Part shown: positions 1 through 32,000 of the stretch, piece after piece | Position numbering within the stretch: position 1 is the stretch's first letter | How the letters are laid out: the number at the start of each line of letters is the position of its first letter | Source: Candidatus Saccharimonadota bacterium | GTDB lineage: Bacteria; Patescibacteriota; Gracilibacteria; UBA1369; 2-02-FULL-48-14 | Assembly (NCBI GenBank): GCA_016699145.1 | Contig: CP064962.1 | Location: 600,001-632,000, forward strand | Length of the DNA: 32,000 nt | Direction: 5' to 3' | Program-made: the position numbers and the translations under genes | The notes under the pieces: model-generated | Told to the model about the DNA's origin: nothing | Databases searched by the model: none | What the model saw: only the letters and a program-made list of their open reading frames with translations

Positions 1-393
1 CGTTTCACCCAAAATTTCGCCTCCAAAAAAAGCCCGCGCATAGGCCTCTGCCGTAGACCCGATGTCGTTGCGCTTGCCATCGGCAATGACCAAAAGTCCT
101 GGCGCTTGAGCATAGCGACAGGTCTCTTCAAAAGCCCGAATGCCATGGAATCCCAATTCTTCATAAAAAGCCAGTTGCGGTTTCACGGCCGGCACCAAAT
201 CTTTCACGGCATCGATGATCCCTTTGTTGAAAGCAAGATACGCCTCCGCCGCTGCCTCCACAGTTTGACCATGTTCCTCTACAGCCCGTTTGAGCAAAAA
301 AGCAGGCAACTTGGAAACTTGCGGATCCAGCCCCACACAAAGCGCACTTTCTTTAGCCTTGATGGATCGAACGAGAGCGTCAGCAAAGTGCAT
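1..393 (-). CDS. pyrF: Orotidine 5'-phosphate decarboxylase (type 2), N-terminal 131 codons; the 3' end runs off the window
   Basis: My minus-strand translation from ATG (complement of 391-393) reads MHFADALVRSIKAKESALCVGLDPQ...KPQLAFYEELG...LLVIADGKRNDIGSTAEAYA. It contains the type-2 OMP decarboxylase motifs (GLDP, KPQxAF, D-x-KR-x-DIG-x-TA). It is absent from the ORF track because no stop lies in the window. Confidence 0.8.
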   Translation of the reverse strand, partial: MHFADALVRSIKAKESALCVGLDPQVSKLPAFLLKRAVEEHGQTVEAAAEAYLAFNKGIIDAVKDLVPAVKPQLAFYEELGFHGIRAFEETCRYAQAPGLLVIADGKRNDIGSTAEAYARAFFGGEILGET

Positions 394-430
394 AAGCAGG
401 GTTAGTCCCAGAATTTATAGCACAAAACCC

Positions 431-703
431 TTAAAAACGAATAGTGATTTCCTGGACGGAGGGATCTTCACTAAAAGGAGGCACTGACAAAGCTTGACCA
501 TTCAAGGTCAAACCCTGAACCGGAATAAATCCTTTGTAGAAACCATTTCTAAAAAGCTCCTGCTCAATGTTTTTGAGTAAAGCAGGGTCATCTCCAAAAG
601 GTTTTCCACCAGACAATTGCAATTCAGAAAAATCGCCCTTCAATTCAATGCGTACATAAGCATAATAAGGCTGCATACCAAGCTCAACTTCATGAAAAGC
701 CAA
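431..703 (-). CDS. Hypothetical protein. It may be the C-terminal part of the 640-1107 gene after a frameshift, or a separate gene starting at ATG (MQPYYAYV...)
   Basis: 90-aa ORF that overlaps the upstream ORF by 64 nt in another frame. I recognise no family. Confidence 0.35.
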   Translation of the reverse strand: MAFHEVELGMQPYYAYVRIELKGDFSELQLSGGKPFGDDPALLKNIEQELFRNGFYKGFIPVQGLTLNGQALSVPPFSEDPSVQEITIRF

Positions 704-1107
704 GCATAAGACGCAGATAAGCCCTTCAATTGTTCTCTAGCTTTCACTTCTTGTTCCCATTTTTGAGCAAGCTGCTGATTCGCTTCATCTCCTCGATAAA
801 AATCGACCAAAGCCTGTGCAATCAGAATACCAGCTTTATAAACTTCTTCGTTCTGCAAAACTGAAGCAGAAGTTAAATTTTTATAGATTTCATTCAACGC
901 CACAAAAGCATTCAATGGATTGGCTTCCTCCTTCATTTCATTAAGATCTTTTTGCAACTCAAGCCCGCGTTCATACTGCTCATTGATGTCGGTGGGCAAC
1001 GTCAAACCCGCTTGATCAATCTCAGCAAGCAAAGCCTCATAGGCAAGAAGCCTACGTTCAATATAAACGGAATAATCCTTGCTGTCTTTGCCTTTTTCCA
1101 CAGGCAT
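640..1107 (-). CDS. Hypothetical coiled-coil-like protein with a hydrophobic C-terminal tail
   Basis: 155-aa ORF lying 33 nt downstream of the 1141-2019 gene on the same strand. The last ~20 aa (WLFMKLSLVCSLIMLMYALN) are either a tail anchor or out-of-frame read-through. Confidence 0.45.
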   Translation of the reverse strand: MPVEKGKDSKDYSVYIERRLLAYEALLAEIDQAGLTLPTDINEQYERGLELQKDLNEMKEEANPLNAFVALNEIYKNLTSASVLQNEEVYKAGILIAQALVDFYRGDEANQQLAQKWEQEVKAREQLKGLSASYAWLFMKLSLVCSLIMLMYALN

Positions 1108-1140
1108 TTCATAAGCCGCTTGAGCCCCCTTCAGATGATC

Positions 1141-2019
1141 CTAATAGGGAAGCATCACTCCCGAAGAAGATAGATTTTGATACGCTCGATCTGCACTAGG
1201 CCATGCCTTCATAGAAACTGCTTCTAAAAATTCTTTTTTTCTAGCGTCATAGTATCCTCTCTCTTGTCCAGACAAATCATCCAAAGGACGCAAAGAATTC
1301 ATAGGGACAAAGACAGGTTCGCCCGATTCAATGTCAATATTCTCCGTCACAGAATGAGATGCCGGCTCAAGAGTTTGCTCATGTCCAGACAAGTGCCTTT
1401 CCACTGTCCAACCCGCTCCACAGTGGACTCCCGCATAAGCAGGGTGGAAATAAAGACCTTGATGCAGCTCAGCTTCAACAGAACATGCAAGAATGACAGG
1501 TTTTAACTTGCCACCCTCAAAGGGATGAAATTGGAAATCCACAGATACATGCGGAATAGGATGCAATTCATGGCCTGTTTCAGATGACTCATGTCCAAGT
1601 TCCAATTCCAAAGCCGGCCCCACTCCAAAATCTATACTGCCCTTTCCCCCCACACGCCCACCTTCAAGTTCACCATCAACAGTCAGAGATGCTAGGTCAT
1701 GATTCCAATACCCGGCAGTGGACACCCCTAAAGACAATCCATTAGAAAACACGGCAGTACCTCCCAAATGTGGACCAAAAGAAAGAGGAGACCCTCCACG
1801 CACTCGAGCCGTACCTGGATCTAAAGTATAAGGCCCGCCCAAAACAGCCATCTCTCCCTCTAGAGCCACTTCCCGAGCCTGCTGCGCTGTATCATGAGTC
1901 ACGCCATCCACTGGAGTCACCTCCCCTGCCTCAACAGGTCCAGCAGCAAGAGCCCCTAAAAGTAGAGCAGGAGCCAAACGGGGACTGAAAGACGTTGAGG
2001 TGGGCTTTGAGATGGACAT
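1141..2019 (-). CDS. Secreted Gly/His-rich hypothetical protein
   Basis: 292-aa ORF with an N-terminal signal-like segment (RLAPALLLGALAAGPVEA). I recognise no family. Confidence 0.55.
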   Translation of the reverse strand: MSISKPTSTSFSPRLAPALLLGALAAGPVEAGEVTPVDGVTHDTAQQAREVALEGEMAVLGGPYTLDPGTARVRGGSPLSFGPHLGGTAVFSNGLSLGVSTAGYWNHDLASLTVDGELEGGRVGGKGSIDFGVGPALELELGHESSETGHELHPIPHVSVDFQFHPFEGGKLKPVILACSVEAELHQGLYFHPAYAGVHCGAGWTVERHLSGHEQTLEPASHSVTENIDIESGEPVFVPMNSLRPLDDLSGQERGYYDARKKEFLEAVSMKAWPSADRAYQNLSSSGVMLPY

Positions 2020-2044
2020 TTCTTCAAAAATTTAAGAAGGCAAA

Positions 2045-2073
2045 ATTTTAACTTCTGTCAAATTGGCAGTCAA
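2045..2073 (-). promoter_or_regulatory. Sigma70-like promoter for the 1141-2019 gene
   Basis: The minus strand reads TTGACT (2073-2068), a 17-nt spacer, then TAAAAT (2050-2045). The -10 box ends 25 nt upstream of the ATG at 2019. Confidence 0.4.
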
Positions 2074-2080
2074 GAGTCTT

Positions 2081-2755
2081 TTAAACCCCGTAACGCTGAC
2101 GGTACTCACGAATCTCTTCTAAGCGAGCATCATCAATCACCACTTCCCCATCCACGGGCTGATTGTACAAAATGTCCACCACCTCATCCAGCGTCACAAT
2201 GCTGTAAACCGGAATACCCAAGGTTTTTTCAATCTGTTCCAGTGCATTTTCCCCTTCGTTGGTTTTTTCCATGCGATTGAGGGCGATCAAAATTCCGATG
2301 AGCTGAGGATTCCCATATTTTTTCAAAAGTTCCACACTTTCACGCACCGCCGTGCCCGCCGTGATCACGTCATCCACCAAAAGCAGCTTGGTCTCAGAGG
2401 TCAAAGGCGCACCGACCATCACGGTTTTGGCATCGGCACCATGGTCCTTTTCTTCCTTACGGTTGAAGGAGTAATTCACATTTTTTTTGAAATCCGAAAA
2501 CAGCACATTCGTCGTGGCCACAGCCAGAGGAATACCCTTGTACGCAGGACCAAAAATCGTATCGGGTTCAAGGCCGCTGGCGAGGAGTGTCTGCGCATAG
2601 TAACGGCCCAATTCATGCAAAAATTCGCCAGTGTAAAAACATCCCGCATTCAAAAAGTAAGGCGCGGTTCGTCCACTTTTCAGAACAAAACTGCCAAATT
2701 TGAGGGCCTTGGCACGGACCAGGAAGTGGACAAAGTCGATTTTATACTGCTGCAT
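2081..2755 (-). CDS. pyrE: Orotate phosphoribosyltransferase
   Basis: 224 aa. It has the PRPP-binding loop LLLVDDVITAGTA and the N-terminal segment FGSFVLKSGRTAPYFLN. It starts 2 nt after the pyrK stop. Confidence 0.92.
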   Translation of the reverse strand: MQQYKIDFVHFLVRAKALKFGSFVLKSGRTAPYFLNAGCFYTGEFLHELGRYYAQTLLASGLEPDTIFGPAYKGIPLAVATTNVLFSDFKKNVNYSFNRKEEKDHGADAKTVMVGAPLTSETKLLLVDDVITAGTAVRESVELLKKYGNPQLIGILIALNRMEKTNEGENALEQIEKTLGIPVYSIVTLDEVVDILYNQPVDGEVVIDDARLEEIREYRQRYGV

Positions 2756-2757
2756 AT

Positions 2758-3585
2758 TTAAAAGTTAAAATACTGCTTCTTCCCCAAATGATCGCGATGA
2801 TATTTCCCGAAATCCTTAAGCTGTAGCACTTTTTCGAGCGGCATCACGGGGCCCGAAACACAACTCGGGACACCGAGTCCATCCACACAACAGTTGCCAC
2901 AAACGCCAAAACCACACTTCATATAACGTTCCACAGAAATTTGCGCAGCTATGTTTTTACGCTCAGCCAGTTGAGCCGCCTTCAGCATCATGATTTCAGG
3001 CCCACAAGTGTAAATGCAATCCACCGGCTTCCCTTCTGCCTCCGCGTCTTCCACCACTTTTTCCATGAGCACCGTGTTGAAACCTTCAAAGCCGGCGCTT
3101 CCGTCGTTGGTGGCCACGTGAACGTGCACATTTTTAAGCTGCTCGGCACGCTCGGTGTAAAGCAGCAAATCCTTGCGACGAGCCCCGACCACAAATTCCA
3201 CTTGGCAGCCCATAGCCGAGGCCTTATGCGCAAAATAATACAAAGGTGCCGCACCATAGCCTCCAGCTAAAAACAAAAGCCGCTGTCCTTTTTCGCAGGC
3301 GAATTCAGTTCCAAAAGGCCCACGCACTCCCACCTGATCACCTTCTTTCAAAGCATGCAAGGCATTCGAAAAAGGCCCCACTGCCGCAATCGCCAGATGC
3401 AATTCCACTCCGTTGTCCATCGCCACAGAGAAGGGTTTTTCATCGAGACGGGGCAGCCACACCATCACAAATTGACCGGGCTTTGCACCCAGACTGAGGT
3501 CCAGCACAAAAGTTTTAACCTGTTCATTTTCTTGAACAATCTTTTTGATTTTGACGACTTGTGGCAGTGTATTGAGAATGAGCAT
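2758..3585 (-). CDS. pyrK: Dihydroorotate dehydrogenase B electron-transfer subunit (FAD/2Fe-2S)
   Basis: It has the C-terminal cluster motif CGFGVCGNCCV...PSC and a ferredoxin-reductase-like GGYGAAPL segment. I place the start at ATG 3585 (MLILNTLPQVVKIK...), 2 nt past the pyrD stop. The 315-aa track ORF would overlap pyrD by 118 nt. Confidence 0.88.
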   Translation of the reverse strand: MLILNTLPQVVKIKKIVQENEQVKTFVLDLSLGAKPGQFVMVWLPRLDEKPFSVAMDNGVELHLAIAAVGPFSNALHALKEGDQVGVRGPFGTEFACEKGQRLLFLAGGYGAAPLYYFAHKASAMGCQVEFVVGARRKDLLLYTERAEQLKNVHVHVATNDGSAGFEGFNTVLMEKVVEDAEAEGKPVDCIYTCGPEIMMLKAAQLAERKNIAAQISVERYMKCGFGVCGNCCVDGLGVPSCVSGPVMPLEKVLQLKDFGKYHRDHLGKKQYFNF

Positions 3586-3587
3586 GG

Positions 3588-4529
3588 CTAGTTTTTGGGA
3601 TGAGCTTTTCCAATCAAATCTGAAAGTTTTTTGACTCCATTCGCATCGCACCACTCGTTCATTTCGTTCACAATAAGTCCGAATACTTCTTGCCCACGCG
3701 CCCACACGGCGGTGCCCACGCCCACCAAAGTGGCTCCCGCCATCATCATTTCAATGGCATCTCGGCCGGTCAAAACGCCTCCAGTTCCAATGATCGGGCA
3801 TTTTTTAGCCCTATAAATGTCATACACATACTTCACCGCGAGCGGCTTAATAGCAGGTCCCGACAGCCCTCCCACTCGATTCGCTAAAATGGGCTGAGCC
3901 GTTTCAATATTGATCGCCATGCCCGGCCCCACGGTGTTGATCGCCGTGATTCCATCCGCTCCTGCTTCCAAAACACTGGAGGCAATGCTCACAATATTTT
4001 CCACATTCGGCGAAAGTTTCACCACCACGGGCAAGTGCGGCGCACCCGCTTCTGCCAAAGCTTCTTTCACAAGCCGCGTCACTTCCGAAGACTTGGCAAT
4101 GGAGCACGCCATCGGTTTACCCAGTTCATCCTCCACATTCGGACAAGAAATATTGATTTCCACCAGATCAGGCTTCATCAAAGCCACTTCTTTAGCAATC
4201 GCCACATAATCTTCCATCTGGCCCCCCACAATGTTTGCAATAAAAGGCGCATCACACACTTCACGGTAACGAGCCAGTTCTTCCCGCGCTTTTTCAGGTC
4301 CAGCATCAGGAATTCCCACGGCGTTGAGCATCCAATGTTCACTCGTGATGATAGTGGGATTCGGATGTCCCTTGTGTTCATAAGGCCACAGCGACTTACT
4401 GGTCACACCTCCGGCTCCATTTCGCACCACTTGGGCCATGCTGTCAGCAGTCACGCCAAGCACCCCCGAAGCCAGAACAATAGGGTTCTGGAAGTGTACT
4501 CCACAAAATTCGACGGAGAGGTCTGCCAT
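3588..4529 (-). CDS. pyrD: Dihydroorotate dehydrogenase, class 1B catalytic subunit
   Basis: 313 aa. Motifs seen: LASGVLG, VEINISCPNV, IIGTGGVLTGRDA. It is adjacent to pyrK. Confidence 0.92.
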   Translation of the reverse strand: MADLSVEFCGVHFQNPIVLASGVLGVTADSMAQVVRNGAGGVTSKSLWPYEHKGHPNPTIITSEHWMLNAVGIPDAGPEKAREELARYREVCDAPFIANIVGGQMEDYVAIAKEVALMKPDLVEINISCPNVEDELGKPMACSIAKSSEVTRLVKEALAEAGAPHLPVVVKLSPNVENIVSIASSVLEAGADGITAINTVGPGMAINIETAQPILANRVGGLSGPAIKPLAVKYVYDIYRAKKCPIIGTGGVLTGRDAIEMMMAGATLVGVGTAVWARGQEVFGLIVNEMNEWCDANGVKKLSDLIGKAHPKN

Positions 4530-4647
4530 AGCTAAGAACAGCTAAGCATTTTGGCTAGCAAAAGGCAAGAACTAGGCCGGCAACGAAAACAAGCTTTTCG
4601 GCATGCTGCCCATGCTTTAAGCTAAGACTGGCCCCTTTATTTCAATC

Positions 4648-5808
4648 ATGAAAAAACTCATCAGCCTCATGCTCGTCAGTTCCCTATGGGCAAGCGCTTG
4701 TTCTAAAATCAGCTATAGCCCCACCCTGACTCGAGCCCACTTAGAAGAATCCCTGGCCCTGGGCACCGAATTTTTGCTCGCCAATCAAAAGAGCGCCGGC
4801 AACTTCAATTACAGTTACAACTTCGAAACTCAAACCTTCAGCGAAGATGACAATCAGGTTCGCCAAGCGGGTGCCCTGTGGGGGCTCAGTCTGCTTTATG
4901 CCCACCAGCCCAGTCCTGAACTTGAAACAGCCATCATCAAAGGCCTCGACTTTTACGGCAAGGACGCCTTCCCCGAATATCCCGGTGATGAAGAAGGAAA
5001 AGCCGGCAGCCTCGCCCTGCTCTGCCTCAGCCTCTTGGACTTTTTAAGCGTCGAAGAAGCGCCCAAGCGCCAAATTTACGAAGCTCAACTGGAAACTTGG
5101 CTTGCAAGCCTAGTCCAACTCCAAAATAAAGACCAAACCTTTTATGGAAAATACGAATACGATACAGGAGAAGGCAAATCCAAAAATTCCCCGTATTCAG
5201 ATGGCGAAGCCCTGTTGGCCCTCAGCAAAGCCGCCAACTACTTTGAAAGTGAAGAATACTTCAACCTGGCCAACGAAGCCTTGGACGCCATGTGGCAGGA
5301 CCACGTCGAAGAAGCACTAGAAGAAAACCCAGACAGCGACGACACCAAAGGCTTTTACCAATGGGTCACCATGGCCCTCTATGAAATGGACCATTTTCAA
5401 GCAACTAGAAACACCTTGCCCTCTAAAGAATACATGGAAAAAGCCGTCGAATTGGCATACTGGATGATCGATGTCCACAAAACACTCGACCGCACCCGAA
5501 ACACCGCCTATGCCTACGAAGGCCTCATCACGGCTTATGAGCTGGCAAAGCGCTACAACACAGATGGCGATTACGATCGTGAGCTCCAAAAACTCTTCGA
5601 AACAATCGACATTGGAATGAGCAAACTCACCAGTTGGCAAGTCGGTCACTCCACTCAAATTCTCTACATCCAAGAAAACGCCAAAAATGACCCTCTCGCC
5701 CGAGGCGGCATCACCAATTCCGCGACAGAAGCAGATCTGCGCATCGATGTGACTCAACACCAAATGCACGCTGTGATCTTGGCCTTAAAGTGGGTCTACA
5801 CCAAGTGA
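4648..5808 (+). CDS. Putative lipoprotein, function unknown (possibly an alpha/alpha-toroid-like fold)
   Basis: 386 aa with a signal peptide and lipobox (MKKLISLMLVSSLWASAC). It sits on the opposite strand inside the pyr cluster. Its stop is 1 nt from the convergent pyrC stop. Confidence 0.7.
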   Translation: MKKLISLMLVSSLWASACSKISYSPTLTRAHLEESLALGTEFLLANQKSAGNFNYSYNFETQTFSEDDNQVRQAGALWGLSLLYAHQPSPELETAIIKGLDFYGKDAFPEYPGDEEGKAGSLALLCLSLLDFLSVEEAPKRQIYEAQLETWLASLVQLQNKDQTFYGKYEYDTGEGKSKNSPYSDGEALLALSKAANYFESEEYFNLANEALDAMWQDHVEEALEENPDSDDTKGFYQWVTMALYEMDHFQATRNTLPSKEYMEKAVELAYWMIDVHKTLDRTRNTAYAYEGLITAYELAKRYNTDGDYDRELQKLFETIDIGMSKLTSWQVGHSTQILYIQENAKNDPLARGGITNSATEADLRIDVTQHQMHAVILALKWVYTK

Positions 5809-5809
5809 A

Positions 5810-7090
5810 TCACAGCCGCGTCCCTTTAAAAGCTCCGCGCAATTTTCCATTTTCCACCACCACTTGTCCATGGACCATCGTGAGCACGGGCCAGCCTTTC
5901 AAGTCGAAAAATTCATAAGGAGTCCAGGCGCACTTGGAATGGATATTTTTGGCCTCAATCGTCTGCTTTAAATGCATGTCCACTAAGACAAGATCCGCGT
6001 CCATTCCAACCGCCAAAGAGCCCTTATTTTTGAGGTCAAAAATCTGAGCCGGACCTTCACACATCAGAGCCACCACCCGTTCCAAACTCAAGCGCCCTTC
6101 ATTCACGGCATTGAGCAATAAGGGCAAAGCAAATTCCACGCCCGGAACGCCCGCAGGAGCCGCCCAAAGTTCTTGCTCCTTTTCTTCTCGGGTATGAGGT
6201 GCATGATCGGTAGCAATGCAGGTCACTGTGCCATCCAAAAGAGCTCGCCATAGCGCTTCCACATCCATAAAAGTACGTAGCGGAGGGTTCATTTTTAAAA
6301 ACGCGTCTTCCATGTCTTCCATGGTGAAAAACAAATGATGCGGAGCCACTTCGCAGCTCAATTTGGGGTGTTTGTAAACGCGCAAAAGTTCCAGTTCAGC
6401 CTTGCTGCTGAGGTGAGCAATGTGCAAGCGATTTCCAATTTTTTTACGAAGTTCCAAGGCCAATTCCACCGCCTCGCGAGCACATTCCGAAGACCGCACA
6501 CGACAATAATCTGAGGGCTCTTCGCCCTTTCTTCCCATGTTTCTTTGAATGCAAGCCTCGTGCTCTGCATGCACCACCACCGGAATGTCTTTTGCCTTGG
6601 CGATTTTAAAAACCTCTTCCCAATATTCAGGTTCTTCCAAAAGCAAATCCCCCGTAGAACTGGCCATGTACAGTTTAATCGCAACCATCCCCTTCATGGC
6701 TTTGAGCGCCGCAAGGTCCTTACTGGCCCCGGCATAAAAACCATAATTCACATGGCTACGCCCTTGAATGCCCTTCGCCTTTTCATCCAAAGCTTTTTGG
6801 GTGAGCGTAGCAGGGGAAGTATTGGGCATGTCCAAAACGGTAGTCACTCCACCGAATGCTGCGGCTAAACTGCCACTCTCAAAATCTTCCTTATGAGTGC
6901 CTCCGGGGTCTCGAAAATGCACATGCGGATCAATCACTCCTGGGAGTAAAAATTTTCCTTCACAGTCCAAAATACGATCCGCCTCTTTTTCAGAAAAAGC
7001 GTCCACAATTTTCCCATCCGCCACAAACAAATCCCTGACTTTGATGTTTCGCGACGTGACCACCGATGCCGATTTAAAAATGAGTTTCAT
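5810..7090 (-). CDS. pyrC: Dihydroorotase
   Basis: 426 aa. Metal-binding motif DPHVHFRDPG and the segment ATDHAPH are present. It overlaps the pyrB stop by 4 nt. Confidence 0.92.
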   Translation of the reverse strand: MKLIFKSASVVTSRNIKVRDLFVADGKIVDAFSEKEADRILDCEGKFLLPGVIDPHVHFRDPGGTHKEDFESGSLAAAFGGVTTVLDMPNTSPATLTQKALDEKAKGIQGRSHVNYGFYAGASKDLAALKAMKGMVAIKLYMASSTGDLLLEEPEYWEEVFKIAKAKDIPVVVHAEHEACIQRNMGRKGEEPSDYCRVRSSECAREAVELALELRKKIGNRLHIAHLSSKAELELLRVYKHPKLSCEVAPHHLFFTMEDMEDAFLKMNPPLRTFMDVEALWRALLDGTVTCIATDHAPHTREEKEQELWAAPAGVPGVEFALPLLLNAVNEGRLSLERVVALMCEGPAQIFDLKNKGSLAVGMDADLVLVDMHLKQTIEAKNIHSKCAWTPYEFFDLKGWPVLTMVHGQVVVENGKLRGAFKGTRL

Positions 7091-8004
7091 AACCCTAGGA
7101 AATGAGCCAAAAGAGCCATGCGAACAGCCACGCCATTTTCAACTTGCTCAAAATATTTGGCGCGCGGATCACTGTCCACGGCAGGATCAATATGATTCAC
7201 TCGCGGCAAAGGATCGATCACAATCATGTCTTTTTTAGCCTTGGCCATGAGCGCGGGCGTCAAAACATAAATCCCATTGTACTTTTGGTACTCCGCCTCA
7301 CTTTCAAAGCGTTCCTGTTGAATGCGCGTATCCGAAAGCACATCGCAAATCGCAATAGCAGCCTCCAAATCTTCTGTTTCAGTGACTTCAAACCCTTTAG
7401 TCTTCAATTTTTCCACAAGTTCCGCCGGCATTTTCAAAGCTTCTGGCGAAACCAGGATGAATTTCACTCCTTCAAAATGCAGCAAATACTCACATTGTGA
7501 GTGCACCACTCGGCTGTTTTTTAAATCTCCAACCATGGCAATGGTGAATGTGTCTAGACGGCCCAAGGCTTTTTGAATGGTGAAAATGTCCAAAAGCCCC
7601 TGTGTGGGATGATCCCCCGCCCCATCACCTCCATTGATCACAGGCACCGAACTGCCCTTGGCCAGTTCCGCGACACTGCCCTTCGTGGGGTGCCGCATCG
7701 CAATGACGTCTGCAAAAGTGGAGATCATTTTGCCGGTGTCGTATAAACTCTCGCCTTTTTTAGCCGAGGAAGTGCTGGTCATATCCGCATTCGAAATCAC
7801 GTGACCGCCCAAACGCAGCATGGCCGTTTCAAAAGAAAAACGGGTGCGCGTAGAAGCTTCATAAAACAGCGTGGCCAAAATTTTTCCTTCCGCCAAAGGG
7901 AGGCGTTTGCGCTCTCGAACGATTGGCAAAAATTCCGCCGCTCGCGAAAGCAAAGCAAGAATCTGTTCACGGCTGAGATCCTGAGAAGAAAGAAGGTGTT
8001 GCAC
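7087..8004 (-). CDS. pyrB: Aspartate carbamoyltransferase catalytic subunit
   Basis: 305 aa. Motifs seen: STRTRFSFE, HPTQ, DPLPRV. It has a GTG start. Confidence 0.93.
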   Translation of the reverse strand: MQHLLSSQDLSREQILALLSRAAEFLPIVRERKRLPLAEGKILATLFYEASTRTRFSFETAMLRLGGHVISNADMTSTSSAKKGESLYDTGKMISTFADVIAMRHPTKGSVAELAKGSSVPVINGGDGAGDHPTQGLLDIFTIQKALGRLDTFTIAMVGDLKNSRVVHSQCEYLLHFEGVKFILVSPEALKMPAELVEKLKTKGFEVTETEDLEAAIAICDVLSDTRIQQERFESEAEYQKYNGIYVLTPALMAKAKKDMIVIDPLPRVNHIDPAVDSDPRAKYFEQVENGVAVRMALLAHFLGL

Positions 8005-8085
8005 GAGGCCTATTCTAGAGGCTGTCTAAAAAAAAGGGAAGAGCTCTCAGTACGTGCAAGTACCCGCCGGAAATTTCTCGGATTT

Positions 8086-8898
8086 TTAAAGTGGACTTCG
8101 AATCCTGTTTAAACTGGTCTGACTCACCTGGGTGTACCGTTGCGTAGTGCGAATGTTGCTGTGCCCAAGCAAAGTTTGTACATAACGCACATCCACCCCA
8201 TTCTCCAGACAGTGTGTGGCAAAACTGTGCCGCAGTGAATGAAAACTTGCCATCTTTTGAATTCCCGTTCTCCGCAACGCCTGTTTAAACACTTTTTGTG
8301 CCGTACGCACCGTGAGTTTTCCGCCTCTTTCACTTTCAAAAAGAATTCCAAACCCAGCCATCCCATTCACCGAAACTCTTAACTCACTCAACAACTTTTC
8401 CGGTAAAAGTGTGATCCGATCTTTTCCACCTTTCCCCTCCCGAACCATAATCAAGTTTCGACTCAAATCAATATCCTCAGCTCTCAAATTCACCACCTCA
8501 CTCACTCGCAAACCTGCTCCATATGCCAATGCCAATAAGAGTCGATGCTTTTTATTCAAGATTCCATCCAAAATCCTCTGAATCTCCTCACGTGAAAGCA
8601 CCACCGGCAACCGGAAGTTTCTTCGTGCGAACCGTAGTTCAATCTTTCCATGGTAACCCACCACCACCTTATAGAAAAACTTCACTGCATTCAAATAAAG
8701 ATTCACTGTTTCAGGTGCCGCCCCATTGTCCAATTTCCCAAGAAGAAAATCCTTCAAATGCTCCTCTTCAAAATCAAGGTTCCCCTTCCCTCTAAGATAT
8801 AGCTCCACACAGCGCACATAATTCTGGTTCGTTTTAGGGCTATAATGCCTGAGCCGTAACTCACGCCTCATTTTTTCCAGGCCAGTTTGCATGTCCAC
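8086..8898 (-). CDS. intI: Integron-integrase-like tyrosine recombinase (short, XerC/D-sized)
   Basis: 270 aa. The N-terminal SAM-like domain reads LRLRHYSPKTNQNYVRCVELYL. Catalytic elements seen: GLRVSEV, GKGGKDR, HSLRHSFATH, LLGHSNIRTTQRYTQV. IntI-like features include LPVVLSREEIQRIL and a C-terminal IRSPL. It is divergent from the cassette array. Confidence 0.85.
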   Translation of the reverse strand: MDMQTGLEKMRRELRLRHYSPKTNQNYVRCVELYLRGKGNLDFEEEHLKDFLLGKLDNGAAPETVNLYLNAVKFFYKVVVGYHGKIELRFARRNFRLPVVLSREEIQRILDGILNKKHRLLLALAYGAGLRVSEVVNLRAEDIDLSRNLIMVREGKGGKDRITLLPEKLLSELRVSVNGMAGFGILFESERGGKLTVRTAQKVFKQALRRTGIQKMASFHSLRHSFATHCLENGVDVRYVQTLLGHSNIRTTQRYTQVSQTSLNRIRSPL

Positions 8899-9039
8899 AT
8901 TAAGAGGTTTTTAAATTAAGTCTCTTAATAGTAACAAGTTTTTTCTGACAAATCCCTGAATTCTTTTCGGAGTTTTGCACAATGCCTTCAGCACAACTCG
9001 TTTCTATTCCAGCTTCCACAAAATTCGCATATACTCCAA

Positions 9040-9085
9040 TTACTGACTTCTATACGAAAATACTTCGTTTAGAAACGAGTTGTAC
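9040..9085 (+). other. Putative attI region with GTTGTAC core (9079-9085)
   Basis: GTTGTAC is preceded by the small palindrome CGTTT-AG-AAACG. The direct repeat TACGAAAA(T)A occurs at ~9053 and ~9083. The same GTTGTACGAAA(A)ATAAA string recurs at the start of another cassette (17164). Confidence 0.5.
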
Positions 9086-9129
9086 GAAAAATAAAAATTT
9101 GATATAATGAAGTGATTTATTATATCAAA
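9080..9129 (+). promoter_or_regulatory. Near-consensus promoter plus an 11-bp perfect inverted repeat upstream of cassette 1
   Basis: TTGTAC (9080-9085), a 17-nt spacer, then the extended -10 TGATATAAT (9100-9108). The inverted repeat TTTGATATAAT (9098-9108) / ATTATATCAAA (9119-9129) spans the -10 box. The ATG is at 9139. Confidence 0.5.
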
Positions 9130-9138
9130 TAAATAATT

Positions 9139-9387
9139 ATGGAAAATCCATCTTTGCCTAATCTTCAAGAATTAGTCCCTACTCTCAAACCAGCAAAGGG
9201 ATATGAATCTTTGTATGCAAAACAAAATCCACGCCTTACCGTCTTAGGGTGTTTTGAATGGGACGATGCATCTGTCAAACTAGCTGTGAGTAAATTAAAG
9301 GACTGGGGATATACCGCCATAACTGAACCTGTCGGAGGCATTGGAAAGGAGCAACAAGATGCAAAAGCTTTCTTTATTTTAGTATAA
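9139..9387 (+). CDS. Cassette 1: hypothetical 82-aa protein
   Basis: ORF followed 14 nt later by attC1. AT-rich. I recognise no family. Confidence 0.6.
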   Translation: MENPSLPNLQELVPTLKPAKGYESLYAKQNPRLTVLGCFEWDDASVKLAVSKLKDWGYTAITEPVGGIGKEQQDAKAFFILV

Positions 9388-9400
9388 ATTTTTCTTCATC

Positions 9401-9525
9401 GTACAACACTGCGTATGCGGCTACAGCTTGCTCCGTTCCGCCGCAAGCTTCCGCCCATATTGAGCGGATGTAGCCTGTCGGCTATTATACACCCGCGCAA
9501 CATCGCATACGCAGGAACGTTATAT
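9401..9525 (+). repeat. attC-like site 1 (125 bp)
   Basis: GTACAAC-ACTGCGTATGCG ... CGCATACGCAG-GAAC-GTTATAT. L''/L' are complementary at 11/12 positions. Nested inner stems are GGCTACA/TGTAGCC and AGCTTGC/GCAAGCT. Confidence 0.8.
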
Positions 9526-9601
9526 GAAATTTTAAAGTTTTTTAAAGAATACAATCATTATGAGTATTTACAAATCTAAACCAGCTATAGTAGGAGATAA
9601 T

Positions 9602-10145
9602 ATGAACCTCCCCGAGCTTACGCTCGGGGTTTCAGCCTAGTTCAAGCTGCGCTTGGCCCGCATCTTCTTCGCCCTGTTGTTGGATATACTTTCGAATGAC
9701 CTCCTCGTTAATCCCAACTGTGGAGGCAAAGTAACCTGCCGACCAAATACTTCTCGTCCCCAGTACACTTTTCTAAGAAACGGAAACTTTATGTTCAACT
9801 CACGAGCTGTGTTGGCTTTTATTATTCTCACCACCTCTCCCACTGCTATTTGTGGAGGTATGGAAATTAAAATATGTACATGGTCTAAATCCGTGTTTAC
9901 CTCTTTCACCACCAGTTCCGGATAGTACTTCGGAATATCCTTCATCACTTCCTGCAGAAAAGCCAACACACCTTCGTTGAATATCTTCCGACGGTATTTG
10001 GTCGGCCAAACTAAGTGATAGTCACAGATGAAAACTGCGTGTGAGCTTTTTCGTAGCTTCTTCATGCCTCCACTTTACACCACCACGAAGATGCGGGCAC
10101 CCACTACATCCCTCGGGCTTACGCCCGGGGAACTACGTCAGTTGA
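9602..10145 (-). mobile_element. IS200/IS605-family element (tnpA only)
   Basis: Subterminal hairpins CCCCGAGC-TTAC-GCTCGGGG (about 9610-9629) and CCCTCGGGC-TTAC-GCCCGGGG (about 10111-10131) flank tnpA. The left-end junction follows TCTAA on the minus strand. The right-end limit is approximate. Confidence 0.7.
9632..10065 (-). pseudogene. tnpA: IS200/IS605 Y1 (HUH) transposase TnpA, frameshifted
   Basis: The N-terminal frame carries YHLVWPTKYRRK and the HUH motif DHVHILIS. The canonical C-terminus IWSAGYFASTVGINEEVIRKYIQQQGEEDAGQAQLELG* is in another frame, with its stop at 9632-9634. The shift lies near the C4/G4 run at 9758-9761. Confidence 0.8.
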
Positions 10146-10421
10146 TTAGATGAATCTTTTATAATTGGTACTAAAGAAGAATTGCAAGAATTTGCACAAT
10201 TAATTTTAGATTTCATAAATAATCCAAAAGAAGAGAGACTTGGAGATCGGGAAGTATATTCAAGTGCAACTATGCTAACAGATTCTTTATGTGATGTATG
10301 CATCGACGGTATAGTTATGACTAAGTCAGAAAAAGATAAAGAAAATATTGTCAATGATTATCATAGAAATAATAAAATACGGGAAATAGATTGGCAAAAG
10401 CGGAAAAAACTTTAAAAAATC

Positions 10422-10563
10422 ACATAACAGTGTTTAGGCGGTTTGCAGTTTTTACCTATTTGAGGTTAAATTAAGGTACGTAAAAACCGCTCTCCCAAAT
10501 TTTGCACTGGTAGCCTTCGGCATTATACCAGCACAAAACTTCGCCCAAACACGAACGTTAGGT
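10422..10563 (+). repeat. attC-like site 2 (142 bp)
   Basis: ACATAAC-AGTGTTTAGGCG ... CGCCCAAACACG-AAC-GTTAGGT. L''/L' are complementary at 10/12 positions. Confidence 0.8.
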
Positions 10564-10964
10564 GTAATGCTTTGAGAATTAATTCAAATGACTATGGAAA
10601 CAATAACTGAAAAATTGAAGAAAAAAATTTTGGAAAAAGGTGATGAAGAAATATCACTCGAAGTGAATCTCGATACCCCTTCCCTACTCGTTCTTAACGA
10701 GGCTCCATACTATTCCTTAAAGTTAGGTGATTCTTACATTCATCTAGAGTGTTTCTGGCGTGCAGTTGTAAATTCAAAAATTGTTTTTACTTCAGAAGAT
10801 GATAAACAGATGTTCGGATTGGACAAACCGTTTGATCTTATCGAAGCATTCCAAAAATTTTTTTCTTCAAAACGTGTGTCGTTGATCAAAATAAAGCATC
10901 CCATCGCTGATCTTCAAATTATCTTCGAGGACGGAAGTTATATCGAAGCTTTTGCTAGGAGCTG

Positions 10965-11411
10965 TTAACATAAGACTTTGAGTAAAAGTGCCACAAGGCA
11001 GAGGGAGATAAAGGAGGCATACATCAGGTCTAATTTGTCATAGCGAGTTGAAATTCTTCTGTGATTTTTCATTCGGTGAAATAGGCGTTCAATCTCGTTG
11101 CGGTAGGCATAAATGTTCTTGTTGTATTCCCACGGAAATTTCATTTTTGCCTTTGGAGGAACGACTGGAGTTATGCCTTTTTCTTTGCACAGCTCCAGAA
11201 CTTTGTAGCATGAATAACCTTTGTCCATAGCCAAATGATCTACTGTTTTTGGAAACGAATAATCTCTCAAAATTTGTTTTCCAACTTTCACATCGCTCAC
11301 TTCACCACCTGTTAAAACAAAGTGCATCCCATGATCTGGATCTCCAGCAATCATGTGAATTTTTGTAGTGTACCCACCTCTACTTCGGCCTAACGCTTGT
11401 GGCCCCTTTTT
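10965..11411 (-). CDS. IS5-family transposase, DDE frame (orfB), reached by a +1-type shift at A6G4
   Basis: The frame is open from 11411 (KKGPQALGRSRGGYTTKIHMIAGD...MDKGYS...YRNEIERLFHRMKNHRRISTRYDK). The A6G4 run (complement of 11403-11412) lies in the overlap. Removing one A would fuse both frames. Confidence 0.75.
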   Translation of the reverse strand, partial: KKGPQALGRSRGGYTTKIHMIAGDPDHGMHFVLTGGEVSDVKVGKQILRDYSFPKTVDHLAMDKGYSCYKVLELCKEKGITPVVPPKAKMKFPWEYNKNIYAYRNEIERLFHRMKNHRRISTRYDKLDLMYASFISLCLVALLLKVLC

Positions 11412-11742
11412 TCATGGCTCCCGCTGCACTGTGGTGCGCTCTATTTGTTGTACTGTCCAGGAAAGCTATTCGCACTTGAAGTACATCTGCTACTTCAAGT
11501 GCTCTAAGCATTTGTCCAAAAAGTCCAGATTCGCTCCACCGTTTGTATCTTGTATAAATCGTGTGCCAGTCATTCTCTTTTTCTCTGTAATCGTAGGGCA
11601 TTTGTCTCCATGCGCACCCTGTTTTAAGTACATAACAAATGGCATCCATGCAACGTTTCAGTGGAATCTTTTCAGGCTTTCTGGGCTTTGGAAAATAAGG
11701 CTGGATCAGTTTGAACTGTTCATCCGTTAGCATCTGGTACAT
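11380..11742 (-). CDS. IS5-family transposase, N-terminal frame (orfA)
   Basis: LTDEQFKLIQPYFP...ICYVLKTGCAWRQMP...WHTIYTRYKRWSESG...FLDSTTNRAHHSAAGAMKKG matches the IS4/IS5 N-terminal (DUF4096-like) pattern. Confidence 0.8.
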   Translation of the reverse strand: MYQMLTDEQFKLIQPYFPKPRKPEKIPLKRCMDAICYVLKTGCAWRQMPYDYREKENDWHTIYTRYKRWSESGLFGQMLRALEVADVLQVRIAFLDSTTNRAHHSAAGAMKKGATSVRPK

Positions 11743-11899
11743 GGCGTTAGGGTTAGAGTAACTTCACTCTACACCACTCCTCTATTTATGTTAACAGCTC
11801 CTAGTTCAAGTGGATATGAAACTTGGTCAATATCAGGAGAAATTATTTGTCTAGGTGAAGGAAAGCTAGTAATTTCTTAAGACGCACTCAAAGCACAAC

Positions 11900-12076
11900 A
11901 CCTAACAGCGTGTATGCGGTTCAAAAATGTTCCGAATATTAATTTTAAAGGATTAAACATTTTTTCACCCAAATGGCGCAACTCAATGACGGCTCCCCTG
12001 GGTAGACACCTCTGTTTAGCTAAGGTAGTATGCACTGGGGACAGCGCGCCACTTCGCACACACGCGAACGTTAGTG
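11900..12076 (+). repeat. attC-like site 3 (177 bp)
   Basis: ACCTAAC-AGCGTGTATGCG ... CGCACACACGCG-AAC-GTTAGTG. L''/L' are complementary at 10/12 positions. Confidence 0.75.
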
Positions 12077-12111
12077 GCAACCCTATGACGACCATAAAAA
12101 CTAAATAGACA

Positions 12112-12630
12112 ATGAAAGAAATTTTAAAATATACCTTTTGTTTGACTTTGATATTTTTGATTCAGACATCTTGTAATAACAATACGACTCAGGACAGCGG
12201 CAATACTGACAAGGTTAGTAAAGTAAGCCTCATTGAGAAGCCAATCGGAGAAAGCGGTTATGTGTTATCAATTCCGGCTGACTATTCCATTACAACAAGT
12301 GACGGGCCAGACTTCTCGGTTTATTATTTTTCATCCACGGACACGACCATTAAGAACAAATTATCAGGAGGACTTTATTTCGGAAACCATCCAAGTGAAT
12401 TTGAAGCCGACAATGCAAACTGCAAAACAGAAACATTAACAGGAAAAATCCTTGACAATATGCAAGCATGGACTGTTTACAATTGTCAGAGTGACTTTTC
12501 AATTCAAACAATTGTTGACAACAATAAAGGAGAAGGTTGGAATCAGAAAGTTCATGCATTTGGACATGCAAAAAGTAATGACGATTTACAAACAATTTTA
12601 GAAATCTACTCGACATTAAGAAAGAAATGA
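12112..12630 (+). CDS. Cassette 4: secreted protein or possible lipoprotein, 172 aa
   Basis: N-terminal signal segment MKEILKYTFCLTLIFLIQTSC. It is followed by attC4. Confidence 0.65.
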   Translation: MKEILKYTFCLTLIFLIQTSCNNNTTQDSGNTDKVSKVSLIEKPIGESGYVLSIPADYSITTSDGPDFSVYYFSSTDTTIKNKLSGGLYFGNHPSEFEADNANCKTETLTGKILDNMQAWTVYNCQSDFSIQTIVDNNKGEGWNQKVHAFGHAKSNDDLQTILEIYSTLRKK

Positions 12631-12658
12631 CAATAGTATATCGATATAGAAGGGCAGC

Positions 12659-12790
12659 CACTAACACGGGTTTGGCAAAAGTGGCGGTTCAGTGCTCCGC
12701 AAACTCATTTGTGGTTAATCAAAGTTAGGTTCTCCACATCAACATTGGTGGTAAAAATCACCACCTTCGCCAAGCCCGGAACAGTTATGT
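12659..12790 (+). repeat. attC-like site 4 (132 bp)
   Basis: CACTAAC-ACGGGTTTGGCA ... CGCCAAGCCCGG-AACA-GTTATGT. The arms are complementary (GCCAAaCCCG versus GCCAAgCCCG). There is one extra A before the GTT. Confidence 0.7.
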
Positions 12791-12839
12791 GCAATTTTAT
12801 TCGAGTGCAGAATTATCATTAATAAAATCCAGTTGAACC

Positions 12840-13109
12840 ATGGATAAAAACGAAATTCAAAACGATTTCAAAAGCAATTTTCTCCAATTGCGAAAAATAA
12901 TTAATGCATGGAACTTAATTCCTGGATCAGGTAAAGAAGAATTCGATTCGCTCAATCAAAAAATATTGTCAAATTTGTACCGTGGAGCTGATGCTGACAA
13001 AATTAAAAGAGTAATCGAGAGCGAACTGTGCGTAAACTTTGGCTTTTTTATTGATGAATTTGATTCAGAAAAAATGTCGCTTGAAATTATTGAGTGGTGG
13101 AACGAATAA
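12840..13109 (+). CDS. Cassette 5: hypothetical 89-aa protein
   Basis: ORF followed 12 nt later by the 5' half of attC5. Confidence 0.6.
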   Translation: MDKNEIQNDFKSNFLQLRKIINAWNLIPGSGKEEFDSLNQKILSNLYRGADADKIKRVIESELCVNFGFFIDEFDSEKMSLEIIEWWNE

Positions 13110-13149
13110 TGAAAAACTGCACCTAACAGCGCGTTAGCGGCTCGTCCGA

Positions 13150-13178
13150 TTGACTTATTTTTTATTCTTCTTTAATCT
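13150..13178 (+). promoter_or_regulatory. Candidate hicBA promoter
   Basis: TTGACT (13150-13155), a 17-nt spacer, then TAATCT (13173-13178). The -10 box is weak. Confidence 0.3.
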
Positions 13179-13200
13179 GTAAATAGGATAAAAATTGATT

Positions 13201-13419
13201 ATGCGTAAAATAGACTTCAAATCAGTGATTTGGAAAGAAGGTGCGTATTATATCGCCCAATGTTTGGAGGTAGATGTGTCCAGTTTTGGCAAAACAAAAA
13301 AAGAAGCCCTTATTCATCTTCAAGACGCTTTGTCGTTGTATTACGAAGATGTGCCCTTGCCCAAAAAGGCAGAAGTGAATAACCCTATGATCGCATCTAT
13401 AGAACTTCAGTATGCCTAG
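13201..13419 (+). CDS. hicB: HicB-family antitoxin (short form, N-terminal domain only)
   Basis: 72 aa from ATG 13201. The segment VIWKEGAYYIAQCLEVDVSSFGKTKKEALIHLQDALSLYYED fits the HicB/UPF0150 fold pattern. It overlaps hicA by 8 nt. Confidence 0.7.
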   Translation: MRKIDFKSVIWKEGAYYIAQCLEVDVSSFGKTKKEALIHLQDALSLYYEDVPLPKKAEVNNPMIASIELQYA

Positions 13420-13591
13420 GCCCTATAAAGTAAGTCTGATTGTGAAGATTTTGAAAGATATGGGCTTTTTTTTTGTGTCTCAATCGGGTTCTCACGCAAA
13501 ATACCGTAAACCTGGAAATCCAACCCTAACAACCATAGTACCAATACATGAAAAAGAAGTCCGTTACGGCACCTTTCGGTCTATTTTATGA
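13412..13591 (+). CDS. hicA: HicA-family mRNA-interferase toxin (59 aa, not listed in the ORF track)
   Basis: My translation is MPRPYKVSLIVKILKDMGFFFVSQSGSHAKYRKPGNPTLTTIVPIHEKEVRYGTFRSIL*. It carries the HicA signature GSH..Y ... VP.H ... GT..SIL. Confidence 0.75.
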   Translation: MPRPYKVSLIVKILKDMGFFFVSQSGSHAKYRKPGNPTLTTIVPIHEKEVRYGTFRSIL

Positions 13592-13755
13592 CAGTCAAAT
13601 TTAAAAGAAAGTGACTTCAATAAACATAAAAAATAAGCCACTCGAAACTCGCTCAAATTGGCTAGGTGTCCACTTCGTGATATTTTACACCTGTGCAACT
13701 TCGCGCCAACGCGCGGACGTTAAGCGAAATATTTTTTGCCTCTAATATCAAAACT

Positions 13756-14229
13756 GTGAACGAAAATTCAACATCATTAACATTTTATCCAAGCAAGTGG
13801 AAAACTTTTCTTCTTTTTTTTGTATCACTTTTTTTCACTCTGGGAGGCACTTGGATGATAAGTGATAGAGAGCCTATGGGATGGTTCGTATCAATCTTTT
13901 TTGGCATCGGATGCATAGTATTCATCGCAATTTTGCTACCTCATTCTTCTTACTTACGCATTTCCGAAAAAGGATTTGAAATACGTTCATTATTTCGCGG
14001 CGGGTTTACCAATTGGAATGAAGTAGACCAATTTGAATCTGGATACATTGGACTAAATAAAATGGTGGTCTTCAACTATAGCCCAGGGCATAAAAAATAT
14101 GAAACAGGTAAAAAAATAGCAAAAACGATAACAGGTGTTGAAGGGGCATTGCCAGATACCTATGGAAAATCGGCAGAAGAATTAGCAAAATTGCTTAATG
14201 AATGGAAAGAAAAGTTTTCAAGAAAATAG
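13756..14229 (+). CDS. Cassette 6: two-TM membrane protein with a PH-like cytosolic domain (STM3941-like, tentative)
   Basis: The sequence reads ...LTFYPSKWKTFLLFFVSLFFTLGG...WFVSIFFGIGCIVFIAILLP...YLRISEKGFEIRSLF...WNEVDQFE. I chose GTG 13756 because it is the first start inside the cassette. The track start at 13693 lies within attC5. Confidence 0.6.
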   Translation: MNENSTSLTFYPSKWKTFLLFFVSLFFTLGGTWMISDREPMGWFVSIFFGIGCIVFIAILLPHSSYLRISEKGFEIRSLFRGGFTNWNEVDQFESGYIGLNKMVVFNYSPGHKKYETGKKIAKTITGVEGALPDTYGKSAEELAKLLNEWKEKFSRK

Positions 14230-14243
14230 GCAAAGAATACATC

Positions 14244-14364
14244 GTACAACAAGGACTATGCGGTTCATTTCTTCGCTTCGCTCAGTCATTCCCCACATTT
14301 GCCAGTAGTGCGCTTTCAGCGTATTTTACCACTGGCAAATGTCGCATAGTCATGGACGTTAGCT
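14244..14364 (+). repeat. attC-like site 6 (121 bp)
   Basis: GTACAAC-AAGGACTATGCG ... CGCATAGTCATG-GAC-GTTAGCT. The inner stem is CATTTGCCAGT / ACTGGCAAATG. Confidence 0.75.
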
Positions 14365-14447
14365 GAAATACATTTTTCTCTTTTGGCCTACGGCCAACTT
14401 TTTGAGAGGAAAGACATTTGATTTCCTCTATTGACAGGGGTGGTACT

Positions 14448-15382
14448 GTTTTGTAATCAATAGCTTTGCATCACTTCGTTAGGAGTTAGCATGTGAAGAC
14501 CCATGTGAGGACGTTCAAAATTGTAATAGTGAAGGAAGTCAGGGATTGCTTTTTTGTAAGCCTCTAAAGTCTTTGGGACTCGGGAGAGGCATTCCTCCTG
14601 GATGGTTCTGTTGAATCTCTCCACATAGGCATTGTCTGTGGGTGTTCGTACTCTTGAATGTCTGTGCTGAATTTCATTAGCTACAAGCGTTTTAGTGAGC
14701 CACTTGGAAAACTCACTTCCATGGTCTGTCTGGATCATTTTAAGTTCAAAGGGCATGTCTTCTTGTGAGTGCTGAATAAACTCCCAACTTGCGTGGGTTC
14801 CAATCTTCATCACCGGCATAGCAGAGGCCCATCTACTGCACACGTCCAGCATAGTGTATACATAAAGTCTGTCATAATAAGGCCCATCCACAATCGTGTC
14901 TATTTGCACCAATATGCCTGGTTTTTCAGGCCGCGGTCTTTCCTCATACTGGTGCCACTTCTTCCACTTGCTGTATTTGGTCATCTCGTTCCTTTTGAGT
15001 GTTCTCTTCACACTGGAAAGACTCACTTCGTAGCCATCTCTTTCCAGAAAATAGTGAATCACTTCTGCACACCGCTGGTACTTGAGTCTGTACTCTATGA
15101 CTTTCTGCACTGTCTCTGCAGAAAGCTCACTGGGGTGCGAATGGGGACGTGAGCTTTCTGTGGGAATGGTGTGGCCATAGTTATTGCCTCTGAGCTTTTC
15201 CACCCACCGCACAATGCTGCTTTGGTTAAAACCTGTGTGTCTGGCCACTTCGCGTGTGCTCCAGCCTTTTTCCAGAACTAACTTTGCTGCCTCCATTCGC
15301 ACCCGAGGCAGATGGGGATTTTGTGTGTATGCCATGTCCATATCTTTGCACAGGGGTGATGCAAAGCTATTGAACCATTACA
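14448..15382 (-). mobile_element. IS481-like insertion sequence A (935 bp) with a 6-bp target duplication
   Basis: The direct repeat GGTACT occurs at 14442-14447 and 15383-15388. The terminal inverted repeats share a 17-bp perfect core, CAATAGCTTTGCATCAC (14458-14474 / 15356-15372). Confidence 0.85.
14457..15341 (-). CDS. IS481/IS3-type DDE (rve) transposase, intact
   Basis: 294 aa. It has an HTH segment (WSTREVARHTGFNQSSIVRWV) and a DDE triad context (LVQIDT, QTDHGSEF, YVERFNRT). Confidence 0.88.
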   Translation of the reverse strand: MDMAYTQNPHLPRVRMEAAKLVLEKGWSTREVARHTGFNQSSIVRWVEKLRGNNYGHTIPTESSRPHSHPSELSAETVQKVIEYRLKYQRCAEVIHYFLERDGYEVSLSSVKRTLKRNEMTKYSKWKKWHQYEERPRPEKPGILVQIDTIVDGPYYDRLYVYTMLDVCSRWASAMPVMKIGTHASWEFIQHSQEDMPFELKMIQTDHGSEFSKWLTKTLVANEIQHRHSRVRTPTDNAYVERFNRTIQEECLSRVPKTLEAYKKAIPDFLHYYNFERPHMGLHMLTPNEVMQSY

Positions 15383-15426
15383 GGTACTTGCCAAACCTTA
15401 ATTAATCTGCTAATTTAAACAACATT

Positions 15427-15777
15427 ATGAAATGGCTTACAAGAAAAAACGGAATTATATTATGTGCAATTGGGATAGTAATCTTTCTACTTAACTTTCT
15501 AACTTATAGTTTATGGGAAATTGACATTGATATTCTTGGTGCAATGATTTTTTTTCTTGGCTTAGTGATTACAATAGCTTGCGGACCTTCAATGAAAAAT
15601 TCCTCTAAATTGTTAACAAGAAAAAATGGTGTAAGGTTATGCATAATTACCACGGTAATAACAGCATTATTTGCATATTCACCCATCTCATATCTTAACG
15701 GATATTTTACTGGTTTCTTGAATTTAACAGTGTTTGTTTTAGGTGTAATTATTATAACTGTAAGATGGAAATATTAA
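15427..15777 (+). CDS. Cassette 7: 4-TM membrane protein with an internal duplication
   Basis: 116 aa. The two halves both begin (W/L)LTRKNG(I/V).LC and are each followed by two hydrophobic segments. Confidence 0.6.
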   Translation: MKWLTRKNGIILCAIGIVIFLLNFLTYSLWEIDIDILGAMIFFLGLVITIACGPSMKNSSKLLTRKNGVRLCIITTVITALFAYSPISYLNGYFTGFLNLTVFVLGVIIITVRWKY

Positions 15778-15838
15778 AGTTACCGACTCTTAAATATTGT
15801 AGCTTCGCAATTATTGATAAAGGTGAAAATTCTACATC

Positions 15839-15855
15839 GCCTAACACTGCGTATG
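15839..15855 (+). repeat. attC-like site 7, 5' half only
   Basis: GCCTAAC-ACTGCGTATG has the same L'' as attC1 and then diverges. No cognate CATACGCAG-GAAC-GTT occurs downstream. Confidence 0.5.
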
Positions 15856-16007
15856 AATGAATGTTTCCATATTAAAAAAGGTTATTGATAAATAACCCCT
15901 TCTGAGGCTTCCAACGCCATGTTACACCACGTACACGGTTTAACCTTTCGAGGTCCCACCAGCATAGCTAGTGGTTTATGAATTGCTAATTATACCGCCA
16001 AAAAAAA

Positions 16008-17160
16008 CCTCCGGTTCAGGCACGTACGTACGTAGTTTCACGAATTTCAAGTACAGCTCAGGGGAAAAGGAAGAGGGAGTAGAGTAGAGATACTTTACTT
16101 CTTCACCCCAACTCCCTCATGGAACAATATAACATGACGAAAGGCATTCGTGGACTGAGAAGATTACTTCGGCAGTTTAACGAAGCTACTTTAAAGCCCT
16201 GGCAGAGAGACGTACTTAGAGAAAGAATCCTTATTTTGGATTGGTACGACCATAATGGAAAGAATAAAGCCAAGACTGCCAGGGCTTTTGAAACTTCTAG
16301 AAGCCACGTACAAAAGCTGGTGAAGGCCAGAAAGGAAGAAGGACTGGGTGGTCTTATTCCGAAAATAACAGGACCCAATAACAAACGTGGATTTAATCTC
16401 ACCAGTGAAGAGAAACAAGAGATTGAACGCTATGCAAGGATGTTTCCAGATTGGAGCCACAAGAAGCTTCACATGTTTCTTCACCAGCACAGCATTTCCA
16501 CCTTGTACCGCTATTTGGCAGCAAAAGGATTACTGGTTCGTAATCGCTGCCCCGGGTTTCACAAGAAACCAAAACCTAGGTCTGCTTGGAAAGTCCAAAG
16601 AAAAACTCCCCAAGGACTACCAAATCTTAAAACCTGGAGACTTGGTAGTCCTAGATTCCATCGTTGAGTTTGTGGACAGCGCCTTCAACAAACTGTACTT
16701 CATTACCTGTGTGGATGTGGCCACCAGGATAGGTTTTGCACTCGTAACCAAGCACCACAGTTCCAAGGCGGCCAAAGCTTTGCTGGAAAAGATGGAAGAA
16801 GTGCTCCAGACCAAGATTAAAGCTGTTTTAACAGACAACGGCAGTGAGTTCCTGGCGTACTTCCATAAAGCCTGCCAGCAGCAAGGGATTGAGCACTTCT
16901 TCACTCGCCCCAGAACACCAAAAGATAATGCGATTTGTGAGCGATTCAACCTTACTTTGCAACAACACCTCTACTGGAGAGTGGACTTAACCAGTCCCAT
17001 TTACAAGATTAATGAGGTGCTCGCGGATTGGCTCGTGGAGTATAATTGCCTTCGTCCACATGAATCTCTCAATATGAGACCTCCAGTTGCTCACTACTTT
17101 CATCTATTCTACTCCCCTCGCCCCATCCCCGAGGTGTACTTGAAACTATGGAACCGGACA
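16008..17160 (+). mobile_element. IS481-like insertion sequence B (limits approximate)
   Basis: It has ~50-bp imperfect inverted repeats: left ...CCGGTTC..TAGTTTCA..TTTCAAGTACAGCTCAGGGG..GGGAGTAGAGTAGA, and right complement TGTCCGGTTCCATAGTTTCAAGTACACCTCGGGG..GGGAGTAGAATAGA. I found no clear target duplication. The right end is 3 nt from GTTGTAC (17164-17170). Confidence 0.6.
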
Positions 17161-17178
17161 GTACGTTGTACGAAATAA
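16119..17178 (+). pseudogene. IS481-type DDE transposase split into two frames at an A5 run
   Basis: Frame 1 (16119-16667) carries the HTH N-terminus. Frame 2 carries the DDE domain (VVLDSI, TDNGSEF, ICERFN) and ends at 17178. The frames overlap around the A5 run at 16601-16605. Removing one A gives ...VQRKLPKDYQILKPGD.... Confidence 0.75.
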
Positions 17179-17226
17179 ATAAGCCTGCTAAGCTCCTTCA
17201 CGAGCTTAAATTTTAATCATAAAACA

Positions 17227-17787
17227 ATGAACAAAGCGCTATCAGTGTTAACAATTATTGGGATTAGCACCTCCCTCTTCGCTTGCACAAACATCACCAC
17301 CGAACAACAAAAAGCAATCACTATTGATAATTTCGGCGAAGAAATAATTTTCACACCTTCTGCGGAAGACTGGTGTGGAGAAGATTGCATCATTTATCCA
17401 GAAAATGGGAATATGTACATTCGTGTCCCAGAAAGTGGAAGTGACACATTCTACCCAGAAGGAACTGACAGAAATCTAGAAGATGCGAGCGAAGAGGTCG
17501 GTGAAATAATCAAAGATTACGAAGAGAACTTGGATTCTACACAAAACAATGAAAAACTACATCCTGGCTGCAAATTAACAGTGGAAGAAGCAAAGTTAAA
17601 ATCAGAAGAGTATGCCATTTCAAACAATCAAAACTGGGGGGCGATAGAATCTGTTAGCTATTATGAGCCCCGACAAGAATATCATATAGTCTATCCCACA
17701 CCTGAAGGACAAAGACTGCTTTTGGGAGAAAACGGTACAATAGTAAACTGTATCACTGGAGAAACAAGGATAATGCCCTTGGAATAA
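17227..17787 (+). CDS. Cassette 8: acidic lipoprotein, 186 aa
   Basis: Signal peptide and lipobox MNKALSVLTIIGISTSLFAC. The cassette begins with TTGTACGAAATAAATAA, like cassette 1. Confidence 0.65.
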   Translation: MNKALSVLTIIGISTSLFACTNITTEQQKAITIDNFGEEIIFTPSAEDWCGEDCIIYPENGNMYIRVPESGSDTFYPEGTDRNLEDASEEVGEIIKDYEENLDSTQNNEKLHPGCKLTVEEAKLKSEEYAISNNQNWGAIESVSYYEPRQEYHIVYPTPEGQRLLLGENGTIVNCITGETRIMPLE

Positions 17788-17794
17788 TTGGCAT

Positions 17795-18046
17795 TCCTAA
17801 CCAAGCATAGTTAAGACTAGAGATTTGTTGGAAAGAAAGGTTAAGGAAAGCTGGTCCCACAAAATTTACGCGCTGCGGTGCCGTAGCTCCTCGCGTGCTC
17901 GGGTTCTCCGCGGCATAAGATCGCGGATGACGCGCACACGCGTCACCGTGAGCCGCTACGACCACATTTTTTGACGCAAATCGGCTTTACAGATTGAATA
18001 AATGACACAGGCGTCAAAAAACGTCAGCGTAAAATCCACGTTAAGC
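17795..18046 (+). repeat. Atypical cassette junction: R''-like TCCTAAC, a GC-rich long hairpin, an 11-bp stem, and a terminal GTTAAGC
   Basis: TCCTAAC is at 17795-17801 and GTTAAGG at 17840-17846. ATTTACGCGCTG (~17865) pairs with CAGCGTAAAAT (~18025). An imperfect ~90-nt GC-rich hairpin spans 17874-17965. TTTTTTGACGC (17967-17977) pairs with GCGTCAAAAAA (18011-18021). The R' box GTTAAGC is at 18040-18046. Confidence 0.35.
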
Positions 18047-18076
18047 GAAATATTTTTTGCCTCTAATATCAAAACT

Positions 18077-18549
18077 GTGAACGAAAATTCAACATCATTA
18101 ACATTTTATCCAAGCAAGTGGAAAACTTTTCTTCTTTTTTTTGTATCACTTTTTTTCACTCTGGGAGGCACTTGGATGATAAGTGATAGAGAGCCTATGG
18201 GATGGTTCGTATCAATCTTTTTTGGCATCGGATGCATAGTATTCATCGCAATTTTGCTACCTCATTCTTCTTACTTACGCATTTCCGAAAAAGGATTTGA
18301 AATACGTTCATTATTTCGCGGCGGGTTTACCAATTGGAATGAAGTAGACCAATTTGAATCTGGATACATTGGACTAAATAAAATGGTGGTCTTCAACTAT
18401 AGCCCAGGGCATAAAAAATATGAAACAGGTAAAAAATAGCAAAAACGATAACAGGTGTTGAAGGGGCATTGCCAGATACCTATGGAAAATCGGCAGAAGA
18501 ATTAGCAAAATTGCTTAATGAATGGAAAGAAAAGTTTTCAAGAAAATAG
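18077..18549 (+). pseudogene. Cassette 9: duplicate of cassette 6 with a frameshift (A7 to A6)
   Basis: By eye the sequence is identical to 13719-14229 starting from GTTAAGC (18040), apart from one missing A at 18431-18436 (versus 14110-16). That change gives a premature TAG at 18437-18439. Confidence 0.8.
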
Positions 18550-18563
18550 GCAAAAAATACATC

Positions 18564-18695
18564 GTACAACAATGTACAACAATGACTATGCGGTTCATTT
18601 CTTCGCTTCGCTCAGTCATTCACCCACATTTGCCAGTGGTGCGCTTTCAGCGTATTTTGCCACTGGCAAACATCGCATAGTCACGAACGTTACAT
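18564..18695 (+). repeat. attC-like site 9 (paralog of attC6)
   Basis: GTACAAC-AATG[TACAACAATG]ACTATGCG ... CGCATAGTCACG-AAC-GTTACAT. It has a 10-bp tandem duplication of the R'' region and scattered substitutions relative to attC6. Confidence 0.75.
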
Positions 18696-18725
18696 GTAAT
18701 TTAATTTTTTTTAAGGCTTTGCTAG

Positions 18726-19220
18726 ATGAATATTATTGAAGAGATTAATAAACTGACAGTAATTGGGAGAACCTGCGTATCAGTAATATGCTTTGAAAGA
18801 TTTTGTAACAAATTTAATATATCACATCCTGATATAAAAAATTTCATTCAACATATTTGGAAAGTTACGCAAGTAAATTCAAATACTTGGGTAGAATGGG
18901 AAAGTGGGTTTTATCACCTAACAATTACTGGTCAAGGTGATCCTTATAATGAAGATTTAATTAATTCAATACCAAAAAATTTACTAGAAGATTTTGATAA
19001 ATTTTCTCAATATGTTTTTGAAACAACCGCTTCAACTTGGTATACTAGTGATATTACTGGATCTTCTGAATTTTTAAGGAAAGTATTAGAATTATGTATT
19101 AAATATGATGTTCCATTACCAAAATTAGATTTTTATACAAATCCACCTAATAATATTCATAATGGATGGGGAAAATCTTTAAGTGATGAAGAAGTTAAGA
19201 ATTGGCAATCCACTATTTAA
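18726..19220 (+). CDS. Cassette 10: hypothetical 164-aa protein
   Basis: AT-rich ORF. Its stop codon (TTTAA context) abuts the left end of an IS200-like remnant. No attC follows. Confidence 0.6.
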   Translation: MNIIEEINKLTVIGRTCVSVICFERFCNKFNISHPDIKNFIQHIWKVTQVNSNTWVEWESGFYHLTITGQGDPYNEDLINSIPKNLLEDFDKFSQYVFETTASTWYTSDITGSSEFLRKVLELCIKYDVPLPKLDFYTNPPNNIHNGWGKSLSDEEVKNWQSTI

Positions 19221-19446
19221 TCGGAAGAATTCCCCGCAGCTTGCTGCGCGGGTGTAGGATGGAGGCATGAGCAACCATATCTACAAAAGCCATAACAAGA
19301 GTCTGTTGCTATATCACTTGGTTTGTCCTGTGAAATGTAGGAGGAAGATTTTAACGGAGGAAGTGGAGTACAGTTTAAAGAAGATCTGCGAAGAGATAGG
19401 AGAGCGGTTTGAGTTGCAATTTGTGGAAATAGGTAGTGATGAAAAC
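19221..19446 (+). mobile_element. IS200/IS605-like remnant (left end plus a 5' tnpA fragment)
   Basis: The hairpin CCCCGCAGC-TTGC-TGCGCGGG and the string TGTAG..GGAGGCATG resemble the left end of the 9602-10145 element. The TnpA fragment MSNHIYKSHNKSLLLYHLVCPVKCRRKIL...EIGSDEN stops just before the HUH motif. Confidence 0.7.
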
Positions 19447-19627
19447 CTTGATGCCTTTCAAGTCGAGTTTCATAACCATCAACAACTTTAAAAGCAGGTT
19501 CTCTTTCCATTAAAGCAGCAATGCGCTGCACAAAAAAAGTGACATGCTTACGTACCTCTTTTATAGAGTCCTCCATTTTAGCAATAGCTCTCTCTATTGG
19601 TGATTCAGAAGGTGTATATGAGGACAT
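19447..19627 (-). pseudogene. 5' fragment (~60 codons) of an unknown gene, truncated at the IS200-like remnant
   Basis: MSSYTPSESPIERAIAKMEDSIKEVRKHVTFFVQRIAALMEREPAFKVVDGYE. The rest of the 136-aa track ORF is antisense to the tnpA fragment. Confidence 0.35.
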
Positions 19628-19639
19628 ACTTCTTGTAAG

Positions 19640-20318
19640 TTACAGATCGTTGGATTCAAATTCCTTTCGAAGTGATTCAAATTGATCAACTGAATCTCCT
19701 TGAGGAGCATAATCCCACCCGGTAGCGGCATGTATTCCTTCATGGACCAAGGTGCCTACTTGCGCACAAAGATTCACTTCATCTCTAACACCAACAAAAA
19801 AAAGCGGGCGATAGGGAAAAACTTGCTGCATCATCAAAGCGTATAGTCTCTGCTGTAATAACACCGCCAAGAGGATCCATAGAAGAATGTTGAGCACAAA
19901 AAACATGAACATCCAAGGTAGCTTTCAAGGAAGCAGAAATATCTTCCTCAGACAGAATGGGCCCAGCAGTTTGAATGAGTCGTTCTTTCAATGGCTCTAA
20001 ATTGGAAGCTATGTAGTCTCTAACATCGGTTACCTGCGCCTTTTGACTTTCATCACAAGGATGAAATTGGCTCAGAAGCTCTTCTCTATATGCCATCAAA
20101 CCTTCGGTCAATTCTTGAGCTTTTTCAAGTAATGCCTTTGCCTCCTGTCGCGTCTCATGTGCTTGCCACGTGTAAGTGGCTAAAGCTATAGAGAGACCAC
20201 CAACGAGTAATGAACCAAGATTTGAAAAAGGTGGCCTTAAAAGCACACTCGGAGCTTTCTTTTCATTTGCTGGAGTGTCAGCTCCTGCTTGTGAATTTCC
20301 ATTCTCCAGTAAAGACAT
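19640..20318 (-). pseudogene. Membrane-anchored HExxH protein, split at an A8/T8 run
   Basis: ORF 19785-20318 carries a TM segment (LGSLLVGGLSIALATYTW). ORF 19640-19912 carries LVHEGIHAA. Removing one T from the run (complement of 19796-19803) gives ...SPAFFVGVRDEVNLCAQVGTLVHEGIH..., a ~225-aa product. Confidence 0.55.
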
Positions 20319-20351
20319 AAAATATTAGGAAGGGAGACCATCAGAAAGCTG

Positions 20352-20379
20352 ACGATACCGCTTTTGGAGAATTTGTCAA
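20352..20379 (-). promoter_or_regulatory. Candidate promoter for the HExxH gene
   Basis: The minus strand reads TTGACA (20379-20374), a 16-nt spacer, then TATCGT (20357-20352). Confidence 0.35.
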
Positions 20380-20436
20380 CCCTCTCCCCTAACTCAGAGG
20401 GTAGACTTCCAGCAAAAACCTGCTAGATTCTGAGCG

Positions 20437-21522
20437 ATGAAAAACCTCACTCTCACCCTCAAAGACGGCACACAAATCACTGGAAAAGCCTTTGGCTCTT
20501 TTAAGGAAAGTGAGGGGGAAGTCGTGTTCACCACCGGAATGGTGGGTTACCCCGAAAGCCTCACCGACCCTTCCTTTAAAGATCAAATCCTGGTGCTCAC
20601 CTTCCCTTTAGTGGGCAATTATGGCGTGCCCAACGAAGCACTGGATGAAGACAAAATCAGCCGCTTTTTTGAAAGCGAAAAAATCCATCTCAAAGGGCTC
20701 ATCGTCAGCGACTACAGTGAAGACTACTTTCATTGGAATGCCGGGAAATCCCTGTCCGATTGGATGAAAGAATACGACGTGCCCGGCATCACCGGAGTGG
20801 ACACCCGTGCTCTCACCCAATTGCTGCGCGACGGCGGTTCTCAACTGGGACAAATTCATCCAAGTAATGAAGCGCCCCACAAAGAATTTTACGACCCCAA
20901 CACCATTAATCTGGTCGCGAAAGTCAGCCCGACGGAACCCAAAACGTATGGCGAAGGTAAAAAACACATCGCCCTGATTGACTGCGGCATGAAGTTCAAC
21001 ATTTTGCGCAGTTTCTTAAAACGTGGCATCAAAGTGACTCGCTTCCCCTGGGATCACAATCCTTTCGATTACGAAGCTGCCCATGGGCTGAAATTCGATG
21101 GCGTCTTCTTTTCAAACGGACCTGGCGATCCCGCACGTTTGCCCGAACCTGTCGCCACCATGGAAGCCTGTTTCGAGCGAAAAATTCCAACCTTTGGCAT
21201 TTGTCTAGGTAGCCAAATCATGGGTCTTGCAGCCGGAGCAAAAACCTACAAGCTCAAATTCGGACACCGCAGCCAAAATCAACCCTGCATCGACACTCGC
21301 AGCGGACGCTGTTATATCACTTCTCAAAACCACGGTTTCGCAGTGAACGATGAAACCCTTCCCTCCGACTGGGAGACCAGCTTCACAAACGCCAACGACG
21401 GAACCGTAGAAGGAGTACGTCACAAAAAACTCCCCTTCTTTTCAGTCCAATTCCACCCCGAAGCCACCCCCGGCCCCACCGACACCGGCTTTCTTTTTGA
21501 TGAATTTGTGGAAATGCTTTAA
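20437..21522 (+). CDS. carA: Carbamoyl-phosphate synthase small (glutaminase) subunit
   Basis: 361 aa. It has the GATase catalytic context FGICLGSQ, plus NHGFAV and FSVQFHPE. Confidence 0.92.
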   Translation: MKNLTLTLKDGTQITGKAFGSFKESEGEVVFTTGMVGYPESLTDPSFKDQILVLTFPLVGNYGVPNEALDEDKISRFFESEKIHLKGLIVSDYSEDYFHWNAGKSLSDWMKEYDVPGITGVDTRALTQLLRDGGSQLGQIHPSNEAPHKEFYDPNTINLVAKVSPTEPKTYGEGKKHIALIDCGMKFNILRSFLKRGIKVTRFPWDHNPFDYEAAHGLKFDGVFFSNGPGDPARLPEPVATMEACFERKIPTFGICLGSQIMGLAAGAKTYKLKFGHRSQNQPCIDTRSGRCYITSQNHGFAVNDETLPSDWETSFTNANDGTVEGVRHKKLPFFSVQFHPEATPGPTDTGFLFDEFVEML

Positions 21523-21555
21523 ACTGAACCCGTTGTGACACTTAGCCCAACGCCC

Positions 21556-22221
21556 ATGCACCGCTACTTCTTCACGATCCTCCTGCTCGCGATCAGTTTT
21601 TCCTTGCCACTGGCTCTTTCGACGCAAGAAGCCAAACAGCAAGTGGAGCTCGCCACCCTCCCACCAACCGACACCGACATCGCGGACGAAGAACCTGATG
21701 AAAATCCCGCACGACCTCCTTTAACCGATATTCAAGGCCATTGGGCTGAGACGCAAATCAACAATCTGTATCAAACCCAGGTCATCAACGGTTATGGAGA
21801 CGGCACCTTTGGCCCCAATGATCCGGTGACTCGCACTCAATTCCTCATCATCGCCCTGCGCGCCTTCCATTACGAAGCGCCGGATGAAAATTATGCCGAT
21901 TTTGCTCACAGCATCGGCCTCATCAACAACCTGGATTATTGGAAAAATCACGGAGATGCCCACGTCACCCGAGCGGAAGCTTTGAAAATTTTGTTGAACG
22001 CAGGCAGCCTCACCGTGGGAGACGAACTCAGCCCCAACTTCCCAGATGTGGACATTGTGAATGACTGGTTCGCTGTTTACAGCGCTTTCGGCAAAGCTCA
22101 GGGCATTGTAACCGGAGACGTTGAAGGAAATTTCAACGGGAATCAAAACGTAAGTCGAGCCGAAACCTGCGCCCTCACCTTGCGCATCATGGAAAGACTG
22201 CCTTCCGAAATCGAAGGATAA
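21556..22221 (+). CDS. SLH-domain surface protein
   Basis: Signal peptide MHRYFFTILLLAISFSLPLALS. SLH-like segments: DIQGHWAETQINNLYQTQVINGYGDGTFGPNDPVTRTQF and FPDVDIVNDWFAVYSAFGKAQGIVTGD. The track start at 21535 is an upstream GTG. Confidence 0.75.
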   Translation: MHRYFFTILLLAISFSLPLALSTQEAKQQVELATLPPTDTDIADEEPDENPARPPLTDIQGHWAETQINNLYQTQVINGYGDGTFGPNDPVTRTQFLIIALRAFHYEAPDENYADFAHSIGLINNLDYWKNHGDAHVTRAEALKILLNAGSLTVGDELSPNFPDVDIVNDWFAVYSAFGKAQGIVTGDVEGNFNGNQNVSRAETCALTLRIMERLPSEIEG

Positions 22222-22262
22222 GCGCTCTGGTTTTTTTTCGAGATAGCCTCTAGAATCCCCGC

Positions 22263-24557
22263 ATGTACATTGGCCTGGATCTAGAAACCACCGGACTCAA
22301 CCCCAAAAACGACCACATCATTGAAGTCGCCATTCTGCTTTTCGACGACAATAAAATCCTTGAAGAATGGAGCAGTTTGGTCCGTCCACCCATCCCTATT
22401 CCGCCCTTCACCACCCACCTCACCGGCATCGACGACGAAATGGTGAAAGACGCACCGACTTTGCAAGAAATCCTGCCCCTGATCAAAGAAAAAATAGGGG
22501 ATTTGCCCATCATGGGACACTTCATTTTTTTTGATGTCAATTTTCTCAACGAAAAAGGCGCGGGTCTTCCCAATGTGCAATTGGACAGCTGCCAACTGGC
22601 TCAAGTTTTCATGTACAAAGAAGCCAGCTACAGCCTGGAAGTTTTAACCCAAAAATTAGGCATAGAGCAACCCAATGCTCACCGAGCCATCCACGACGTA
22701 AGAGCCAACATTGAGCTCATGTGGAAATTGTGCGGCCACCTGCGGGCCCTTCCTAAAGAGGACAAAACTTTGCTCCGCCCTATTTTAGAAAAAAGCCAGT
22801 GGACTTGGGCTGCCACCCTTTTGCAGGTGCTCGATGAAAAACAGCAAAAATCAGACGAGCTCTTGCCCAGCGGCGGCGGCGAATTCAGCCCCGTGAGTGA
22901 AAAACACACTCATTTAAAAAGCATCGTGGCCGAAATTCAGCCACCCTTCCTTTGCGAAGAAGGCAGTCACACCACTCAAGACCTCATCGACTACGCCTTG
23001 GAACAAAACGAGGAAAGCCTGCTGGTGCTGGCCCACGTTCAAAACCTGCCCGCTCATCCCGATTTAGGCGTGCTCAAACATCCCAACCAATATTTAGACG
23101 AAGAACGCTTGGAGCAATTTGTGCAAAGAACCCCGTTAGACACCGGATCCAGCATGTTGGCCCTCAAAGTCAGCCTCTGGGCAAAATACACCAAAAAAGG
23201 TGAAAAATCAGAAATCCGTCTGGTCAAGGACGAAGCCAGTCTGTGGTATGACATCTGTTGCCAAGAAGAAAGCGCCGAAAAATCCTTTTATAAAAAAGCC
23301 ACCGAAACAGCATTCAGCAAAAAAGTGCGCGTGGTGAGTCATTTGCATTTTCTAAAAGATCGCAGTCGAAAAGATCCTGCACTGCCCCTGCCGCCCAACG
23401 TGATTGTGGCTCAAAGCGAAGAGCTGGTACGCACTCTGGAGCAGGCCTGGCACATCCGTCTGAGTGAAAGCCGTTTTTTAAGCGAGCTCAGCCGCCTGCA
23501 AAAAGAAAATCCCGCTCACAAAGAAATCATCGATTCCCTGGCCGCTCGCGTGTCCATTCTTTTTGGATTCTGCGGCATGTTTTTACAAAAATACGGACTC
23601 CCCGGAGACGCCCGTCACCCTCTGGTGGTGGAAGCCTGGCACCAAAACAGCAGCGAATGGAACAAGATCAAAATGTCTGCCGAAGCCATCGAAGCAGCCA
23701 CTGCAGCCCTGGGGGACGATCTACAAAATGGTCCAAGCCTGGATGAATTCACACGCTACCTCACCTATCTCACCAAAATTCTGCGCACCGCCAGCCCCAT
23801 TTTATGGATGACCTGGAGCGCAGATGAAGAGCCCATCATCCATTCCTTCCCCGAACACCCCTCCACGCTCTTCACCGAAAGGGTATGGAAGGGTATAGAA
23901 AAACTCCATTTATTCTGCCACCACGCAGACCTCAAAGACGACTTCGAGTTCATTAAAAAAGAGCTAGGCCTGCCCGAAACGCTGCAACACCTCAAAGCCA
24001 AAGAGAGCCTGCCATTGCCCATTGAATATCCAAAAACTCAAATGTCCAAGCCCAACGACGTCGCTTATGTCAGCGATGTGGCTCACGAGCTCACCGAGCA
24101 ACTGCTGCCTTTGCAGGGCAATGCTTTCGTTTTGGTGAACGCTCAAACCGCTTCCGAACAACTGTTTTATAAACTCAACGATTTTGCCAAAAAAAACGGG
24201 AAAAAACTCTTCGTGCAATTCATGAGCGGCGGCCTAGGAAAAATCGTAAAAATGGCTGAAAATTCCAATGGGAAAAACATCTTCGTGGGCAATGAAGACC
24301 TCTTCGACATGCTCTTGAACGAAGGTGTGGATCTGCGCTTTCTGGCCCTGTACCGCCTGCCTTTCAGCAGCCCCAGCGATCCCATTCAGTTGGGCCGCGC
24401 CAAAGCTTATGTCGATGCCTATAAAGGCTACACCTTGCCCCACGCCGCCCTACGCTTCCGAGCCATTTTGAATGAATTTTTAGCCAATCAATGGGAAGGA
24501 AAACGCATCCTCATCTTAGACCCCCGCATCCGGGATTACGAAAAGGTGTTCATCTAG
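22263..24557 (+). CDS. DnaQ-type 3'-5' exonuclease fused to a DinG/Rad3-like helicase scaffold with degenerate ATPase motifs
   Basis: 764 aa. DEDDh motifs are present: YIGLDLETTG, GHFIFFDVNFL, HRAIHDVRAN. The remainder aligns by eye to DinG landmarks (LKHPNQYL, VVSHLHFL, LPFSSPSDP, ILILDPRI). I see no GxGKS/T Walker A motif and no DEAH box. Confidence 0.7.
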   Translation: MYIGLDLETTGLNPKNDHIIEVAILLFDDNKILEEWSSLVRPPIPIPPFTTHLTGIDDEMVKDAPTLQEILPLIKEKIGDLPIMGHFIFFDVNFLNEKGAGLPNVQLDSCQLAQVFMYKEASYSLEVLTQKLGIEQPNAHRAIHDVRANIELMWKLCGHLRALPKEDKTLLRPILEKSQWTWAATLLQVLDEKQQKSDELLPSGGGEFSPVSEKHTHLKSIVAEIQPPFLCEEGSHTTQDLIDYALEQNEESLLVLAHVQNLPAHPDLGVLKHPNQYLDEERLEQFVQRTPLDTGSSMLALKVSLWAKYTKKGEKSEIRLVKDEASLWYDICCQEESAEKSFYKKATETAFSKKVRVVSHLHFLKDRSRKDPALPLPPNVIVAQSEELVRTLEQAWHIRLSESRFLSELSRLQKENPAHKEIIDSLAARVSILFGFCGMFLQKYGLPGDARHPLVVEAWHQNSSEWNKIKMSAEAIEAATAALGDDLQNGPSLDEFTRYLTYLTKILRTASPILWMTWSADEEPIIHSFPEHPSTLFTERVWKGIEKLHLFCHHADLKDDFEFIKKELGLPETLQHLKAKESLPLPIEYPKTQMSKPNDVAYVSDVAHELTEQLLPLQGNAFVLVNAQTASEQLFYKLNDFAKKNGKKLFVQFMSGGLGKIVKMAENSNGKNIFVGNEDLFDMLLNEGVDLRFLALYRLPFSSPSDPIQLGRAKAYVDAYKGYTLPHAALRFRAILNEFLANQWEGKRILILDPRIRDYEKVFI

Positions 24558-24610
24558 CTTTGCACTTGCAAAAAAAACCTGTAAAGTACAAACGCTTTCA
24601 CTTTCACGCC

Positions 24611-25900
24611 ATGAAAAAAAACATCTCTCTTGCTCTGCTCAGCTTACTCACCCTCTTGCCTTCCAACGCCTTTGCCGTTGAAGGAGCTTTCAGCGATCTG
24701 GAGGAATCCAGTGATTACTACGTTTCTACTGAAGTGCTGCGACGAGAAGGATTCATTGAAGGCTACAGCGATGGAACCGTACGCATTGAAAGCGAAATGA
24801 ACCGTGCAGAAGTGGCAAAAATGGTGGCCATTTTCCTAGAGCTAGATACAGACTCCGCCACGCCCGGCTGCTTCACAGACCTTGAATCTGGAAGTTGGTA
24901 CGAAGACTACGTGTGTGCTGCGAAAGCCGCAGGCATTTTCAATGGCAATCCCGATGGCACTTTTGCTCCTGGAAGCAACATGAATCATGCGGAACTTTCA
25001 GCCATCGTTTATCGTTTGTTGCAACACTATGAAATCGACCCCATCCTGCCCTCCGATGGAGAAGCTTGGTACAGCGCTTATATGGAAGTGAGCGCCGATT
25101 TGAACCTCATGCCAGATCCCTTAGTGGCTCCAAGTGAAGACATCACCCGTGGAGATCTTTTTGAGGAGTTCTTTAGGTCTTTGGTTGCGGAGGCCGTGAC
25201 GGAGGACGGTGAAGATGAACCCATCTATTACGACCGAGCAGATCGTGATGAGTTCTTAACGGAAGAAGATCACGAAGACCTTGTCGACCAGCCCTTTTTT
25301 GATACAAGAAGCGAAAATACGGTTTTTGAAGGATTAGAAGAAGGCCTCATTTATTGCGGAGGAGTACAACACACCACCACACGACATTATGCCACAGGAG
25401 ATGCCTTCCCCAGCGAAGGCGATGCAGAAACGACCATTGATGCTGATTTTTCCTTCACAGTCGATCGTCAGGATGGGGGTTCTGATACTGAATACTTCTT
25501 CAACTTCTTAAGTTATTCCGTAAGTGCCGATTATTTAGAAGACTCCCAAGACTACACATCCGCTGGAATCAACAGAATACACACCACTGCCACAGTGGAT
25601 CATGAAGCAGCCAGCAACGAAGTAAACGAAGAAATTTACGGCTATGTGGTGCAAAATGGTGATTTATTCATCAATTACACCGTACCCTACGGCGATGGCC
25701 TCATGACAAGCTACGATAGTGCCACCGGCACGGAGCAGACCGTCTACGATCATCCTTGGCCCAATCAAACCATTTATACTGACGCAAACGAATTTTGGTC
25801 CGGCTCAACAGAAGAAACTCGCACAAACGAGAGCCCCTATGCCTTTGATGAAGATGAAACGGTCATCACTTACGAGTGGAGTATTTCCGAATGTAACTGA
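24611..25900 (+). CDS. SLH-domain surface protein with an acidic C-terminal region
   Basis: Signal peptide MKKNISLALLSLLTLLPSNAFA from ATG 24611. Two SLH-like segments: FSDLEESSDYYV...GYSDGTVR and FTDLESGSWYEDYV...GNPDGTFAPG. The track start at 24491 overlaps the upstream gene. Confidence 0.75.
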   Translation: MKKNISLALLSLLTLLPSNAFAVEGAFSDLEESSDYYVSTEVLRREGFIEGYSDGTVRIESEMNRAEVAKMVAIFLELDTDSATPGCFTDLESGSWYEDYVCAAKAAGIFNGNPDGTFAPGSNMNHAELSAIVYRLLQHYEIDPILPSDGEAWYSAYMEVSADLNLMPDPLVAPSEDITRGDLFEEFFRSLVAEAVTEDGEDEPIYYDRADRDEFLTEEDHEDLVDQPFFDTRSENTVFEGLEEGLIYCGGVQHTTTRHYATGDAFPSEGDAETTIDADFSFTVDRQDGGSDTEYFFNFLSYSVSADYLEDSQDYTSAGINRIHTTATVDHEAASNEVNEEIYGYVVQNGDLFINYTVPYGDGLMTSYDSATGTEQTVYDHPWPNQTIYTDANEFWSGSTEETRTNESPYAFDEDETVITYEWSISECN

Positions 25901-26117
25901 ACAAAGAACTGAAGAACCAAATCAAACCGATCACAAAGAACACCCACACCACCGTTTGATCAAAGTGACCCAAACGTCGGGTCCAACCTTCAATTTCCAC
26001 GCCAAAAACATAGTGGAGTAAGAGCTCAAACCCAGAGAGCAGCGTCACAAAAACGCCAATCCCAATCTGTAATTGCCAAGCTTCTTTTTCTTGCTGAGGG
26101 GTCAGAGAGCTTTTCAT
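25866..26117 (-). CDS. Small 2-TM membrane protein
   Basis: 83 aa with two hydrophobic spans. It overlaps the convergent upstream gene's 3' end by 35 nt. Confidence 0.45.
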   Translation of the reverse strand: MKSSLTPQQEKEAWQLQIGIGVFVTLLSGFELLLHYVFGVEIEGWTRRLGHFDQTVVWVFFVIGLIWFFSSLFSYIRKYSTRK

Positions 26118-26156
26118 AGCTACATCTTAAATCGCGCTGCCACATTCAGCAAGGCT

Positions 26157-26690
26157 TCACTGGGCCTGACTTACTTGAGCAAATCGCTTACGAGCATTTT
26201 CACACAGCTCTTGCGCCGAGGAAGCAAATTCACAGTCGGGATATTTGCCTGTTTTTTCATCTGTGTTCTCCCAATTCCATGGCTCCATCTTGTTTTTTGG
26301 GTCCTTCCCATAAGCAATACTACATGTCCTTGAGGAATCATCAACACTCAACTGCGCTAGCGGACTGTCTTGGCCAGGAAAGTTAACGAATACCCTTGTA
26401 ACTGGTTCATCTCCCATCGTAATCGTAGCTGAAACTTCAATCTCCTCAATATAAGGTTCCCAACCTGTAACCGAAAAGTGACAAACAGAAGCTCTTTCCT
26501 CATAATTTTTAATCGTGAGAGCAGCTTGTTTTTCAACAGCTGTCATGAAACGAACCAAACTCATAGCATCCATCTCAAAAGAAGGCCCTGTTGAAGCTCT
26601 TTCAAATAAATTCAGATTTTTGATACCAGCATGTTGTCCCGGCGCACAGGCAGTCAACGCCGCTCCAAGTGCTAAAGGAAGTGATCTCAT
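26157..26690 (-). CDS. Putative lipoprotein
   Basis: From ATG 26690 the sequence reads MRSLPLALGAALTAC (lipobox). I recognise no family. Confidence 0.6.
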   Translation of the reverse strand: MRSLPLALGAALTACAPGQHAGIKNLNLFERASTGPSFEMDAMSLVRFMTAVEKQAALTIKNYEERASVCHFSVTGWEPYIEEIEVSATITMGDEPVTRVFVNFPGQDSPLAQLSVDDSSRTCSIAYGKDPKNKMEPWNWENTDEKTGKYPDCEFASSAQELCENARKRFAQVSQAQ

Positions 26691-26979
26691 AAGTAAAAAT
26701 TTAATTGAACAGCGTCCGAATACCGCATTCTCCCACAAAAAAGTGCAGCTGTACAGCTTTTCTTTAAAAGAAAAGTAAACTGTTGTTTAAAACAAAATGG
26801 CAAAATTCATGACAAAAGGGCCTCCCAGAGGCTAAACTTGGCATTGTACGCAAAATAGCCTTCCCAGTGCTAACCCTCGCAAAAAGACCTGCCCGGTTTC
26901 CCACTTCCTGAATCTTGACTAAAGATTTGCAAAGATACGCTTTATCTTGTACGGTCAGATCTTAATTACAACATATTTC

Positions 26980-27939
26980 ATGGTTTTGGGAGCTGCAGGC
27001 CAAGAAGACCACCCCCATCCAGAAACATCTGCATCTGTAGGAGCTACTGCAGTATTCTTAAATCCAGAGCCAGGGGATGGAGGAAAAAGACACGAAGGAA
27101 AGGGTGTCAAAATTTTCGCACGTGTGGATGGAAAAAACGAGGACCCAAATACATGTGAAGATCGCGTTGGGCTTATTAAAGAAGGAGATCAAATTGCCGC
27201 TTGCGCAGTAGACGGCATTGGAAGCGGTACCGATAAGCCTGCCACGGTAGCCCTGGCAAAAGCACTTGCCAAAAACATCTCAGAGGATCTGCTGGATCCA
27301 AATGCCGAACTCATCGCTACAGCCGATCAATTCAAACAGAGGATAATAAGCGCATTAGAAAGGACGATTGCTGAGGTGAATGGGGAGCATGCAAATGTAG
27401 AGAAATTGGGAGCATGCATTACTGTTCTTTTGGTGGACCTAAAAAAACGCATCTCCTGGATTTTAAGAGTAGGAGACGGATTCAACGGATGGATGACTCC
27501 AGATGGACAGATAGACCCTTTTTTCTGCCGCAAAGCCCTGCTGCCTGAAACAAAAAATGTCTATGAATTACTGCAAGCCAATAGGAACGTAGGTCAGGTC
27601 ATTGAAGAAATCATTAGGAAAGGTAAAGGATCTACCTTAACAGATGCCATCTGTGCCGGGAAAAGAACAGACAGGAATAGGCTGGACATTTTGAAGCCAG
27701 AGACCCTTCATATTCCCGAAGGAGGAGGAACCTTCTTTATAGGCTCAGATGGAATCATGAGCTTTGCATTGAACTTGGGTGAAAATCAAGAGGGGGGAAC
27801 CGAGAAGGTAAATTGGCTTCACGAAGAGGCTCATAAAGCAAAACTTGATGATGTCGCCTCAATAGCCATTACTGTAGGGCCTCTCAGTCGGATGCAAAAA
27901 TTGACAAAGTTTTTCAGCCGGATACTCTTAGGATCGTGA
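26980..27939 (+). CDS. Divergent PP2C/PPM-like protein phosphatase
   Basis: PPM-like motif order: CEDRVG, AVDGIGSGTDKPATVALA, ILRVGDGFNGW, FFIGSDGIM, DDVASIAITV. I prefer the start at ATG 26980 to the TTG at 26947. Confidence 0.55.
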   Translation: MVLGAAGQEDHPHPETSASVGATAVFLNPEPGDGGKRHEGKGVKIFARVDGKNEDPNTCEDRVGLIKEGDQIAACAVDGIGSGTDKPATVALAKALAKNISEDLLDPNAELIATADQFKQRIISALERTIAEVNGEHANVEKLGACITVLLVDLKKRISWILRVGDGFNGWMTPDGQIDPFFCRKALLPETKNVYELLQANRNVGQVIEEIIRKGKGSTLTDAICAGKRTDRNRLDILKPETLHIPEGGGTFFIGSDGIMSFALNLGENQEGGTEKVNWLHEEAHKAKLDDVASIAITVGPLSRMQKLTKFFSRILLGS

Positions 27940-28589
27940 ACTCCACCGACCTACAAATTCTCATTATTACAGGAGGTCTCTTTATCCCGGTGCTAGCCTT
28001 CATCAGCTGGCTTTCTTACCGCCACGGAGACAAAAAACGCCGCATCTGGGAAGAAGCTTTGCAAAAAGATCTACCCGGCTTCAAATTGCAGCATTTTTAC
28101 CGAAAAGCCTTTTGGATCGGGACTTTGCAAAACCACACCGTAATCGTGCATCTTCAATCCAAAACCAGCAAAATCATCAGAATCAAGCTGAAAAGCTCTA
28201 AAAAACTCTACTTGGCCGTAAAACCGAGCGCCTCTTCCAAAGAATTGCGCAACTGGACAGGGTGGGAAAACCCCGAACCCGGTTTTTACCTGCACAGCCT
28301 CCCCCAAGGCCCGAGCAAAGAAGAAAACCTCAGTCATTTCGCACGGCTGCGAAGCGGCACAAAAAGACAGCTGCTTCAGGAGGCAAACGCCTGCGAAAGC
28401 CTCAGCCTTTCTCCCGATTGGACCAACGTATTGATCGGCAAAGAAAAAGCCCTCCAGTTCTACGATGAAAACGAAACCCTGCTCGCCAGCCCCGAACTGA
28501 TGCTGCAACTGCCCCACGGTACCTCCGTTCCCGAAACCGTCGCAAAAATAGCCCCTCTCTTAAAAGAATTGGAGGCGGATCTTACTTAG
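27936..28589 (+). CDS. N-terminally membrane-anchored hypothetical protein, translationally coupled to the PP2C-like gene
   Basis: 217 aa. It overlaps the upstream gene by 4 nt (GTGA). TM segment: LQILIITGGLFIPVLAFISWL. Confidence 0.55.
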   Translation: MNSTDLQILIITGGLFIPVLAFISWLSYRHGDKKRRIWEEALQKDLPGFKLQHFYRKAFWIGTLQNHTVIVHLQSKTSKIIRIKLKSSKKLYLAVKPSASSKELRNWTGWENPEPGFYLHSLPQGPSKEENLSHFARLRSGTKRQLLQEANACESLSLSPDWTNVLIGKEKALQFYDENETLLASPELMLQLPHGTSVPETVAKIAPLLKELEADLT

Positions 28590-29100
28590 CGGCTTTGTCC
28601 AAAGCATCAGAATCCAGAGTGTCATGAAGAGCTCGATCGGTGGATGAGACCTGAGCCGCTATAGGAAAACGTTCGTCAAAAACCTGGGTCCAATATTCCT
28701 GAGGGCTGCCACCCGCTGGCCTCCCTAAGCTAGAATCTGGAAAGTGCATGCTCAATGCCTCTAAGAGAGAAGCAAATGGCCCTCTCCAGAGAGAGGCACT
28801 CTCTGAAGGAATACAAGCCAAAATGTAGTTTGGAAAAGTAAGGGGCTGTCCTTGGAAATCACACTGCACACGGAGAAACGTACTAAGAGTATTGTCATGG
28901 CTAGGTGTCACTCTTGCCAAATCTACAACTAAACCTGCGCTAGGCAACACACTCTGCGGGGTGACCGGCATTGACGCTTCGTTGCTTAACATTCTGATTA
29001 ACCCTGAAATCTGAGCAATGTCAGTTGGGTCTAAAAAGATGCGCTCACGAACCGATGATCCGCCCCCATCCACATCATTTTCAACATCAATGGCCATCAT
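28582..29100 (-). CDS. Hypothetical protein
   Basis: 172-aa ORF that is convergent with 27936-28589 and overlaps it by 8 nt. Confidence 0.45.
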   Translation of the reverse strand: MMAIDVENDVDGGGSSVRERIFLDPTDIAQISGLIRMLSNEASMPVTPQSVLPSAGLVVDLARVTPSHDNTLSTFLRVQCDFQGQPLTFPNYILACIPSESASLWRGPFASLLEALSMHFPDSSLGRPAGGSPQEYWTQVFDERFPIAAQVSSTDRALHDTLDSDALDKAAK

Positions 29101-29217
29101 ATAAACAATTAACTAGTGAACTGATTAAAAAGGTAAAAGCTTCGGCAGTCAAGGGGTTTTGCATTCCCAAGAAGAAAGGCACATGTAAAATGCGGTCAGT
29201 TTAACCCATCCACCCAT

Positions 29218-30405
29218 ATGAAAGGATTCTTTACAAAAGCTTTCTCTGCTGTACTCATCACTTTGATGTGCAGTCAAGTGAGCATGGCCGCCCTCGTTTT
29301 GGGCAGCCGAGACGATTTACTGCAAAGTTCCATCGTCACCAACAACTTCACAGACGTTGAAATTCCCAATCTGGAGGATTATTCCACAGAAGAATACTAC
29401 CAAAACCTGGGAGCCTTGGTGCTTTCCGTCATGTCTTTTGCAACCCAAATTCAAGGTTTGGTGGGCTATGAAGCAGCCGATGGATCCCGTTATTTCAGCC
29501 CCAACAACACCTTAACCCGAGCCGAAGCCGTTAAATTCTTCAACAATTTCCGTGCAGAAGTGGGAAGTGGAGGTATCCCCAACGAAGTCTGCTTCACCGA
29601 TTACAACAATTACAGTGAATCTTGGTGGAAGGATTACGCCTGCTACCTGAAACACGATGGCATCATTTCAGGTTATGCGGATGGAACGTTCCGCCCCAAC
29701 AACACCTTGAACGGAGCTGAAATCGCCAAATTCGTCAGCAACACTTACGGCCTACCTACCGTGAATGAGTCCGCCTACAACCATTGGTACGACGGATACA
29801 TCGAAAACCTGCAAGAGTTCAACATTGCTCCTGAAGGAATAGATCCCACCCACAGCGTGACTCGGGGCGAAATGGCCAGTTACATCTTGCGTGGAGCCGT
29901 AGTGGAGCACTTTGGAAGCACCGAAGCTTTCACTCCTCGCCTGCTCACTCGCTTCTTCGAGGAAATGGGCTCCAGCACCAGCTCTTTGATCTTCTTCACC
30001 CACAACGAAACAGGAAGTTTCTACCCTTACAACTACATCTATCACCCTGAAGATTTTTCAGCAGTCTCTTTCATCAACGATGGTGAGAACGAGTCTCTCA
30101 CGCTCAAAAATCACGGCAGCAGCAGCTTGGATGTGAGCGGTTACTACGTCACTTTCTTGGATGCCAGCGATTCCGGCGACTATGAAGCCACCGATGTCAG
30201 CTTCACCTTCCCAGAAGGCAGCACGGTTGGTGCTGGAGAAAGCGTGACCATCAACGGCATCTTGGGCGGAGAATTTGCCTTCGAAAACCCTGAAGGCCCT
30301 TATGGTGACGGCTTCTTGAACGACCATTTTGGAGATTACCTTTACCTTATCTACAACGCCGACGCTCAACTGATCGACGTGGTGGTCTTCCAGGTGGAGT
30401 CCTAA
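29218..30405 (+). CDS. SLH-domain surface protein with a C-terminal lamin-tail-like (LTD) domain
   Basis: It has a signal peptide. SLH-like segment: FTDYNNYSESWWKDYACYLKHDGIISGYADGTFRPNNTLNGAE. The C-terminus INDGENESLTLKNHGSSSLDVSGYYVTF...FTFPEGSTVGAGESVTI fits the LTD pattern. Confidence 0.7.
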   Translation: MKGFFTKAFSAVLITLMCSQVSMAALVLGSRDDLLQSSIVTNNFTDVEIPNLEDYSTEEYYQNLGALVLSVMSFATQIQGLVGYEAADGSRYFSPNNTLTRAEAVKFFNNFRAEVGSGGIPNEVCFTDYNNYSESWWKDYACYLKHDGIISGYADGTFRPNNTLNGAEIAKFVSNTYGLPTVNESAYNHWYDGYIENLQEFNIAPEGIDPTHSVTRGEMASYILRGAVVEHFGSTEAFTPRLLTRFFEEMGSSTSSLIFFTHNETGSFYPYNYIYHPEDFSAVSFINDGENESLTLKNHGSSSLDVSGYYVTFLDASDSGDYEATDVSFTFPEGSTVGAGESVTINGILGGEFAFENPEGPYGDGFLNDHFGDYLYLIYNADAQLIDVVVFQVES

Positions 30406-30424
30406 GCCCTAGCTTTTCTATACC

Positions 30425-30470
30425 AAAAGCCCGAAGTTCTTGGATTCAAAATCCACCTCCGGGCTTTTTT
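30425..30470 (+). terminator. Rho-independent terminator
   Basis: The outer stem AAAAGCCCG / CGGGCTTTT encloses the inner stem TGGATT-CAA-AATCCA and is followed by a T run. It lies between convergent genes. Confidence 0.7.
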
Positions 30471-30475
30471 AAAGG

Positions 30476-30973
30476 CTATTTTGCAGCTGCAGATCCTGCT
30501 AATGGGGTTGCCTTGCTCACGCTTCCTGAGTTACCCCAGTCGAAATGAAAAGGGATATGTGCATCCAATGCAACAAAATGAACATTTGGATGTGCATCCT
30601 TAACCTCCTTTTGCTGACAGGGAAAATATTTTCCTATATCCATTCCTATCAAAACATTGGGAGCAACTTGCCTCACTACTGGATAGAAGGCCTCAAATTC
30701 AGCAGCAGTAAGATTAAAAAACAACTTGCCCTTTCTCGGGTGAGCTGCTTCTGCTCCACCAAGAACATTCAATAAATCCCTTCGAAATAAGTCCAAAGCA
30801 GTAACAATTTTGCCTCCACCTTTTGCAGCCTCAATTTGAGTTTCGTAGGTAGAAGTATTGATTGATTGAATACCGCCAGGCGGTAGAGCCAACATCTTCC
30901 TACGATCCGTCACAAAAATACGAAGCATATCTTCTGTTCCCGCCAAACCTGTTTTTACTTCTGATAAAGCCAT
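30476..30973 (-). CDS. Hypothetical protein
   Basis: 165-aa ORF. I recognise no family. Confidence 0.45.
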   Translation of the reverse strand: MALSEVKTGLAGTEDMLRIFVTDRRKMLALPPGGIQSINTSTYETQIEAAKGGGKIVTALDLFRRDLLNVLGGAEAAHPRKGKLFFNLTAAEFEAFYPVVRQVAPNVLIGMDIGKYFPCQQKEVKDAHPNVHFVALDAHIPFHFDWGNSGSVSKATPLAGSAAAK

Positions 30974-31061
30974 ACGTATCTTAAGAAAACGTCCCTATTA
31001 TACAGAATAATGAAATATTGTAAAGATGTGTCAAGGCGAATTGTGCTGCACACCTGAAAAA

Positions 31062-32000
31062 TCACAAATAAGACTGCATTTTCTGCTCGCCTCCTGACTT
31101 AACCTTGCGATACTCCGTCAAATTCGTCGTAAAGTTGGCTCCGTTCAAAAAAACCTCCGAATAAGGAATGTGCCGCTGAAGCCCACCTTGTAAACTGTCC
31201 GCAACCCACACGCCATCGGCATCAAAGGAGTAAGCCACCAACTGATGCCCAATGTTCACTCCATTGGAATAGTAAGGAATATAAAGCACCAAAGGCTCGC
31301 CCAGGGCCAACTTTTTAAAGAAAAATTCCGCCGAATTATTATAACTGAACAGCAAATCATAGCCATATTCCGCCGCAAAACGGCTACGCTCCCCCGAAGA
31401 CCAAATAAAAGTGCCATCCCACGCAATCCGATCTTGAACTTCAGCAATATCCAGCACTTCGCCATACTTGTATTGCACCAAAGTTTTAGTCGCAAAACTG
31501 TAACAACCATAAGGCCAACCCCTTTGAGAATGATGGACAAAGTCGACATTCGAAGGAATTGCCGCCACCAAACCCAAATCCAAAACCTCTTCATAGCCAG
31601 CCGAGGGGTCCAATTCAAACTCAAAAACCTCGGGCCTTTCGCCTTCTTCATAAGTCAAAGCGCGGTGCAAAAGCAGACTCATTTGCTTGCGAGTGATGAG
31701 CTCATGTGGAGAAATATAGCTGTCCAAAGTGTCCACCAGCTCGCGTTCTTCAAACCGCAGCAAATCATCCCAGTACCACTGTCCATTGTCTTGATTGTCT
31801 AGAAAGACACTCCGCTCATCCTCGTCTAAAAGCTCCCATTCTAAAGCTTCTGCTAAAATTTTCATGGCCTCCGCACGAGTGATATTGTCTCCCGGAGCAA
31901 AGCGCCCATCCCCATAGCCCTCCACCCACTCCAATTCCTTGGCACGACACACATATTTGGCAAACCATTCCTCCCCCACATCCACAAAACAAGCCGCGTA
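31062..32000 (-). CDS. SLH-domain protein with a C-terminal papain-like (peptidase C39-like) domain; the 5' end lies beyond the window
   Basis: The frame stays open to the window edge (YAACFVDVGEEWFAKYV...GYGDGRFAPGDNITRAEA is SLH-like). The C-terminal part has a Gln/Cys context (SQRGWPYGCYSFA) and a His context (GHQLVAYSFDADGVWVADS). Confidence 0.65.
   Translation of the reverse strand, partial: YAACFVDVGEEWFAKYVCRAKELEWVEGYGDGRFAPGDNITRAEAMKILAEALEWELLDEDERSVFLDNQDNGQWYWDDLLRFEERELVDTLDSYISPHELITRKQMSLLLHRALTYEEGERPEVFEFELDPSAGYEEVLDLGLVAAIPSNVDFVHHSQRGWPYGCYSFATKTLVQYKYGEVLDIAEVQDRIAWDGTFIWSSGERSRFAAEYGYDLLFSYNNSAEFFFKKLALGEPLVLYIPYYSNGVNIGHQLVAYSFDADGVWVADSLQGGLQRHIPYSEVFLNGANFTTNLTEYRKVKSGGEQKMQSYL

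Follow-up and report, generated by a model that had tools for sequence, protein, structure and literature searches.

Between pyrB (7087-8004) and carA (20437-21522), the window analysed here (the whole 32-kb stretch of DNA) carries a genuine integron-type gene-cassette array. A tyrosine recombinase gene on the minus strand (8086-8898) faces an attI region, beyond which lie about ten plus-strand cassettes. This is the layout that the initial annotation had proposed, and both the flanking genes and the opposed orientation are borne out. The same annotation called the cassettes AT-rich, which agrees with a GC content of 0.32-0.45 over 9000-20000; most 500-base bins in the flanks have 0.45-0.54. 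It was also right in guessing a CPR-like host, the recombinase being 100% identical to a protein of Candidatus Peregrinibacteria.

The recombinase (270 aa; Pfam Phage_integrase, 4e-40, plus SAM_4) is IntI/XerA-like without an IntI-specific domain, and is presumed to be the integrase of the array. Its active-site motifs (AGLRVSE, GKGxKDR, HSLRHSFATH, LLGH, and Y255) are invariant or nearly so in the alignment; its identity to IntIs is 37%, and to E. coli XerC/D 29%. Among NCBIfam models, the integron integrase TIGR02249 fits best, with 208.5 bits in two stretches and thus below the cut-off of 265. Alignment with four true IntIs leaves a 42-residue gap, which is the missing IntI-specific domain, that is, the domain that grips extrahelical bases. 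This extra domain is held to be necessary for attC recombination (PMC9668308). Because it is absent, and the score lies under the TIGR02249 cut-off, the protein fails the operational definition of an IntI.

The attI region (8945-9085, plus strand) comprises blocks conserved in five related loci (CTGACAAA at 8945-8952, CAACTCGTTTC at 8994-9004, and GAAACGAGTT at 9072-9081) and the crossover box GTTGTAC (9079-9085); similarity among the five stops directly after GTTRT. The attC1 R'' end is complementary to GTTGTAC plus 15 nt (repeat I6), and attI folds into a 15-bp long-range hairpin (z -4.4). A covariance model trained on the sites of this array (model R1) matches it weakly at 8991-9085, and a promoter search in attI gave nothing above chance. 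Several relatives have the recombinase gene and attI close to the origin, in the neighbourhood of rnpA/yidC or dnaA.

One should ask whether the enzyme is instead the CPR housekeeping chromosome-dimer resolvase, a single XerA-like protein that also serves the array, which would make this a Xer-driven integron without a dedicated IntI. Homologues of about 270 aa are abundant throughout CPR (7112 matches, 55-60% identity), and a protein so widespread and conserved could be a housekeeping Xer. P. abyssi XerA is the best PDB match by sequence, whereas the best fold match in the PDB is an integron integrase, VchIntIA of Vibrio (2a3v). XerA_Arch gives 197 bits, but this is below its cut-off of 220, and the protein scores below the cut-offs of the XerA, XerC, and XerD models, too. 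There is no second recombinase in the 32-kb window, and Xer enzymes are known to recombine folded single-stranded DNA, as in the attP of the CTX phage; the placement near the origin in several relatives argues the other way, since dif is expected at the terminus, as does the lack of a GC-skew switch in the window. We regard this reading as possible though doubtful, and it is compatible with our main explanation, an integron whose catalyst is the adjacent recombinase.

All the cassettes lie on the plus strand. Cassette 1 (9080-9519) holds an ORF at 9139-9387 (82 aa, no Pfam match) followed by attC1 (9401-9525). Cassette 2 (9520-10557) contains an IS200-like element (about 9600-10135; tnpA at 9637-10065 on the minus strand, Y1_Tnp 2.5e-23, hairpins at 9610 and 10110), an ORF at 10182-10415, and attC2 (10422-10563, fold z -4.8); over 25 nt, its two ends show 88% complementarity (repeat I2). 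In cassette 3 (10558-12070, attC3 at 11900-12076), the ORF is interrupted by an IS5-like element (10959-11800) with a frameshifted minus-strand transposase (10965-11742; DUF4096 and DDE_Tnp_1), the target duplication CTAG, and perfect 19-nt inverted repeats (I7); removal of 10959-11804 restores an ORF of 148 aa.

Cassette 4 (12071-12784) consists of an ORF at 12112-12630 (172 aa) and attC4 (12659-12790), which has a variant stem and whose R'' (CACTAAC) exactly matches the reverse complement of the R' before it (GTTAGTG). Cassette 5 (12785-13719) has an ORF at 12840-13109 and an unusually long site, attC5 (13121-13725), with a hicB-like gene (13195-13419) and hicA (13412-13591; HicA_toxin 2.9e-14) inside its variable hairpin. 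Here the L''/L' pairing spans 600 nt, the insert is flanked by the stem 13147-13175/13616-13644 (I1), and R1 matches the 3' part (13561-13725), a sequence outside its training set.

Cassette 6 (13720-14358) encodes a membrane protein with existing homologues, the ORF ending at 14229 and attC6 lying at 14244-14364. It is duplicated as cassette 9 (18041-18689, attC9 at 18574-18695), where a 1-nt deletion shifts the frame; the two copies show no substitutions in the ORF part and eight in the attC part, and a 10-nt tandem duplication (18564-18573) sits just before attC9. Cassette 7 (14359-15856) comprises an rve-transposase IS (14457-15373; rve/rve_3, perfect 18-nt inverted repeats, I15), an ORF at 15427-15777, and, as initially read, the 5' half alone of attC7: R'' GCCTAAC (15839-15845) and ACTGCGTATG, with L'' to 15856 and broken beyond. 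This half aligns with attC1 at 85% (direct-repeat family D6). The 3' half was probably destroyed by a second rve-type IS (16045-17180, plus strand), which has a frameshifted transposase (16119-17178; HTH and rve domains in two overlapping frames) and imperfect inverted repeats (16045-16089/17103-17146).

The next unit (17227-18046) contains an ORF at 17227-17787 (186 aa) and attC8 (about 17856-18046), which had been called atypical and is indeed divergent and weakly paired (ATTTTACGC/GCGTAAAT, z -2.5); its R'' is CCACAAA, its R' GTTAAGC is intact, and R1 fails to detect it. The last cassette (18690-19450) has an ORF at 18726-19220 (164 aa) and no attC; an IS200 N-terminal remnant (about 19226-19450; Y1_Tnp 6e-8 for 19267-19491) stands in place of the array end, and R1 gives no match beyond 18695. 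The array in the window is partly decayed, with five IS elements or fragments breaking it up, one truncated attC, and one frameshifted duplicate. Being so IS-ridden, it may therefore be inactive by now in this genome.

Seven sites with both attC halves had been claimed, and these (attC1 to attC6 and attC9, all on the plus strand) stand against a chance expectation of 0.06 (strict) to 0.7 (relaxed) for the pattern scan (AAC-N-10-nt stem ... reverse complement of the stem-N4-5-GTT) in shuffled windows. The tally is seven complete attC-like sites, one truncated, and one divergent. When the bottom strand is folded as single-stranded DNA, R and L pairing is found with z scores of -2.7 to -4.8, and 0-3 of 200 shuffles fold equally well. 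The arms covary, as initially noted, with compensatory changes in 24 of 32 consensus pairs (15 sites). Pairing holds in 94.9% of cells across 82 independent metagenomic sites, against 70.1% for shuffles and 30-42% for slid partners, and double-change cells number 579 against 164 in shuffles, though these counts are somewhat inflated because the alignment (A6) was fitted to the covariance model.

Bottom-strand G.T pairs outnumber A.C pairs by 203 to 24, and by 58 to 24 without two consensus wobble positions (p = 2e-4). The strand so favoured is antisense to the cassette genes, and therefore the repeats are not mRNA 3' structures. The bias counts against regarding them as intergenic structured elements with no role in recombination (REP-like palindromes, terminators, or structured RNA), even though they are intergenic, form hairpins, and contain conserved internal sequence motifs that are unusual for attC. 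An Rfam search returned no matches, linkage to the recombinase gene is strict, and, as set out below, the ends of adjacent sites covary across the intervening gene and the duplicated unit is bounded exactly by GTT boxes; we give this reading a next to negligible probability.

The sites comprise an R helix, a conserved 3-nt bulge (TTY) that lies immediately 3' of the AAC triplet on the arm that carries it, an unbulged L helix of 11 bp, and a three-way junction that bears the conserved unpaired motifs TTGGGTGA and GAACC (bottom strand); the arm facing AAC has no bulged bases. This different asymmetry is in line with an enzyme that lacks the IntI-specific domain.

The first bases of a cassette are complementary to the 5' arm (R'') of its own attC, and this start-to-end complementarity extends over 20-25 nt (I2, I6, and I14). 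When R' of one site plus 10 nt is compared with R'' of the next, 8.9 of 14 positions match; the figure is 5.6 when both ends come from one site and 5.2 in the remaining pairs. In the duplicated cassette 6/9, identity runs from AC|GTTAAGC to GTTA (the GTT/R' boxes), and the upstream attCs differ.

The recombinase most likely inserts circular cassettes at attI (G|TTGTAC, 9079) and excises them between attC sites. It would act on attCs folded as bottom-strand single-stranded hairpins, a substrate and a manner of strand choice that we infer, and crossover, like that of classical integrons, would take place within the R' box, at its conserved AAC/GTT. As a duplex, this box contains the palindrome TAAC|GTTA, which, together with the Xer-like recombinase, might suggest Xer modules that recombine as double strands, in the manner of pdif modules on Acinetobacter plasmids, at short duplex core sites and not at folded hairpins. 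Such cores would not predict 32-pair covariation with stems more than 100 nt apart, or a strand-specific G.T bias, and there is no evident 28-bp site made up of two arms around a 6-8 bp spacer, making this proposal extremely unlikely.

The recombinase, the insertion site, and the cassette-site arrangement recur across CPR lineages. A search with R1 of 80 metagenomic loci that have a homologue of the recombinase gives 82 further sites: 78 are upstream on the expected strand and none upstream on the other, whereas downstream there are none on the plus strand and four on the minus strand. Loci labelled Gracilibacteria/Peribacteria, Moranbacteria, and Saccharibacteria contain sites as well, and one strong match came from about 560 kb of non-CPR loci. 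Of the 34 loci whose upstream sequence extends for 2 kb or more, 26 have a site, the longest ORFs between sites are co-oriented in 42 of 49 cases, and the median cassette is 726 bp.

The IntegronFinder rule (PF00589 plus the IntI-specific profile; PMC9668308) would reject the protein as an IntI, and the locus would therefore be labelled CALIN. An attC cluster built by a canonical IntI in trans, or by one since lost, next to an unrelated recombinase is nevertheless very improbable: of 58 loci with 500 nt or more of upstream sequence, 36 show orientation-specific linkage of sites to this recombinase family, with none upstream on the wrong strand, a conserved attI directly adjoins the gene, and the site geometry is unlike that of canonical attC.

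A divergent recombinase, attI, co-oriented cassettes with covarying, bottom-strand-folding attCs, and a duplicated cassette all support the integron interpretation of the initial annotation, whose observation is confirmed. In our judgement, this is probably a chromosomal integron in a Candidatus Peregrinibacteria (CPR) genome, with the adjacent 270-aa recombinase as its most likely catalyst. The system is apparently a CPR-wide integron variant, and we found no account of it in the searchable literature.

Like classical sedentary chromosomal integrons (the V. cholerae superintegron, with VchIntIA and VCR), the locus has a divergent integrase gene with an adjoining attI; co-oriented, promoterless-looking cassettes of about 0.3-2 kb; RYYYAAC ... 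GTTRRRY ends with covarying inner arms and an R' GTT crossover; mostly orphan genes with a toxin-antitoxin module; and VchIntIA as the closest solved fold. It also shares the bottom-strand G:T bias reported for canonical attC sites (PMC5027507). It differs in that the integrase lacks the IntI-specific domain (42 residues), the sites have no extrahelical bases opposite AAC and bear a 3-nt bulge on the arm with AAC, their central unpaired spacer is reduced to 4 nt against 1 nt, and a conserved three-way junction with conserved sequence motifs forms the inner part in place of a free variable loop. In addition, attI can fold as an attC-like hairpin, and genes can lie within the attC hairpin.

Archaeal integrons (PMC9668308) are similar in occurring outside the usual bacterial phyla, in metagenome-assembled genomes whose assemblies the arrays fragment. 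Their IntIs, however, are reported with the IntI-specific domain and their attCs with bacterial structure (Ghaly et al. 2022, PMC9668308), both of which are absent here. In its compact size (about 270 aa) and its lack of an extra domain, the recombinase recalls XerA and XerCD, but Xer systems have one dif site per replicon and no arrays, and the scores here lie below all Xer family cut-offs. XerCD integrates the folded single-stranded DNA of the CTX phage, a precedent for a Xer enzyme on such a substrate. Standard software would probably label this locus CALIN, the IntegronFinder category for clusters of attC sites without an integron integrase (PMC9024848); in contrast to CALIN, the arrays described here consistently come with an attI and one specific family of recombinases.

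The locus between pyrB and carA has the architecture of an integron and, judged from its sequence, is predicted to work like one: a tyrosine recombinase gene, an adjacent attI, structured attC sites that fold on the bottom strand, and cassettes bounded by the GTT of R' are all present. It is flanked on the left by pyrE, pyrK, pyrD, pyrC and pyrB and on the right by two unknown minus-strand ORFs, carA and several SLH-domain proteins. The initial annotation described a low-GC insertion in which a minus-strand tyrosine recombinase gene faces a run of small plus-strand ORFs, and guessed at a CPR-like host, and all of this is borne out. The GC content is 0.32–0.45 between pyrB and carA and 0.45–0.54 in most of the flanking 500-base bins; the recombinase gene (8086–8898, minus strand, 270 aa) lies opposite the small plus-strand ORFs; and its product matches, at 100% identity, an NCBI protein encoded on a Candidatus Peregrinibacteria contig of 1.34 Mb. 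One of the cassette proteins carries the locus tag IPG41_03405, and HicA is the sole Pfam match among the cassette ORFs. There is no GC-skew switch within the 32-kb window. The right flank holds four SLH-domain proteins; at 20437–24557, carA is followed by an SLH-domain protein, with no carB, and then by a 764-aa protein with an RNase_T exonuclease domain.

Seven sites with paired, covarying arms had been read by eye. A scan for the pattern (AAC and a single base, a 10-nt arm, further on the arm's reverse complement, 4–5 bases, and GTT) finds seven, all on the plus strand and all where the initial annotation had placed them, and shuffled sequence yields 0.06 (strict) to 0.7 (relaxed) matches. 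When the bottom strands are folded as single-stranded DNA, both R'/R'' and L'/L'' pair (z −2.7 to −4.8). A consensus built on 15 sites (six from the window and nine from the related 1.3-Mb contig L054) has compensatory changes in 24 of its 32 pairs, so the arms do covary. The covariance model trained on these 15 sites, R1, also finds sequences on which it was not trained, namely the 3' part of attC5 in the window and six further sites in L054, four of them at 87–94 bits. An Rfam scan of the window gave no match at the gathering threshold because attC is a DNA element and is absent from that database. At E ≤ 0.01, R1 finds 82 sites in 80 metagenomic loci retrieved with an alignment of CPR recombinases. 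The box structure of these sites is kept while the sequence varies: 26 of 32 pairs changed on both sides and 94.9% of positions are paired, versus 70.1% after shuffling and 30–42% with slid partners, though these values come from an alignment fitted to the model, which somewhat favours pairing.

Read along the top strand, the 5' part of the site consists of R'' (RYYYAAC), A, an 11-nt L'' arm, GGTTC, a variable hairpin B and TCACCCAAAT. The 3' part consists of a long hairpin A, containing an inner hairpin and a TATTTTAC loop and adjoining TCACCCAAAT on its 3' side, followed by (A/C)TTCG, an 11-nt L' arm, GRAC and R' (GTTAnnn). The folded bottom strand has a 5-bp R helix, a 3-nt TTY bulge directly 3' of AAC-G on the AAC arm, a bulge-free L helix of 11 bp, and a three-way junction in which TTGGGTGA and GAACC are conserved and stay unpaired. 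Canonical attC sites carry extrahelical bases near L'', on the arm opposite the bottom-strand AAC triplet (PMC5027507), whereas the consensus here has no bulge at that place in the L helix. Sites from Moranbacteria have one additional base, which is likewise on the AAC arm.

Three kinds of evidence place the crossover within the conserved AAC/GTT of R', as in classical integrons: strand bias, the ends of the cassettes, and a duplicated cassette. Among the paired positions of the 82 independent sites, the bottom strand has 203 G.T pairs, versus 24 positions that would be G.T on the top strand; with two consensus-G.T positions excluded, the counts are 58 versus 24 (p = 2e-4). Canonical attC sites show a bias of the same kind, with 1.24 G:T per site on the bottom strand versus 0.39 (PMC5027507). 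Cassettes 1, 2 and 3 each open with 20–25 nt that are complementary to a stretch whose end is the R'' of the cassette's own attC (inverted-repeat pairs I6, 9079–9100/9386–9407; I2, 9519–9543/10404–10428; and I14, 10557–10576/11887–11906). This complementarity extends far past the 7-nt box, so that the R helix of a circularised cassette would be much longer than that of the arrayed site. Across 54 adjacent pairs of sites in 13 arrays, the R' of one site and the R'' of the next match at 8.9 of 14 variable positions; the same comparison gives 5.6 for the two ends of one site and 5.2 for other pairs. One unit is present twice, as cassettes 6 and 9: identity runs from AC|GTTAAGC up to GTTA, and each copy is preceded by an attC unrelated to the one before the other copy.

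The bulge, which sits opposite the top-strand AAC, raises the alternative that the top strand recombines and that the cassette boundaries lie at R''. We ruled this out because the duplicated cassette brings its downstream attC and not the upstream one, because attI diverges past the GTT of R', and because the wobble bias is that of the bottom strand. We therefore retain bottom-strand recombination at R'. The two copies (13719–14364 and 18040–18695) can also be compared in their own right. The 540-nt gene part has no substitutions and one 1-nt deletion, while the 120-nt attC part has an indel, a tandem duplication of 10 nt (GTACAACAAT) and eight substitutions, seven of which are transitions. 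The attC thus appears to mutate much faster than its gene, and most of its changes preserve bottom-strand pairing through G.T.

As in an integron, an attI is present beside the recombinase gene, where the first cassette begins. Five related loci have three blocks in common, CTGACAAA, CAACTCGTTTC, and TAGAAACGA followed by GTTRT, after which they diverge completely. The attI box of the window is GTTGTAC (9079–9085), which in reverse complement gives the R'' of attC1. Two copies of CAACTCGTTTC, inverted and separated by about 70 nt, form a long-range hairpin of 15 bp (z −4.4) at 8990–9087 in the window, with counterparts at 9716–9813 in L054 and 9891–9978 in the Moranbacteria contig L061. R1 has a weak match exactly at this hairpin, and the Moranbacteria attI keeps the arrangement with other arm sequences. 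From the hairpin, the model match and the shared layout, attI seems to be a fixed site of the attC type. In classical integrons, attI is a duplex site and not a hairpin.

Nothing beyond chance was found on the plus strand of 8800–9200 in a sigma-70 promoter scan, a search that leaves out CPR promoters, nor in a terminator scan of attI. We also considered that attI might be a dif site, which is unlikely since in relatives the locus lies near the origin (near rnpA or dnaA). Several close relatives have a gene (about 137 aa, without a Pfam match) between attI and the recombinase gene, on the strand of the latter (L001 ~170–580, L002 113–631, L055 171–584, L056 94–507, L145 197–613, and L143 3352–3762), and a second 137-aa gene often follows the recombinase gene. 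Both are absent from the window.

CPR genomes very commonly encode homologues of about 270 aa, with 7112 matches below E 1e-20 and 55–60% identity across named lineages. In the 80 metagenomic loci, 78 of the 82 R1 sites lie upstream of the recombinase gene, in the orientation that sets cassettes and recombinase gene divergent; the opposite strand has none upstream, nor has the plus strand any downstream. A site is present in 26 of the 34 loci with at least 2 kb of upstream sequence, and among the 36 loci with an upstream site, 24 have their nearest one 490–1000 nt away from the start codon. The longest ORFs between sites are mostly co-oriented (42 of 49), and the median unit is 726 bp. Sites adjoin the homologue in contigs labelled Moranbacteria (L061, with six), Saccharibacteria (L005), and Gracilibacteria or Peribacteria (L054). 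The remaining four metagenomic sites are downstream of the recombinase gene and co-oriented with it, in three loci (L141, 2753–2844 and 7848–7934; L131, 13394–13491; and L135, 11927–12082), a layout that resembles the inverted-integrase arrangement of some classical integrons.

In about 560 kb of non-CPR loci, R1 has one strong match (L016 760–846, 39.7 bits). This site, in a contig binned as Spirochaetales, is upstream of the gene for a short recombinase with a basal position in the tree; either the system reaches beyond CPR or the bin is contaminated. Seven homologous contigs (L001–L005, L057 and L144) stop less than 1 kb from the recombinase start, which suggests that the arrays systematically disrupt short-read assembly and thereby escape notice. 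On a 1.49-Mb contig, 15–16 small co-oriented genes stand beside a 59%-identical recombinase gene (L058 900–9533); their content is cassette-like (DUF1801, glyoxalase, AHSA1, DUF4256 and others), with gaps of mostly a few to about 40 nt. This run was not counted as an array since it has no R1 site.

Some attC sites hold gene-sized inserts in their variable hairpin. These include hicBA in attC5 (13121–13725), a 105-aa ORF in L005 (~45–520), and inserts in five sites of locus L083 (187–1227, 1930–2429, 3280–3840, 4547–5085 and 7754–8667), of which the one at 3280–3840 has a 25-bp hairpin stem on its flanks. Some cassettes seem to be little beyond an attC with a gene in its loop. The long-range scan for such sites is very noisy, and only those with zero mismatches and both flanking signatures were accepted. 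Homologues of the cassette 6 protein occur in another array (L148), in an ordinary non-CPR locus (L150) and in a phage-like gene run (L149), a scatter that hints at movement of cassettes between genomes. The gene next to the recombinase also varies among close relatives (the window compared with L143, L144, L145, L054, L055 and L057): it is pyrB in the window and, in the relatives, a PemK toxin pair (86% identity), priA (77%), comEC or a radical SAM gene. It seems that either the whole platform has moved or the genomes are heavily rearranged.

In the window the platform is intact and the array is eroding. Five insertion sequence (IS) elements or fragments lie in it: cassette 2 holds an IS200-like element, the ORF of cassette 3 is split by an IS5-like element, two further elements are of the rve type, and an IS200 remnant stands in place of the array end. 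Excision of the IS5-like element in silico gives back 148 codons; for the cassette 2 ORF, no in-frame join exists across the IS200-like insertion. The seventh junction had been singled out as incomplete and the eighth as atypical, and this also stands: attC7 retains its 5' half alone, the search for its 3' half giving only a weak R1 match (15919–16038, E 0.18), and attC8 is divergent. Cassette 9 carries a frameshift, and the last cassette, at the right end of the array, has no attC. At that end, an IS200 N-terminal fragment (19267–19491, plus strand) overlaps the 3' part of a minus-strand ORF (19217–19627), which is probably truncated.

The recombinase itself matches Pfam PF00589 (4e-40), and in A4, our alignment with IntI proteins, the motifs AGLRVSE, GKGxKDR, HSLRHSFATH and LLGH and the residue Y255 are invariant or nearly so; the C-terminal SPL is also conserved. 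Its best NCBIfam model is the integron integrase TIGR02249, at 208.5 bits in two pieces and under the cut-off of 265; XerA_Arch is second (197, cut-off 220), and the scores for XerC (167, cut-off 335) and XerD (158, cut-off 330) fall short of Xer equivalog membership. Four true IntIs, from Proteobacteria and an anammox bacterium, have 31 + 11 residues between REGKGxKDR...LPE and HSLRHSFATH that are missing from it, and this missing stretch is the IntI-specific domain. Its match to VchIntIA is split, with query residues 175–199 set against chain residues 179–246, and the AlphaFold model (pLDDT 89) has a short linker (residues 178–196) at the position of the domain. The closest solved structures are VchIntIA (E 1e-15) and then archaeal XerA. 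Identity is 37% between the CPR proteins and the IntIs and 29% with E. coli XerC/D, and in a rough neighbour-joining tree the CPR proteins and the IntIs form separate clades, each in 50/50 bootstraps.

In the open literature, as distinct from subscription journals, our searches turned up no description of CPR integrons, nor of integrases lacking the extra domain. On balance, we lean slightly towards the reading that CPR (Patescibacteria) have their own ancient class of integron, with a Xer-sized, domain-less recombinase, a distinct family of folded attC sites and an attC-like attI. CPR bacteria have genomes of about 1 Mb and are host-dependent. If the reading is right, this would be a main route of gene gain in their reduced genomes, overlooked by standard integron finders, and a cassette store of 10 kb, or about 1% of the genome, may be important for adaptation. 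Integrons in a large share of bacterial diversity are probably scored at present as absent or as orphan attC clusters.

The prevailing view, which is built into detection software, is that the extra domain of IntI and the extrahelical bases of attC enable single-stranded cassette recombination. A widespread integron architecture without either would be a direct test of that view: the extra domain would be unnecessary for cassette recombination at hairpin sites, the system would represent either an ancestral state of the integron or an independent solution to the same problem, and a simpler enzyme would be on offer for structure-specific recombination tools. In the strict sense, the system is outside the IntI family because two defining features are lacking, the additional domain around patch III, which is a criterion in IntegronFinder (PMC9668308), and the extrahelical bases opposite AAC (PMC5027507). 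The locus could be called a CALIN (at least two attC sites with no integron integrase near) only by the software's definition of IntI; here, the attC sites are linked to an IntI-like recombinase.

Follow-up and report, generated by a model that had tools for sequence, protein, structure and literature searches.

The window, a 32,000-nucleotide stretch of a Peregrinibacteria chromosome, contains a tyrosine recombinase gene at the head of an array of about 10 cassettes that runs from 9.08 to 19.2 kb. The gene (8086 to 8898, minus strand) has a GTG start and encodes a protein of 270 amino acids, and its transcription is directed away from the array. The left chromosomal flank (5810 to 8004, minus strand) carries pyrB, encoding aspartate carbamoyltransferase (7087 to 8004), and a gene for a dihydroorotase-type amidohydrolase (5810 to 7090); the right flank carries carA, encoding the small chain of carbamoyl-phosphate synthase (20437 to 21522, plus strand). 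GC content is 0.49 in the left flank and 0.34 to 0.45 in the array.

The recombinase matches the Pfam families PF00589 (4e-40) and PF13495 (SAM_4; 3.3e-11). All of the catalytic residues (R131, K156/K159, H220, R223, H246, and Y255) are present and, by alignment, invariant across its family, in agreement with an earlier sequence-only reading that credited the protein with a full R-K-H-R-H-Y set. That reading also described both ends of the protein as IntI-like. The end motifs LPVVLS and C-terminal RSPL are indeed present and are not found in E. coli XerC or XerD, but they are common to a wider group of XerA/IntI-like recombinases and are therefore not specific to IntI. The top NCBIfam model is that for integron integrases (TIGR02249), a gap in the match notwithstanding; the score of 208.5 bits lies under the cutoff of 265 and is divided between two separate stretches, as is the match to NF011946 (148.7 bits; cutoff, 435). 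Scores are also under the cutoffs for XerC (166.7 versus 335), XerD (158.4 versus 330), and XerA_Arch (197.3 versus 220). Foldseek identifies the integron integrase VchIntIA as the closest solved structure (E value, 1.6e-16), followed by XerA (1e-14 to 1e-12) and XerD (3e-8). By sequence, archaeal XerA is about as close to the protein as IntI (148.9 bits with XerA, PDB 4a8e; 141.2 bits with IntI, PDB 2a3v).

The I2 domain of integron integrases and the extrahelical bases of attC have a role in canonical attC recombination, and I2 is thought to confer single-strand recombination (PMC7790495). Alignment with IntI1, VchIntIA, XerC, and XerD shows that both IntI insertions are missing from the integrase and its relatives: one of about 32 amino acids that includes ALERKYP and the I2 helix, and one of about 11 (QHTHSTDPRSG). 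Residues 10 to 175 align with residues 9 to 179 of VchIntIA (2a3v) and residues 199 to 270 with 246 to 317, skipping about 43 residues. The motifs GKGGKDR (residues 155 to 161) and HSLRH (220 to 224) are separated by 58 residues, compared with 100 in the equivalent interval of IntI1 (177 to 276). The AlphaFold model (pLDDT, 88) has just short strands between helices 167 to 177 and 197 to 211. Further, we built a hidden Markov model of the I2 segment from residues 186 to 250 of IntI1, emulating the intI_Cterm criterion of IntegronFinder. This model gives all 42 held-out IntI proteins 87 to 138 bits, whereas none of 121 family members, the window protein among them, exceeds 0.3 bits. These results agree with the sequence-only reading, which had proposed that the IntI-specific insertion is missing and had counted about 57 residues where IntI1 has roughly 100. 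None of the 121 family members tested has the domain, nor does any of the 149 nearest representatives. One protein, P0256, has an insertion of about 40 amino acids at the I2 position and was considered as an intermediate; it was ruled out, the insertion being unrelated to the IntI segment.

Next to the integrase gene lies an attI-type insertion site with a dif-like core (9062 to 9090, plus strand). A left arm (ACTTCGTTTAG, 9062 to 9072) and a right arm (TTGTACGAAAA, 9080 to 9090) enclose a 7-bp central region (AAACGAG, 9073 to 9079), and the crossover falls between G9079 and T9080, 180 nt from the integrase start codon. Read as its reverse complement, the GTTGTAC of attI is identical to the R'' of the first attC-like site. 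This junction is conserved in 20 aligned loci, with the consensus A.TTCG.ATA. / aAACGAG / TTaT.cGAAAT, and its arms resemble each other as well as dif: they match the E. coli dif arms at 6.2 and 7.5 of 11 positions, compared with 2.7 and 3.3 for random 11-mers. In 18 of 28 arrays, an exact copy of the heptamer expected from the first attC is present, and in 14 of these it lies 61 to 180 nt from the start codon. A scan of positions 8700 to 9450 with the sigma-70 consensus for a cassette promoter gave nothing above the shuffled expectation, although promoters in the Candidate Phyla Radiation (CPR) may differ from this consensus.

The window contains seven model-supported attC-like sites, all on the plus strand and all within the low-GC island. 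Cassette boundaries fall at G|TT, and each cassette starts with a sequence complementary to the R'' of its site. Site 1 (9395 to 9531, plus strand), supported by the covariance model (97.9 bits), its fold, and its geometry, ends cassette 1 (9080 to 9519), whose 82-amino-acid open reading frame (ORF; 9139 to 9387) has no Pfam match. Site 2 (10416 to 10569, plus strand; 93.7 bits) ends cassette 2 (9520 to 10557), which contains an ORF at 10182 to 10415 and an IS200-like element with tnpA at 9637 to 10065 on the minus strand (Y1_Tnp, 2.5e-23). Site 3 (11894 to 12082, plus strand; 54.8 bits) ends cassette 3 (10558 to 12070), and its R'', CACCTAAC, is the reverse complement of the cassette start, GTTAGGTG; the ORF of this cassette (10588 to 10968) is broken by an IS5-like element (10955 to 11804) with perfect 19-bp inverted repeats. 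Similarly, the R'' of site 4 (12653 to 12796, plus strand), CCACTAAC, is the reverse complement of the start of cassette 4 (12071 to 12784), GTTAGTGG. This site was identified by the scanner and scores 23.1 bits with the covariance model, and the cassette encodes a putative lipoprotein with no Pfam match (12112 to 12630). The long site 5 (13115 to 13731, plus strand) ends cassette 5 (12785 to 13718; ORF, 12840 to 13109). Its two halves, R''/L'' (from 13121) and L'/R' (to 13725), are about 600 nt apart and enclose a toxin-antitoxin pair, HicB-like (13195 to 13419) and HicA (13412 to 13591; Pfam, 2.9e-14). With the covariance model, the 3' half reaches 26.9 bits and the 5' half 15.8; the arms pair at 10 of 12 positions with a spacer geometry of 0/3, and the stem continues through 13147 to 13175 and 13616 to 13644. 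Site 6 (14238 to 14370, plus strand; 97.1 bits) ends cassette 6 (13719 to 14358), with an ORF of 178 amino acids (13693 to 14229).

The middle of the array (14359 to 18041, plus strand) is rearranged. It contains an rve-type insertion sequence (14457 to 15373) with perfect 18-bp inverted repeats, ORFs at 15427 to 15777 and 17227 to 17787, a truncated attC-like 5' half (15833 to 15893), and a second rve-type insertion sequence with inverted repeats at 16045 to 16063 and 17127 to 17145 and a frameshifted transposase gene. A candidate R' at 17166 (GTTGTACGAAAT), after the second insertion sequence, could not be matched to the truncated 5' half at 15833. An atypical GC-rich palindromic segment (17838 to 18041) with a GTT boundary at its end is followed by a duplicate of cassette 6 (18042 to 18701, plus strand), which has its own attC-like site (18568 to 18701; 98.9 bits). 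The identity of the duplicate to 13717 to 14360 starts and stops at GTT boundaries (repeat families D1, D2, D4, and D8), and its ORF is cut to 145 amino acids by a 1-nt deletion. The last recognizable cassette (18690 to 19450, plus strand) has an ORF at 18726 to 19220 without a Pfam match and, after it, part of the transposase gene of an IS200-like element; we detected no terminal attC-like site here. An Rfam scan of the whole window returned no family match; Rfam does not include the attC covariance model that IntegronFinder uses. The motif GAACGTTA by itself is not enriched window-wide (16 found, 19 expected), so a search with it is uninformative without structural context.

The same arrangement extends across the family. 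We ran the covariance model over both strands of 85 homologous loci (1.05 Mb) and obtained 125 matches with E values of at most 0.01, all of them upstream of the recombinase gene on the opposite strand and none elsewhere in the 1.05 Mb. A script check covering 41 loci and the window verified this placement for all 120 matches with E values of at most 1e-4. At least one site is present in 40 of the 44 loci that have at least 1 kb of upstream sequence. Contig ends fall less than 600 nt from the gene far more often upstream (34 of 80 loci) than downstream (2 of 80; P = 2e-8). Median cassette length is 707 bp (n = 72), and the ORF is co-oriented in 62 cases versus 7. The cassettes carry a signature of circular intermediates, with the R'' matching the R' of the previous site (2.77 of 4 positions) better than its own (2.06 of 4), perfectly so in 14 of 35 cases (P = 0.003).

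The sites have the R''-L''...L'-R' layout of an imperfect palindrome, the invariant AAC/GTT, the R-box close to GTTRRRY, and the G|TT crossover of integron attC sites. Their R helix is ATTTCxxxxAAC / GTTxxxxGAAAT and their L helix ..TATGCG / CGCATA.... Unlike in canonical attC, the L box is conserved in sequence (CGCATA) and matches the left arm of attI, and the L helix has no conserved extrahelical base. The L helix is 12 bp without an extra base in 107 of 120 sites; the other 13 have scattered single bulges, and bulged sites are therefore detectable. This statistic is not fully independent, because the initial site set came from a scanner demanding 10-nt complementarity and the covariance-model alignment favors its own structure. 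When spacers and bulges were enumerated explicitly, class 1 attC controls needed a bulge and showed the classical one, and the covariance model of the CPR sites gave no match in a class 1 integron array. Where a canonical attC has a roughly symmetric spacer, the central spacer here has a fixed 3-nt strand asymmetry, about 9 nt on the bottom strand (GTTC) versus 6 nt on the other, compared with 7/7 in attI. The +3 difference is seen in 71 versus 10 upstream and in 12 versus 12 downstream. Folding energies do not consistently favor the bottom strand. The sequence-only reading had taken the array to be a genuine attC array; the G|TT crossover, the circular-cassette signature, and the exact duplication of one cassette bear this out in a functional sense. 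The sites themselves are attC-like rather than canonical.

The recombinase family is very large and well conserved, keeping 55 to 60% identity across phyla, and some members exceed the XerA_Arch cutoff. A published classification of simple tyrosine recombinases (PMC8138268) puts enzymes from candidate phyla in a subgroup related to Xer, "Cand," which is assumed to stand in for Xer, and our family is probably this subgroup. A neighbor-joining tree with thin sampling joined the CPR enzymes with IntI to the exclusion of Xer (support, 0.99), and we had read the CPR family as the sister of IntI. With N-extended neighbors added, support for CPR plus IntI is 0.02, with IntI and Xer each monophyletic, and we have withdrawn that placement. 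A profile search with IntI1 and VchIntIA added little diversity, since it returned nearly only IntI1-like proteins (74 to 100% identity).

Taken together, the locus is likely a sedentary chromosomal integron of a type not described before and common in CPR/Patescibacteria. As in other sedentary chromosomal integrons, such as the superintegron of Vibrio cholerae, a divergent integrase gene is followed by attI and then by arrayed cassettes of about 0.5 to 1 kb, each with one ORF in the shared orientation, mostly orphan genes with one toxin-antitoxin pair. The best reading of these sequences is an integron variant that recognizes folded cassette sites without an I2 domain. Since the same arrangement recurs in dozens of other CPR genomes, cassette capture apparently has a second, so far undescribed organization. 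Three sequence footprints, namely the signature of circular cassettes, the duplicated cassette, and the breaks in assembly, are what would be left by a platform that may be active in recombination. In the literature we found no earlier description of integrons or cassette arrays in CPR/Patescibacteria; subscription-only papers were outside the scope of that search. The sequence-only reading had reasoned that a Xer-sized enzyme at the head of such an array would imply either a different recognition of attC or an ancestral or reduced integrase, and our results support this pair of alternatives. They support the first in particular, because the extrahelical bases of canonical attC, to which the missing domain binds, are absent from these sites, where the conserved 3-nt asymmetry is found instead; absence of I2 and changed site geometry go together in dozens of independent genomes.

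We propose that the cassettes recombine as folded single strands. In the predicted hairpin, the R and L helices would display the two arm motifs that attI carries in duplex form, which suggests that two recombinase monomers bind the hairpin as they would attI. The position of the crossover at the boundary between right arm and central region, together with the polarity of tyrosine recombinases, would have the bottom strand cleaved (AA|C) by the monomer on the R arm. The 3-nt asymmetry plausibly takes the place of the extrahelical bases and I2, marking the recombinogenic strand and blocking the second strand exchange. By analogy, the CTX-phage hairpin limits XerCD to one exchange: in CTX-phage integration into dif1, as in our proposal, a folded hairpin mimics a duplex core, and a distorted central region could restrict exchange to one strand. 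The resulting junction would be resolved by replication.

A more tentative idea, which we regard as possible but rather doubtful, is that integron evolution passed through a pre-I2 stage of which the CPR platforms are living representatives, with a Xer-like recombinase acting on a dif-like site beside its own gene. At such a stage single-stranded hairpin cassettes would already be captured, and site geometry alone would set both strand choice and the restriction to one-strand exchange. On this view, cassette capture would not have been made possible by I2 and the extrahelical bases, which would have come later as a refinement.

The foremost alternative, which we consider unlikely, shares most of this mechanism and differs in the purpose of the enzyme and in the identity of attI. 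It holds that the enzyme is mainly the CPR chromosome-dimer resolvase, a single Xer like XerA, XerS, or XerH with its dif beside the gene, and that the cassettes are IMEX-like hairpin elements piling up at dif. The enzyme resembles Xer in its size and in having no extra domain. The 11-7-11 core of attI with arms resembling E. coli dif, the size and conservation of the family, and the several members above the XerA_Arch cutoff all fit this view. So do the presumed replacement of Xer by the "Cand" subgroup (PMC8138268) and the proposal of just such an integron ancestor (PMC7790495). The symmetric dif-like core is also a point in which attI departs from integrons, as does the enzyme itself in lacking I2 and scoring under the integron-integrase cutoff. 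However, the window protein falls short of the XerA cutoff (197 versus 220) as well as those for XerC and XerD. In the one genome and 32 kb examined here, both chromosomal flanks have negative GC skew, and cumulative skew is monotonic; with no extremum or skew switch at the platform, attI is not at the replication terminus. Moreover, in relatives at 67 to 81% identity, the recombinase gene lies about 10 kb from yidC-rnpA, a cluster that is usually origin-proximal.

The arrays also weigh against a housekeeping Xer. Archaeal XerA, XerS/difSL, XerH/difH, and "Cand" likewise pair one simple recombinase of about 270 amino acids with a core site beside its gene, and none of them is known to have cassette arrays or hairpin sites. 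Here, arrays accompany the gene in 40 of 44 assessable loci, fitting a dedicated platform. In contrast to Xer/dif systems exploited by IMEX, there is one recombinase instead of the XerC/XerD pair, and the CPR units are not phages or plasmids but small, promoterless-looking single-gene cassettes in long ordered arrays, and their sites form a conserved, dedicated family. The pdif modules of Acinetobacter plasmids offer a further comparison, being small modules bounded by dif-like sites and presumed to be moved by a Xer-type enzyme. In those modules, genes are flanked by duplex XerC/XerD-type sites in inverted orientation, with no hairpin site and no unidirectional array beside a recombinase gene.

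It is very unlikely that the sites recombine unfolded, as double-stranded DNA at an R' core (L' arm, GAAC, GTT....GAAAT), with the palindromy serving, for example, transcription termination. The enzyme does lack the domain thought to confer single-strand recombination (PMC7790495), and duplex L' and R' also set a CGCATA-type arm and a TT....GAAAT arm around a short spacer; that spacer, however, is 9 bp, versus 7 bp in attI. R'' would be dispensable in a duplex reaction, yet it is conserved and its sequence follows that of the cassette start, which is expected only if R'' and R' pair in the excised cassette. Complementarity of L'' and L' is maintained by compensatory changes in 10 of 12 pairs. 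Further, no terminator-like T-runs were found in 8700 to 9450, a stretch covering the first site alone.

We give still less credence to a decayed integron, in which an IntI inactivated by domain loss would sit beside a relic CALIN-like array, with any mobilization due to a canonical IntI acting in trans. The window array is full of IS elements and has one truncated site, and deletion of the domain renders IntI1 inactive (Messier and Roy 2001, as summarized in PMC7790495). Against this, the domain is missing from every family member tested and from the nearest representatives, the catalytic residues are invariant at 55 to 60% identity across phyla, and attI is conserved; the site geometry is family specific and unlike that of canonical attC, and cassette signatures are sharp in many genomes. 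Least probable of all is a coincidental adjacency, or repeats belonging to some other element unrelated to the recombinase (REP/MITE-like or IS200/IS605 ends), for which the IS200-like elements with hairpin ends in the array might speak, but which is at odds with one orientation upstream of the gene for 120 of 120 checked matches from 42 sources, no match elsewhere in 1.05 Mb, a defined attI junction beside the gene, and one co-oriented ORF per unit.

In the integron field, I2 has been held necessary for cassette capture, and evolutionary intermediates from Xer to IntI have been lacking (PMC7790495; PMC9668308). The family described here has no I2 and is coupled to arrays bearing every sequence footprint of site-specific exchange, with recombination sites altered in exactly the feature that the missing domain would read. 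If active, it is a natural experiment on strand choice and single-strand exchange without I2, and its compact recombinase with the matching site might serve DNA engineering; standard tools, which combine intI_Cterm with canonical attC models, would be blind to the integrons of CPR/Patescibacteria. These bacteria make up a large share of bacterial diversity and have tiny genomes, and one of their chief ways to adapt could be through a pool of cassettes. Should the pre-I2 reading hold, integron surveys that require I2 would miss an entire bacterial radiation.

The attC-like sites also share a conserved central motif, TC.CCCA(A/T)ATT, and two inner hairpins. Both distinguish them from canonical attC, and both are without a part in the proposed mechanism, which counts against it.

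The IntI-specific insertion that the sequence-only reading found to be missing from the 270-amino-acid recombinase is indeed absent, and the observation is wider than a single sequence could show. Judged from sequence, the recombinase gene belongs to an integron-like cassette platform found across CPR (candidate-phyla) loci and widespread in CPR bacteria, with an integrase lacking the additional domain I2 and sites lacking its ligand. Integron papers describe the additional domain as a defining IntI trait that recombination requires (PMC9668308; PMC7790495). The ORF at 8086-8898 (minus strand) encodes the 270-residue protein, listed in the NCBI annotation as a tyrosine-type recombinase, and a domain search finds a Phage_integrase catalytic domain (4e-40) and an N-terminal SAM_4 domain. 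The interval between GKGGKDR (155-161) and HSLRH (220-224), put at ~57 residues in the earlier reading, counts 58, versus 100 in IntI1. Multiple alignment with IntI1, VchIntIA, and E. coli XerC and XerD shows that two IntI insertions, of ~32 amino acids (ALERKYP/I2) and ~11 amino acids, are absent from the CPR integrase and its relatives. Scoring with an intI_Cterm-type profile, as that reading proposed, gave the same picture: an emulated HMM of IntI1 residues 186 to 250, trained on 46 IntIs, gave 87 to 138 bits for 42/42 held-out IntIs and at most 0.3 bits for the CPR integrase and 120 relatives.

The top NCBIfam model for the CPR integrase is TIGR02249 (integron integrase), matched in two stretches at 208.5 bits against a cutoff of 265; the XerA_Arch cutoff is not reached (197 versus 220 bits), nor are those of XerC and XerD. 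In sequence searches against solved structures, archaeal XerA (4a8e; a single stretch, 148.9 bits) and VchIntIA (2a3v; two stretches omitting its residues 180-245, 141.2 bits) score similarly, and XerD trails far behind. The structure prediction likewise called for, an AlphaFold2 model (pLDDT 88), has no helix at the I2 position; nevertheless, its closest PDB fold in Foldseek is VchIntIA (1.6e-16), followed by XerA (1e-14 to 1e-12) and XerD (3e-8).

Between the integrase gene and carA lies a low-GC island (0.34 to 0.45 versus ~0.49), with pyrB on the gene's far side. The island contains imperfect palindromes of 120 to 190 nt, and one of ~600 nt, all on the plus strand and laid out as R'' ending in AAC, L'', a variable center, L', and R' starting with GTT. 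In each of these attC-like sites, R'' is reverse-complementary to the first bases of its own cassette, i.e., to the previous R' (e.g., CGTACAAC/GTTGTACG, CACCTAAC/GTTAGGTG, and CCACTAAC/GTTAGTGG for R''/cassette start), as expected if cassettes circularize and recombine at G|TT. A whole cassette is present twice (13717-14360 and 18038-18691), with the limits of identity at the GTT boundaries, and 180 nt separate the integrase start codon from the beginning of the first cassette at GTTGTAC (9079). This complementarity, the GTT-to-GTT duplication, and the start of the first cassette near the integrase show, at the level of sequence, that the window palindromes delimit putative mobile cassettes. 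In the second copy of this cassette, loss of 1 nt from an A-run shortens the ORF from 178 to 145 amino acids, and the R'' region contains a short tandem duplication (CGTACAACAATGTACAACAATG).

Cassette ORFs are mostly orphans, with a HicB-like/HicA toxin-antitoxin pair (13195-13419 and 13412-13591) among them, inside the loop of the giant attC-like site at 13115-13731. The R''/L'' and L'/R' halves of this site lie ~600 nt apart and its stem continues at 13147-13175/13616-13644; it is either a cassette site that engulfed the toxin-antitoxin module or two fused cassettes. The array (~10 kb) also carries an IS200-like element (9590-10135), an IS5-like element (10955-11804), two rve-type IS (14457-15373 and ~16040-17150), and a fragmentary second IS200-like transposase gene (~19230-19450). 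Among these four IS elements and the fragment, one interrupts a cassette ORF and one has truncated a site; the array behaves as an IS sink. A GC-rich palindromic segment (17838-18041) ends at a GTT cassette boundary without matching the site model, and may be a second type of cassette site or a remnant.

The CPR integrase has more than 7000 protein matches at E<1e-20, and 2556 in a 50%-identity representative library at E<=1e-30; the closest are all ~270 amino acids long and all from CPR lineages. We compared 80 homologous loci from one-genome-per-species contigs and five from close relatives. A rule-based scan for the window site geometry gave a match density ~6-fold higher in the region upstream of the gene (expected orientation) than elsewhere. 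A covariance model trained on 40 sites recovers the window's seven sites, identifies 125 sites across 1.05 Mb (E<=0.01), and has no match in a class 1 integron. All 120 sites at E<=1e-4 lie upstream of the recombinase gene on the opposite strand (script check), at up to 15 per 10 kb, and at least one site is present in 40 of the 44 loci whose upstream sequence reaches 1 kb. Contig ends fall no more than 600 nt upstream of the gene in 34/80 loci, versus 2/80 on the downstream side (p 2e-8), as would result from strain-variable, repeat-rich arrays breaking assemblies. Across arrays, R'' matches the previous R' at 2.77/4 positions versus 2.06/4 for its own R' (14/35 perfect, p 0.003). The median cassette length is 707 bp (n=72), and ORFs are co-oriented with the site in 62 cases versus 7.

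The L helix pairs at 10 to 11 of 12 positions ungapped in all seven window sites, a 1-nt bulge adding at most one pair (in two sites), and in all seven the L'-R' spacer exceeds the R''-L'' spacer by 3 to 4 nt. In contrast, three class 1 attC controls, whose spacers are roughly symmetric, pair at only 6 to 9 of 12 positions ungapped and require the classical bulge. With spacer lengths unconstrained, the 3-nt asymmetry scores 71 versus 10 upstream and 12 versus 12 downstream. RNAalifold finds the 12-pair L helix unbroken, with compensatory changes in 10 pairs, and the model alignment places no extra base in either L arm of 107/120 sites (68/80 among non-training sites; the 13 exceptions are scattered), both statistics being somewhat biased toward the structure by site selection and the alignment procedure. 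The consensus of 85 sites is ACATC-a.atAAC-A-..G..TATgcGG-tTc ... aAAC-tTCgcAtA..C..-gaAC-GTTat..-gaAAT. Two variable inner hairpins, of which the second ends in ATTxTAC, flank a conserved, apparently unpaired central motif, TC.CCCA(A/T)ATT (e.g., window 9455-9466; columns ~76-88 of the alignment of 40 sites), that is common to CPR phyla, whereas classical attC has no such conserved center. In 37/40 sites, a conserved top-strand G.T pair (columns 27/150), which is an A.C mismatch on the bottom strand, closes the L helix at its inner end and is followed by conserved, non-complementary GTTC/AACTT flanks; this closing pair is a further built-in strand difference.

The heptamer predicted from the R'' of the first attC is found exactly in 18/28 arrays, in 14 of those 61 to 180 nt from the start codon. 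Twenty aligned junctions give the consensus A.TTCG.ATA. / aAACGAG / TTaT.cGAAAT for this insertion site, attI (9062-9090 in the window), in which two partly inverted 11-bp arms flank 7 bp and crossover falls at the boundary of central region and right arm. The left-arm motif, CGCATA, recurs in the L box of the cassette sites, and the right-arm motif in the R box plus flank, suggesting that the site hairpin mimics attI, although on the strand predicted to be cleaved its arm motif lies 2 nt farther from the cut, and on the other strand 1 nt closer. Once the strand is folded, its R and L helices might be bound by two monomers in the way that the attI arms would be. Under the tyrosine-recombinase polarity rule, crossover where the central region meets the right arm would imply bottom-strand cleavage (AA|C). 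The 3-nt asymmetry could choose the strand and prevent a second exchange; resolution of the product would come from replication, as in classical integrons and CTX-phage integration.

The attI arms match those of E. coli dif (sequence confirmed in MG1655) at 6.2/11 and 7.5/11 positions, versus 2.7 and 3.3 for random 11-mers. The main rival reading, that the enzyme is, or also is, a CPR Xer acting at attI as dif, with the cassettes as IMEX-like hitchhikers, draws on this likeness and on a published 'Cand' subgroup that is Xer-related (PMC8138268); against it, the skew switch is absent at the platform in this window, the gene lies near yidC-rnpA in relatives, and arrays are near-obligate beside the gene. 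Recombination of the sites as double-stranded DNA, a decayed integron, and coincidental adjacency of gene and array are each contradicted by the conserved complementarity of R'' to its own cassette, family-wide conservation, and the uniform position and strand of the 120 sites.

In trees with few Xer sequences, the CPR family and IntI split from XerA, XerC, and XerD with a bootstrap of 0.99. Once the nearest representatives were sampled, support for this CPR-IntI grouping fell to 0.02, with IntI and Xer each still monophyletic. In the enlarged tree, the closest neighbors of the CPR family are a large group of N-extended proteins (P0272-P0389, e.g., P0278, P0284, P0300, and P0312; 41 to 47% identity), which carry a 70- to 230-amino-acid N-terminal extension with an RW....W..P motif, lack I2, and end in SP[LI]D; several pass the XerA_Arch cutoff. 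No IntI-like segment occurs among the nearest neighbors examined. One homologue, P0256 (324 amino acids, 52% identity), has a ~40-amino-acid insertion of unrelated sequence exactly at the IntI-insertion position, which suggests that this loop accepts insertions. The CPR family may be ancestral to IntI, may be its sister group, or may have branched off in parallel from XerA-like enzymes.

Full-text searches of openly accessible literature turned up no account of CPR lineages carrying integrons or cassette arrays; the IntegronFinder 2.0 survey does not mention CPR, and a recent CPR-rich aquifer study retained only IntegronFinder 'complete' integrons. The platform in the window is set among pyrimidine-biosynthesis genes, with dihydroorotase-like and pyrB genes (5810-8004) on one side and carA (20437-21522) on the other. 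In relatives at 67 to 81% identity (L086, L088, L090, and L091), the gene instead adjoins comEC, indicating that the platform or its surroundings moved; in these relatives, synteny holds 3' of the gene (comEC ... nth ... yidC-rnpA), and its 5' side is array or contig end. Some of the 80 homologous loci with a CPR-type gene and array come from bins named Gammaproteobacteria, Pseudomonadales, Bdellovibrionales, Actinomycetota, Margulisiibacteriota, or Micrarchaeota, probably through mis-binning or mislabeling of co-assembled MAGs, with horizontal transfer a possible alternative.

Follow-up and report, generated by a model that had tools for sequence, protein, structure and literature searches.

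A hicBA toxin–antitoxin module predicted to lie in the inner loop of an attC site in a Patescibacteria cassette array

Can an attC site carry genes within itself? The question is raised by a hicB–hicA pair in the window analysed here (the whole 32,000-nucleotide stretch of DNA, from a bacterium of the candidate phylum Peregrinibacteria). A preliminary description proposed that the pair lies between the two halves of one attC, attC5, instead of occupying a separate cassette. Both halves were found, at 13121–13139 and 13704–13725 (Table 1), and they pair as the intact sites do: the L'' and L' boxes are complementary at 10/11 positions, and the geometry (AAC plus 1 nt on the 5' side, 4 nt plus GTT on the 3' side) is the same in the neighbouring intact attCs of the window. 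The 11-bp L stem contains no bulged base, and the asymmetry of the site is found in the spacer (1 versus 4 nt) and in the TT before L'. A short GC hairpin (TTCGCGCCAACGCGCGGA) stands 5' of R'. From R'' to R' the site measures 605 bp, outside the 57–141 bp range of known attCs (PMC5371416). The sequence supports the assignment of the two segments to one attC, the first inner hairpin of which has its loop replaced by the hicBA insert (approximately 500 bp).

Table 1. Coordinates of the integrase gene, the attC sites, cassette 5 and the hicBA module in the window
Feature	Position	Strand	Remarks
Tyrosine recombinase gene, divergent from the cassettes	8086–8898	−	Product closest to integron integrases, without the IntI-specific I2 insertion
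Intact attCs	9405–9521, 10426–10559, 11904–12072, 14248–14360		
Cassette 5	12785–13719	+	From TT in the R' before it to G in the cassette's own R'; cargo predicted on both sides of the R/L stem
89-aa ORF	12840–13109	+	Canonical cargo position of cassette 5
R'' box of attC5, ACCTAAC	13121–13127	+	Aligns with R'' of 19 empty sites; fits RYYYAAC
L'' box of attC5, GCGCGTTAGCG	13129–13139	+	Identical in empty sites; internal GTT at 13133–13135
hicBA module, in the loop of inner hairpin 1 of attC5	~13145–13647	+	From alignment with empty sites and the L009 attC; edges ± a few nt
Closing inverted repeat, 5' arm	13146–13165	+	Contains −35 box TTGACT (13150–13155); 17/20 complementary to 13626–13645, read from the sequence
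−10-like hexamer TAATCT	13173–13178	+	17 nt 3' of TTGACT; read from the sequence
hicB	13201–13419	+	72-aa antitoxin-type protein without DNA-binding domain; overlaps hicA by 8 nt
hicA toxin gene	13412–13591	+	PF07927, 53.4 bits, E = 3e-14
Closing inverted repeat, 3' arm	13626–13645	+	
Retained inner part of attC5	13648–13698	+	CTCGCTCAAATT motif and hairpin 2 (AGGTGT...ACACCT); aligned to empty sites
L' box of attC5, CGCCAACGCGC	13704–13714	+	Pairs with L''
Spacer GGAC of attC5	13715–13718	+	Between L' and R'
R' box of attC5, GTTAAGC	13719–13725	+	Crossover G13719/T13720; fits GTTRRRY

We searched for an independent attC with a covariance model (R1) built from 13 external attCs alone. The model recovered the intact attCs of the window at 35–69 bits and detected no independent full attC in 13140–13700; its sole match inside this interval was local, to the inner (VTS) part of a site (13636–13702, 20.8 bits, E ~ 9e-4). 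The absence of an own attC for the toxin–antitoxin (TA) pair, as claimed earlier, was borne out, with neither an L'/R' before hicB nor an R''/L'' after hicA. The accompanying statement placed no GTT core between 13140 and hicB, where no independent L'/R' is present; a GTT does occur inside L'' (13133–13135). As judged from sequence, these results support the view that an attC houses hicBA, and not a cassette equipped with a separate attC.

The boundaries of cassette 5 were examined at both ends. The next cassette is duplicated in the window (13717–14377 and 18038–18708), with homology that starts at 13719/18040 and stops at the next GTT; because the homology of the duplicated cassette begins there, G/TT at 13719 is a proven cassette junction. 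The R'' region TGCACCTAAC (13118–13127) and the beginning of the cassette to which it belongs, GTTATGTGCA (12784–12793), are complementary at 9/10 positions, and the circular junction of an excised cassette 5 would read ...CGCGCGGAC-G/TTATGTGCA... (that is, L'-G/TTATGTGCA). The product of the 89-aa ORF has an identical counterpart in a Candidatus Peregrinibacteria MAG (NCBI IPG41_03360). P0002, which resembles this protein at 64%, sits outside any integron, and its context was discarded as evidence on the attC owing to these non-integron surroundings. Exact-sequence look-ups of the 89-aa protein, HicA and P0001 returned no record.

The insert consists entirely of hicB, hicA and their flanks, with hicB preceding hicA as first reported. 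HicB has more than 300 homologs (72–97% identity), several of which are named 'HicB family antitoxin' by NCBI; a weak match to Pfam DUF7387 falls below the Pfam cut-off, comparison with PDB sequences gave no meaningful match and the AlphaFold model is of low confidence (pLDDT 57). HicA weakly matches the PDB HicA chains 1WHZ, 6G26 and 4C26. The 59-aa hicA of the preliminary description is an ORF with the PF07927 domain, but its length reflects a premature stop: codon 60 has changed from CGA to TGA, an ordinary stop in this window, and the last 15 residues are gone (relatives have 70–74 aa). The promoter proposed earlier (TTGACT-17-TAATCT) likewise stands in part—hexamers and spacing are present, but TAATCT fits the −10 consensus at just three of six positions and a consensus promoter scan does not list the site (sub-threshold). 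Relatives carry TAAAAT or TATTAT at the −10 position, which are better boxes than that of the window. Given the weak −10 box and the truncated HicA, the hicBA copy in the window may be decaying. An inverted-repeat search delimited the closing repeat as a 29-nt arm (79%), and the inverted repeat with the −35 box that closes the gene loop is 15–21 bp long.

A search for the same attC without the insert, suggested in the preliminary description, was successful: 19 independent metagenome attCs have L boxes identical to those of attC5, 40–70 nt apart, with approximately 100 nt between AAC and GTT (empty sites). In an alignment, window positions 13118–13144 and 13649–13731 are collinear with these empty sites and with the L009 attC. 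The occupied site also recurs. Loci L005 and L007 match 13125–13729 at 88.6% (blastn), although neither the ORF upstream nor the cassette downstream is that of the window, and related hicBA modules were found in approximately ten further Patescibacteria MAG loci between L''/L' boxes that are locus-specific yet complementary. Covariation was analysed in loci picked for recognisable halves. Across ten such loci, 91.8% of the cells of the L helix are paired (slid controls, ~42%) and 8 of the 11 pairs show compensatory changes, which supports selection on L''/L' pairing across hicBA; the closing repeat is paired at 91% across loci, with three compensatory pairs. The outer halves are degenerate or absent in about half of the 25 loci that have a closing repeat. 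A free 11-mer complement search between the flanks was swamped by AT-rich chance matches and was replaced by a fixed-geometry test, in which at least 9/11 positions were complementary in 9 of the 25 cognate locus pairs versus 13 of 600 non-cognate pairs.

Other loci extend this picture. At L060, hicBA is the lone cargo: a stretch of 116 nt separates the end of the previous attC from the R'' of the one that bears the TA pair, and the hicBA unit forms a cassette of its own, with an R'' complementary to the cassette start. At other loci, hicBA has integrase homologs in its vicinity, as well as canonical attCs that point the same way. At L003/L004, homology to the 3' end of another attC starts exactly at the GTT inside L''; the upstream attC of L003 was missed by model R1 at E ≤ 0.01, and this site was read by eye from family motifs. 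From the comparison of these loci, hicBA-in-attC is a conserved unit and not a unique insertion. Genes other than hicBA were found in attC hairpin loops at L018, L020, L092, L109 and L065. In a scan for long attCs, many long-range hits were matches of L'' to the L' of a later copy or R'/R'' matches across a cassette, and these were excluded unless there was an inner closing repeat and no nearer partner. One embedded protein, present as copies of 138 and 142 aa, matched no NCBIfam family in either copy and no Pfam family in the 138-aa copy. By the same comparative evidence, the hicBA case is part of a wider habit of Patescibacteria/CPR arrays of placing cargo in attC loops.

The array adjoins a tyrosine recombinase gene on the opposite strand to the cassettes, which start at 9139. 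The recombinase belongs to PF00589 (E = 4e-40), and among NCBIfam models it scores best against TIGR02249, with 208.5 bits where the cut-off is 265. It aligns with VchIntIA (2A3V) over residues 10–175/9–179 and 199–270/246–317; the intervening I2 region comprises 23 aa (residues 176–198) as against 66 aa in VchIntIA (180–245), so that approximately 43 aa are missing. Known IntI proteins need the I2 helix for hairpin recombination (PMC7790495). Integrase homologs of the same length adjoin arrays in eight other loci, and at L092 such a homolog is followed by at least nine attCs. We infer that the I2-less integrase may recombine attC5.

Folding was predicted for single-stranded DNA. The minimum free energy (MFE) fold of the bottom strand contains the R stem, the L stem, hairpin 2 and the closing stem (−78.4 kcal/mol, z = −4.3). 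The equilibrium prediction gives a mean L-box pair probability of 0.32 on the bottom strand and 0.03 on the top strand for the TA-bearing site, compared with 0.60 and 0.06 for an empty composite; the insertion, suggested earlier as something that could block or couple excision of the neighbouring cassettes, would thus entail a loss of L-box pairing of only about two-fold. MFE folds agree with this predicted difference between strands, and counts of G-T versus A-C pairs across loci revealed no strand bias in the L helix. With the closing repeat scrambled, L-box pairing in the equilibrium model averaged 0.27 instead of 0.32, and this small difference was also noisy; because pairing drops so slightly, a structural role of the closing repeat is not demonstrated thermodynamically.

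These observations have to be weighed against other explanations. It is exceedingly improbable that hicBA forms an ordinary cassette complete with an attC, the match at 13121–13139 being due to chance or being a remnant of the upstream cassette's site. This would accord with the GTT at 13133, where L003/L004 show a junction, and with the GC hairpin before R', but L' lacks an R''/L'' partner within 13592–13700, the sequence of R'' complements the beginning of cassette 5, and the 5' half recurs unchanged in 19 complete attCs, the 3' halves of which match that of the window. The long-range complementarity could instead act in RNA and not in DNA: read-through transcripts would fold with their 5' and 3' regions paired and thereby regulate how hicBA is translated or how stable it is, and the attC-like halves would be incidental. 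In 23 loci, the first 21 nt of hicB, including the start codon, are indeed paired to the hicA 3' end (91.3%, four compensatory pairs, partly at synonymous sites), and both arms of this helix are within the predicted mRNA. An RNA role of this innermost helix would, however, be compatible with the DNA explanation and no replacement for it: the L boxes and the repeat containing the −35 box are upstream of any transcript that starts at the promoter of the module, ordinary gene-less attCs can be aligned with the halves base by base and the cassette junctions fall exactly at G/TT. We regard RNA folding as a very unlikely account of the arrangement.

It is unlikely, on present evidence, that attC5 is a fossil—that is, that hicBA and its inverted repeat landed once in an attC loop and killed the site, leaving the halves as a decaying scar and cassette 5 as a fused, immobile three-gene block. 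The site is approximately six times longer than any characterised attC, its predicted pairing is halved, hicA carries a nonsense mutation, the 5' half at L003/L004 was lost by crossover at the GTT inside L'' and about half of the hicBA loci retain mere remnants (for example, CCCAAAT before the −35 box). A dead site should nevertheless lose its complementarity, whereas the L boxes vary by lineage and still pair and the closing repeat is also kept with compensatory changes; moreover, the units in the window and at L005 lie between different cassettes, and the L060 unit is a cassette in its own right. Unlikely, too, is a small non-autonomous mobile element bounded by TTGACTTATTTTTT...AAAAAATAAGTCAA (terminal inverted repeats, no transposase) that targets attC hairpins in the manner of IS1111-attC elements or group IIC-attC introns. 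Presence/absence polymorphism relative to the 19 empty sites would fit such an element, as would the occurrence of one hicBA clade at two positions (in most loci it fills the loop of hairpin 2, and at L005, at L003 and in the window that of hairpin 1), the combination at L081 of the L060 3' half with a different 5' half, and a TTCGA on each side of the repeat at L005. There is, however, no transposase and no consistent target-site duplication, other cargo genes occupy the same two positions with unrelated closing repeats, and hicBA copies without outer halves still bear the attC-derived AAAT/CCCAAAT junction. The 'terminal repeat' looks like an attC stem rather than the ends of an element, because its first 6 bp (TTGACT/AGTCAA) form the base of the normal hairpin-2 stem in empty sites (TTGACTGG...CCAGTCAA).

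We favour, with a probability of about 0.65, the reading of attC5 as a functional attC whose loop side bears cargo: an 'inside-out' cassette that carries an addiction module. Its length beyond the known range (PMC5371416) and the I2-less integrase weigh against a working site. attC5 would be one site of a widespread Patescibacteria/CPR type of attC, with a self-contained hicBA in the loop of the first inner hairpin. When single-stranded or in the excised circle, it would form the R stem (AAC/GTT), the 1-by-4-nt unpaired spacer, the 11-bp L stem and hairpin 2, while a 17–21-bp closing inverted repeat would set off the looped-out genes. Cassette 5 would therefore hold cargo on both sides of the R/L stem: the 89-aa ORF in the position normal for cargo, and hicBA towards the loop (VTS). 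Transcription of hicBA would start from its own promoter, the −35 box of which is within the closing stem; this promoter is probably active, and the truncated HicA is presumed to be toxic still. Normal G/TT crossovers could not part the addiction module from its site, and any excision that uses or spans attC5 would take away the antitoxin gene. Because the integrated site must fold across approximately 600 nt, it should recombine less often, and rarer recombination would anchor the flanking cassettes. We also consider, more tentatively, a separate Patescibacteria/CPR integron lineage (including Peregrinibacteria) with a Xer-like, I2-less integrase, in which the inner loops of attCs are regular cargo sites and hicBA is a built-in sensor and lock. 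The site would then be a compact hairpin when in the excised circle, and in the array its halves would flank the gene; as the −35 box is in the closing stem, folding or loss of the site would cut the antitoxin supply and punish excision.

Comparison with known systems places the following features of attC5 among those of integron attCs, especially the long branched Vibrio cholerae repeats (VCR): R boxes with AAC/GTT, complementary L''/L' around an unpaired spacer, a branched variable interior, a G/TT crossover, sequence that varies while pairing is kept and a tandem place between cassettes beside a divergent tyrosine recombinase. It differs from them in its length and in an inner loop that holds two genes and a putative promoter, as well as in the asymmetric spacer, the lack of evident extrahelical bases in the L stem and the integrase without an I2 insertion. 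TA cassettes of sedentary chromosomal integrons (for example, phd-doc, ccdAB, parDE, relBE and higBA of Vibrio superintegrons) also bring into an array a type II TA pair that has a promoter to itself, and are expected to stabilise the array against loss (PMC8876359, PMC5371416). Those cassettes lie between two attCs, whereas hicBA lies between L'' and L' of one site, therefore would not be excisable apart from that site, and has an unrelated ORF for company in its cassette. Extra DNA inside attCs for which empty sites are known is also seen with IS1111-attC elements and group IIC-attC introns. Unlike them, the hicBA insert has no transposase, intron RNA or reverse transcriptase (no Rfam family matched in the window); it is a TA operon, and its closing repeat continues the attC's own stem.

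The module itself resembles type II HicAB systems in the PF07927 HicA, the short overlapping hicB upstream, the order hicB–hicA and the 8-nt overlap. It departs from them in a HicB of just 72 aa without a DNA-binding domain, in a HicA that in the window lacks its last 15 residues and in the mutual complementarity of operon start and end. Coding and promoter functions inside attCs are known from translational coupling of the ORF-11 type and from a transcription start in the attC of a gene-less Vibrio cassette (PMC8876359, PMC11014356), but those cases involve a few codons or a start site in an attC of normal length, whereas a complete operon occupies the loop here. Searches of open-access papers turned up no account of TA modules in attC loops, in agreement with the earlier suggestion that this is a different arrangement, and none of integrons in Patescibacteria/CPR.

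The accepted picture of a cassette assumes compact attCs with the cargo outside them; here, a whole operon appears to sit in the loop of a site of the ordinary kind, the pairing of which is kept by selection. The definition of an attC would widen to include sites several times the length of those known, able to carry genes themselves. Detection that expects a compact attC and an IntI-specific region (the IntegronFinder criterion) would probably miss or fragment such integrons. As the partner integrase has no I2, it may offer a natural test of the I2 helix as the key step towards hairpin recombination, and by the fusion of an addiction module to a recombination site arrays would have a means of locking neighbouring cassettes that lends itself to testing.

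The sequences flanking hicBA are the two halves of a single attC (attC5), as established by three independent lines of evidence: empty sites, collinearity and an external model. Direct reading of the sequence located every element that the preliminary description had listed at attC5. L'' and L' are 10/11 complementary and stand as far from AAC and GTT as their counterparts in the intact neighbouring sites, and a geometric scan of the window (AAC, 1 nt, 11-mer, matched to complement, 4 nt, GTT) returned, along with six intact attCs, one far-spaced pair (13125–13721, 597 nt). A true cassette junction lies at G|TT 13719: a repeat of the cassette that begins there is present at 18040, and identity starts at that point. 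R'' plus its flank (TGCACCTAAC) is 9/10 complementary to the start of cassette 5 (GTTATGTGCA, 12784), a complementarity likewise present in the previous cassette.

The same attC without the insert had been proposed as something to seek in metagenomes. A pattern search for the two attC5 L boxes 40–70 nt apart yielded 20 loci, 19 of which are ordinary, empty attCs of about 100 nt with flanks that all differ (RYYYAAC-A-GCGCGTTAGCGG-TTCG-CTGCGG-CTCACCCAAG-hairpin 2-CTTCGCCAACGCGCG-GAC-GTTRRRY). Window 13118–13144 joined to 13649–13731 aligns end to end with these empty sites and with an intact attC of L009 (a contig outside the window), the gap coinciding with GCTGCGGC, the small loop that inner hairpin 1 has in the empty sites. 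An independent attC for hicBA had been named beforehand as the contrary result; a covariance model trained on 13 sites, all external to the window, scored intact attCs of the window at 68.6, 55.0, 49.1 and 35.1 bits and found no complete attC inside 13140–13700, its only local match there being to the inner part (13636–13702, 20.8 bits).

Features of the array and of attC loops in the window and in outside loci (L handles)
Feature	Locus	Position	Strand	Detail
Tyrosine recombinase gene	window	8086–8898	minus	followed by the cassette array
Cassettes separated by attC-like sites	window	9139 to about 19230	plus	
Intact attC	window	9405–9521		geometric scan
Intact attC	window	10426–10559		geometric scan
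Intact attC	window	11904–12072		geometric scan
Intact attC	window	12663–12786		geometric scan
Intact attC	window	14248–14360		geometric scan
Intact attC	window	18578–18691		geometric scan
L'' of attC5	window	13129–13139		GCGCGTTAGCG
L' of attC5	window	13704–13714		CGCCAACGCGC
L box around hicBA	L026/L028			GCGTATAGCAG
L box around hicBA	L020			CGGCACATCTG
L box around hicBA	L022			CGGAATATCGG
L box around hicBA	L060			CCGAATATGAG
138-aa ORF	L018	2296–2965		own extended -10 box; closing repeat perfect, 24 bp
142-aa ORF	L020	1505–2174		53% identical to L018 ORF; L boxes and closing repeat different
73-aa ORF in hairpin 1	L092	8425–8768		consecutive with L092 8813–9521
186-aa ORF in hairpin 1	L092	8813–9521		preceding R' to its R'' about 40 nt
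74-aa ORF	L109	7634–7982	minus	same layout
75-aa ORF	L065	439–813		same layout
Second, different hicBA (UPF0150-type HicB)	L009	~1190–1790		flanks GGCTCG...CTCGCTCAAAT match window's
hicBA	L060			sole cargo of its cassette
Insert	L081	1527–2056		between L'' and L' of one attC

The hicBA unit is not a one-off. Groundwater contigs L005–L007 match window 13125–13729 at 88.6% and carry a different upstream ORF, RYYY part of R'' and downstream cassette. A scan for HicB relatives (one genome per species) gave 80 loci, all in MAGs of uncultured bacteria, mostly labelled Patescibacteria or candidate phyla. Many share one frame, in which RYYYAAC-N-L''-GG-hairpin 1-CCCAAA-TTTGACTTATTTTTT precedes hicB and hicA, and AAAAAATAAGTCAAA-CTTC-L'-xAAC-GTTRRRY follows them. 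The L boxes vary by locus with complementarity kept: at fixed geometry, L pairing of at least 9/11 was found in 9/25 cognate pairs versus 13/600 non-cognate ones. In an alignment of ten loci picked for recognisable halves, pairing in the L helix reaches 91.8%, and both sides have changed in 8/11 pairs; sliding the partner by 1–3 columns gave 30–44%. The closest HicB relatives, at 97%, are those of L003 and L004; there (1760–1800 and 1390–1430, respectively), homology to the window begins exactly at the GTT inside L'' (13133–13135), fused to the 3' end of another attC (...TAAC|GTT), as though crossover had taken place at this GTT as a secondary site, with removal of the 5' half. The unit of L021 (2870–3560) has a mutated R' (ATT) and lies between copies of a ~45-bp direct repeat that includes an apparent tRNA gene 3' end, which suggests integration by another route. 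In one MAG, the contigs L060 and L081 have hicBA copies with near-identical 3' halves (L' TCATATTCGG); the 5' half of L081 differs and is non-complementary (L'' CCCGCTATGCG), giving a hybrid site.

The -35 region of hicBA is one arm of a 15–21-bp inverted repeat (the closing repeat) whose other arm follows hicA. The window arms (13146–13165 and 13626–13645) match at 17/20 positions and extend to 29 nt at 79% in a repeat search; those of L003 form 21 perfect pairs. Pairing within the repeat stands at 91% across loci, and L020 and L060 show compensatory changes. The 3' arm plays no part in the promoter, so that its being conserved speaks for pairing. The outermost 6 bp (TTGACT/AGTCAA) also form the base of the hairpin-2 stem in empty sites (TTGACTGG...CCAGTCAA), suggesting that the module arose in hairpin 2. 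In most loci hicBA occupies hairpin 2; the window, L005 and L003 have it in hairpin 1, ahead of a normal hairpin 2. In this attC family (empty sites L090–L107), the ordinary hairpin-2 stem starts with TTGACT, a near-consensus -35 hexamer; the hicBA promoter has the identical hexamer as its -35 box (13150–13155).

The hicA gene encodes a clear HicA (PF07927, E = 3e-14), and hicB belongs to a large family named HicB antitoxin by its sources. For the promoter described previously, the -35 box proved a good match, whereas the -10 box (TAATCT) matches at 3/6 positions and the site was not called by a promoter scan. The 59-aa length reported for hicA is correct, but results from a CGA-to-TGA change at codon 60 (relatives have 70–74 aa); TGA is a stop codon here, given that it ends 7/18 long ORFs in the window. 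This nonsense change (13589–13591) takes away the last 15 residues. It also breaks one pair of a helix between the first ~19 nt past the hicB start codon and the hicA 3' end (13203–13221 with 13575–13592), of which a 10-nt perfect core is kept in the window. Over 23 loci (the window plus 22 others), the 19 pairs of this helix are 91.3% paired, with four compensatory pairs, some at synonymous sites; it could act in the mRNA, the DNA hairpin or both.

Folding of 13115–13730 as DNA gave a bottom-strand minimum-energy structure (-78.4 kcal/mol, z = -4.3) with the R stem, a 3-nt bulge, the L stem, hairpin 2 and the closing stem; on the top strand (-74.6 kcal/mol) the outer stems were not formed. 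Mean L-box pair probability was 0.32 (bottom) and 0.03 (top) for the full site, versus 0.60 and 0.06 for the composite with the insert removed. At equilibrium, the insert costs L-box pairing about a factor of two. Scrambling the 3' arm of the closing repeat in the full site gave 0.27 and shuffling the whole insert 0.19 (means of 10); by this equilibrium measure, which does not capture kinetics or the requirement that ~600 nt be single-stranded, the closing repeat brings a small gain.

Loop-side cargo is not confined to hicBA. Each such cargo lies between L'' and L' of one attC and is closed by its own inverted repeat, and the kinds include small membrane-like ORFs and one non-coding insert. 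The conserved 138/142-aa protein had no NCBIfam match, and its 138-aa copy no Pfam match. L092 is a full array, with an integrase homolog followed by at least nine attCs, two of them with cargo on the loop side. From this geometry, the halves of such a site would flank the gene only in the integrated array; in the excised circle, the site would form a compact hairpin whose loop is the short leader.

The window derives from a Candidatus Peregrinibacteria MAG, and the 89-aa ORF of cassette 5 has an identical NCBI counterpart, IPG41_03360, on a 1.34-Mb contig. The best family match of the recombinase is the integron-integrase model (208.5 bits, under the cut-off of 265). Its alignment to VchIntIA falls into two blocks, between which it has 23 residues and IntI 66; it thus lacks the I2 insertion (about 43 aa missing), which the IntegronFinder authors used to define IntI (PMC4889954). 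Homologs of the same length (47–56% identity) lie beside arrays in L092, L058, L039, L103, L106, L098 and L107, and a more distant one (38%) in L020; in several contigs of uncultured bacteria, this I2-less type is the neighbour of a long attC array. Within the window, a cassette with a 124-aa ORF and an attC occurs twice (13717–14377 and 18038–18708); the frame of the second copy is shifted by a 1-nt deletion, and the attC of that copy has diverged to 86–93%. At 15835–17190, the attC after a 116-aa cassette ends inside its L'' (CATCGCCTAAC-A-CTGCGTATG|AATG...) and is followed by an rve-type transposase element (16119–17178) with no 3' half beyond it; an IS appears to have inserted there, with loss of the rest of the site. 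Three further mobile-element insertions in the array (9560–10130, 10957–11805 and 14457–15341) comprise an IS200-type Y1 transposase between GC hairpins, a two-ORF element and an rve-type transposase; the two-ORF element has GGAGCTGTTAAC/GTTAACAGCTCC at its boundaries and interrupts the ORF that starts at 10588.

Reported attCs measure 57–141 bp (PMC5371416), and short ORFs and one transcription start are already known inside them (PMC8876359, PMC11014356). In the open-access literature we found neither a description of an attC loop that carries a TA module nor any account of integrons from Patescibacteria/CPR. That attC5 is a dead scar is unlikely given the maintained covariation. We consider it slightly less probable again that the module is a repeat-bounded mobile element targeting attC hairpins: it has neither transposase nor target duplication, and its repeat ends are of attC origin. 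A function at the RNA level is improbable, and the covariance model search makes an ordinary hicBA cassette the least credible reading.

Judged from sequence, attC5 is most likely a working site with an addiction module in its loop. Chromosomal integrons are stabilised by TA cassettes with their own promoters (PMC8876359). At attC5, crossovers at G|TT could not part the module from the site, and any excision using or spanning attC5 would remove the antitoxin gene. The long fold would also make attC5 a poor substrate while integrated, and both of its neighbours may thereby be anchored.
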